A stretch of DNA of 64,000 bases from Obrimoposthia wandeli (taxonomy: Eukaryota). Location of the stretch: NCBI GenBank assembly GCA_977020255.1, contig CDROCS010003719.1, positions 372,001-436,000 on the forward strand. The letters are read 5' to 3'. Made by a program: the position numbers and the translations under genes. Below, piece after piece: positions 1 through 64,000 of this stretch (the stretch's first letter is position 1; each line of letters opens with the position of its first letter). The notes beneath the pieces were generated by a model. It searched no databases, had not been told where the DNA came from, and saw nothing but the letters and a program-made list of their open reading frames with translations.

Positions 1-962
1 AAAAGAGTCAAACAATCAAAAACAAACACACAAAAATGGTTAAGAAATGAATTATCATATAGTCTGAATAAACCTTTAAGACGTAAATTCCCTACTAGAT
101 CATATAAAACTAATGGTATTAATTCGTTATGGCAGATGGATTTAATGGAAATGATTCCTTATTCTTCAGTAAATAATGGATTCAAGTATATTTTAACTTG
201 TATTGATGTATTTAGTCGTTTTGCAAAAGCAGTTGGTGTTAAATCAAAATCAGGTATTGATTTATTACATGCAATAGAATCTTTAATTGTTGATGATGTA
301 CCAGTAAATATCCAAACCGATGAAGGTAAAGAATTTTTAATTCACATGTTAAGAAATTATTTAAAACTGAAAATATCAATCATTATTCAGTATATTCTCA
401 ATATAAAGCTGCAGTAGTTGAAAGATTTAATAGAACGTTAAGAGAACGGTTAAAGAAATATTTTACTAAACAAGGTAATAAGAAATGGGTGAATGTATTA
501 CCAAAAATTATTTATGCTTATAATAATTCTAAACATAGAGGTTTAGATGGTTTAAAACCTGTAGATGTAAATAATAAAAATGAATTTGATATTTTGTTGA
601 AACAAAATTTAAAAGAAAAGAAAGTTAAATCTAAATATAAAATTGATGATTATGTTCGAATATCAAAAATAAGTACAAGTCCATTTATTAAAAATTTTAA
701 TCAAAATTGGAGTGATGAGGTTTTTCAAATTCATGATATTAATTATAAACAAAATCCAATAATGTATATTTTAAAAGATATTGATAACGTCATCATCAAA
801 GGAAAATTTTATAAACAAGAGTTACAATTAATTGATAAACCTAAACTATATCGAATACAAGAAATTTTAGAAACTTAGAGTCGTGGTAAGAATAAACAAT
901 ATTACGTAAAGTGGCACGGATACTCTGAACCTTCTTGGATATTTGCTTCTCAAATTGAATAA
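1..962 (+). pseudogene. Retroviral-type (rve) integrase with C-terminal chromodomain, disrupted
   Basis: WQMDL, QTDEGKEF and VERFNRTL core motifs. One T is missing near 340 relative to copy A2, and there is a TAG at 876-878. The same frame continues SRGKNKQYYVKWHGYSEPSW (chromodomain-like) to TAA 960-962. The start lies upstream of the window. Confidence 0.9.
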
Positions 963-1974
963 TGTCAAAATATATTATTTTACCTAGTAATAGTTGTCCA
1001 AGTACTCAACCTAACAATACAGCCAATCAATTTACTGTAGATTGGGAAAACTCTCTAAATTTAGATGGTGAATGGGAGGTTGCCTTGACTGAATTTGTAT
1101 TTAATTTTACTCCTTTAACAATACAAACTAATTCAAAAATACTTTATAAAACGGAAAAGATAGAAATGAAAACTTTCGATGTATCTTTTGCAATTTTAAA
1201 TGGATTAATTTTTAATAATTTAAATACTGTTTTCAATTTCAAAATTACAAAGGGTCAAAAATTAGAAATAAGTACAATTAACAGTATTCATCGAATGTTG
1301 TTAAAATTCGAAACTTTAGAAGAATCAAAAATTATAGGTTTTAATGAAATACAAAAATTTCTAGTCATGTTATAACAAGTGATGAAATTGTTGACATAAA
1401 TAAAAATATTCATGCTAAAATGAGAATTACAATTTATTATTTAGCTGAATATGAATACGAAATAAAATTTAATCAAAATTATTTGATACAAGATAGTTCT
1501 TCATTATGTAATATTATAGCCAGTAAATGTAATGAAATTTTTAAAAGCTGTAATATAGATTCAGACGGATTATTTGATATTTTATTAAAGAAAAATGTAA
1601 AATCAGTTTTATTTGACGAAAAACTTGCATCTTTATTAGGTTTTAATAATGTTTTCTTTGAGAAACGAATTAAAGGTTTTCAAAAACCAACACTTTCTAG
1701 CTCATATAATCAAATGTATATTTATACTAGTTTAACAGATTCTGTCTTAGTAGGATCTGATTATGTTCCACTGTTAAAGTCTATTTGGTTAAAATCATTA
1801 AAATATCGATATGGAGATGTAGTAAATGTTAAAATTGATAATCCAATGTACTTGAAAATGAGAGATTCAAGTATTAATAGAATCGAGGTAAATATACGTG
1901 ATGATTCTGGTAATTTAATTCCATTTTCATATGGAGCAAAAACTAGTTTAACTCTTCATTTACGTAAAGTATAA
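962..1974 (+). pseudogene. Minor capsid protein (penton), split by a 1-nt deletion in an A-run near 1355
   Basis: N-terminal LPSN...N...FTV...L.L.GEWEVAL and C-terminal YIYTSL...VGSDYVPLL...NPMY...IEVNIRDDSG...LHLR are typical Polinton penton motifs. Copy A2 is in frame across the break. Confidence 0.85.
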
Positions 1975-2015
1975 ACAATATAAATATATTTAAAATATAA
2001 ATATATATATATAAA

Positions 2016-2420
2016 ATGAATACATCAATTATAAAATTTTATAGCAAAAGTCAACAGGGCGGTGAACTTCCCTATTTCATTGGTAAACAATATGGATCTG
2101 GTTGGTATCAAACTATTTCTAGATTAGCTATTCCATTATTAAAAAAAGTTGGTTTATCAGCAGCTACAAGTGCTGCCAATGTAATTGGTGAAACGGTAGG
2201 AACTGCGTTAACAAATCCAAAAATCATAATTTCATCTCTCAAAGAAAATACAATCAAAGAAGTCAAAACTTTGATTCCAAAATTAAAAAATAATGCTGTT
2301 GATAGTTTAAATAAAGTCGCAAATTATGTTGAACAAAATGGAAAGGTTCTTAAACGTAAAAGAAATAATTTAAATAGTATAAACAAACGTCTTAAAGGTA
2401 CTATTTTCCAAAATGACTAG
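2016..2420 (+). CDS. Small basic Polinton core-like protein (PW/PZ type)
   Basis: QQGGELPYFIGKQYGSG (QxGG and QxGxG candidate protease sites), basic KRKR tail, located between penton and hexon. Confidence 0.7.
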   Translation: MNTSIIKFYSKSQQGGELPYFIGKQYGSGWYQTISRLAIPLLKKVGLSAATSAANVIGETVGTALTNPKIIISSLKENTIKEVKTLIPKLKNNAVDSLNKVANYVEQNGKVLKRKRNNLNSINKRLKGTIFQND

Positions 2421-3633
2421 TATAAAATCTGAATTGTGTATTTTCGATAGACCACTACCTCAAGTAGTGATTGAAAATTCAAGTTTTGAAGAAATATTTC
2501 CAATCAATTCAATTACTGGAAAAAATTTAAATGACATAGAATTTAATATTCATGCATCTGAAGAAGATTATCTGGATTTGAATGATACTTTGTTAAATAT
2601 TAAATTAAAAGTTGTAAATGAAGATGGTACTGATTTAATGAAAGATAGCGATGTAACTCCAGAGAATTACATGTTTCAAACTTTGTTTAGAGATGTTATT
2701 CTAACACTTAATAATGTAAAGGTTGAAGGAGGAAATGGAACGTATACTCATAAGGCTATATTCGATACTCTTTTGAATTTTAGTAGTGATACCAAGTATA
2801 CTAACCTTGAATGTAGTGGGTATGATGATGATGCAGAAAATCGTAAACAATGGATTAGTGAATCTAAAATATTTTCATTGTGTAATTCAATTAGATTAGA
2901 TTTCTTTGATCAATCAAAATATTTGATTCCAGGGATTAATGTTCATTTGAGATTTATGAGAAATCAGCATAATTTTTCGCTCTATTCAGAAACTTCAAAA
3001 CCAATTATTCAAATTCTAGATGCTAGATTGTATGTTAGAAGAGTAAAAGTTGATTCTTCAGTAATGATTGGACATCAGTTAGGTTTGCAAAGTCAGAATG
3101 CAGTTTACCCAATTAGAAAAACTCAGTTAGTAACATATTCAATTCCTCAGGGTTCTTTGGAACTTAATAAAGATCAAATATTCGGAGACTATCGTTTACC
3201 CAAGTTCATTTTGATTGCTTTCAAAGATACACCTCAGGGTGGTAAGGAATACAAAGTTAAATCTTCTACGTTCAATACATTTAATGTTTCAACAATATCA
3301 TTAGCTAGAAATACAGATTATCGAGAAACTTATAATCTAGATAATAACAATTTTTCATTAGCATATATGCAGTCAATTATTCGAAATATGAATATTTTAG
3401 ATAAAAACGTGAATAATGGTATCAGATTTTCTGATTTTAAATCAGGAAGTTCGATTTTCACTTTTCTATTAGCACCAGATTTTGATATAAACACTACTCA
3501 AGTGCCTAAAACTGGTAATTTAAGACTTGAAATTAGATTTAATTCTCCTTTGACCGTTCCAACAAGTGTTTTGATTTACGGAATATTTGATTCCGAAATT
3601 CAGATTACGAAAAATAAAACTGTGATTGTATGA
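2413..3633 (+). CDS. Major capsid protein (double jelly-roll, hexon-like), intact 406 aa
   Basis: SELCIFD...IEF.I...YLDLNDT.L...LF.DV.L.LN... and the C-terminal FLLAPD...GNLRLEIRF...L match Polinton MCP motifs. Confidence 0.9.
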   Translation: MTSIKSELCIFDRPLPQVVIENSSFEEIFPINSITGKNLNDIEFNIHASEEDYLDLNDTLLNIKLKVVNEDGTDLMKDSDVTPENYMFQTLFRDVILTLNNVKVEGGNGTYTHKAIFDTLLNFSSDTKYTNLECSGYDDDAENRKQWISESKIFSLCNSIRLDFFDQSKYLIPGINVHLRFMRNQHNFSLYSETSKPIIQILDARLYVRRVKVDSSVMIGHQLGLQSQNAVYPIRKTQLVTYSIPQGSLELNKDQIFGDYRLPKFILIAFKDTPQGGKEYKVKSSTFNTFNVSTISLARNTDYRETYNLDNNNFSLAYMQSIIRNMNILDKNVNNGIRFSDFKSGSSIFTFLLAPDFDINTTQVPKTGNLRLEIRFNSPLTVPTSVLIYGIFDSEIQITKNKTVIV

Positions 3634-3997
3634 AGTAAGCTTATTGTATATTATATTCTTTATTTAAATTAGTACTTTAGAAATTCATAAATCCGGAAAA
3701 ATATTATTGAATAACAAATTTAATGGAGTATATTCATTGGATAAAATTCCATCATTAAAACCCGGAGGTTACATTATCAATACTCATACTTCAAATCTAC
3801 CAGGTGAACATTGGATAGCAATATTCGTTGACAGATTCGAGATTCGAGTGTTTGACCCTTTTGGATTCTATTATCCTGCAAAGTTGGTGTCTACACTTGA
3901 AAAAGAAAACTACTATAATCGAGTTAAATGTCAGAATCCATTAACTAAAAACTGTGGACCTCTGAGTCTTTTATGGTTGAAACTTCAACACAAATAA
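3630..3997 (+). CDS. Adenain-like maturation cysteine protease, spliced (exons 3630-3634 and 3673-3997)
   Basis: GEHW (His), FDP (Asp) and CQN...NCG (Gln, Cys). Removing intron GTAAGC...TTAG (3635-3672) gives MNTLEIHK... in frame. A 9-nt in-frame deletion (IPV) is present relative to copy A2. Confidence 0.85.
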
Positions 3998-4051
3998 TTT
4001 TAAGTATAAACAAATATATCATTTTAGTATTTCATTTTATTTTATTTTCAA

Positions 4052-4504
4052 ATGGCTTTTATTGATTTAGAATGTTTTATTGATAATAATGGAGAATATA
4101 TTCCAAAGGAATTATGTATAATGTATGTGAATGATATGACTTGTCCATTTCATTACGTGTTTAAAAATCAAATACCATGGAGTAGTTTATCATTTACAGT
4201 TAAAAGAAAAAATATATATTTGATAAATCATCATCATCAGTTATCCTGGTTTGAAGGTGAAAGCTCTGATATTCATATTGATGATGTTGAAACAATATTC
4301 TATGTTATGGATTCTATTGATGGAAAGAAAATTAATTTAGTGAAACGAATGTTTCCAAATTTGAGAATTGTGAATTATAATAAAAGTTTCAAAAATTTAA
4401 AGAAAATGCCAAAAATTATTCGATGTCCGTTTAGAAAACACGGAAAACATTGTGCTTATTTGAAATGTTTTTCTCTATGTATTGATTATGTAAATTGTAT
4501 ATAA
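4052..4504 (+). CDS. DEDD/RNase H-fold nuclease-like protein with Cys/His cluster (Maelstrom-like)
   Basis: IDLE...PKEL...HHQLSW...C..R.H..HCA pattern. The 150-aa ORF is open here and has a nonsense codon in copy A2. Confidence 0.55.
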   Translation: MAFIDLECFIDNNGEYIPKELCIMYVNDMTCPFHYVFKNQIPWSSLSFTVKRKNIYLINHHHQLSWFEGESSDIHIDDVETIFYVMDSIDGKKINLVKRMFPNLRIVNYNKSFKNLKKMPKIIRCPFRKHGKHCAYLKCFSLCIDYVNCI

Positions 4505-4557
4505 ATATATTTATTAAGGATATTTTATTTTAATATATAATTTATGTTATTTAAATA

Positions 4558-5361
4558 AATTTTACCATAATTCTTTAGATGTGTAAGCCTGGGAAAAAAC
4601 TTTGATCTAAATTTTCACATAGAATAGTATGTGTGTGATTACGTAATACATTCTTAACTTATAAGAGTGAACTTTAGTTTAAATTTCACATAAAATAGTG
4701 TATGTGTGTGTTAAAAACCACATTTCTTAATTGTTAAGAGTGAACTTTATCATAAATTTTCACATAGAATAGTATGTGTGTGATTACGTAATACATTCTT
4801 AACTAATAAGAGTGAACTTAGTATAAATTTCACATAAAATAGTGTGTGTGTATGATTACGTCATACATTCTTAATTGGTAAGTGTGAACTTTATCCTAAA
4901 TTTTCATTATGGACTAGATCACAAAAAAGAAGGGTGGAGACTAAGCCACTTGATCCTTTGAATTAGTAGTTAGCCAAAAATAAGGGTGGAGACTAGATCA
5001 CTAAAAGAAGGGTGGAGACTAGATCACTAAAAGAAGGGTGGAGACTAGATCACTAAAAGAAGGGTGGAGACTAAGCCAATTGACCCTTTCATAGTGGTAT
5101 ATCTCAAAAAGAAGGGTGGAGACTAAGCCACTTGACCCTTTCATAGTGGTATATCTCAAAAAGAAGGGTGGAGACTAAGCCACTTGATCCTTTAAACTAT
5201 GGACGACCATAGTAGTATATCAAGGAAAGATGGAGTCTAAGCCACTTGAGCCCCCCTCCCCCTCCCCCTAAAGGGTGTCACACCATAAGGGTGTCACACC
5301 ATAAGGGTGTGACACCCTTTAGGGGGGGTCAAGTGGCTTAGACTCCATCCTTCTACCTACT
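4558..5361. repeat. Right TIR of A1: AT-rich repeats, 7 GGGTGGAGACT iterons, shortened terminal hairpin
   Basis: Matches both TIRs of A2. Inverted repeat spans 5224-5353. Confidence 0.9.
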
Positions 5362-6170
5362 GGATCAATATGCGTCAAATTGCATTGTTTACATGTGTCA
5401 ATATTTATCCGTGACAGAGCATCAGCATTTCCATGTAAGTCTCCTTTTCTATATTCTAACTTAATATCAAGACTACTCAAAAAGTTCATCCAATTTTGAA
5501 ATTATAATGTAATCGGCTTTTTTGTTGTCATCATGAATGTAATTGCCTTATGATCCGTTCTTATAAGAAACATTTTCCCATACAAATCATGTTTAAAGTG
5601 CTGAGTAAAATGAAATACTGATAAAGGTTCTTTATGGGTTATACAATAATTCAAATTATCAAAAGCATCTTCACATTGTTTGTTCCATATCAATGTTTTC
5701 TCTGTTGTGGTAGTCAAACTTTCTAATGGCTTGGAGAATCGCGAATAATTTTTGATGAATTTTCTATAATAATTCGCAAGACCCAAAAAGCTTCGTAAGT
5801 GTTTAACACATGTTGGTTTCTTGAATTCAACAAAGACTTTATTTTTTCGCGATCAGTTTTTATTCCTTCTTCATTTATAATATGTCCAAGAAACTTCAAT
5901 TCATCAACACAAAATTTACATTTTTCTGGAATAATCCGTCCAAATAATTTTAACAATTTTATTTAATGTTCTTCTATAGAATTAGAAAATATTAAAATAT
6001 CATCTAAATATACTAAAGCTTCTGTCCAAATCATATATTTTAAGATAATTGTTATTAATTTTTGAAATGTTGAAGTAGCTGCAGCAATTCCGAAAGGTAT
6101 TCTATTGAAGCAATATTGTCCAAACTTCGTAGAGAAAGCAGTCTTGTGTTTACTTTCTTCATCTAATTCA
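5362..6170 (-). pseudogene. Ty3/Gypsy pol remnant (RT and RNase H)
   Basis: Minus-strand KTAFSTKFGQYCFNRIPFG, VYLDDILIFS, FLGHII..EGI, LIRTDHKA, EYRKGDLHGNADALSR, with stops and frameshifts. Confidence 0.85.
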
Positions 6171-7636
6171 AAACGCTTCGCAGGCCACTATAGCCAAGCA
6201 AAGCCTTTACGCGGGCCGCATGTACATTCTGAACATAGAAATCTAAACAACACTGATTAAAATTGTATTATTTATTTTTAGCATTCAGATATAGATCCAC
6301 TTATAAAGTACATCAATGAGATATTTGTTTTACTTTACGTTCAGTTTTTTCAAATGAACTTCAATATTGGTAGTTGCACACCTTAATTGATTTTCTAAAT
6401 TTTCATCTGTTAAAGAAGATCGATATTGACTTTTACAAAATTTTAATTTTGAAAAAAAAGATTCACAAACATACGTAGACCCAAAGGCGCTTAAAACTCT
6501 TTGAGCATAAATTCTTAAGTTGCGATATTTTTCCGCCGTCACATATCTATTATAAAAGTCTATCTTGGATGTCGTTGGATAAATATGGCTTAATTCACTG
6601 TTGCATTGTAAGTCAATTATTTCCATCTGCAGATTTTCTGAAACAGTGGAAACATCAACATGAAATGGGAAAGAAAATGTCTCAAACACTTTATCATATT
6701 TTTTTAGATCAGAAAAACGGCTGTCAAATGCTGCAGCAAGATTTATTATTTCGTCAGCATACTTCAAGAAATTTTTAGAACTGGTTTTAAATTGGCTTAA
6801 CGTTGGAAAATGTTGATCATTGCTATTTCTTAATTGGCGTTCAAACAATAACAATTTCATTTGAAATGATTTGATTTGATGACATGCATCAGTAATTAAG
6901 TTATTCTGTCCTTGTAACTGTTTGTTCAATTGGTTAACTAATTCGGTTAGATCTACCAAAAAGCATAGGTCCAGCAACCATTCTTCATCATTTAGTACAG
7001 TTAATGGCATTTCCAACCATCTAACATTGGTGAAATACACAAGGTCACCATAGTGAAAACATAATTCGTTCAAATATTCTTTAAACTGGCGATGTTTGAG
7101 TGCATGCGATCGAATGAGGTTTACCGTTTTTACTACCACACTCATAACATGGTTCATTGACAACGCTTTAGCACACAAGTTCTGTTGATGTATCAAGCAG
7201 TGTATTAAAAATAAATCGTTTCTCGACTCCATCTCATCCATTATCAGCCTTACAGCCCCTTTATTTCTTCCAATCATAGCCGGCGCTTTATCTGTTGTCA
7301 ATCCAGAAAGGTTCTCTAAATCCAGTCCATTGTCAGATAAACATTTCTTAACAACTTGAAAAATATCTTCGCCTTTTGTAGTACCTTTCAAACTGATAAG
7401 ATTAAGCATTTCTTGTTTTACTTGAAAAGATTCGGTAATTCCACGAATAAATATTACAAGTTGAGACGTGTCTGATAAATCTATGCTTTCGTCAAATGCC
7501 AAAGAATTATTTTAAAATCTTTTATCTGATCACAGTTCTATAGCTTAAATACTACTTACACAATTTCTCTCGTGGGCCGCACCAAATGCTGCCTCGGGCC
7601 GCATGCGACCCGCGAGCATCGGGTTGGCCACCCCTG
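6166..7636 (-). mobile_element. Internally deleted hAT DNA transposon (Charlie/SPIN/GTF2IRD2-like)
   Basis: Terminus CAGGGGTGGCCAAC at 7636 with subterminal GCGGCCC motifs. The opposite tip is apparently lost and no TSD is recoverable. Confidence 0.8.
6330..7502 (-). pseudogene. hAT transposase, N-terminally truncated, probable in-frame deletion after RW
   Basis: FDES..D, TTD..PAM.G, HCLIH, VRWL, FGSTYVCESFFS and RSSLTDENL motifs. Confidence 0.85.
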
Positions 7637-7754
7637 GACTAAACAAACTGTTGACAATACGATTTTCAACAAGAGTAGAAACAACAGTTTTAATGTGATT
7701 GGTGAGCTAATAACTGAGATGGACTTTAACAGTAAGTAGGTGGATGTGTCCGGT

Positions 7755-10644
7755 AAAGATTTCGACAATTATTCGCCCAAAATGTACGGGACTCATTATA
7801 GTCTTGAAGACTTACACCTTCAAATTCAGTTATGGGTGGGATTTCATTAGTATTTTCTAAATCTGCAAAGGTTTTCGCAAATGTATACGGAAAAATCCCT
7901 TTATCATTAACCGAAGCTGGGAACACTGATTGTGTGATAGGCCATGCATTTAAAGATGCCGTTAAATTTTTTAAAGACCCGCTCAAAAACTGCAGAGAAT
8001 CTATGAATCTTAAACTACAGAATTCAGTATATGCAGTTAAAGATAAATATTTCTCTGAAGTTTGAGGTATACATGAAATTTCCCAAGAGCTTAATGTACC
8101 CAACGCATATTTAAGTATATGATGCAAATCATATACTTTGAGGTTATGAAACACGATGGGAATTCGTGGTTTTTTAGGGAGACGACGGCCAAGGTTACAG
8201 AGGTTGCACGCCGCTCCCAAATATCGCTCCGTAACATGATCGTGATCTCTGACTAACTTAGACTGGGTTCCACACAAATAACATAATCTACAAGAATTAA
8301 AATTAACCCAGTCTATGCCTGTCATGATCAATGCTTGATGATCATTAAGATCATACCACGGTTTGACAATTGTTGTTCCTAATTCTTCTAATTTTAACAT
8401 AAAATCTAAAATACAATTTGGACCGGAAAATTTATGATACTGTGTAATATTGGGCCTAAGAATAGTAGTCCTTCCGAAGCCGGTAGGTGAATACTCTCAT
8501 ACTGGTCGTGCAATGCTAAAATTGACTCAAAATTTGCATACACCCTGAATTCCACGGGTATGCATTTTGCCCAATCCCTGAATTTTAAATCCTTATCCTT
8601 AGGCATGCTATATAGCGTATTGTCATCAGGATTCAGTGAACATAATGTCAGATGTTTGCTGTAAGAGAGCTCGGATCGGAATCCATGCAAACATCTATGA
8701 CACCACTTACACCTTATCCTAACCGGTAAGGCTCCATTATCTAAATTTAGAAGACGATCTAAACTGGGAATTGCAGCATAATGGAATTTATTATTCTGTT
8801 CGAGCAAAATTAAGTTGACCTGAGTCCCCTCATTTTTGCTCCTATAAATTACATCTACAAAAGGATTTTTAAAAATTTCTTCATCTGTTACATTAACTGG
8901 GATATCAGTATTATATTTAAATACATTAATACTCAAGTTATTAAGATGTTCAAATCTTGATATCGCAGTTAATTTAACAGGAAAATCTATTCCATGATAC
9001 GGCAATTCATTTAAAAAAGGGGTATATTTACTGACACGCTCTCTATGTTCAGTAATTACATGCCTTTTGAGGATGGCCGACACGCTATACAGAAAGCAAA
9101 GGTTATCACTGTTTTGTATGTTAACAATGGAACGTGAAATTTGAAGAGATCTAGGTGAAGGAATGTATGAACTCCCCGAAAGATATATCATGTCAGTGAA
9201 CTTTGTTAGAACAAAGATAACATCGTGAATTCTAACTAGAGTCCATTCACTATTTAACTCGCTATAATTAGCAATTTTTTCATCTAGGTTTCTTCCAATT
9301 TCAGTTACAAAATTATCATAGAAAACAGTTGCTTTATGTGAAATTACCCAAGTTTTAGTCTCCTCATTGACATTTTTAAACTGTACTGTTGCGCAAAATT
9401 GAACCTTAGCCTGTCCAAATTTAGTCACTTCTGATTTTAAAAGATTTTCAATATTTGAATTTGCACTGACGTTTTATAAAATTTCATTTCCTAATGGCAC
9501 CTTAACTATAACATATTTATTATTTAGGTGATACTCTATAGTAGCACCGTTTTCTCTACGTTTTTTTGGTGGGACCTTATTAAGAAATTGGCCTCGCCTC
9601 TTTCTTCCTACAGTCGCTGACAAACCTCCCCCTAATTGAACGGGAAGACAACTATTTATATTAACAGTTGACACAAACGCAGCTGAGATTGAAGGTGCTG
9701 CTATTGGTGATGCTGCCGATGTTGAGGTAATCGCAGATGATGTAGTAGATGCTGCTGTGGTAGATGCTGCTGTAGTAAGTGCTTCCGCAGTTGTAGATGC
9801 TGCATTTGGAGTAGTAGCCGACATTGCCGATAAAGAAGCGGCTGTTGTAAAGGATGATGCTGCTGAAATAAATATATTAAAAAATAAATATATTTTTAAA
9901 AATTATTACCTCTAAGGCGTGCTAACATCGATGTAGGCACTCGCGATTGGGGAGGCATAGATGTCGTAGCGGATGACGATTGTATCACGGTATTTCCTGA
10001 ATAAAAAAATTAAAAAATATATAATTACAATTTTAAAAAAATAATAATAAAAAATACCTAATGAAGGCAATCCAAGTTGAGCTGAAATGAAGTCCTCTTC
10101 ATTGATGGAATCCATCCAGCTGTCGTCCGTTATCTCGACGAAATCGGATTCCTCGATGGTCTCCAACCATGAGTTATCGCTCCATTGCTCCATCTCGAAT
10201 TCTGGCTGGGATATGTCATTCATCCACTCATTGTTAGTCATTTGAGTGGATGGGGAAGAATCAGGAGCGATAGAGAAGGACCAATCGCAGGACCGTAAAC
10301 GGGTTGATCGACTGCAACTGGAATTGGTGCATGTGCGGCCTGCGAATCGCGCACCAATTGCACGATATCCCTCTTCTTGTTGTTGGCCGTGAAACAGGAT
10401 AGATGAGCTCGATGTTCACCGAAGAAGTTTCGAATCTTCTTCTCCTCCATTGTTCTGCAGAAGGGGCAGACGAAGAAGTGAAGCCCGCGAGACTTTGTCC
10501 GATAGTAGGCGGACATTATCTCCATGCAGGTCTCTCCTCCATGCGGAGCCGAAGCACCACAATATGCTGGAAACAGGATACAAGTAATCTGAAATAATAA
10601 ATATTAATAATGAAATAATAAGTATAGATTCTTACCTTAGTCAT
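7755..10644 (-). pseudogene. polB: Protein-primed DNA polymerase B gene (5' half), three predicted introns, truncated after the exonuclease region
   Basis: Predicted exons 10644-10636, 10588-10058, 9996-9910 and 9862 onward. In-frame TAA at 9474, frameshifts near 10275 and 8400. DNLCF/HY (vOTU-like), CHRCLHGF zinc finger, DHDH..CNLCN, FHNL..YD, FIDSLQF. Confidence 0.85.
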
Positions 10645-10987
10645 TATTTCAAATAGTCGGGGATTTTAATGAAGAAAGTGTTTGCATATATACTAAAATT
10701 TATGCACACATGCTCTTTCCTATTGGATTAAAAAAATTGAGAAGGATTGTTTATCTGTTAAATAGTCGAAAAAAATATTTTTTATTCCTCCAATCAAAAG
10801 AATTATTTGTAATTGAATGAAAATTATGAATTAGAAGAATTGTTTATCTACATGTCAAGTAATAAGAAGATAGACTTAAACATTTTTTATATGCGCAATG
10901 GTCACCATGATTACGATATGGACAGCAAATATTTCGAGTAATTTTTAATATATGATCACATGAAATATTTAAAGTATTCAACCTCAA

Positions 10988-11257
10988 TTAAGGAAAATAT
11001 TTTTTTAAAGTCTTATACTTTTTGGGATCCATTTCATGTAAAACATAAAAAATTCCATTTTCTATATCAAAATTAGATGTTATTGTATCGCAAATACATA
11101 TTTCACAAAAAGCCATATGTCTTTCTTTCCATTTAAAAAAATGAAAGTAATTAGTTAGATATAAATTAGTAAATTTTTTCTTATAATCTAAACTTTTAAA
11201 CGGGATATCTATTTGAAATATGAAATGCAAAGGATGATAAACGTCGCATACATCCAT
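10988..11257 (-). CDS. Hypothetical 89-aa ORF inside element B
   Basis: ORF track only. Same strand as pPolB; no recognised motif. Confidence 0.3.
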   Translation of the reverse strand: MDVCDVYHPLHFIFQIDIPFKSLDYKKKFTNLYLTNYFHFFKWKERHMAFCEICICDTITSNFDIENGIFYVLHEMDPKKYKTLKKYFP

Positions 11258-11282
11258 AATACATAATTATTTATAATATAAT

Positions 11283-11860
11283 AGTAGGTAGATGTGGCAC
11301 TTCTGGAACAAAGCCCCCCCCTGAGGACAAGTCAAAAATCTAGGTCAAATTTTTTGAAGTGGACAAAAAATTTAAGTCAAATTTTGAAATTTCCGCGGAA
11401 AATTTGAAATATAGGTCAAATTTTTTGAAATTTGAGCGAAATTTTTTGAAAATGTTTGAAATTTCCATGAAATTTTATGAAAATTTTGAAATTAGCGCGA
11501 AAATTTTTGAACTCAAATTTTTTATGACAGATGTAGGTCAAATTTCTCCCGAGTACACATGATTTTTTATTTAAAGTCATGACCTCATAAGGTCAAGGGC
11601 ATGTCCTCATGAGGTCATGGGAAAAATCTAGATCATGACCTCATAAGGTCAAGGGCATGACCACATAAGGTCAAGGGCATGTCCTCATGAGGTCAATGTC
11701 TAGGTCATGAGCTCATGTGCTCACCATGAGCCCAAGGTTATCGTGCAGGTCTAGGTTGAGCTCATGTGCTCACCATGAGCCCAAGGTTATCATAAGCTTC
11801 ATGCTCACTATGAGCTCATGTCATGAAAGACAGACATCTAAGCACATCATCATCTAAAAG
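11283..11860 (+). repeat. Internal terminus-like sequence followed by GAAATTT and AGGTCA/TGACCT repeat clusters
   Basis: AGTAGGTAGATGTG at 11283, then a C-tract and short imperfect repeats. Confidence 0.55.
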
Positions 11861-12423
11861 GAATTATTATTAATCAATTATAAATCGAAGATTATTCAAA
11901 TAATGTTTGAAAAAACACAATAGAAGGACAATAATCAATAGATATTTGCTCTTTTATTGTGTTTTCTAAACATATATAATCGAATTAAAATAATAAACCT
12001 TACTCGATATCGGGAGCAGCAGCAGCAGCATAAAATATAAATAAAATAAAAATTTACCTGAATACTGCAGCTAAATCCAATTCAGCAGCAGCAGAACTGA
12101 TGACATTTACTGCACACATAGTTCAATACAAGGCAGAGAAAATCTATGCCTTGTATTGAAGTGTACAGCAGGGAAGAGAAAATCTCTGCCTTGTATTGAA
12201 GTGTACAGTAGAGAAGAAAAGTCACACACTTACACAGATGTGATTTAATAATTACCATTATTTGCAACATTTGTACACGTAACGTGCTTTGTCCCTTTTT
12301 GAATTATTTCTTTTCAAATGTTGAGGACATAAGTCTTTCAAGACAACGACTATGAGCACATGGTTACTCACTCTTGATGGATCTTCTTTGAGCAGGTTAT
12401 TTGAGCTGATTATTTTAAGAAAG

Positions 12424-12913
12424 TTATTTGAGTTGCTTCTTTAAGGAAGTTATTTGAGTTGCTTCTTTAAGGAAGTTATTTGAGTTGCTTCTTTTAAGGA
12501 AGTTATTTGAGTTGCTTCTTTTAAGGAAGTTATTTGAGTAGCTTCTTTTAACGAAATTCTCTGAGTTGCTTCTTTTAAGGTACTTATTATTGCTGATTCT
12601 TCGAGTTGCTACTTTGAGCTTATTCTTTAATATGGTTATTCTTTCTTGCTGCTCGACGATTATCCTCCATCTCTTCTCTTCTTTTTTCATCCACCTTCTT
12701 CTTTTCCATTTCGATCTTCTTATTCCACTCCACGATTCGACATCGTTCTGCTAGCCGCCTGTCCTGAATATCCACCCGACGATTCCACTCGGTCGCGACA
12801 GCAGCATACAGATTCTGATTGAGGACCCTCTTTCTTAAGTCCCCTTTCTTCTCATTTATTCTGAAGTTTGCTTCAATCTTCGTTACCAGACTCTTCATTT
12901 TAATGAATTCCAT
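12424..12913 (-). CDS. Charged coiled-coil-like ORF with 23-24-nt C-terminal repeats (two overlapping frames)
   Basis: E/K/R-rich 97-aa ORF overlapping an ORF with repeated NNFLKRSNS units. Confidence 0.4.
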
Positions 12914-13128
12914 TTTTTAATTATGAAGAGGTTCATAATTTTGAACCTATATATATAAATTTAGGATATTTTTTAATCCAATTAAATGATATATTTTTAT
13001 TTATCAAATGAGAGTTTAATAAATCTATAACTTATCATTGTATTTAAACCTGCAATTGCAATTAAACTTAAAGATTTCTAAATTTAAAATTTTTAAAAAA
13101 ATAAATATTAAGAAGAAAACATATGAAA

Positions 13129-13732
13129 TTAATTTTTATAAATTATATTCTTAAACATCTTTACGAAGTCATCATTGGGATCATCCGGTTCGAAATCCCT
13201 CCGACTAAGTATTAATGGAGAAAGCGCTACTGGTTCATTCTTCTTTGGCCGACCCGGTTTCTTTTTCGGCTTCACCGGTTGATTTGTAGCAATTGTCCTT
13301 CCCTCAGGTTTTGGCAATATTTGCCGTAACTGTTTGGGGGGAGGTGCAGCCGATGTTGATGGCCTCGACATAGAAGCAGTAGCCTTCCTCTTACGCGGAG
13401 CTTTCTTCTGTTTCTCCTCCTTCTCACGCTGAAGCTGGCGATGTTTCCAGTTCCGCCAGGAATTCATTCAATCCAGCTTCATCCCAGGCCCTCTTCAAGT
13501 TCTGACTGGTTGTTGGAGATGCAGTCTCCCAAGCCCTGGCCAAATTTGATGTCTCCTGTAGGCGTCGTTGACTTGATGGCGGACTAATCTTGATTGGTGA
13601 GACTGGGATCATCTCGTATAGAATTGGCTCGTCGTCCACTGGAGATGGGAGAATCTCCTGCCGTCCAATCACCGTCTCAGAATAATGGCCAATTAAGGTG
13701 GAACATTTTTTCGAGCGCTTCGTCTTCTTCAC
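13129..13732 (-). CDS. Pro/Ser-rich and basic (NLS/AT-hook-like) accessory ORF pair, possibly one frameshifted gene
   Basis: GC-richer open frames starting just inside the right hairpin. PRKRK and KPKKKPGRPKK motifs. Confidence 0.45.
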
Positions 13733-13943
13733 ATCTGCTCGCTTCGTCCGTTTCTGACAGGCGCGAAAAACGTTTTGGGACCCCCCCTTTAAAACCGTGC
13801 ATGTGTGTGGAGTGAAATTTCACTCCACACACCTACACGAAATTTCACTCCACACACATGCACGGTTTTAAAGGACAGGGGGGTTGTGGATTAGACCGGA
13901 CACATCCAGCTACTACAGTAATTTATTTAATTTATGTTTTTAA

Positions 13944-14257
13944 GACTATGTTAACATGATTATGTTAACTTGACTATGTTAACTTGACTATGTTAACTTG
14001 ACTATGTTAACTTGACTATGTTAACTTGACTATGTTAACTTGACTATGTTAACTTGACTATGTTAACTTGACTATGTTAACTTGACTATGTTAACTTGAC
14101 TATATTAACTTGACTATGTTAACTTGACTATGTTAACTTGACTATGTTAACTTGACTATGTTAACTTGACTATGTTAACTTGACTATGTTAACTTGACTA
14201 TGTTAACTTGACTATGTTAACTTGACTATGTTAACTTGACTATATTAACTTGACTAT
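13944..14257. repeat. 14-bp minisatellite (GACTATGTTAACTT), about 22 copies
   Basis: Directly visible, nearly perfect array with two TATATT variants. Confidence 0.95.
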
Positions 14258-14750
14258 TCCTGATAATATACAAGATAAACTTGATGAATTACCATATTCA
14301 TCGTCATTGGAGTGACCTCTCGGCTCAGTATCAAAACCGTGTCAACACACAATCCTAAATTAAACAACGTAATATATTCTTATATATTATAGTTTAATCT
14401 GTTTCTGGTGTTGAATTAAACCCTGTACATATAGTGTAAAAAAACCGGTTAAGTACCAATATTTAAAAATTATATTGACTTTAACTTGACTTTTATCAAT
14501 TAAAATATAACTCCATTTACTGCATAAAACTGCATAAAATCGTAAATAAAACGAAATTGATTATAAATGCGCTAAGCTCACATCTATGGTTTCAGCGTCA
14601 TTAAAATCAATGATCACTTATATCTACTATTTGTGCAAAAGCAAAAGATTTGTCCTTATAAAGCCTCATTTAGTGGACAAACGCTATTACACTTATCGAA
14701 ATTAAGAATCTACCAATGTAAGTGAGTAGTCTTTTAGAAGTAAATGCAAT

Positions 14751-15160
14751 TGTGACATAAATATAGTGTTGGGGTTTCTATATGAAACTGTTTCTAATAT
14801 AGATCCTCTGAATGGAGGTCCCCAACGTGAGTTCTATAGAAGCAGGACTTGTAGATGGTTGTGACCTACTTAATGTTATGCTTGCTTATCTCAATTTGTA
14901 TCTGAAGGTTTACTAAGGTTAGGTGTGGTGAAATGTGTGAAGAGCTGTGTATGTGGTTGTTGCAAGGTCCCCTCAGTGTGGTGTGGTAGGTAGAGTAGTT
15001 AACAACTACTTACTGGCAAGGGTTCGGTTTAATACAACCCGGTTTACTGTAGGAAATCTTTATTTCTAAACACACAACTTTACGTTAAATACGTTCTAAA
15101 AACAACTACACAATTTTAATTACGTTACACAATTCTCTAACAAGTGGTGATGATCCACGT
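14751..15160 (+). mobile_element. Candidate LTR (TGT...ACA, 14751-15142) with PBS-like TGGTGA at 15145
   Basis: TG/CA ends and TGG 2 nt downstream. Repeat-rich UTR-like sequence follows to ~16330. No second LTR or gag frame seen. Confidence 0.35.
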
Positions 15161-18100
15161 ATCGATTTTAATTTCGGTTTGTTTAGTTACTAGAGTCTTT
15201 ACTCTAAAAATGGGGACTGAATTTTGAGAGCTGGTTGCTCTAAACTTATGGCAGGTTAAGTTGATGAAAATATAGAAATACAAGTGGGACAACCTATCTT
15301 TCAAATTTATTTTTAGAAAGATCGAATTCAATTGGGACAATTTTAACTTTAAATTTTCTTTTATAAAATATAGGATTCAATTGGGACAATTTTATCTTTC
15401 AAACTTTACTTCTAATAAGATAGAATTCAATAAATTAGATCAGGACAATTTTATCTTTCAAATTTCTTTTTAAAATTGTTAAAACTTATATTTTAAAAAC
15501 TTCCTTTTTTAAAATTGTTCCAATTTATATCAATTAAAAATAGTTTGGTCTTACCAATATCCGTTCCTGCCGCTGCGATTGATACCGAGATCTGAATATA
15601 ATGGGACACGTTAGACTTGATACAACCTGTCGTAATTATTTCTATCAACCTCCTAATAACTCAGGTAATCCACAGTACAGTAATTATTCACCTATAAGGG
15701 GTCCCACCTATAAGGGTGTCCGGTCACCGAAATTTTCACGCTTCACCTATAATAGTACCTTTCCAAGCTTTTAAATAACGCATCTATAAGTGATTCGGTG
15801 TCGGTCTCTCTCAAAAACATGTTTTAATGAATACCCTTACAGGTGAATAATTACTGTACTCACCAATATTCGTTCCTGCCGATGAGATCGATACCGAAGT
15901 CCGTTCCTGTTTGGTCCTCTGTGTCCTTCCGATCGTTCTCCGGTACGGTTCGTTTCCGAGCTCGATAACTGCTCGTGGTTCCGTTGATAGCTCCTTCTCG
16001 TTTTCGTTCCGCGTTCTCACTTTTTAGAGCCAGACAAATGTTTTTTATTTCAAATTTCTAAATTCCACGTTTATATATGACTGTATGTATATATTCGCAC
16101 TACCGAGAGAATCCAGCTGTTTTCTTCTCATGTCTTAGCAATTAGCAATTCTACAAAAATGGGAATTGTTGATTTAAGCACTCTAATTAAAAGTTCTTAC
16201 CTTCCTCTTGTCCTGACGGCTGGGGTGATTCACACCGAGCAACTGACGTCTTAGCAATTAGCAATTCTACTAATATGGGAATTGTTGATTTAAGCACTTT
16301 AATTAAAAGTTCTTACCTTCCTCTAATCAATTCTTCAATACTTTGCTAACTTCTTTTTTGGGGCCTTTTGCTTTAATTTTAATATCTATATATACTGCAC
16401 ACGCTTACACATGACCTTCGTGGTCCTAATATTTTCCAATGGTTTTATTTTTATAATTTTAATTTTATAATTAATTTTATCTTAATTATAACCTTGCTTT
16501 CAAGGATTTTTATTTTAGTATAAAAACGATTAATTATTTTAAATTAATCAAAACCTAATCCTAACAATAGTAACTGATGAGTTGTTGAATATCAGCAATT
16601 ATAAACCAATTCATGACTAGTACAATGATTTTTTGAAAATTTTTCATTTGAAAATTCAAATATGAAAGTTGAGGTGAAGTATTTTTTGATGTTTTTAATA
16701 AAATGTTTTTTAATAGTAAAGAGAAATCGACAGCTTTCACGCTTTGTTCCTTAAATCAAAATCCACGCAAAATAGGAACAAATCCTTAACTTTGACTAGT
16801 TTTAATTGCCTATGTTTGCTTTTACGAATTATTGGATTGTGTTAGTTCTTCATATTTATTATCTTTAGTCCATTTCTCTGTTCTGATGAGCTTCTAATTT
16901 CTAAAAAAAGTTTTAAATGAAAAATTTATTAATTACAATTTTTTATTAAATCCACAATGACTACATAAATTGTTCAATAAACATAAAAAAACATGGTAGA
17001 TTGTAAGTTGAATACCTAATAATACATTAAAAATGCAGATGATTATAGTGTTTAGCTGCAAAAGTAATTCTTGTCAATTGCCTAACTATTGGCAATTCCA
17101 ACGCAGTTTTGGCCTGAAAAATCTACTTTGTGGTTTATTACACAACTATAAGGGAGATCAAAGTTCGCTTTGATTGGTAATTTAGGGGCAACACTGGTGC
17201 AATTTCGAAACATGGCATAACGACTATAACGAAAGTGGCTAGTGCATGTTAAGAGGGGTTGTGTAGTGGGGAGGTTGGCCCAATCTGCGAGTTTAGGGAT
17301 TGATAGCAAAAAGAGGGTCGCAGATGAAAGTATCAAAATCAATAATTAGCAGCAATAATGTCCCTATGGGAGTATGGGTAAAATCCAATGATTACAGTGC
17401 ATTCGTTCGAGAAACATAAGGCTGGGAGGATTACCGAGGTCACGGGATTCACAGATTTCAGCTATTTACTATTGTCAATAGAGGGAGAGAGAGAACGATT
17501 GATCAGATGTGGTGGGATTTAAATTGCTGTGGGAAAATTTCTGTAGCTATTTTTGCCTTTCAATCAAAAAATACAGCACTCAGCAGCAGAAAAAAAGGTA
17601 GAGATATTATTTGCTTTGGAGCCCCCAGGGATCACAGTCGCGGATCTTCGACGATTAGTTTTTCCCGATATGGACTGTGATCGATGGAAACGTTGTGAGA
17701 TGATAGCACTAACAATATTTACTATAACAGGCTGTATTACATATCTGCAAAACTACCAATGTATGCTATGCTCAGAAATAATCAAAGCAGAATTTAGTAA
17801 TTTTTAATAAAATTGAATTGGAATTATTAGTTGTGATTTGGATTGTCCGGTTCATTTTTTCAAAGATGTTGATCTAAACTCTTACAGTTGTACAGGAAAA
17901 GTTAATTAACAAGCAACAAAACAATCATATGTAATATTATTTCTCAACATGTAAAAATATTAAAAATGTGTTTTAATAATGGTATTTTATGTTAAACTGA
18001 ACTGAAAAAATGTCAGTATTTTGTTAATATTTCTTAAAACCCTCATTAACATTCTAAATAATTGAAAAGTTCATTAACATTATATTTAGAACTTCCTGGT

Positions 18101-18699
18101 TGCAAAATTGGGACGAACAAATCGGTATTTGGTGAATTATAGTATGATTAAAAGATTTTGATATTCTTAGATTTAAAATTAATGCAATATTTTGATACAT
18201 ATAGGTATCGTCAATAGAAGGATGTAGTACTTCTGGCACAAGGCAGAATAAGAGTGACCCCCAGTGCTTAAATGAAGCATACATGTATTAATAGGTAATT
18301 ACTGGTTGTTGTGATAACCATGCGTATGTATTACATAATCGGTTACATGTTAACCATACGTATATATAGTGGCATGGCAAATGTATATACTGCAACTCAT
18401 ATTTACGTAATTTACTGAGGTTCAAAATAACCTACCCAATATAACTAATACGACCCAAAATTATGTTTCCTTATTAAGTAGAATTGTACTTAGGTCCTAT
18501 AAATTTTAATTGTTCTACGAAACTGAGATTTTCTGCAATATGTGACTGCTTAATCTGTGCAAGAGCAAATCATAAAACTTGTTGTGTAGCTCCTTGATAA
18601 TGGATTTGTCTAACTCCAATAAATGGGTAATGCGATTAGAGCTTAGATTACTAGAACAGCTTAGTAATAATTTTCCTTAACTCGATTCAATCGGTTACC

Positions 18700-21600
18700 T
18701 TTAAAAGTTGCCACAAGGCAAAAACTGGGATATGACACACCTGTACAAATTATTGACATAAATGTACAAATGTTCAGTTCCGTTAATGTCATCCACATTG
18801 TGCTTGTTCACGAAGGTCAGCCCGCCTTGAATTTCAGACTGGAAGAGACGGTACATCTTTGGGTCTTGGATTAGCTCGACTCTCACAAGATGAGGAGCAG
18901 CAGGTGAAGCAAATGTGGAAAAGAATCTGACACGACCATATCGTAAGGAAATTTAACTTTGCTGCTAATAAGTAGTTGTGGGAAGACGGAATGTGTTAGA
19001 GTAGTGACACACAGGTTCTTAACATGTTTTGCAAGCCCGATGTTACAAAATTGTAACGAGTCTATAAAGTGAATACATAATCCTACAATGTGCACCAAGA
19101 TAGGTTGTAATTTCTTTGGTGATTGAGGAATGACATATACTCCAGTGCGAATTTTGATTCGATGCTTGCTTGAAGATGTGCATATATAGAGTTTTCTAGT
19201 TTTAAATACATGCTTTCCATTGAATTACTATCGACCCACTGCCCCAGTTACGGTATTACAGATTTAGTACAACTCAATTCTTAAATATTGTTCCTACTAG
19301 TTTTAATCGTTTGTTTATAATTTTCTTTGTAGTTTTTCTTTGTTTATATCCAGTTTCCGAACTATTTTTTCTATTTTAGAAAATAAGCTAAATCAGGACT
19401 AATATAATCTACTTTACCAATAAAATATTTCTTTAGAGTTGAAATTAATTTCTCATAACTTGAAAAGCATTTAGAACCTACTTTAGCAATGAATTGAACA
19501 ATATGTTAAAGAATAGGGAAAGCAAAGCGATAAAGTGTTTTATCTATCCTGGACCGTATTGTTTACCAAAGAAATAAAATACTTATTTTCCCTACAACGG
19601 TTTACTATATGTATCTACAATACTTACATCAATCATATTTTACGAAAATGTACTATTAAACTTGTTTTAGCACTTTAAATAAATTTAATTAGTCTACCAG
19701 AATCACTACGTATATTAAATTCAATATTGTTTATAGAAGAAGAGCTTACTAGGAGATACATTATATAATCAGTGGGAGCATAGAAATTTTTCTATACATA
19801 TGATTCACTTGTTGTATCCAGATAGCTTTAATTAAATATGATCGCGCTCTTCCTACTAGTATTGATTCTGTGAAACTAATGTTAAGATTAGGAATTTATA
19901 AAATTAAAATAATATCGACTATTTATAAGAAAAAAATAAAAACCTTGAATTAAGGTTAAATAAAATTTAAAATTAAAAATAATAAAATTAATTTTAACAA
20001 AACTAAAATAATTTAGGACCTTGAAAAGGTCATGTATGTTGCGTTGTATGTAGGTGTGTTTGGGATGTGGGATATGGCCAAAAAAATAATATCTTTCAAT
20101 TATTATATCAATACTTTCGATGTATATGCCAACTATTTCTACTCACCAAGATCTAATCGTTTCTCTTCGGTGGGTCTATGATTATACGCTTTAGTTAGCT
20201 TTGGCCCAATCATCCCTTCAAACACTTTCTTTTTATTCTTGAATTCATTTGTTTCAAACCCGATTATTAAAGCCAATGAATTATCCATTTTAACATTAAC
20301 AATATTTGATTTCAATTTAAAAGAATTTATAAATTTATGTAAGCTGAGTGACAGGGTTATACAGTGTTCATTTCAAGAGGGTAAATTTATTTGTTTTATA
20401 ATTTTAGGTAAAACTTCAATCTATGTCTTATTACATAGTTTAGAGAAATTCCTTTTAATCAATCTTTCTACGTTCAATGAAACTGTTTAACTAAACCTGC
20501 TTTATATTGAGAAAACTCAGAATGATAATTGATACCATGTTTCTGCAATAAACCGCTAACATATTTATTATAATACTCAATTCACTATCGGTTTGAAAAT
20601 TAATTTATTGCACACTTCAAAGATATTTTTTCATTTCTTTCAGTAGGCCAGGACCTGATTTGGACTTTAAAGCTCTTACAGTTCTGCTGAAAACATCAAC
20701 ACAAGTTAAATTGTATCGTATACCTAATTAATACGGTCATATGGGATCATTTCCATTAAATCAGCTTGCCATGAATCATTAGGCCCACTCTTATTGTATG
20801 ATCTTGCTGAACATGAAGTCTCATTGGTAAGTTTAAACTGTACATTAACTCCCAGCTATGCTTTCGTATACTTTTTTTGTTTTCTTTACCTCTTTTGACA
20901 ATTTTTAAATTCCGGTATAACCTACGGGTTGACTTGGATATAACTATATCTTCTCCATTATAACAAGATTAATTAATTTCTATTTTAAACTTCGGAATAC
21001 GTAAACACATACAAAATTCATATTTTAGCTCGAAATACATGTTTAAAATCATCATTTTAGTAGTCTGTTAGTAAGTGCACCACTTACATACCCAACTTGA
21101 GGAAGAACTACAAAAACAAGAAATCCTCCCCTCTGCTTACTCTTACGTTTACCGATTCATCTTTTAACTTGAAATATGTCAAGAAGAGAGATTTTATGTT
21201 ATTTCTATTTATTTGAATTTTTAACTGATATTTTACCGGGAATTATATTTTTGATCATATTTAGCATATCAACAATTACAAAAGTATGAAACGATTTAAG
21301 AATAGCAGGTCATCGATTAGTTGGTGCACGCATAAGACAATTGAAATAAGCAATAATCCTATTTTTTCTGATTTTCAAACAACCATTTGTTTCGTATTTT
21401 TTAATTCGTATACATCTGATTTATATAATCTCTTAACTTTAGGTTTAATAATTTCATATTTGAAAGTTATCATCGTGGAACTTGTTTTTTCTAATTGTGT
21501 ATCGATCTCATACCATTAGGATTGAATATATCATTTTTAACTCTTAATTCATCGGAACATTCTTGAGTAAAATCAATGAACATGTACATGCACATTTACA

Positions 21601-22476
21601 TCTACATGAAAAGAAGTAGTATTATCTTGAAATGAATCAATTAGGAAATGTATATTAGGTGGGTAAGCTTGCCTTGAAACAAAATCAACAACCGTCTGAT
21701 CACAAATCAAATGTATTGGTAACATGAGTAAATCATGATTTGAGTGGACTAGTTTTATCAAACCCATATCGATAATGACCAATATAAAGTTTATATATTA
21801 CAATTTCACTCATTTACGTCTAGTCTAACATTTCTTTACTAGGTTTACTATATATAGAATTAAACAATATATTAAAAATAAGTCTCATATGATTCATTTC
21901 CATACTATTATATGCTCTAAATAAATCTTATTCGTTTAAAATTTTCAATCGTCACTTATCAATAATCACATAATCTTCAATTCTTACTTGTATTATTGCT
22001 ACTAATTTTGTTTCTTCAATTGATTATTTGATATTATTATCCATAATTATTGTGTATATTGCGAATATGAATGCGGAAAATCTTTATCAACGTATTCATA
22101 ATTATTACAGACATGATATGCACTTTTTGAAGAAATCTCAGAATTATTATTTTGTTTTCCCTGCTAGTGTAAAGAGGTTTAAATTTGATTATTATGTATC
22201 AAATTTGAATTAAGTAAATGTAAACTGAATCAAGAACTTTTTCAACAACATGGAATCAAAATTCAACTTCTGGAAAACAAATTTATAATCAAAGGAAATG
22301 ATGCCATTTTCAAGCGGGAGGATGGAACTTTTGCTGATTCATGTGTTTTGGGAAAGCAATGGTCTCAATTTAAAAGAATTCACGAATACAATGTCAGTAT
22401 ATGGGAACTAAAACCCGATTTCAAAAATTCTTGATTGAATAATGAATGAGTTTTATTGACATATATAGTATGTAAC
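18700..22476 (-). mobile_element. Old degraded Maverick (C): pPolB, PW, penton, integrase, pX-like and ATPase remnants
   Basis: Minus-strand fragments GGLTFVNKH and FIDSLQF (18.7-19.1 kb), GKQYG and AKTSLIVHFRK (19.5-19.7 kb), WQADLMEMIPY (20.8 kb), QRGGFL (21.1 kb), DQTVVDFVSRQAYP (21.7 kb). Confidence 0.8.
22068..22434 (+). pseudogene. Frameshifted homolog of the A2 ORF 29012-29398
   Basis: YQRIHNYYRHDMHFL aligns with YKAVQKYYEYDMFFL. IKIQLLENKFIIKGNDAIF aligns with LKIDVELENEGIFMRGDKCKF. Confidence 0.6.
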
Positions 22477-23420
22477 AGTAGGTGGAAGGATGGAGTCTAA
22501 GCCACTTTACCCCCCCCCCTAAAGGGTGTCACTCCATAAGGATGTCACATCATAAAAGGTGTCTTGCCACACCATAAGGGTATATGTTGCCTCACCTTCG
22601 GTGACCCAACATATACCCTTATGGTATGGCAAGACACCTTTTATGGTGTGACACCCTTATGGAGTGACACCCTTTAGGAGGGAGGCGGGAGGCGGGGAGG
22701 GGAGGAGAGGGGTCAAGTGGCTTAGACTCCATCCTTCCTTGATATACTACTATGGTCGTCCATAGTTTAAAGGGTCAAGTGGCTTAGTCTCCACCCTTCT
22801 TTTTGAGATATACCACTATGAAAGGGTAAAGTGGCTTAGTCTCCACCCTTCTTTTTGAGATATACCACTATGAAAGGGTAAAGTGGCTTAGTCTCCACCC
22901 TTCTTTTTGAGATATACCACTATGAAAGGGTAAAGTGGTTTAGTCTCCACCCATCTTTTTGTGATCTAGTCTCCACCCATCTTTTAGTGATCTAGTCTCC
23001 ACCCTTCTTTTAGTGATCTAGTCTCCACCCATCTTTTTGTGGTCTAGTCTCCACCCTTATTTTTGGTTAACCACTAATTCAAAGGATCAAGTGGCTTAGT
23101 CTCCACCCATCTCTTGTGGTCTAGTCTCCACCCTTCTTTTTGGCTAACTACTAATTCAAAGGATCAAGTGGCTTAGTCTCCACCCTTCTTTTTTGTGATC
23201 TAGTTCATAATGAAAATTTATGATAAAGTTCACTCTTAACAATTAAGAAATGTGGTTTTTAACACACACATACACTATTTTATGTGAAATTTATGATAAA
23301 GTTCACTCTTATCAATTAAGAAATGCGTTTTTTTTTAACACACACATACACTATTTTATGTGAAATTTAAACTAAAGTTTTTTCCTAGGCTTTCACATTT
23401 ATAGAATTATGGTAAAATTT
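22477..23420. repeat. Left TIR of A2 (hairpin 22484-22738, 11 iterons)
   Basis: Inverted match to 33700-34653. Confidence 0.92.
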
Positions 23421-23472
23421 ATTTAAATAACATAAATTATATATTAAAATAAAATATCCTTAATAAATATAT

Positions 23473-23925
23473 TTATATACAATTTACATAATCAATACAT
23501 AGAGAAAAACATTTCAAATAAGCACAATGTTTTCCGTGTTTTCTAAACGGACATCGAATATTTTTTGGCATTTTCTTTAAATTTTTGAAACTTTTATTAT
23601 AATTCACAATTCTCAAATTTGGAAACATTCGTTTCACTAAATTAATTTTCTTTCCATCAATAGAATCCATAACATAGAATATTGTTTCAACATCATCAAT
23701 ATGAATATCAGAGCTTTCACCTTCAAACCAGGATAACTGATGATGATGATTTATCAAATATAGATTTTTTCATTTAACTGTAAATGATAAACTACTCCAT
23801 GGTATTTGATTTTTAAACACGTAATGAAATGGACAAGTCATATCATTCACATACATTATACATAATTCCTTTGGAATATATTCTCCATTATTATCAATAA
23901 AACATTCTAAATCAATAAAAGCCAT
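23473..23925 (-). pseudogene. Maelstrom-like nuclease, A2 copy with AGA>TGA nonsense codon
   Basis: Near-identical to 4052-4504. Confidence 0.6.
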
Positions 23926-23979
23926 TTGAAAATAAAATAAAATGAAATACTAAAATGATATATTTGTTTATACTTAAAA

Positions 23980-24357
23980 TTATTTGTGTTGAAGTTTCAA
24001 CCATAAAAGACTCAGAGGTCCGCAGTTTTTAGTTAATGGATTCTGACATTTAACTCGATTATAGTAGACTGGAATGTTTTCTTTTTTCAAGTGTAGACAC
24101 CAACTTTGCAGGATAATAGAATCCAAAAGGATCAAACACTCGAATCTCGAATCTGTCAACGAATATTGCTATCCAATGCTCGCCTGGTAGATTTGAAGTA
24201 TGAGTATTGATAATGTAACCTCCGGGTTTTAATGATGGAATTTTATCCAATGAATATACTCCATTAAATTTGTTATTCAATAATATTTTTCCGGATTTAT
24301 GAATTTCTAAAGTACTAATTTTAATAAAGAATATAATATAAAATAAGCTTACTTCAT
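23980..24357 (-). pseudogene. Adenain-like protease, A2 copy (intron 24315-24352; +1 A frameshift near 24085)
   Basis: Same 38-nt GT-AG intron as A1. Removing one A restores ENIPVYYNRVKCQNPLTKNCG. Confidence 0.85.
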
Positions 24358-25573
24358 ACAATCACAGTTTTATTTTTCGTAATCTGAATTTCGGAATCAA
24401 ATATTCCGTAAATCAAAACACTTGTTGGAACGGTCAAAGGAGAATTAAATCTAATTTCAAGTCTTAAATTACCAGTTTTAGGCACTTGAGTAGTGTTTAT
24501 ATCAAAATCTGGTGCTAATAGAAAAGTGAAAATCGAACTTCCTGATTTAAAATCAGAAAATCTGATACCATTATTCAAGTTTTTATCTAAAATATTCATA
24601 TTTCGAATAATTGACTGCATATATGCTAATGAAAAATTGTTATTATCTAGATTATAAGTTTCTCGATAATCTGTATTTCTAGCTAATGATATTGTTGAAA
24701 CATTAAATGTATCGAATGTAGAAGATTTAACTTTGTATTCCTTACCACCCTGAGGTGTATCTTTGAAAGCAATCAAAATGAACTTGGGTAAACGATAGTC
24801 TCCGAATATTTGATCTTTATTAAGTTCCAAAGAACCCTGAGGAATTGAATATGTTACTAACTGAGTTTTTCTAATTGGGTAAACTGCATTCTGACTTTGC
24901 AAACCTAACTGATGTCCAATCATTACTGAAGAATCAACTTTTACTCTTCTAACATACAATCTAGCATCTAGAATTTGAATAATTGGTTTTGAAGTTTCTG
25001 AATAGAGCGAAAAATTATGCTGATTTCTCATAAATCTCAAATGAACATTAATCCCTGGAATCAAATATTTTGGTTGTTCAAAGAAATCTAATCTAATTGA
25101 ATTACATAATGAAAATATTTTAGATTCACTAATCCATTGTTTACGATTTTCTGCTTCATCATCATACCCACTACATTCAAGGTTAGTATACTTGGTATCA
25201 CTACTAAAATTCAAAAGAGTATCGAATATAGCCTTATGAGTATACGTTCCATTTCCTCCTTCAACCTTTACATTATTAAGTGTTAGAATAACATCTCTAA
25301 ACAAAGTTTGAAACATGTAATTCTCTGGAGTTACATCACTATCTTTCATTAAATCAGTACCATCTTCATTTACAACTTTTAATTTAATATTTAACAAAGT
25401 ATCATTCAAATCCAGATAATCTTCTTCAGATGCATGAATATTAAATTCTATGTCATTTAAATTTTTCCAGTAATTGAATTGATTGGAAATATTTCTTCAA
25501 AACATGAATTTTCAATCACTACTTGAGGTAGTGGTCTATCGAAAATACACAATTCAGATTTTATACTAGTCAT
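24354..25573 (-). pseudogene. Major capsid protein, A2 copy (1-nt deletion near 25465)
   Basis: Near-identical to 2413-3633. Confidence 0.9.
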
Positions 25574-25968
25574 TTTGGAAAATAGTACCTTTAAGACGTT
25601 TGTTTATACTATTTAAATTATTTCTTTTACGTTTAAGACCCTTTCCATTTTGTTCAACACAATTTGCGACTTTATTTAAACTATCAACAGCATTATTTTT
25701 TAATTTTGGAATCAAAGTTTTGACTTCTTTGATTGTATTTTCTTTGAGAGATGAAATTATGTTTTTGATTTGTTAACGCAGTTCCTACCGTTTCACCAAT
25801 TACATTGGCAGCACTTGTAGCTGCTGATAAACCAACTTTTTTTAACAATGGAATAGCTAATCTAGAAATAGTTTGATACCAACCAGATCCATATTGTTTA
25901 CCAATGAAATAGGGAAGTTCACCGCCCTGTTGACTTTTGCTATAAAATTTTATAATTGATGTATTCAT
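25563..25968 (-). pseudogene. PW/PZ-type protein, A2 copy, frameshifted
   Basis: Near-identical to 2016-2420. Confidence 0.7.
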
Positions 25969-26009
25969 TTTATATATATATATTTATATTTTAAATATAT
26001 TTATATTGT

Positions 26010-26880
26010 TTATACTTTACGTAAATGAAGAGTTAAACTAGTTTTTGCTCCATATGAAAATGGAATTAAATTACCAGAATCATCACGTATATTTACCTCG
26101 ATTCTATTAATACTTGAACCTCACATTATTTTCAAGTACATTGGATTATCAATTTTAACATTTACTACATCTCCATATCGATATTTTAATGATTTTAACC
26201 AAATAGACTTTAACAGTGGAACATAATCAGATCCTACTAAGACAGAATCTGTTAAACTAGTATAAATATACATTTGATTATATGAGCTAGAAAGTGTTGG
26301 TTTTTGAAAACCTTTAATTCGTTTCTCAAAGAAAACATTATTAAAACCTAATAAAGATGCAAGTTTTTCGTCAAATAAAACTGATTTTACATTTTTCTTT
26401 AATAAAATATCAAATAATCCGTCTGAATCTATATTACAGCTTTTAAAAATTTCATTACATTTACTGGCTATAATATTACATAATGAAGTACTATCTTGTA
26501 TCAAATAATTTTGATTAAATTTTATTTCGTATTCATATTCAGCTAAATAATAAATTGTAATTCTCATTTTAGCATGAATATTTTTATTTATGTCAACAAT
26601 TTCATCACTTGTTATAACATGACTAGAAATTTTTTGTATTTCATTAAAACCTATAATTTTTGATTCATCTAAAGTTTCGAATTTTAACAACATTCGATGA
26701 ATACTGTTAATTGTACTTATTTCTAATTTTTGATTCTTTGTAATTTTGAAATTGAAAACAGTATTTAAATTATTAAAAATTAATCCATTTAAAATTGCAA
26801 AAGATACATCGAAAGTTTTCATTTCTATCTTTTCCGTTTTATAAAGTATTTTTGAATTAGTTTGTATTGTTAAAGGAGTA
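26010..26880 (-). pseudogene. Penton, A2 copy (N-terminus deleted, TGA at 26121)
   Basis: Comparison with 962-1974. Confidence 0.85.
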
Positions 26881-27721
26881 TATATAAAATATACATTATT
26901 GGATTTTGTTTATAATTAATATCATGAATTTGAAAAACCTCATCACTCCAATTTTGATTAAAATTTTTAATAAATGGACTTGTACTTATTTTTGATATTC
27001 GAACATAATCATCAATTTTATATTTAGATTTAAGTTTCTTTTCTTTTAGATTTTGTTTCAACAAAATATCAAATTCATTTTTATTATTTACATCTACAGG
27101 TTTTAAACCATCTAAACCTCTATGTTTAGAATTATTATAAGCATAAATAATTTTTGGTAATACATTCACCCATTTCTTATTACCTTGTTTAGTAAAATAT
27201 TTCTTTAACCGTTCTCTTAACGTTCTATTAAATCTTTCAACTACTGCAGCTTTATATTGAGAATATACTGAATAATGATTGATATTTTCAGTTTTAAATA
27301 ATTTCTTAACATGTGAATTAAAAAATTCTTTACCTTCATCGGTTTGGATATTTACTGGTACATCATCAACAATTAAAGATTCTATTGCATGTAATAAATC
27401 AATACCTGATTTTGTTTTAACACCAACTGCCCTTGCAAAACGACTAAATACATCAATACAAGTTAAAATATACTTGAATCCATTATTTACTGAAGAATAA
27501 GGAATCATTTCCATTAAATCCATCTGCCATAACGAATTAATACCATTAGTTTTATATGATCTAGTAGGGAATTTACGTCTTAAAGGTTTATTCAGACTAT
27601 ATGATAATTCATTTCTTAACCATTTTTGTGTGTTTGTTTTTGATTGTTTGACTCTTTTTGTCAATTTTTCTAACCCTGTATAACCGTCTGGATCTTCTGG
27701 ATTGTTCCAAATCTTTTCCAT
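26870..27721 (-). pseudogene. Integrase, A2 copy: catalytic core in frame, chromodomain removed by a ~334-bp deletion
   Basis: QMD, QTD and VERF triad intact. The junction equals A1 position 773 joined to 1108 through filler TATA. Confidence 0.9.
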
Positions 27722-27865
27722 TGCAGCATGAAGAATTAAAATTTATAAATAAGTTAGACAACTTTGTATTGTTTATCCCCATTATTATAAAAGTTAAATA
27801 TATTTTAATCTGTTTATATGTTTGTATAAAACGAATGAATGTAATTATTTTCGTTATTAAGACAA

Positions 27866-28277
27866 CTATCCCCATCTTGAAGATATAACACTAGCTATTA
27901 CTGATGCTAAAGCGGGCAGTAGGGCCAATATGAATCCGCCATTTTGATTATAAATAATGTTTCTTTTATTAATTTTACCACGTGAATTTGCTAAATTTAT
28001 TAATGAATTTTTATATTTTAAAATATTATCATCAGGTTTAATTTTACCATGAATTATTTTATTTAAAATTTTATTAAATCATCAACTACATAAATTGGAA
28101 ATGATTTCAACATTTTCATTTTATTCGTTTTTGGTACGTCAATTAAGGTTTTAAAATAAGGTAAACTTTTTGAAAATTCAATATTATTACGATCATATAA
28201 TACAGTATTTATTAATTTTTTAACTTCATCTTTATCTGTCCTTTTACTATGTTTAAGAATACTCTTTTAAAATTCAT
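27866..28277 (-). pseudogene. pX-like small protein ending in QNGGFILALLPALASVIASV (frameshifted; absent from the ORF track)
   Basis: Manual translation: basic helical body followed by GGF and a hydrophobic tail. Confidence 0.65.
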
Positions 28278-28278
28278 T

Positions 28279-28930
28279 TTATTTTAAAACATTATTATTA
28301 TTATTTATTTGTTTATAGACTGTAATACCATTACGATTAAATATATCAGTAACAATTCTTAAATCATCAGGACATGATTGAGTAAAATTTTAAAAATAAA
28401 TAACCATGTGGTAAAGATGTAGCATCATGAAACGCATCAATTAAATAACTCTTGTTATGAGGAAATGCTTGACGAGCAATAAAATCTATCACTGTTTGAT
28501 CTCTAGGATTTTTGAATAAAATCAAATAATGTACATTAAGATTACGAGTACGATGATTTCCTCCTTGATGAAATAAATTTTGGGTTATAAAAATTACAGT
28601 AACTTCTCTATGTCTTGCAATTTTTGTAAATAAATCATTAAAATCAGATTCTTTGTTAGCCTCTTGATATAAGTCATCAATAACAATTACATCACCTTTT
28701 ACAAGTCTTGTCGTCCAATTTTCATCAAAACCGTTAATAATCTTAATGTTTTTTATTTTATTAAACTCTTGGTTTGTTAAACCAGCTTCTCCATCACCAC
28801 CTTGATGCCAATATATTTTATTAAATTTATTTTTAAACATTTTTGAATTTAATAATTTACAAACAAATAAAGTTTTTCCACTACCACTTGGTCCTACTAC
28901 TTGAAAAGTTGAATTGTTTGTTAATAACAT
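28279..28930 (-). pseudogene. A32/FtsK-like packaging ATPase (+1 T frameshift near 28385)
   Basis: Walker A GPSGSGKT, Walker B VIVIDD, ARHR..T.IFITQN. The corrected C-terminus reads FTQSCPDDLRIVTDIF. Confidence 0.9.
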
Positions 28931-29011
28931 TATATATAAATATTAATATAAAATAAATATATCAGAATAAGTACATGTTTATAATAATAACAACATTTTA
29001 TTAAATATTTA

Positions 29012-29398
29012 TTAAACATCAAAATATTCGGTCGCTGTATGAATCCTCCAGATGAGAGTTGTTTCATTCTGTTTATTTATTTTATATCCGAGAATTTTTA
29101 TTTCGAGCATCCAACTTCTTCCATCTTCTTGAATATCCGAAATCTTTGTTCCACCACAATCATAAAATTTACACTTATCTCCGCGCATAAATATACCCTC
29201 ATTCTCAAGTTCGACATCAATTTTCAAATATTTGACGATTTCATTGAATTGTTGAATGTCTTTGTCATCAAAATCAGAGACTCGGTAATTGTACAAAGTT
29301 TTCGATAATGTCACTGGCATAGTCATTGGTTGAATCCATGCCGATGCCAAGAAGAACATATCATACTCGTAATACTTTTGAACGGCTTTATAAGACAT
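29012..29398 (-). CDS. Conserved hypothetical Maverick protein, 128 aa (possible OB-fold SSB)
   Basis: Intact ORF with a homolog in degraded element C. The fold assignment is inference only. Confidence 0.55.
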   Translation of the reverse strand: MSYKAVQKYYEYDMFFLASAWIQPMTMPVTLSKTLYNYRVSDFDDKDIQQFNEIVKYLKIDVELENEGIFMRGDKCKFYDCGGTKISDIQEDGRSWMLEIKILGYKINKQNETTLIWRIHTATEYFDV

Positions 29399-29414
29399 TT
29401 AAAAATTGAATGAT

Positions 29415-29880
29415 TTAATTAGAAATTGTTTCGTATTTATATAATTTATTTTTAATGTATGTCATGATATCGTTAACTTGATCTTGAAAATCTAAATTTC
29501 TAAGACCTAAAATTACGACCTTTCCAGATGTGAAAAATATTTACACACAATGGATTGAAAATATTTAATCTTAAGACTGGGAAAACCTCAGAGGCAAATG
29601 AACATGCATTACGTAATACATTCGATAATTTAAATAGATTGATACTTTGTTCTAAATTTTCACATATCGTAATTGATTGAATACCAAGTATATTTATTCT
29701 TAAAGGGTAAGAAATATTTTTAATAGGTACCTTACATCCCATAATCCTGCATTTCTTATTTCTAAAAATAAGTATTGTATAGTCTTTGGCTTTATAAACG
29801 TATTGTTCTGGTCGTGTTCGAAATTTTAATTTGGATACATCATCTAAGCAAATTCCTTTATAATTAATATTTGTTAACAT
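29415..29880 (-). CDS. TATA-binding-protein (TBP)-like protein, 154 aa after removing one T near 29535
   Basis: Two TBP-like repeats: TILIFRNKKCRIMGCK and IQSIT...INLFKL...FASEVFPVLRL...VNIFTSGKVVILG. Confidence 0.75.
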
Positions 29881-29984
29881 TGTAAGTAAAATAATTAAAT
29901 TATTGTATTTATATATTTTTTTTTTATTCAGTCTACAAATCAACCAATATCCAATCAGTCCAATCAAATCAATCATATCATCAG
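29881..29984. promoter_or_regulatory. Candidate bidirectional promoter between the TBP-like gene and pPolB
   Basis: 104-bp gap with three CCAAT (29944-29965) and TATATAAATA on the minus strand about 30 nt above the TBP-like ATG. Confidence 0.5.
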
Positions 29985-32900
29985 ATGAGTATATGTAAAA
30001 CTTATTCAAATATTTGTTTTTCGGATACACATTTTAATCCTCAAGAATGTCATGATATAATGAAAAAATATTATGGTTATTCAAACAAAAGATAAATTAT
30101 TTCATATGTCCACAATGTTTAAGCACTGAAAATGTTGATTACAACTTATTTTATAGTCGACATGTTAGTCATTTAAAAGCATATGAAAATGTTAGTAAGA
30201 AAGAATTATTTAAAGTACCGGCTTTAAGCAAAAGAACTGATATAATTAATGTACCATCAAACATAGTAATTTCAGCTCCTACAATTACGTCACGAAAACG
30301 TAAAATAAATGATAATATACATACTAAAACATCATTAGAAAATAGTTATTCAATGATATCCATGAAAGTAGATCATCTCAATCTTGTAAGTCTTAAGGTT
30401 CCAGTTTCATTATTAAACGAACTAGAAAGAATAGTGCAATTAATGGGAAAAGCAAAGATACAATACATCATTAGAATGAGGTTTGAAAAGAATGATGGAG
30501 AAACTAAAGAATGGTATGCTTCACATCGAGCAATGATTTTTTCACATGCTATAATTTCAGAAATGGAAGATACAATGGAAAATAAAGTTGAAGAATATTC
30601 AGAAAAAGGTAGTGGTTGGAAATTGATGAATATACTTGAATATGCATTTATTGTTACTAAATATAGTCAAATTTGTGCATTGTCAGGTCATTCATATATT
30701 AAATCACCAAATTCTCTTGCAAAATCTAAAGCAGTCATAAATATTCTAAACTCTGATAATCTTTGCTTTATTTATGCAATATTGTCAATACTTAAATATA
30801 ATGAAATAGACTCACATAGAAATAGACCAAGCAACTATGAAAGATTTTTAAATGATTTTGTATATAATTCCGAAGACATGCCTATGAAAATATCAAATAT
30901 ATCAAAATTTGAACGGCAAAATCCTGGTATAATAATAAATGTATTCATATTCAACGAGGTAAGTGAAAAAGAATCAAAAACTGATGTTATCAAGAATCCA
31001 TATATTGATATTGCATACAAATCAAAAATAAAGGAAGGAACTATAGTTAATTTATTGTTACTAGAATCCAAGGAACGGTTTCATTATATAGGAATAAGTT
31101 GTCTTAACCGACTATTAAATATTCGAACTGGAACGACTAGAATTAGCAGAAAATGGTGTGAAAAGTGTTTACATGGTTTCAATACCGATTTGTCATTAGA
31201 AAAGCATAAAGTTTTATGTGACTATAATCAAGAAAGCACTACAATGTATACTATGCCTAAGAATAAGTACGTTAAATTCAATGATTGGTCAAAAACTATA
31301 TCACCAAAATATGTCGTTTACGCTGATTTTGAATCTGTATTAGTACCAGATGAGAGTTATCATCAAAAGCATATGCCTGTCGCATCTGGCATGTTATTTA
31401 TGAGTACAGATGAAATTGAAACCCAGTATCAATATAATGTTGGTGACGACTGCATAGTTAAGTTTCTTCAGTCAATAGAGAACTTAGCTAAAGAAAAGGT
31501 TTTGCCATGGTATTTAGATGCTCTTAAAAACGTAATGATTCCCTTAACAAATGCAGAGATTCATACATTTAGCAATGCCAATGAATGTTATTTATGTCAC
31601 GAATCATCTGAAAAATATGTTAAAGATCATGATCACTTTACTGGTAAATATCTAGGTCCGGCATGCAATGAATGTAATTTATCAAGAAAACTTCGTCCAA
31701 CTTTACCTATTGTGTTTCATAATCTCAGAGGTTATGATTTACATCATATTTTAAAACATGCATTGAATAAATTTACTGACTGGGATATAAATATTATACC
31801 ACAATCAACGGAAAAGTTTCAAGCCATGATTGTAAGATTAGGTCAAATAACTCTGAGATTTATAGATTCTTTGCAATTTTTACAATCATCTTTGGAAAAT
31901 TTAGCAACTAAATTACCAACTATTCCATTAACAAGATCAGTTTTTCCATCTAAACTTATTGATGGCAAAGGAATATTTCCATATGATTTTGCTACATCAT
32001 TAAATGTCCTCCAGAATAAGTTAAGTTTACCAGTAAAATGGAATGATAAAATCACAGACACTGAATATCAAAAAGCACAAGATGTTTGGAAAATAACCAA
32101 TTGTAGAAATATGTTGGATTATATGTTAGTTTACTTAAAGACTGACGTATATTTATTAGCTGACGTATTTCAAACATTCAGAAGAAAAGCTCTCAGTGAA
32201 GATGGTTTAGAACCACTTAACTTTTTTAGCATTTCTGGGTTGAGTTGGGCAAGTGCACTAAAAATGTTAAAACATAAGGTTGAACTGATGCAGGATCCTG
32301 AAATGTACAACATGATTTCTTCGGGTATACGAGGAGGAATGACATTTGTCAATAAGCATCATGTAGTCGCTGATGAAGAAACAAGTCTTTTATATATAGA
32401 TGTTAATAATTTATATGGATGGGCTCTTGATCAACCTTTACCAAAAGGAGATTTTGAATGGATTCTTGATGATATAAAATTAAACGAAATATTGCATGAA
32501 ATGAAAAATGTGAACATGGAACATATTGAATATGGTTATTTTATGGAAGTAGACTTGGTAATACCAGAAAACCTTCATGACTTTTTAGATGATCTTCCTA
32601 TAGCTCCAGAAAAGAAATGTCCACCTGGTAAAAAAGTTGAAAAACTTTTATTGACACATTCGCCAAAAAGTCATTATGTTATTCATTGGAGACTATTGCA
32701 GATGTATGTTAGTTTAGGAGCAGTGGTAACAATTATTCATCGAGCAGTAAAATTCTCTCAGGCTAAGATATTCGCAGAATATATAGAATATAATTCAGAA
32801 ATGAGATCACAAGCAACGAATAAATGTGACAAAGATTTTTATAAACTTAAAAATGTTAGTTTGTATGGAAAGACTGTTGAAAATGTTAAGAAACGATTGA

Positions 32901-33625
32901 ATCTTCGCATCTGCACTAGTTCTACAAAATTAATCACATATACTAGCAAACCTATGTTTCAACGATCAATTGAAATTCATGATAATTTAATAGCTGTTTT
33001 ATTAAGAAAAGATTTTATTTGTCTCGATCGACCAAATTATATAGGCCAAGCTGTACTAGACCTTAGCAAATTACGAATGTATACTCTTCAGTATCATGAT
33101 TTGCAAATATATCGTAATTTATTCAATTGTTCAATTAATATAGTTGCCGGTGATACCGATTCATTCTTTTTGGAATGTAAAAACGTTAATTTAAGAAAAC
33201 AGTTGTTACCAAAAATGATTGCAGATGGATTATTAGATACGTCAAATTATAATGTGAATGATCCATTATATTCTAATAAATTTAATAGTAAAATAGGTTT
33301 ATTTAAAGATGAATCGGAAGGAAGAATGTATAAAGAATGGATTTTCTTACTTTGTAAATGTTATTCACTTAAGTTTGAAGATGACTTTGAAAATAATAAA
33401 GCAAAAGGAGTAAATCTTAAGGGTTCAACGGTTGTACATCAAACATATTTAGATGTGTATGAAAACGGTATTGCATATACTATACCTCAAAAGAAGTTTG
33501 GAACAATAAATCATCAACTATATACAATCATAATACAAAAGACTGCTCTCAGCTCATCAGATGACAAGCGCTATTGGATCGAGAAAAATAGAAGCCGCGC
33601 TTATGGACATTATGAAATAACATAA
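29985..33625 (+). CDS. polB: Protein-primed DNA polymerase B (about 1213 aa with the N-terminal extension; 1-nt deletion near 30090)
   Basis: GSGW, DNLCF...HY, CEKCLHGF...H zinc finger, YADFES, DHDH...CNECN, FHNLRGYD, YIDVNNLYG, SLYGKT, DTDS. The frame is open from 30056 to 33625. Confidence 0.95.
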
Positions 33626-33699
33626 TAAATGTGTTTAATTTTGTATTATTCTCTGACTTCTTTCTTATTTATTTTTTGATTTAATTTTTGATTTAATAC

Positions 33700-34653
33700 A
33701 AATTTTAACATAATTCTTTAGATGTGTAAGCCTGAGAAAAAAAAACTTTGAACTAAATTTTCACATAGAATAGTATGTGTGTGATTACGTAATACATTCT
33801 TAACTGATAAGAGTGAACTTTAGTATAAATTTTCACATTGAATAGTGTGTGTGTGTGTTAAAAACCACATTCCTTAACTGATAAGAGTGAACTTTATCAT
33901 AAATTTTCACATAGAATAGTATGTGTGTGATTACGTAATATATTCTTAACTAATAAGAGTGAACTTAGTATAAATTTCACATAGAATAGTGTGTGTATGA
34001 TTACGTCATACATTCTTAATTGGTAAGTGTGAACTTTATCATAAATTTTCATTATGGACTAGATCACAAAAAAGAAGGGTGGAGACTAAGCCACTTGATC
34101 CTTTGAATTAGTGGTTAACCAAAAAGAAGGGTGGAGACTAGATCACAAAAAGAAGGGTGGAGACTAGATCACAAAAAGATGGGTGGAGACTAGATCACAA
34201 AAAGATGGGTGGAGACTAGATCACAAAAAGATGGGTGGAGACTAAGCCAATTGACCCTTTCATAGTGGTATATCTCAAAAAGAAGGGTGGAGACTAAGCC
34301 ACTTTACCCTTTCATAGTGGTATATCTCAAAAAGAAGGGTGGAGACTAAGCCACTTGACCCTTTAAACTATGGACGACCATAGTAGTATATCAAGGAAGG
34401 ATGGAGTCTAAGCCACTTTACCCCTCTCCTCCCCTCCCCGCCTCCCGCCTCCCTCCTAAAGGGTGTCACTCCATAAGGGTGTCACACCATAAAAGGTGTC
34501 TTGCCATACCATAAGGGTATATGTTGGGTCACCGAAGGTGAGGCAACATATACCCTTATGGTGTGGCAAGACACCTTTTATGATGTGACATCCTTATGGA
34601 GTGACACCCTTTAGGGGGGGTAAAGTGGCTTAGACTCCATCCTTCCACCTACT
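33700..34653. repeat. Right TIR of A2 (8 iterons, hairpin 34395-34646)
   Basis: Inverted match to 22477-23420. Confidence 0.92.
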
Positions 34654-35138
34654 TGTAACCTTATTTATTTAAAAAAAGCAAACACATACATTTAGATTTA
34701 TTTTATCATTGGAGTCAAAGAAAAAAAACTATCAACGAAATAATTCAAAATTATTTTCAAAAAAACAAAACTAAATATGACTGATGATGCATTCTCATGG
34801 AGGGTATCTACTTCCGAGTTTGGTGCTCAATGATGCTAGGGTTTCCATCACTCCAGAAACAAAGAAAACATGGTTTTCCCTATGCTCCGGCATTTCCTTC
34901 TAGAGAAATGGTTTAATCAGCTTCATTTTCTCTTCCAATGAACAGCTGCTCTTCATTGTGTGGGCTACCATAGTATAAATACTGACAAGATATGAAAAAT
35001 GTTTTCTTCTTATATACTCTTCTTGAACTATTTAATTGGCTTAACATATTTACATATATCGACATTTAGTTACGTGATATACAAACTTGCATATGAAAGG
35101 TCATATTTACACATTAACATATATCGACATTTAGTTAC

Positions 35139-38100
35139 GTGATATACAAACTTGCATATGAAAGGTCATATTTACACATTAACATTAAAATTGTTTATAG
35201 TTGATAAAAATTCATTTAGACAAATTTATTTTGTCCATATAATCGTTTAAAATGTATTAAATACTATTTTCTTTTAAATTAAAAATACTGTTGTTGATTA
35301 TAATTTAAAGTTTAATATATTTAATTGATTATATTCATATTTGCAACTGTGTACAAAATTGATACAATGTAAAATATATAGAATATAAAAATAATCAATC
35401 GAGCTGATAATTCTAACAATAAAATAGTAAATTAATTATTTAAATGTAGACTAAAATTGTACATTAAGTAGTAAAGAAATATAAAGAAAAATCAATTATT
35501 TCATAATATTTGAAATTTTGATTTTTATATTTCATGCACATGCTAAATATTAATACTAATTCCAACATCACGTGGCATTGACTTATACGCGAGCGCCATT
35601 GTAACATTTTGCGCAAACAGCTATATCGTGATATACAAACTTGCATATGAAAGGTCATATTTACACATTAACATTAAAATTGTTTATAGTTGATAAAAAT
35701 TCATTTAGACAAATCTATTTTGTCCATATAATCGTTTAAAATGTATTAAATACTATTTTCTTTTAAAATAAAAAATACTGTTGTTGATTATAATTTAAAG
35801 TTTAATATATTTAATTAATTATATTCATATTTGCAACTGTGTACAAAATTGATACAATGTAAAATATATAGAATATAAAAATAATCAATCGAGCTGATAA
35901 TTCTAACAATAAAATAGTAAATTAATTATTTAAATGTAGACTAAAATTGTACATTAAGTAGTAAAGAAATATAAAGAAAAATCAATTATTTCATAATATT
36001 TGAAATTTTGATTTTTATATTTCATGCACATGCTAAATATTAATACTAATTCCAACATCACGTGGCATTGACTTATACGCGAGCGCCATTGTAACATTTT
36101 GCGCAAACAGCTATATCGTGATATACAAACTTGCATATGAAAGGTCATATTTACACATTAACATTAAAATTGTTTATAGTTGATAAAAATTCATTTAGAC
36201 AAATTTATTTTGTCCATATAATCGTTTAAAATGTATTAAATACTATTTCTTTTAAATTAAAAATACTGTTGTTGATTATAATTTAAAGTTTAATATATTT
36301 AATTGATTATATTCATATTTGCAACTGTGTACAAAATTGATACAATGTAAAATATATAGAATATAAAAATAATCAATCGAGCTGATAATTCTAACAATAA
36401 AATAGTAAATTAATTATTTAAATGTAGACTAAAATTGTACATTAAGTAGTAAAGAAATATAAAGAAAAATCAATTATTTCATAATATTTGAAATTTTGAT
36501 TTTTATATTTCATGCACATGCTAAATATTAATACTAATTCCAACATCACGTGGCATTGACTTATACGCGAGCGCCATTGTAACATTTTGCGCAAACAGCT
36601 ATATCGTGATATACAAACTTGCATATGAAAGGTCATATTTACACATTAACATTAAAATTGTTTATAGTTGATAAAAATTCATTTAGACAAATTTATTTTG
36701 TCCATATAATCGTTTAAAATGTATTAAATACTATTTTCTTTTAAAATAAAAAATACTGTTGTTGATTATAATTTAAAGTTTAATATATTTAATTGATTAT
36801 ATTCATATTTGCAACTGTGTACAAAATTGATACAATGTAAAATATATAGAATATAAAAATAATCAATCGAGCTGATAATTCTAACAATAAAATAGTAAAT
36901 AATTTATTTAAATGTAGACTAAAATTGTACATTAAGTAGTAAAGAAATATAAAGAAAAATCAATTATTTCATAATATTTGAAATTTTGATTTTTATATTT
37001 CATGCACATGCTAAATATTAATACTAATTCCAACATCACGTGGCATTGACTTATACGCGAGCGCTATTGTAACATTTTGCACAAACAGCTATATCGTGAT
37101 ATACAAACTTGCATATGAAAGGTCATATTTACACATTAACATTAAAATTGTTTATAGTTGATAAAAATTCATTTAGACAAATTTATTTTGTCCATATAAT
37201 CGTTTAAAATGTATTAAATACTATTTTCTTTTAAAATAAAAATACTGTTGTTGATTATAATTTAAAGTTTAATATATTTAATTGATTATATTCATATTTG
37301 CAACTGTGTACAAAATTGATACAATGTAAAATATATAGAATATAAAAATAATCAATCGAGCTGATAATTCTAACAATAAAATAGTAAATTAATTATTTAA
37401 ATGTAGACTAAAATTGTACATTAAGTAGTAAAGAAATATAAAGAAAAATCAATTATTTCATAATATTTGAAATTTTGATTTTTATATTTCATGCACATGC
37501 TAAATATTAATACTAATTCCAACATCACGTGGCATTGACTTATACGCGAGCGCTATTGTAACATTTTGCACAAACAGCTATATCGTGATATACAAACTTG
37601 CATATGAAAGGTAATAATTTACACATTAACATTAAAATTGTTTATAGTTGATAAAAATTCATTTAGACAAATTTATTTTGTCCATATAATCGTTTAAAAT
37701 GTATTAAATACTATTTTCTTTTAAAATAAAAATACTGTTGTTGATTATAATTTAAAGTTTAATATATTTAATTGATTATATTCATATTTGCAACTGTGTA
37801 CAAAATTGATACAATGTAAAATATATAGAATATAAAAATAATCAATCGAGCTGATAATTCTAACAATAAAATAGTAAATAATTTATTTAAATGTAGACTA
37901 AAATTGTACATTAAGTAGTAAAGAAATATAAAGAAAAATCAATTATTTCATAATATTTGATATTTTGATTTTTATATTTCATGCACATGCTAAATATTAA
38001 TACTAATTCCAACATCACGTGGCATTGACTTATACGCGAGCGCTATTGTAACATTTTGCACAAACAGCTATATCGTGATATACAAACTTGCATATGAAAG

Positions 38101-40513
38101 GTAATAATTTACACATTAACATTAAAATTGTTTATAGTTGATAAAAATTCATTTAGACAAATTTATTTTGTCCATATAATCGTTTAAAATGTATTAAATA
38201 CTATTTTCTTTTAAAATAAAAAATACTGTTGTTGATTATAATTTAAAGTTTAATATATTTAATTGATTATATTCATATTTGCAACTGTGTACAAAATTGA
38301 TACAATGTAAAATATATAGAATATAAAAATAATCAATCGAGCTGATAATTCTAACAATAAAATAGTAAATTAATTATTTAAATGTAGACTAAAATTGTAC
38401 ATTAAGTAGTAAAGAAATATAAAGAAAAATCAATTATTTCATAATATTTGAAATTTTGATTTTTATATTTCATGCACATGCTAAATATTAATACTAATTC
38501 CAACATCACGTGGCATTGACTTATACGCGAGCGCCATTGTAACATTTTGCGCAAACAGCTATATCGTGATATACAAACTTGCATATGAAAGGTCATATTT
38601 ACACATTAACATTAAAATTGTTTATAGTTGATAAAAATTCATTTAGACAAATTTATTTTGTCCATATAATCGTTTAAAATGTATTAAATACTATTTTCTT
38701 TTAAATTAAAAATACTGTTGTTGATTATAATTTAAAGTTTAATATATTTAATTGATTATATTCATATTTGCAACTGTGTACAAAATTGATACAATGTAAA
38801 ATATATAGAATATAAAAATAATCAATCGAGCTGATAATTCTAACAATAAAATAGTAAATAATTTATTTAAATGTAGACTAAAATTGTACATTAAGTAGTA
38901 AAGAAATATAAAGAAAAATCAATTATTTCATAATATTTGAAATTTTGATTTTTATATTTCATGCACATGCTAAATATTAATACTAATTCCAACATCACGT
39001 GGCATTGACTTATACGCGAGCGCTATTGTAACATTTTGCACAAACAGCTATATCGTGATATACAAACTTGCATATGAAAGGTAATAATTTACACATTAAC
39101 ATTAAAATTGTTTATAGTTGATAAAAATTCATTTAGACAAATTTATTTTGTCCATATAATCGTTTAAAATGTATTAAATACTATTTTCTTTTAAATTAAA
39201 AATACTGTTGTTGATTATAATTTAAAGTTTAATATATTTAATTGATTATATTCATATTTGCAACTGTGTACAAAATTGATACAATGTAAAATATATAGAA
39301 TATAAAAATAATCAATCGAGCTGATAATTCTAACAATAAAATAGTAAATTAATTATTTAAATGTAGACTAAAATTGTACATTAAGTAGTAAAGAAATATA
39401 AAGAAAAATCAATTATTTCATAATATTTGAAATTTTGATTTTTATATTTCATGCACATGCTAAATATTAATACTAATTCCAACATCACGTGGCATTGACT
39501 TATACGCGAGCGCCATTGTAACATTTTGCGCAAACAGCTATATCGTGATATACAAACTTGCATATGAAAGGTCATATTTACACATTAACATTAAAATTGT
39601 TTATAGTTGATAAAAATTCATTTAGACAAATTTATTTTGTCCATATAATCGTTTAAAATGTATTAAATACTATTTTCTTTTAAATTAAAAATACTGTTGT
39701 TGATTATAATTTAAAGTTTAATATATTTAATTGATTATATTCATATTTGCAACTGTGTACAAAATTGATACAATGTAAAATATATAGAATATAAAAATAA
39801 TCAATCGAGCTGATAATTCTAACAATAAAATAGTAAATAATTTATTTAAATGTAGACTAAAATTGTACATTAAGTAGTAAAGAAATATAAAGAAAAATCA
39901 ATTATTTCATAATATTTGAAATTTTGATTTTTATATTTCATGCACATGCTAAATATTAATACTAATTCCAACATCACGTGGCATTGACTTATACGCGAGC
40001 GCCATTGTAACATTTTGCGCAAACAGCTATATCGTGATATACAAACTTGCATATGAAAGGTCATATTTACACATTAACATTAAAATTGTTTATAGTTGAT
40101 AAAAATTCATTTAGACAAATTTATTTTGTCCATATAATCGTTTAAAATGTATTAAATACTATTTTCTTTTAAATTAAAAATACTGTTGTTGATTATAATT
40201 TAAAGTTTAATATATTTAATTGATTATATTCATATTTGCAACTGTGTACAAAATTGATACAATGTAAAATATATAGAATATAAAAATAATCAATCGAGCT
40301 GATAATTCTAACAATAAAATAGTAAATAATTTATTTAAATGTAGACTAAAATTGTACATTAAGTAGTAAAGAAATATAAAGAAAAATCAATTATTTCATA
40401 ATATTTGAAATTTTGATTTTTATATTTCATGCACATGCTAAATATTAATACTAATTCCAACATCACGTGGCATTGACTTATACGCGAGCGCCATTGTAAC
40501 ATTTTGCGCAAAC
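35139..40513. repeat. Tandem satellite, 11 copies of a ~489-bp AT-rich unit
   Basis: Unit starts at about 35139, 35627, 36117 ... 40033. Two recurring sequence variants. A 61-bp partial duplication sits at the left edge. Confidence 0.97.
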
Positions 40514-42529
40514 ACACATATATCGGCATCATGCCAACCGGAGCATCGCATAAACCGTATAGCTGTCATGACAGCCATGTGTGACATAATACGTTTATAC
40601 AACTGTCGCGGCAACTAGTAATTACGTAATAATGCACATCCGATTCATTTAAGCAGAAGGATGTTCATCGTACTTTGCCTTGTGCCAGAAATTAGATGCT
40701 CTACTATCGTAAATAATCCAAAATATACTAGAATCTGATGTTTGTGATAATGCCACCTTCAATTCAGGCTATTTGTTTTAGGATTTAAACGTTTTTCTCA
40801 AACAAATTTATCCGACATTGCAGGTTCTGCCTACCAAAGTTTACTCACTGGGTATTCGTATCAAATAGTAATAAATTAGTATTAAAATTTAAAAAATGCT
40901 AAATAAAGATTGGTTTCAAACTTCATAAAGAAATTAAGTCAATGACATACAATTTATTACAAGCTATTTTAAAATATTTTTATTTCACGAAATCATATTT
41001 TTGTACAACATACATTAAAAGGGATCAAGTAGAGCAATTAGTTGGCAGTCAATTTTTTTATATGAATTTGAAATTCTTTTAGAATATCAAAATTGTTAAA
41101 GAAGAATAAAATTTATTAAGGTCATCGATATTTCGATTACAAATTTTAAGAGGTGATGGTGATCACTATCTAATTAAAAGTTTTCAGTTGCAATATTCAT
41201 TTTATTAACATATTTTTCAACTGAGATTTTTTAATTTGTATTTCGATAATTTACTTCAAATCTTTAATAAGCTACATTTTCAATACCATTTTTATCTTTT
41301 CAAACAGTATATATGGAAAAGACATCATTTAGAACGTAGAAAACTGTTAATATGTACACTAATCCCATTTCAAAAATTGACTAAATTGATTGATATTAAT
41401 TTTAAAGGTTGTGCACATATGATCATGTATTTTAAGCACTGCAATTTCATCTCAATCTGAAAGTCTCACCATCAAATCTGAAATGTTGTATTACAGCAGT
41501 ATAAAATTAATTATGTTAAACAGTATAAAATTAATATCGATTTCTAATTATCCATTGATATATTTTTATCAACTTCAATCGTATTTTTAATTATACTGAA
41601 GGCAATAATTTTTCATAATTTTAATTTTTTTATTTATTATTGAAGTATATACAAAATATAAAGTGTTTATATTATTTATGGTTGTATTTGTCATTGTTAA
41701 TAATATTTTGTATATCGCATATTTTCTAAAATTCAAAACTTCAAAGTGCCAATGATATCTAATTTTTTTAAAAACAATAAAATGTAGAAATATTTTTATG
41801 CATTCAGAAGAAATAAGATATTTGGTCAATTTAAATGATAGAAATAAAAAAAACGTTTAAAGAAATCGGGGAAATTTTTAATTGATGCATTTGTTCAGTT
41901 CAAAATCTTTTGAAATATGAATTAAAGACTCAAAAAGTATTGTGGAAGAAAAAAATCATCAATAAACGTTTATATATGAGAATTAAACTTTTCATTCTAC
42001 TGAACAACAAAATTGGTTATAAAGTGACAGCGAAGACGATAATATAAGAATTTTCCCTTTCAAGGGACAGAAGAAATATGAATTATTTGTTGGAGAAACT
42101 TACATTTAGAAATATTAAGATAGCACAAAAAATTAAATTGACCAAACAACAAATATAAAAAGAACAGATAGGATTTCATTATGGATAAATCAAGGTCAAC
42201 TGTTTTTACAAATGAAAAGCGTTTCACTCTAGATGGGCCAGATAATTGGTATACGTGTATTTTATTTAGGTACACAGGCGAAATAATGTTATGATGAAAT
42301 TAATGATTGTAGACAGTGTAGAGGGAGCCATTATGATATGATATATTATTACTCAAAATGGCCTCTTATATATTAGAACAATTAAAGGTAAATTTAAAGC
42401 CAACAATCATGTAAATTTATAGGAAAACTTTGCCTTGCCATTAATGAAATTAAATAAGGGAAAACAATTTTCAATTGCAAGTGCGTACGGCTAATATTAA
42501 AAAAAATTGAGAAACATCAAATCGAAAAT

Positions 42530-42655
42530 GTTCAATGGCATTCGAGATAACCGGATTTAAATGTTATTGAAAATATTTGGAAAGTGTTATCAGATATTGT
42601 ATATGTTGAAAACCAACCAAAGAATTTAAAGGAACTCAAAAGAAAGATCTTCGAT
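42530..42655 (+). pseudogene. Tc1/mariner transposase C-terminal remnant
   Basis: W...PDLNVIENIWKVLSDIVY...PKNLKELKRKI. Confidence 0.7.
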
Positions 42656-42909
42656 CCCAGTTCATGGACAGGCTGGCCAATTTACTGGTTCAACAATATA
42701 TGGACGAAAAGAAGCCATTATCCGTCTTGGCAATTCTTCTCAAACGCATCACAGAATCAAAATGCCAATATTGTGTAAATGCACAAGTAAACCGCAGAAA
42801 ACGAGTTAGGCTAAATGATATTGAAACACGTTGCAGAAAATGTCGCAGATTCATTTGCAAAGAACATAGATATGACTTTTCAGTTTGTAAAACTTGTGGT
42901 TTTCAATAA
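42656..42909 (+). pseudogene. piggyBac-type transposase C-terminal cysteine-rich domain
   Basis: CQYC...CRKCRRFICKEH....CKTC followed by a stop. Confidence 0.7.
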
Positions 42910-45900
42910 ATATTTGAAATCGTCTTTCTTCGTTTTTTGTATCGGTTTATTTCTCGATTTATCAACATTTTTTATTATGATATATTTTAATAATTTTTCT
43001 CATTAGACATTATATATTTACAAAAAAATTGTTTTTTAATTTAAAAAAAAAATCACATGACCATTTTTGTAATTTGAATGATATTCATTCTAATGTTTTT
43101 TGTCCAGAAATTCATTTGTTTTATCAAAACTTAAAAACGATATTTCTTCTTTTTGAAAACGGAATATTTTACTTTTAGTACAGGAATATATTAGATGTAA
43201 GTTTATTTTTACGTAAATAAAGTTTATTTTCATTTCAGATTAATTTTCAAAATTGCACGATTCTCGGGTTAATATCATAAACAGTGAAAAAAAGGATATT
43301 ATTGTTAACTTATATAACAATTATTTTTCTCGATTAATAAGTGTATTAATGTCAGGAGGAAAAATTTAGAAAAATATTTAAAAAATCATATTTGTCTTTT
43401 TATGAAAAGTTATTAACCACTTTGAAGTTTCAAATTTTAGGAAATTAAATTAAAATTATGTAATATATTAAAACAAAAGATTTTTAATAATGACAAATAC
43501 AAACTTAAATATATCAAAAACTATATATTTTAGGTATTCTTGAAGAATTAATAACAACAAAAAATATGAAAAGTTATTGCCTTCAGTATATAAGTTAAAA
43601 GTATTCTCAAGAAATGCATAACTTAATTTTTGTTTCATTTAGTTTTATATTTCTGATGATATTCTTCATTTAAAACAGAAGTCAAGAAGTTATTTTAGAA
43701 AATATTCGGTAAACTTTCCATTTCACAATTTTAAAAGGAAATTATCCGAAAATAAACTATTTTGCATGCATTTAAACTATATTAAGTTAATTACTAGGAA
43801 TTAAAGTTGTTACATATATTTTGAATCGTAGCCAAAAAATACTAAAAAGTGTAACTTTCACTAAATATAATATTTTGAAAGTTTTACATTGATACAAAAA
43901 TACCAATGGATAAATCTATATCAATTTGGCACCAATAGCAAATACAACTGCTACTATAAACTTTTCAAAGTTCATAACAATATCAGGATTGTTACAGTTT
44001 CTTATATCAATCGGTAGATTGTTGTAAAGATTCGGAGTATAAATTTCAAATTTCTGCCATAATCGTTGATCCGAAGATGATAATATGGCGTCACATCTTT
44101 TAAAAATATACTAACATTATTATGCTGAAGTTTTATTTTGTATCTTTTTAAATTCTGAATCTCATTGCATATTTTAAATAACAAATATTTAATTTTTTTA
44201 TTAACGAAATCAAATTAAATTACAAATAAATCAAAAGCTGAATTGAGGTGTGAATATTATTATACTGGACCATTCGTTGATTTTCAATTCAATAAGTAAA
44301 AATTACCAAAATACATTGTATATAAATGTTCACTGTACTAGGCTTGAGAAGATGATGTACATATTTGGATAAATCTAGCTTCATTAAGTGTTCACATGTA
44401 CTAGCACTTTTCCTTTAATCAATGGTTAATCTTATGCTATTTCCTAATTTGTTAAAGGCTTTCAAATTATTTGTGCCACAATTTTGGACCTTAAAAATAT
44501 TCACTTTTATCATTTTAAAACATTTAAACTTAGCATCGAACTAAGAAGTGTTCTCTTTCAAGCATATATACTGCTCCCTCGTGTGCCCCACCAAAACGCA
44601 TTAGCAAATTCCGAGAACCACATGGGTATGTTGTATCTTCACATCGCTGCAAAAAATCACCTAGATGGAGCAGCAAGTGGTACAGTGGTAAGACCCAGCT
44701 TACAGGCCTTCTCACCAACAGTCTCCAAATTTTAACGTTTATGAGTTTTGATGTTTACATCATTCTTGTGGTCAGTCTGATGCGTCGTGTTTATAAAATA
44801 TTGCAAATATTAATAGAGATGAATTTTAAATCTTGATTTTAATACATTCAATTCAACTAATGCCATCTTGAAATTGAAAAAATCCGAAATTAGGAAAGAA
44901 CTACGTCATATACACATTTATTTACATTAAATGAACAGAAACTGTTTCTAAAATATTTTTATGCTTAATTTTGCTACTTTCTTTTTACTAGACATTGATT
45001 CAATAAGTTTACTAAGGTTTCCTGTATATCAGCGTCATGATTTCAATAATAACTTATTCTAGATACGAACTGCTATTTTGATACATTTTCACATTTTCAA
45101 CAATATCTTTATATACTATGCATTTTCAAAATTGTTAAGATCTGGGCTATTTTTGTTTAAATATGGTCTTGTATGTATGTCTGAGAGATTGAACATGTAC
45201 AAATATGTCGTCTTTTCCTTTAGGATGCCATCATATCCGTCTCTTCAATCGACTCTTCAAAACTGTCAAGTACTTCTTTTTTTCATGGTACTCCCTAACA
45301 AATGGAAATGGAACTAGTTTTCGGCTCTATTACTTTTGCCAATACTGTAGATTATATATTGCTATTTGTATTTTGTAAATTTAATAGGAACATTTATATA
45401 TGTCTTGGTATATTAAAATTATATGAAGATTATACGTCTATCACAAACATGTTGTATTTGTATCAATCCATTTTTCCCCGTACAACACATTTATAAAAGG
45501 TAAATACATTGTTTTTGTTATTAAAATAAAATGTTAGTATTTTACTTAATTTTTTTTTTAAATCTGAAAAACAATGAAATAAATATTAATACTTTTTATG
45601 AAGTTAAAACCCTTGCAGATATTTTTGCACTGTTTTATACGATATCATTCATGAGCATATAACAAAAAAATTGGCCAAAATAATCAAAATATTATCAACT
45701 TTATGGTGCCAACGTGCTAAAGATTATTTTTACTGTTTTTCTTTTAGATTTTACAGCTGAAAGAGATCTTGAGACACAGGAAGCAGTTGTCATGAGATAG
45801 TTCTGTATACCCTAACTCACCGAAAAGAGTCCTCCTCAGCTTGCAGCAGTTCATTGTCGATAGCATAAAGAGAAGCCGGTCAAATCGATGAGAAAATTGT

Positions 45901-47434
45901 GACCGAACTCGAGACGATTTCTCGCAGGAATTGCCGATTAAAGGCCTGTATTGGTTGTCTGCGGTGCTGTCTGGTCTGTGATTGGCTGCTCCCGGGAGCT
46001 TGAAGGTCATACACAGTCCATGGACTGTGGGTGGGTGTGTGCATATGCAAATGGGACACCCGCGCCAATTACACCCCTCTCAATGTTGTGTGAGTCGACT
46101 CGCTGTTTCCTATGGAGATTGATGAGCCTGGACTCTGCTCCTAGAAGATGCATTATCGGTAAATAATTACAGGGAGGAATGTATAAAAATAAAGGGTTTA
46201 TTGAAGTCATGCTTGTTTTATAACCGTTTTATGAGTGGATAATAAAATATATTATAAAGAATTTGCCATTTTTATAGTATAAAGGTAATTTTTTAAAGGA
46301 ATTTTAAATGATAAATTGGGATTGAATGTAATCCGGTTGATGGACAATTCTGTACTTTGATATGTTTTATAACATTTCAGTATACTCTAAGTGTTATTCA
46401 CAGAACTACACATATTTTTATGTCTAAGATTCTAGAGCTGATTCTGAGTAATTATGTCATGGCAATTACAAAATATCATCCATTTTGATCCATCATGTCT
46501 TGTTATGGCAATATGTGACTAGTTTTTTTGTATTGAAATAGTAAACATTCATCATGATGATTGTTACTTTTTGTACCATTAACTAGACTGAAATCAATCT
46601 AAAAACCGAAAAAGCATTTATTTACCCCAATTTTGATTCTGCAATGCGTCCAGTTGCACATATTATGATAATTTTTATTCCCCAACCTCTTTATCAAGAA
46701 GAATTAAATAATTTGTTAGAAAATTTTATTTTTTAAGCTACAGAAGTTGCCGAACTGTTGTCTTCAAAGGTCAAGAAAACTCAAAAGTTGCCACAAAAGT
46801 TGCCACCCCAAATTATTAGTATTTTGAACTACATTTCTTAAACGTATTAAAACATATATAAAATGCCGCTAAAGTTGAAAAATATGAATGCAAAATACAA
46901 AACTCCCGTTCTTTTTTTGTTTTCTTGTTATTTTAGTTTGAAGATTTCCTTAGACTTGTCATTAAAAATCTGAAAGACCATATCTCACTTGAAATCCTAT
47001 CCATGAGGAATTACAAGAAAAATATAAATCAGAAAAAACAAAAATGAGGATGAATATTTGGAAAAAGTACCAGAAAATTGGTATTAGTAATGAGAAACCA
47101 ATCAAATTGCTGAAAAAAATTCATCCAGAACCGTTCAGAGAATTTGGATAAAATATGTTTTAATATGTTATAAAACCCTTATAAAACTATATCTTACCAT
47201 AAAAAATAAGAAGCTTACATGGACCAATGACATTTTTAATATAAACATTCGCATTTTGGTATTCAATTGTATTCAGTGATGAATTTAATTTTTAATATTT
47301 CGAGAAATCAAGAAACTCGTAATTCAAAAACGAAAAGGTGAAAAAAGAAAATTGGTCTTTCAACCTGCAATCAAACATACACCTCATATTTATGTGTGGG
47401 AATATATGAATTTTAATGGAATAAGAATTAAAAA

Positions 47435-47660
47435 TTGATAAATAGAACCATATATGCTGTAAAATACCAAGCAATATTAGAAGATATTGAAACGAATTCA
47501 ATATGCATTTTTTCGAACTGTGAATTTATTACTCAACATGTGAATTTATTAGCAACACCCCATAGACCAACTAATGCTTCGAATATGTTGTTAAATAAAA
47601 ATAGTCAAGTTTTTAGTTGGCCAGGTAATTTTTCAGATCTGTAGAACTCAAAACTCAATT
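47435..47660 (+). pseudogene. Tc1-like transposase remnant
   Basis: YQAILE...WPGNFSDL, resembling WPGNSPDLN. Confidence 0.4.
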
Positions 47661-50600
47661 GGAACTAATATTTTTCGGTATTTGTGAATATCACAGAGAA
47701 ATGGTAAATAAATGAAAATTATGACTCACAAAATACTAAGTTATATTTGTATTTTTAAAAAATACATTGTACTCCTATTAGATTTTTAAAAATATTTTTA
47801 CACTAGGGGAGACAAAACCTTTTGGAGTTGACTTTATAATGATAAAAGAAAATTTAATTTTTTTTTAAATTTTATAAAAATAACTAATAGCTAACCCAAT
47901 TTTGAATGTTTTTAACCTTAATTTTCACACTTATACCAGTTTGAAAAACAGTATTCTCAGGATTTCATTAAGATTTTTTCCAGAGACATCGCCAGGCTTC
48001 TGTCCGAAGACTGATTGTCGCTATTAGACACTGAAGAAGATTCTGAATTATTATTTCCAAAACCGTTTGTTTGTTTATCAAAATATAGAAGTAGATCCTT
48101 TCATTTTTTTTCATCATATCGTCTCTCGTTGCACTTTTTTTTCTTCTTTTTTTTCTTACCCGATTCATGACATCTTTTATATCCATCGGCCATTGTGGGC
48201 TAATTTTTGTAAAACGAAACCTTTAGAATATATTTTAAAACAAATAGTACACGGTTAAAAATATTTAGTTTCAAAATTATCCTTCAATCCAAAATGTATT
48301 CTTTAATTCGTTATAGATTTGTTTAGCGATTAAAATATAATCAAAAATCAATAATAATATGGGTTTTTAAGACACATGAGTTCTCCAATTGCATAGGGTC
48401 TACAAGAGTATTAATCCGCCCTTGGCATCTGATAGCACTGCATAACAAATTATAACTTTTAATTTTCCCCTTTAACGAAATAGAATATTTTTAATATGAA
48501 TGTAAAATTAAAAAATCCTTCTGCTCAGATTTTAAAATATCGATATGGTCAAAAAATACTTTTTATACACAAAATAACGATTAGACATATATATAAAATA
48601 AAATATTTAGTTATAACCATTAATAATTAGGTACAAATTGTTTTTGTTTCTATTGGATTTAATAGTCGCAAACGTGAGCCAAGTATTTCAACTTGTCGCT
48701 TAGAAAGTTCCAAATCTAAGTCATTAAACTGATCTTGACTTATTAGTAAATTTCTTTTTTCCTAAAATTCTTTAGTATTTACGTCTTATTTAGAAATTTT
48801 ACATATTGCAGTGATAATTTAATTATATAAAAATACAAATATTAAAAATTTACTGTTTCACATAAATCAAAATTTCAATAGTGTTGTAAATTTTTTAATC
48901 AATTCTATTTGATGAAGGCAACTTATTTAGTGCAATGGAATCTGCTTCATAAATAGCGAATATGTTCTGAACAAAAAATCAAAATCGTCACTATAGTTTA
49001 AAAGTTACATTTAAATCTAAATTTTCCACCAAAAATACCAACAAAAAAACAGAAAAATAATGTTAGTTAATCATCGGGAAATAGGTAGTGTATGTAAATT
49101 CTCGATTACCACTAGAAACATCCAGCTGGATGATACAAAGAACTCCTGTGGGATATTATCGATGCCTGGAGGACTCCGTGGCTCCAATTGTAGGAATTGG
49201 GGGATAATTGACCAAGGACTCGTCAAGCAGTGTAACTCTATGGGTCAATTGAATCACCCGGTTGCTTCTATGTCTCTGCCTCTCTCTCTCCCTTTCAATT
49301 CCTCTTTCTCCAGAAGCTACCAGCTAGAAGTGAAACCAAATGACTAGGTACTGCTTGTGATTTATGTATCGGTGAACCTCTGCTATTTTGAAGTCCCCCA
49401 CTTTCAAAAATGTTGTCACTTTTTCCAAGAGAATTAATTAATTCATAAATAACCGTTAAAATTCACAGATCAATCTCAATAGACTTCATGAACAGGTCTG
49501 TGGAATTCTGTCAAGTACCACAATCATTTATATAATGTTCTGACAAATTTAGATTCAAACAGATCTAAATCGTCTACTATTGTAAGAGCGTTGTAGAAAT
49601 ATTCTGATGATAAAGTCAAATAAGATATTTTTAGTAGAGAATGAGTCACATTAAGTAGGATTTATATTCTTCTAATTATGCTTTAACATAGGAAACAATA
49701 ATTATGTGAATTTATCCACTGTTTCTCCCAGATGAGTGCACAGCCTGGTTGATTGTATAACGTTCCAGTAACCTATTGGCAGCTCGTTATTATGAAGTGA
49801 ATAAGGTGCAGAATTGACACAAAGAAAATATTTGGTGAAAATAAGCGATGTAAGCTCATATTTAATATTTAAAACAGAGATTACGTTTCGGTCGGTTTCG
49901 AGATGGTTGTAGATTAAATAGTGGAAAATAGAGGTACATAAAATATTCATTTAGTGGTATATTATAGCTCATTTTGTTTATTATACATTTTGCTGGTTTT
50001 CGAAATGAAATTAAACACAATTTGCTGTGTCAGAAAATCACAAACAAAAACAAAACGGCTAAATGTTGATGCTGGTTCCGTGCTACGTTTTCCTCAGTAT
50101 AGCTGGTATTTGGAGAGAAGTTGAATGCATCATCCTCAACTTATTCTCAAACTGTAACTAGGTACGATGTGAGGCTTCCTTCATTGAAGTCGTGTGATTT
50201 AATAGGAATGCCCTGGGAGTCTAGTAAACAGAACTGACGATATGGGATGAACCAAACATTCATTTTCACAAACGAGTAGTTTTTATATATTTTGAAATAT
50301 TTCGTTACTCAATAATCACTAGAATGTGGGGATGTGCATATCGTAGTGTTTAAGAGTAGCTCGACAACATATTGGGTGTTTTACATCATAAAGATCCGTT
50401 GGTCGAACGGTGTGAGTATCATCATTATGGAGATCAGAATTTCCCAATCATAAATCAGGAAAATGTCTGAATCGGACCATCCTATCTGGATAAACAACGC
50501 CATAGCGCAATGCATACAATATTTGACAGTAAAATTCCTGCTTTGAGAACAAAAACTCCATAGTCACCCATTTTGTCATTTTCGCTACATTAAATTTGTA

Positions 50601-51321
50601 AACAAACGGAATTTTACGCCTTTTTTGAACCCGTTATGCAAGTGTTTGGGGAATACGCGACGCTGTTCGGCGTATTTTGATCAGATATCAAGGCTCTTGC
50701 GCTGTTTTCATCCGCTATCGAAATTTAGCAATGTTCCAGCCGATCTGAATATGCAATGCGACTTTGGTTTGAAATACAAATTAAACCAGAAAAACGGTGG
50801 TACGTTTTACTAACCTATAGGTCATGAGACATGTTTCTTTGTTCATATAGTCACGTGTTTGTCATTGTTTGGGAACATTTACATTTGTCTTGTCGCGGAT
50901 GAAAACAGTGAAATGTAGCTGATAAATTCGTAGATGTGAACCACAAAATATCGCACAATATTGTCTAATTGTCATATGTATTAGACTTTAATGTGTGAAA
51001 ACAAAAAGTCATAGACAGGCCTTTGACTTTAACGCCAAGTTAAAACCAACCAAAAAATTTGCTATTTTTTTTAAAATTGTAAACTATAAATTGTGACTAA
51101 CGTACTACCTTTATTTATTAATAATATATTTATGCATAACTTAAGTTTTACTTTTCAATAAATGTAGAAATTACAAAATATTTTACACAAACAGATAAAA
51201 AAGTTAATTTTACAAACTTTGGTAAAATATTGTTAACAAGTGCTTCTTACAAATAAAATGTTCTAAGAAATGAAAAGCAGTTTTGAATAAACTTTGCTTT
51301 AACTTTTTCAATATGCATGTG

Positions 51322-51885
51322 ATTAGGTGGTTGTGTCCGGTTTAATCCACTTTACCCACTCATCCGTCAAGGAAGCACCACAGGCCCTAAAAACCGTACA
51401 GGTATGTATGGAGTAAAATTTAATGCTTATTTGAAATTTTTCACATCCGACCCCTAAGTGTGGACCTAAGTACTCAAAAAGAGATCAAAGAGATTATAAA
51501 AAACACTGGATACTTTTTGTTTGAAAATATGACTAGATTTATTATGCAGTTTAAGAGTAGATTTAAACGTGAGGACTTTTAGTGATGACATAACGGAAAT
51601 TTCAAAAGCTAACCTAAATGGAAGGTCAAGAATCGTAGGTATGTGCTCGAACTCGCTCTTGATGGTATTCAAGTATCCTATGTGATTAATCTTCCAATTT
51701 CAGTTCACGACCTTGAATGCTCGTGTGCAGTTGAAAAGTTTATGTATGTCTCAGTTTGAAAAAATCTGTACATGTATGAATATTTTTACAGACAACCATG
51801 AATTTTCACTCTATTCATACATGCACGGTTTAAGTGAACATAAATCTCCCCTAGGGGTACAGAGGGTGGATTAGACCTGACATTT
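51322..51885. mobile_element. Degenerate ~560-bp element bounded by family-B Maverick ends
   Basis: ATTAGGTGGTTGTGTCCGGTTTAATCC at the left and GGATTAGACCTGACA at the right, each next to a half of the family-B hairpin. Confidence 0.55.
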
Positions 51886-54800
51886 TCGGAAAATATTTGT
51901 TGTAGATTGTATATGTAGTTCATGAAGAAATAAAGCAAAATACTTTATTTAACAGAGCTTATTGAAGGATGTTTAACTTCAAGGTGTAAGAAATTTCAAA
52001 CATTAGATTTATGTCTGTGGTGTCTAATTCTATTTTACATAATACCATACCATTTTTTAATATCATTAATTACATTCCAAAAGATTAATAAAAAACATGT
52101 ATTTCATAAAATAACTAAAGATATGCACATGTTCTATACTCAATAAAGAAAAAATATATATGTGACAAATGACTTATTTTTCCGATAAATTTCATCAATA
52201 TATATTGCACTACTACAGTTGCTATCTAATTTTAATATGTCTGTAAGATGAGTGTCTGTAAATCTGCTTCACTTCTCAGATTGAATATTTTAATCAAAGA
52301 AAACAACTGTTCATACCTGTATGTACTTCCAGACATAGATACATTTGTATTGCATTCTTAAAACGTGTTGGGTTTTCTTATTTTTTTAATATTTCTTATA
52401 AAATTACAGCAGACATCCTTCCCTGCGAGTAACTGTCACATAGACCTTGGTTTGAAATTCGTTTAATTCTATTTGATATTTATCATCAATTTCATTCACG
52501 TATGTTTTGATCAATGATTTATAATAGTAACATAGTCCTCAGGTTGAATTACAACCGAAAGAAGTGTACCTATATTTTAGATATAACGATTTGTTTAACT
52601 ATACACTTTCATTCATAATAAATGTGATCAAATTAATATGTACACAAACAGCCGTTAGGTAAATAGTTTTGAATATGAAATGGAAATCCCATGTGAAAAT
52701 TTTACAAAGAGTTACATTTTTATTAGAGTAAAAATAACCTTGTTAGTTTTAAATAATATTTATAAATCATACTTTGCTAAGCACATATTTTGGTACATTC
52801 AGAGCAATTTAAGTGTAACCAATGGGAAATATGCACCCAATTAATCGATTGTAGTTTATTTATAACTATCGAAAGTTTTCTAATTATAAAGGATTTTAAT
52901 TAAGCTAGTGCTCAACAACAAACTTTAATAATCTTAATTCATTTGGATTTTATGAACGCAATATTTTTGGAGAATTAGAAAAAGAAACATTTTACCAATT
53001 TTTCAAATTGAACTGTTTACCCTAATAATTCTGTAAATCTATCTGTTATCTTGTGACACTTTTCTAAGAATTTTTTAAGAAACACTTACCCTGTTTTTAT
53101 TGCATACTGTTCTTTCTTTTCCGATCAATACCTAATCTTAAAAAGATCTTTAGGGCACCTATTTCATATCGAGAGGGTTGAAACTTCTGCTGCTTTGTTC
53201 TGCCTCCACCGTCTAATATGTTGTTTATATCATAGATTTCGAACCTGATCCAGGCTGACCATGAGTGGTCCATATCGAAATTGTTTAGAAATGACATCAA
53301 ATAGTATTTTACACAAGACATTTGCATGAAGACTGCAACTGCATAGCTAGAAAGTAACTAGTGTAATCAAATTTGTATTTTTTTTTTTATTAAAACGATA
53401 TTAAAATGTGGTCTATAAAACTTTTGACATTATTTTTATGATCTATATCCTGAAAACGGCCAGGAGAGTATCGATTACAGTTTATAATGTAAAGTAAAGT
53501 TTGTACACTGTAATTAACCTCTTGGTTAACGATAGAAGTGGAGTAGCACATTTAAAACGGGTTAAATGTATTTAAAAGCAAAAATTGCTATTAGATTTAA
53601 TTATTAGAATATTATAAGAACGGAATGTTGTAATGTTTGCATTATCATGTTGCATTTGTGTTAGAAATAAAACGAATTTTCTTGGTTTGAGTAAAATATA
53701 TTATACAAAGAATTATACGTCAAAAAATGAAAGTTTATAATAATGAAAAACGATTGACTGCAGAATAACAAAATGAAAAAAGAGTCACTGAAAATTAATT
53801 ATCAATGCTTCGGTTGTTCAATAACACTCAGAGTCCAGTTGTTACTATTTACCAGGGATTTCGTTAAAAAGGTAAGTCGTTCTTTTCGAATTGAGTTAAA
53901 TACAATGTTTGCGACAATTATTGGGGTCAAATGTTCTGATCCGATAAACTCTGGGACAGTATGTTCTTTCTCATAAATGCTTTTCGAAACTGCCACCTAC
54001 TTCATTGGTCTTCTCATTTTCATTGTGTTCTACATTTGGCAGGAACGTCTTGAAACATGTTGTTTGCAAATTTTTGAAGTTTGAATAATATTAAAAAAAC
54101 GTTTAAATGTGATTAGATAATTTTCAATATCTTCGGCATTTCATAAATCTGGAGGCTTAAAATAAAAGTACAGTATGATCCAAAAGTCTCTGTTACTAGA
54201 AAAATTAAAACTTCATTTAGATGAAATTTACATTCTATGGTCATGTAAAACAATGGGATCAGGCGAGTGCATCTGGTGATGTCAATAAGGCTGCAATTGC
54301 GGAATGTGTGAAAGAATATCCAACCAATGCGACGACTTTCTTCCCAATTATTAGACATTTTTATGTGTCGACTCAACGTTAGTTAGACAAAGGAGGCTAT
54401 CACCCCTAAAGGTATTTGCATGCTCATTTTTGTTTGTTATGCAGACGATGATTGTCGACTTGACTTTTGTGGAGGGATGCCTAATATATGTCTGTAACCG
54501 GCTTTCACCTAAGGTTCACATTCTCAGATGAATGTGTAATTCACCTCAATGGAACAATGAACCTAATGCACTTAAGTGTCTGGTATAGTTGTCTTGTTAG
54601 AAAACCAGAGATCACGTAAATTTGCATTCTGATTAAAATAATTAACGCCTGTTCTTAATATTGAGCAATGCAAACATGTCACTCCAATCAAGAGGAAAAC
54701 CACATGGGTAAACCACAGTATACACTATCATTGACGCGGCAATTTCAGAAGTAGCCAGGGCACATGTGGAGGGTAGACAAATTTGATTGGATAAAAGCAT

Positions 54801-57472
54801 ATTAGAGACAAAAAGCTGATCTTGTAATATTCTGATGTGTTGCATCAACACGAAATAAGTCAGTCTCTTGATCAATATGCAAATAGGTTAAAGTAACTAA
54901 TTGGCTACATTGTTTCTCGGTGCTGAGTTTTGAATATTTAAATGTTTGAATGTTAATTATTTCTGATCGAAGAGGCAATTTAGTCGAGAATGTCCCAAGT
55001 GAACGTCAGTGGAAAACGAACTGCTGGTGATGCTGATATTGTGGCAGTATTAGTTTTCATTTCTCAGCTAAAATAGATTAAAATGTTTCCTTAGAATATT
55101 TTATTTGTATCCTAATTTTTGTGTGGACTGTTTAATTAATGATGTATTCCATACCATTTACAATTTTGTATCACAAGAAGATCACTTGATTTTTAAAGTT
55201 ACAAAATCAAAGAATAATTTCGAAAATATGTCGAAATAACTTTTGAAAAAATTTTAAATTGTAGATTTTCTGAAAATGACAATCTGAAAATTTTAAATAT
55301 CCTAATAATTAAAATGTTATAATATTATTAAGGTTTACTTACACGTTAATCTCAAATCAGTCTGCATTTAACCGGTAACATGATAATCAGGCAATTCCGC
55401 AATCCCTGATTCAGACAATTTATATATTTTTGAAAATTATATTTGACAAGATAATTAAAAATAAATAACTTATTATTAGTAACTTCTTTCAATGCATTTT
55501 TTTTGAAAATTTAAAGAATTTTTTAATACGAAAAATTTCAAGAATCATTATGGAATAATTTTTATAATGATATGTTTAAAAACACTTTTACATACTTTAT
55601 TTAATTTTATATTTTTAAAAGTACCAAGAAAAGTGTGAAGGAATTGAACTTAATAAAAAATAATGTTCAAGAATTGAGGGGTATCTTTGAACTGGACAAT
55701 GAAAATGTCAAAAAATAGACTACTTAAACCCATTAATATCTAAATTCTTTATCTTAATTTTTTTCAATTTATTTTCCACATTCCTTTTTTATAACTCAGT
55801 TTTACTTTGTTATACGTCACTGAGATTTATTTTATATATATAAAATATTATTTATTTTAATTCCTTGTTAAGATGTTTTACCTATAATAATAAATATTAG
55901 ATCAGTGGATGTTAATGAGTTAATATTAAACATGCAGTTTTACAATATTTGATAAAAATATAAGAAAATAATGAAATTAAGAAAAAAATTAACTAACAAA
56001 TATTACAGTTTGCCAAAGAAACCTTCAACCGATACCTTTAAGCACGAGGGGGAGTGGTACAAAGATGCATTTGGATGCCAGGGCTGGGTTAGCACATAAA
56101 TCTTCTTCGTATGGTTACTGATTGGTTTTTTTATGCGTAAAATGTTGTGTATACGATAACATAAAAGTCCCCAAATCTATTGCTGTGTGGTGTGAGGCTG
56201 AATCATAAGCCGGTTAAGCCGAATTTGAATTTATATTAATAAATAGTCTGACAATTTACATATCGGGTAATTAAGTCTTAACAAATAATGTTCTCTCTGT
56301 TACAAACACACATGCGCATACATTCAAATACACACTAGAAAGATATAATTATAAACTTGTATTACTATCATTTTAAACATACATACAAATGTAAATACAT
56401 AAAGTGTCAAGTTTTTTTATTGTAAAACGAGATTACCATTGTTGCACATAATGTACATACACCCTTTAATTATCTAGTATTTAACTAATATACGTATTAC
56501 AAATATAGTTTTTTTTAATAAATATGGACCAATTACTTTTAAAAGAGAGTAATGCAATTCTTATATACTCTTCTTGGAGTAGTTAAATGATGCATTTAAA
56601 CAAATACATTTTACAATATATTACAAAAATTTAAATAAATAAAATAAATGTGATAATCTAAATACATTGATCTAATTAAAATAAATCAAAGTAAACCAAT
56701 ATTAATAAAAATACATGAAGTAATCTGGAAAACAATTCATTTGAAAATCTTTAACAAAAGCTTTTCTATCTTTGTTTAAATTTAGAAATTACTTTTGAGC
56801 AAAAATTAAAAGACAAATTTTTTATGTAGAAATGTTGTAAAAAATGTAGTACAATAAATTTTAAAAATATTTTATTTTGGCGTCAATCTTTTTTAAAAAT
56901 TAAAAAACGTTTTCTAAATTCTACAAAAAATAAAATTTTGAAGGTTTTAAACCTTTATAGGTCAACCTTCGAAGGTCAGATCAAGGCCAGATCAAGTGCA
57001 ATATGATTACCTTCTCAAAGTTAAAAAATAAAAGTTTTGAAGGATTTAGACCTTTGTAGATAAACAGTCGAAGCTCTGACCAAGGTCAGAATTATTATAT
57101 ATAATTTTTAAAAGTAGAAAATTAAAACATATGACAGTGCAGTAAAATCAAAATAAATTATTAAATAACAAGAACAAACTTTTAATATTTTTGTACATTT
57201 TTGTAAGTTTTGTATTCCTTTATTCGTTAAGTAAACCTCTAATTAAATATTGTGAATACTGATGAGTCAGTGATGACAGTATAAATTACAATTTTTGGTA
57301 TGTTAAATAATTTATTGAAGTTCACCATTGCAGCCAATTTAAAAAATGTGTAAAAATTTAACTTCTAGCAAGGAAATAATGCACCCCTAGCCTTAATAAA
57401 GTTAATGTATTTACGCAAATTATATATAAATGATTTCGAATCAATGTTAAATATTTATCAAACACACATTAA

Positions 57473-57689
57473 CCGTTTAACCGCCAACGTTCCAATATTG
57501 GAACATCATTTCAGATATATATGTTCATTTCGTACATCGTGGCCGCCATGTTCTATTATTGGAACATGCTAGAAATCAGTGAAAGTGATGGCATTGTAAA
57601 CTAAATTTTTTACAAAACTCTTAGAATGTCTAGTTAATAATAATAAAACAAATTAAAATTAACTGCAACATGTAGCGGCGGCTAAACGA
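57473..57689. mobile_element. 217-bp piggyBac-type MITE
   Basis: TTAA on both sides. Ends CCGTTTAACCGCC and GGCGGCTAAACGA (11/13 inverted). Confidence 0.75.
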
Positions 57690-57816
57690 TTAAGAGAGAA
57701 ATAAGCAGTAAAATGAAGAATAATTTGCCCTTAGTAATTTCAAAATATTAAATAATATAATATAAATATGTATTAGTACTGCTCTAAATGCATAGTAACC
57801 AAGAAAGTGTGCCACA

Positions 57817-59370
57817 AGTAAGTGGATATGTCCGGTCTAATCCAACCTTCCCCTCCACGAAACAGGCTACCACTGTTTTTTTAAATCGTGCATGTGTATG
57901 GAGTGAAATTTCGTGAGTGTATAAAAATCTATACATGTGGCCCGATGAGCAATATAAATACATATAAAAATTACTCCGTAAATAAGCACCGTAGTAGGAT
58001 GCGTTAAAGCTGCATTGAACTTAATTTCTAGTCATAAATTTCAAATTTTGTTTGGTAGTTGACTTTAGTTTATATTAAAATCTGGTGCCAAAACAAATGT
58101 GAAGAACGGACAGCTGATTTAAAACTCAGTGAAAGAAATACCATTGCTTATATTTTTATCTAGTTGACCCAAATTTTGTATAATAGATTGCGTATAAGCC
58201 AAAGCATAAGCGGTACCTTTAAAATCTGTTTTAAAGGTTTCACTATAATCGCTATTTCTTGAAAGTGTCACAGAACCCACATTAAGATTGTAAAATTGAG
58301 TTACATCTGTCCTATAATTTCCTAGAAACTTTGCAGTTCTTTGAAATAAAATTAAAACAAATTTCGGCAATCTTACATCGCCTAAAATTTGATTCTTATT
58401 AAAAGCTTGTGTACCTGTACCCAAAGAATATGTTATAAATTTAGTTTCTCTACTAGGATAACAAGCATTGGTTTTTTTCATTTCTACATTATGTGCCATT
58501 AAAACTGATTGCTCGGTTTTAACTCTTTTGACATATAATTTTGCATCCAAAATATCAAGTCTAGGTCTTAGAACGTCTGTTCTTATCAAAGAAATATTCC
58601 ATTGATTGCGTTTCAAATGAAGAAGTACATTAACACTGGGCATTAAATATTTCGGTTTTTCAAAGAAGTTCAATCTTAAAGACCCACACATTTCATATGC
58701 TTTAGATTCTACAATCCATTCTTTGCGTGTCGCAACCATTTTATCAAAACCTATGGTTGCCAAATTAGTATTTTGAGTATCAGTTTTATAATTCAATAGA
58801 GTTTCAATCAAAGCTTTATGAGCATAGAAAGAATTTCCACCTTCAAGTTTAACATTATTAAGAGTAACAATAGCATCACTAAATAAAGAATTAAAAAGAT
58901 AATTAACATATATTACATTGGCATTTTCTGCTAAATAGTACCATCTCAATTTGTTACTTTTATTTGAACATAAAGCAAAGTATCATTCAAATCTAAATAA
59001 TCACTATTGGAATCATTAATATTAAATTCTAAATCGGTTAAAGTGGTGCCTGAAACTGAGTTAACTATAAATATTTCTTCAAAGGAAGCATTATCTACAA
59101 CTACTTACAGAAGATGTTTATCAAAAATACACAATTCGTTTTTGGCGCAATTCATTTTGCAAATATTGTTTCTTTAACTTTCTTGTGTTTGTTTATATTA
59201 ATTTTTTGCTTGTTTTTATGTATAATTCCACTACCTTCTTAATTTTTATTTGATTTACCTTTTCTAATTAAATTAGCGACGTCTGGTAAAACATTATCAA
59301 TTTTATGAAGTGCATGCTTCTTAAAAGTTGGTATTAGTTTATTATCCTTAGATGAAAGGTTGTCCTTTCA
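57817..59370 (-). mobile_element. Degraded Maverick fragment D with a family-B terminus
   Basis: AGTAAGTGGATATGTCCGGTCTAATCC at 57817, a hairpin half at ~57880-57915, then hexon and PW remnants. Confidence 0.8.
57970..59155 (-). pseudogene. Divergent major capsid protein with stops and frameshifts
   Basis: MNCAKNELCIFD...YLDLNDTLL...LKLEGGN...LDILDAKLYVKRVK...FVLAPDF. Confidence 0.88.
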
Positions 59371-62300
59371 TAATTTTGATTTAAATCACAGGAGTCTCTT
59401 TAAAAGATGAAAGGCAAATTTAAATTATGTTCTTAGCCAGCATTTAGATCAATAAAGGAACCAAATTTTTAAAATTCAATTTAAAATTTTTATTTAAGAA
59501 CAAAGAAAAATACATCACTCAATTAATTTGAAATGGTTACACTGCTTTATTAGAATTTATTCAAGCTGAATCATAATCTAACATACGTTCAATGCAATTA
59601 TATAATGATAATTTTTAATTATATAATAGTAGAGTTTAACGGTAAAATTATGCGATAAAAAACATATACATGTATTTAGATATTATATATTAGAAATTAG
59701 TCAGTTTAAAAAATAGTAATTAATGCTAATATTTTTTATTGAAATTAAAATAATTTAAAGTTTATAATTTTACTAGAAATAAAATAAAATAAGAATTTCA
59801 TAAAACTTTCACTTTTATTTTTATTAATGACATTATTTAAAAATTTGTTTTACATAATTACATTATTAAATGATTCTATATTACTAATTCAAATAAATTT
59901 AACCACATGTTTATTTCAATTTTTCTAAATTAAATATTTTTAAAATTACAATGAACTAAATAGTATTAAAGGTTTTGATTATTTAAACATATAAATGACA
60001 CACTATTTATTACTGTTAGTAAGTAGATATCCTTAATAAATAATTTTGTTTAACTAGTTGTTATTTAAATTTTATTTGTTTTACTTTTATATTGTACTCT
60101 ACTGTCTTAACTAGCATTTTGGAAAAAAATGGTTTACTTTTAAATACAAAAAGTTTTAAAAAATTCAGATTTACAATATGATTTAGGTAAATTTAAAAAA
60201 TAATACAGAATTAAATACAACAGATTATAAATTAAATTTAAACAATTATTATTTTTTTTATTAAATTATTAAGGTAATAAAAATTTTATCTAATTTAATA
60301 TATTATACAAAAGATCCAACTCAAAATGCATGCTAATCTAGAGACACATCAGCTAACAATGTGAATTTAGTATTCGTTTCGTATAAATTTGATTCTCTAT
60401 AAATGCACGATCTTTCTACGATAATATCAAATTTTGATATTTGATAATTTACATAATTGAAAAATTATACTAGAAAAAAATCTACAAATCCATGTTGTTT
60501 GATGAATATTTGTGAACTTTCGAAAGGGCAAATTACATTTTAAATGAATGCCAAGCTCTGTGTTGGGATTTTAAAAATTAATTAAGTCATTTTGAACTAT
60601 ATTTTTTGAATAATTTGCAGGAATACATGATTAAAAATTGATTTGTTTTTGCTCTATTCGGAAAATTTTGTTAATTAACATCTGCATGAAGCGTGAATTT
60701 ATTATACATGATTACAAGATTTTAAAACTGATATAAATATCTAATGTGATAACATAGTATTATTTGTTATCAATGCCTCCGTTCATCTAATCGTTGTAAA
60801 TATATATAATTGTGGAATCATAGACACTATTATAGTGTTTTAATGCAAGTTTTGTGTTCTAACTCTTTCATGGTGACAGTTTGGTAAAATATTATAAACA
60901 AGTATGTCTTCGTGATTCGTAGCATAGTTAATATAGCTTTTGAGTACGCTAAAAAGTCTAAATCACAGCCCGTACGTGTTACAAACTATGTCTCTTAATG
61001 AAATATCTAAAAATAATTAATAAGGTTAAACCTATTTAAAATATTTAAAAGCATGATGACAGCATTTTCTATGATGAAAGTAATATCATAGTGCTCTTTT
61101 CTTTAGAGAAGCAGTCATGTAAATATTGACAACCGTTTACATGTAATTTTTAAAGCACAATAAACTCCAATTACAATGCAATAGTTATTATAGTTTTTAA
61201 TTTTCTTATTTATGTTAATGAAATTGTAACGAATTATTTTAAATCTTAATACATTTTATAATAAGTTATCAAAAATTATTGTGATTTAATTGTCATGTTA
61301 AAAGTAAATGTTCAGAATGTCGTTCATACAAAATATGTATATTAAACATCACAAAAAGTATTTCATTCAATTGTTATAGATTTTGAATGTTTATCTAAAA
61401 TAACTGCTTCAAAACCAGCTGCAGATTAATGTTTTAATAGTGATATACCTAATTGACTTTATTTATATAATTTTAAATTAATTTCGAATATCATAATAAA
61501 TATTTAGTTTTAAAATTGAGCAAACATGTTTATTTCCAATAAATGTATTTACTTAATCAAATGTTAATTTCCAATAAATATATTTAGTAAATCAGATGCA
61601 TCAGTTAATATTCCATTACAACAATCACACAGCCACCAGTCTATTTATAGTACTCTGGATAAAACTGGGAATTCCCTGCTCTGCACACACATGTGCAGCC
61701 GGGAATTATCACAGTTGGTTCGGCACTTGGGCATATGGGATTTTGTGCTGGAATTTCCCGGTTCAGCAGCTTAGACGCGATAGGGATCATTGGTGCACAT
61801 AATTGCCAGATGATCCAGGGAGTGAGAGTGAAAGTGAATGAAAGGATGGATGAGAGGATATATGAGAGGATGGATGGGAAAGTATATGAAAAAGATGAAT
61901 GAGAAAGTGGGTTTTATGATAGTCAGTTTGACAGTTGATCCAGAGATAACGGCGACAAAGGCTTATGTCGAGATTGACTGCTATATTCCCGGCCGACTTA
62001 AGTATCCTGGTCGACTTCCTCCAGGAAAAACCTTTTATTAACTGCAGTTTTCAAAATATATTATATTCTACTTCGCGGTAAATATTTATTACGAAATAGT
62101 AGATAAGACCTATTTGGCGGCCCGATCAGTCTGTAAGAAAGAAACAGCCAAAAGTGCTGGTCATCGTGGTCTTCTTGAAACTTGCCGTAGGCATTTTGAC
62201 TAATTAACTTTAATAATCCAATTAATATTAATTGTTTTTTTTTAAAACTTAGAATTTTAAAAATACAATTTATTCATTAAAATATTCTCACACAAAAAAT

Positions 62301-62890
62301 CCAATATTTCTTTAAACTAAATATCAAAATACTACTTCTGAAATACACACAAAAAACACAAACATTTATATGATTATCTCGAGCATTATGCCCAACAAAC
62401 ATTAAATTTTAAAATTGACTTTCTTTTACTTTGAAGACATCCAAGTTAATGTTTTCTAAATATCGTCCTTTAAAAAATCTACTTGTATTAATGGAAGTTT
62501 TGTACACTAAAATTAAAATTTTTTATCATGATACAAACTTTAAAATATATTTTTTAACAAAATGGACTCTCCTCCATATAATCCCCTGACATTCAAATCT
62601 AGAAGATAAATTGAATGTTGATTTTCAAGGATTACATGATGGTATGAAGATCAGAAAATTATAGAATCTTAGATTCTCATTTTTATGATTTTTTAAATAA
62701 ATTTTTTCTAAATAAATTATGTGATAAATTTGTTTATTACATATGTACTTTTGATTGGTTTACTTGATACTATTGACTGTATTATATTTGCTTACTTAGA
62801 TCAGACACACTAAATTAAATCAAATATCAATTGTAAATTTTTTTATTTATAAAATAAAGAACTGTTTAAAGCTGTATTGATCGACTATTT

Positions 62891-63451
62891 ATGAATAATT
62901 TAAAAGATTTTATAGGTAGCTTAGCCGTTTTATTCAATATCGTCCAAAATGGAATTAATTCGTATTGGTTATAACATTTAACATTATTTATTATTTATTT
63001 AGACTTATTATTCGTAAAATTAAGTCCAGAAATTCGTCAGATCAATTTTCTTTTTTCCCATATTGTGCAAATTTGGCCTCGTGAGCTCTGTTATTAGTAT
63101 TGATTGACTTATTTATTACTTTGTAAAGGGCAATATGCTGGCTGAAGTATGGACTACAGATTTGGGACCCGATGCTCATAATTACTAATTTTATCAGTAT
63201 TTTAGTCAATTTAATCATTGTTCTCATATTTTTCTTCTTCTCTCAGAAGCGGGTACACTAGTTATGTTTCAATTCTGATTATCATGATTTTCCAGGTGTT
63301 GCTGGTCTATCCAATCACAGTATCGATGTTTTTCGCATTATTCGGCGTCATCTTCAAGATTGAAACTCCCGTGGCACAGCAAATATCTTTTCTTCAATAT
63401 TATTGCAGTGGAATGTCACTTGTTGCATTTGGAGCACCGTTGTCAGCCATT
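62891..63451 (+). CDS. SLC50A1: Host SWEET (MtN3/saliva) sugar transporter, exons 62891-62961, 63003-63080, 63129-63252, 63296-63451; 3' exons not identified
   Basis: GT-AG introns of 41, 48 and 43 nt give MNNLKDFIGSLAVLF...IRKIKSRNSSDQFSFFPY...AICWLKYGLQIWDPMLIITN...YCSGMSLVAFGAPLSAI, followed by a GTGAGT donor. Confidence 0.8.
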
Positions 63452-64000
63452 GTGAGTGGTTGTCATTCTGATTTGATTCTTTTCCCAGATTTATGAAATT
63501 ACTGATATTTAGATAAAGTTTGAATGTAAGAAACTGAAGATACATTCTCAACAAAGAAGAACACTTTTGTTCGTTGTATTTTCAAGTGTAATCTGAAAGC
63601 ATTTATCAAAAGAAACCCCCACAGTGTTTATGAATGCTAGCATAGACTTCCACGGCTCAGTATTGTGCGTTGTCCCATAATTTTATTGGATTTGCAGATT
63701 TGAGGTAATGATGAACAAAGCAAAGAGGATTTTCTACAAATTATTATTGGTTGAAAATACTTTTTTAATTCAAAAATGTTTAGTTTCAAATCACAATAAC
63801 ATTTGTAAACACTAAGAAGAAATGACGATAAAAGAAGGCTGGCCATTCAAAGAAATAAATCGAAGAGAAAAGAGCAGTAACACTGAAATACTATCGAGGA
63901 ATTCAGAAGACACGCCAAGACGCTCCTGTTCCGCTGAAACTATGGGGAACTACTCACAGTTGCTGATTTATACAGTGATTTTGAATATTTGGCCATTTTT

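Follow-up and report, generated by a model that had tools for sequence, protein, structure and literature searches.

What, if anything, do the long fold-back hairpins at both ends of a Maverick element in the 1.35-Gb genome of Obrimoposthia wandeli contribute to its replication? To our knowledge, Maverick replication has been modelled but never observed. A first-pass annotation of a 64,000-nucleotide stretch of this genome (the window) took the hairpins to hint at a parvovirus-like step, or at a cruciform resolved by the EndoVII-like domain of the element's pPolB. We find that an obligatory step of either kind fails the tests that we ran. Given that sister copies lacking the hairpin are common and that parvovirus-style flipping is absent, the hairpins look like recurring copy-back products, and on balance we favor the view that the hairpin is an optional fold-back, generated by template switching, on a protein-primed Maverick end.

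The element and its terminal fold-backs

The element occupies positions 22477 to 34653 of the window (12,177 bp). It has AGTAG...CTACT termini, is bounded on both sides by the 6-bp target site duplication (TSD) TGTAAC (22471-22476 and 34654-34659), and carries terminal inverted repeats (TIRs) at 22477-23453 (plus strand) and 33668-34653 (minus strand), the left one being about 0.9 to 1 kb long with a 404-nt core that is 99% identical to the right one. On the minus strand lie an rve integrase (26870-27721; PF00665, E = 3e-10) and an A32-like packaging ATPase (28367-28930; Pox_A32, E = 5e-6, above the cutoff), together with a putative maturation protease (24059-24361; Peptidase_C5, E = 0.003, under the cutoff) and a further element feature at 24354-25496. 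The plus strand holds a pPolB-type polymerase frame with an Endonuclease_7 insertion (30056-33625; E = 9e-6). This frame has no Pfam polymerase match. It is 43 to 44% identical to another frame of the window (7726-9473) that matches DNA_pol_B_2, the family B motifs are invariant in the pPolB alignment, and 2,711 relatives were found at E ≤ 1e-30; the Atlas look-alikes of its N-terminal 400 amino acids carry no family. The DJR capsid protein is a candidate drawn from DJR look-alikes, as a lead only, and neither the capsid ORF nor the EndoVII-like stretch has a sequence match in the PDB. An ORF at 29500-30033 has a weak TBP-like Pfam match (E = 4e-4, under the cutoff) and is also found in other families. 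The nine element ORFs scanned against Pfam include no Rep/HUH family, and there was no Rfam match.

TIRs, termini, TSD, integrase, pPolB, and ATPase together identify the element as a Maverick, as the first-pass annotation had it, the protease and DJR capsid being the weaker members of the set. In its gene set, its TIRs of about 1 kb, its AG...CT termini, and its 6-bp TSD it resembles other Maverick/Polinton elements (Polintoviricetes); its TIR also holds a nested 255-nt fold-back, a feature for which our literature search turned up no account in animal Mavericks that encode pPolB. Positions 1 to 5361 of the window contain a second, partial copy of the same family in the opposite orientation, whose hairpin, at 5361, is truncated by loss of the tip (z = -13). 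The frame at 7726-9473, which likewise has an Endonuclease_7 insertion, adjoins a hAT fragment (6330-7511), and the terminus of a third Maverick family, with AGTAG, a C-tract, and self-complementary repeat units (z = -7), lies at 11283-11800. Polymerase, integrase, and ATPase fragments at 18704-21743 suggest that the focal element sits inside or beside an older Maverick. Directly to its right is a tandem array of ca. 489-bp units (35041-40750).

On the left and right alike, the fold-back starts 7 nt in from the terminus, at 22484-22738 (-121.2 kcal/mol, z = -21.6) and 34395-34646 (-122.1 kcal/mol, z = -21.8), with no shuffle as stable in 200 for either. At the left end, the 7 terminal nt (22477-22483) stay outside the fold-back and leave a free 3′ tail on the minus strand. 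The outer 24-bp box (22484-22507, plus strand) runs opposite to the subterminal array and pairs with that array's first unit, the inner box (22715-22738, minus strand); the same box recurs 12 times in the 26/52-bp tandem array that follows (22739-23200, minus strand), so the arm described as an outer stem is one inverted copy of it. A plus-strand C-tract (22510-22519; 10 nt here, of varying length among copies) pairs against a longer, interrupted G-rich tract of the inner arm (22677-22712, plus strand). Between them lies the inner palindrome (22520-22676), a 70-bp stem made of 17- to 18-bp repeat units with 3 mismatches, followed by a 2-by-2 bubble (22590-22591/22605-22606), a 5-bp tip stem, and a loop (22597-22599) that reads TTC on the plus strand and GAA on the minus strand. 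The right loop (34534-34536) reads GAA on the plus strand. The ends differ in C-tract length (10 versus 7) and in one inner-arm base, which gives a mismatch beside the outer stem on the left and a pair on the right. We thus confirm the hairpin anatomy first described, including the 24-bp outer stem, the C- and G-tracts, the stem mismatches and bubble, the GAA loop closed by C-G on both 3′-terminal strands, and the like orientation of the mismatch markers at the two ends.

The inner AGTAG had been likened to a second, inverted origin. It is present (22747-22751, minus strand) as a variant of the 52-bp repeat, but it is not conserved and lies 6 nt out of register with the terminal copy. Across the family it occurs in 75 of 127 parsed hairpin ends, in 0 of 6 long-hairpin ends, and in 0 of 35 hairpin-less ends, never in register; being so patchy, it is not a second origin.

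Orientation and matching of the arms among copies

The fold-back is a family-wide feature rather than a one-off, as was expected. The best 40 matches to the left end are 99 to 100% identical over 294 nt, the exact 31-nt terminus occurs 976 times in the genome, the apex motif has at least 3,000 matches per strand, and loop orientation was read in 3,299 terminus-anchored hairpin ends. With about 3,300 ends in one genome, the orientation tests proposed at first pass become feasible. Five end pairs with the same 16-nt flank at different places (L110/L117, L125/L130, L142/L155, L173/L174, and L182/L192, the last both solo remnants) are allelic or duplicated insertions.

Of 19 retrieved ends that have an apex, 18 show GGA, GAA, AGA, ATA, or GGT as the loop on the 3′-terminal strand, and many lack the 2-by-2 bubble. 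The first 50 of the 2,960 unflipped ends carry GNA (27 ends), AGA (18), or ATA (5), and the common loops are all of the purine type R-N-A. With GNA in only about half of these ends, cGAAg is a mark of the youngest subfamily and not of the whole family, so a requirement for a cGNAg loop is not borne out. Nearest-neighbor energies fail to separate the loops (all are -7.9), and the argument from GNA stability therefore rests on the literature, where cGAAg is the most stable loop type (PMC3201870).

According to two reports, AAV-type replication yields independent, random flip and flop (PMC11575299), and template switching yields arm homogenization and spacer inversion, mainly where the arms are perfect (PMC8604942). 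Among our ends, the loop reads as in the window in 2,960 and is reversed in 339; inverted apices do exist, then, but far from 50:50. We read 60 of the reversed ends: a perfect apex is present in 54, the other 6 represent a longer-hairpin variant with a probably ancestral ATA loop, and the bubble in the window orientation occurs in none. Scaled up roughly from small samples, an estimated 16% or so of perfect apices are inverted (15 to 19% per loop class). Bubble ends number 1,257 canonical and 30 with inner-type bases in the outer arm, which limits true flips to at most 30 of 1,287. By eye, these 30 include 6 center inversions with differing and often unequal boundaries, 2 bubble swaps without a loop flip, 3 arm conversions, 6 solo remnants, and 12 ends broken near the apex; unequal, variable flip boundaries are seen at L101, L103, L109, L113, L115, and L129. 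A search for the terminus together with an inner-type tract gave 131 matches, and the 30 that we read included 1 whole-arm flip (L149) and 24 ends of the sister type discussed below.

Flipping also shows little sign of inheritance. Among 77 perfect-apex ends, the nearest neighbor has the same loop family in 56 cases versus 32.1 expected (0 of 5,000 shuffles) and the same orientation in 46 versus 42.1 expected (P = 0.25), and because orientation is not clustered, we regard the flips as sporadic. Ends with one inner tract, in which 5 of 6 readable loops are flipped, had hinted at a heritable flipped lineage; we rejected this idea in view of the excess of flipped ends in the sample (51 of 77) and the negative neighbor test. 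Two elements have flipped loops at both ends (L163/L164 and L165/L166), which is about the chance level. Arm deletion or garbling affects 19 of 60 flipped ends and 10 of 50 unflipped ones, so single flipped ends could be assembly errors. Taken together, the orientation data fit template switching rather than AAV-type flip and flop.

The arms themselves are closely matched. In 123 of 123 hairpin ends the outer and inner boxes share the same state, AGC or GAY, and so do the boxes of 27 of 27 hairpin-less ends; we set aside 2 hairpin and 4 hairpin-less ends with other states. Both states occur in each of four loop families, and in one element (L054/L055) the two ends differ from each other while each is internally matched. 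Rare stem variants recur in the opposite arm, at one site in 8 of 10 cases, and most ends have arms of equal length. Several mismatches nevertheless persist in dozens of ends, the outer stem included, which argues that arm copying is occasional and not obligatory. Either arm conversion or selection for pairing could explain the matching of the boxes in all 150 ends, and a structural role for the 24-bp outer stem and the purine loops of the 3′ strand is possible, with this matching as the chief argument for it.

Ends without the hairpin and other Maverick families

The family has sister copies, equally common, whose ends share the terminus, outer box, and C-tract but have a direct array of the same 17- to 18-bp units in place of the palindrome. 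We found at least 2,223 matches on one strand; on the reverse strand, 3,317 were counted, some of them twice. The long palindrome is absent from all 63 such ends that were read and present in 132 of 139 hairpin ends. Three of the four full-length candidates that we examined are flanked by exact TSDs, and their paired TIRs differ by 10, 11, and 24 substitutions across 800 to 875 nt. Their bodies are 92 to 98% identical to the window element, and pPolB is 96% identical in L198. Absence of the hairpin from other recent copies had been named at first pass as an observation that would refute the interpretation, and for the inner palindrome we do observe it; rolling-hairpin replication would require a hairpin in all replicating relatives, and not all have one. 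Most of the hairpin-less copies that we read have stops or frameshifts and on that account may be older.

The hairpin-less sisters keep the CxxC, DH, and CN residues of the EndoVII-like insertion, which we take to be catalytic. A regular expression for this motif matches 114 of 150 homologues. Since the motif is present with and without the hairpin, the nuclease domain does not track the hairpin, and the proposed link between the two is not supported. Endonuclease insertions in Polinton pPolB have been described (10.1101/2023.08.22.554363; PMC11161782), and the Endonuclease_7 insertion here may correspond to the HNH domain described there. The accessible text of the former has no occurrence of “hairpin” or “palindrom.”

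In a tree of 42 rows and 520 columns from inside one end, hairpin-less ends are basal and also form one short-branched clade nested among hairpin ends; hairpin state changes twice on it, versus 8.3 changes expected. The corresponding tree of the other side has no well-supported branch. The hairpin's outer arm aligns with the beginning of the array in hairpin-less ends, where the CACCATAG word of the array is the site of both apex types. This alignment would point to a one-step fold-back origin, with the existing inverted box as the point of reentry.

Beyond the focal family, a looser Maverick terminus pattern has 17,618 matches genome-wide. Several families share a C-tract about 30 nt from the end as a common end design, and the genome is unusually rich in Mavericks. 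The first 30 of these loci yielded a second family (integrase 65 to 69% and ATPase 68 to 76% identical to the focal ones). Some of its ends have a 45- to 54-bp hairpin that starts at the C-tract, with an 11- to 15-nt loop and no outer-box partner, and others have a direct array only; this hairpin is differently built and was gained independently. Full-length ends of other families have no partner box either. One second-family end in the window (13786-13906) is a 36-bp perfect inverted repeat with a 17-nt spacer, followed by a 13-bp tandem array, and in four others (L299, L318, L349, and L357) the hairpin or array continues into a long (CACAC)n-type tract.

Outside this host, the material was sparse. 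In viral contigs, a single-protein scan found nothing, the terminus motif gave one unrelated-looking match, and an alignment scan gave 21 distant loci, of which 3 have TIRs and none a long end palindrome, the ends probably being incomplete. Metagenomes gave 80 loci with 8 terminus-like matches, of which 3, plus one viral contig, looked real by eye. One of these four convincing termini has a hairpin (26 bp), too few to generalize: a distant Polinton (L415:1-330; Ga0102948_1005720) that ends in AGTAGT, has its C-tract some 30 nt in, and forms the 26-bp hairpin, without mismatches, at 134-192.

Terminus-to-terminus remnants of the focal family occur at 14 places, 10 of them with exact TSDs, and another set of solos has exact TSDs in 4 of 6; one solo derives from the hairpin-less type (L188). 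Several join an inner-type arm to an outer arm, as expected if palindromic TIRs act as direct repeats and recombine. A further 320 such remnants belong to the second or third Maverick family. At L183 (9 nt), L187 (18 nt), and L363 (at least 6 nt), the inverted copy extends into the host flank, so that some switches, if these events are real, took place in the chromosome. A comparison of the L183 junction with contigs of four runs from one sample gave short contigs only, none of those listed spanning the junction.

Origin and possible role of the hairpin

If template switching made the hairpin, the ancestral end would have read, from the outside in, terminus, box, C-tract, direct array of 17- to 18-bp units, G-tract, and inverted box. 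A polymerase copying this end would fold back at a mini-palindrome in the array (CACC-ATA-GGTG), copy the outer units in reverse, and rejoin the template at the preexisting inverted box or G-tract, creating the long palindrome in what would be one step. Later, occasional switches would homogenize the arms and invert the apex. The outer arm of one end would then be a direct repeat of the inner arm of the other, which would give rise to the terminus-to-terminus solos. The long inner hairpin would be inherited and tolerated without being needed, and replication would presumably still start at the AGTAG terminus, as knowledge of the family suggests.

Such a course is consistent with the identical termini, closely similar pPolB, and unchanged nuclease motif of the hairpin-less sisters; with flips that are unclustered, unequally bounded, and concentrated in perfect apices; with arm variants and unit numbers shared between arms; with the alignment of arm to array and the basal and nested positions of hairpin-less ends in the tree; with the second family's independent hairpin, which again has hairpin-less sisters; and with inverted copying into host flanks. 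Quasi-palindrome template switching (the Ripley model, PMC8604942) shows the same arm homogenization, spacer inversion in perfect arms, and recurrent parallel events; here, unlike there, the arms are 60 to 77 bp long and lie at the end of a mobile element, about 16% of perfect apices are inverted by our estimate, and solos are a by-product. Several observations sit less comfortably with template switching. The hairpin has been retained across several subfamilies in succession and is present in the ends that are youngest and most uniform. R-N-A stands on the 3′ strand in 2,960 of 3,299 ends, yet it is the 5′ strand that carries ATA in the ancestral word. Selection explains the matched box states equally well, and the weight of the sister copies and of single flips is lessened if the former are older and the latter assembly errors.

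Some of these observations could also reflect an origin like that of Streptomyces telomeres, to which we assign a real but minor chance. Pairing of the outer and inner boxes within the displaced single strand would leave the 7-nt 3′ tail for terminal-protein priming (or, in a variant, would block self-priming and nucleases), hairpin lineages would be at an advantage, and the later long inner stem and purine triloop would speed folding. The boxes match in all 150 informative ends, across every loop class, in hairpin-less ends, and within each end of L054/L055; the 3′-strand loops form a one-step series, ATA-AGA-GGA-GAA, with cGAAg in the youngest ends; and flips, at an estimated 15 to 19% of each perfect-apex class, have founded no visible lineages. 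There is also precedent, since Streptomyces telomeres (PMC4513846) are protein primed on 3′-strand hairpins closed by sheared G:A pairs, that is, on GNA-capped palindromes. Those palindromes, however, are conserved, required, and bound by Tap, whereas sister lineages of the focal family do without the inner hairpin and its loop, GNA caps only 27 of 50 unflipped ends, and such hairpins are absent from hairpin-less and second-family ends. Moreover, second-family hairpins start at the C-tract, with 11- to 15-nt loops and no outer-box partner, while the hairpin-less ends of that family and those of other families have neither hairpin nor partner box; outer-stem mismatches persist in many ends; and doubly flipped elements are about as frequent as chance gives. 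As the loop bases are the only ones that arm copying leaves unprotected, loop drift needs no selection. The fullest form of the idea, in which the ends are folded single-strand origins, the outer box presents the 7-nt 3′ tail to the terminal protein, the long stem improves on this, and selection drives ATA toward cGAAg and purges flipped loops in each generation, seems to us rather unlikely.

We consider it improbable that the hairpin is real but that flipped loops, garbled arms, inverted flanks, and some solos arose as long-read consensus or polishing artifacts at perfect palindromes. The flat, unclustered flip frequency across loop classes, the garbled arms in both flipped and unflipped ends, and the many frameshifts in near-identical copies would all suit such an origin. 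Polishing would hardly produce inversions with unequal boundaries, solos with exact TSDs (10 of 14 and 4 of 6), or a hairpin-less solo (L188), and fixed mismatches are reproduced in more than 1,200 ends. Even if true, it would leave the optional status of the hairpin unchanged.

We give least credit to a replication or excision step in which hairpins prime and are transferred in parvovirus fashion, or in which the EndoVII-like domain resolves a cruciform: trimming of 7 nt would turn the 3′ end into a hairpin primer, flipped apices and one whole-arm flip (L149) exist, 12 of the 30 GG-outer ends are broken close to the apex, and the insertion keeps its CxxC, DH, and CN residues, but orientation stands at 2,960:339 overall and 1,257:30 at the bubble where AAV-type transfer would randomize it (PMC11575299), inversions have no fixed boundary, whole-arm flips amount to 1 in the 30 read of 131, no Rep/HUH is encoded among the nine ORFs, and the same nuclease motif accompanies hairpin-less ends and 114 of 150 homologues. 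The likeness to parvovirus and AAV ITRs is that of a terminal fold-back with asymmetric markers (same source); the focal ends differ in the lack of Rep, of a fixed resolution site, and of random flip and flop, in the 7-nt tail outside the hairpin, and in the integrase-made TSD.

Terminal palindromes are not in themselves new. A recent preprint (bioRxiv 10.64898/2026.07.28.741278) describes palindromes inside TIRs, adjoining the TSD, in endogenous virophages and PLVs of Halocafeteria seosinensis, draws a hairpin-priming model for them, names accidental annealing as an alternative, and calls for a wider test. As described there, these are 52-nt palindromes, mostly with non-pPolB replicases, in few copies, and with no orientation test; the focal Maverick has 255 nt, pPolB, and about 3,300 ends, and its orientation counts speak against hairpin transfer. 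The accessible text of PMC11296320 has nothing on PLV end hairpins. Some TIRs of casposons, which are pPolB-encoding self-synthesizing transposons, have internal palindromes (PMC4046053); casposons are prokaryotic, use a Cas1 integrase, and have palindromes with no assigned function. Our search of openly available papers turned up nothing on long fold-backs, on counts of their orientation, or on solo remnants for the Mavericks of animals.

The thousands of ends analyzed here amount to such a wider test of hairpin priming, in a pPolB Maverick, and they lack the signature of hairpin transfer. The hairpin has been gained and lost among sister lineages and arose more than once. A consequence that our literature search did not turn up is that palindromic TIRs double as direct repeats and yield terminus-to-terminus remnants (14 in the focal family and 320 in others). 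If the ends are folded origins after all, fold-back ends and solos would represent a recurring route of origin evolution in protein-primed viruses, and the solos would be the Maverick analogue of solo long terminal repeats (LTRs), possibly integrating copy-back defective genomes. Should the matched outer stem or the loop bias turn out to have a function, Maverick origins would have their first known structural requirement.
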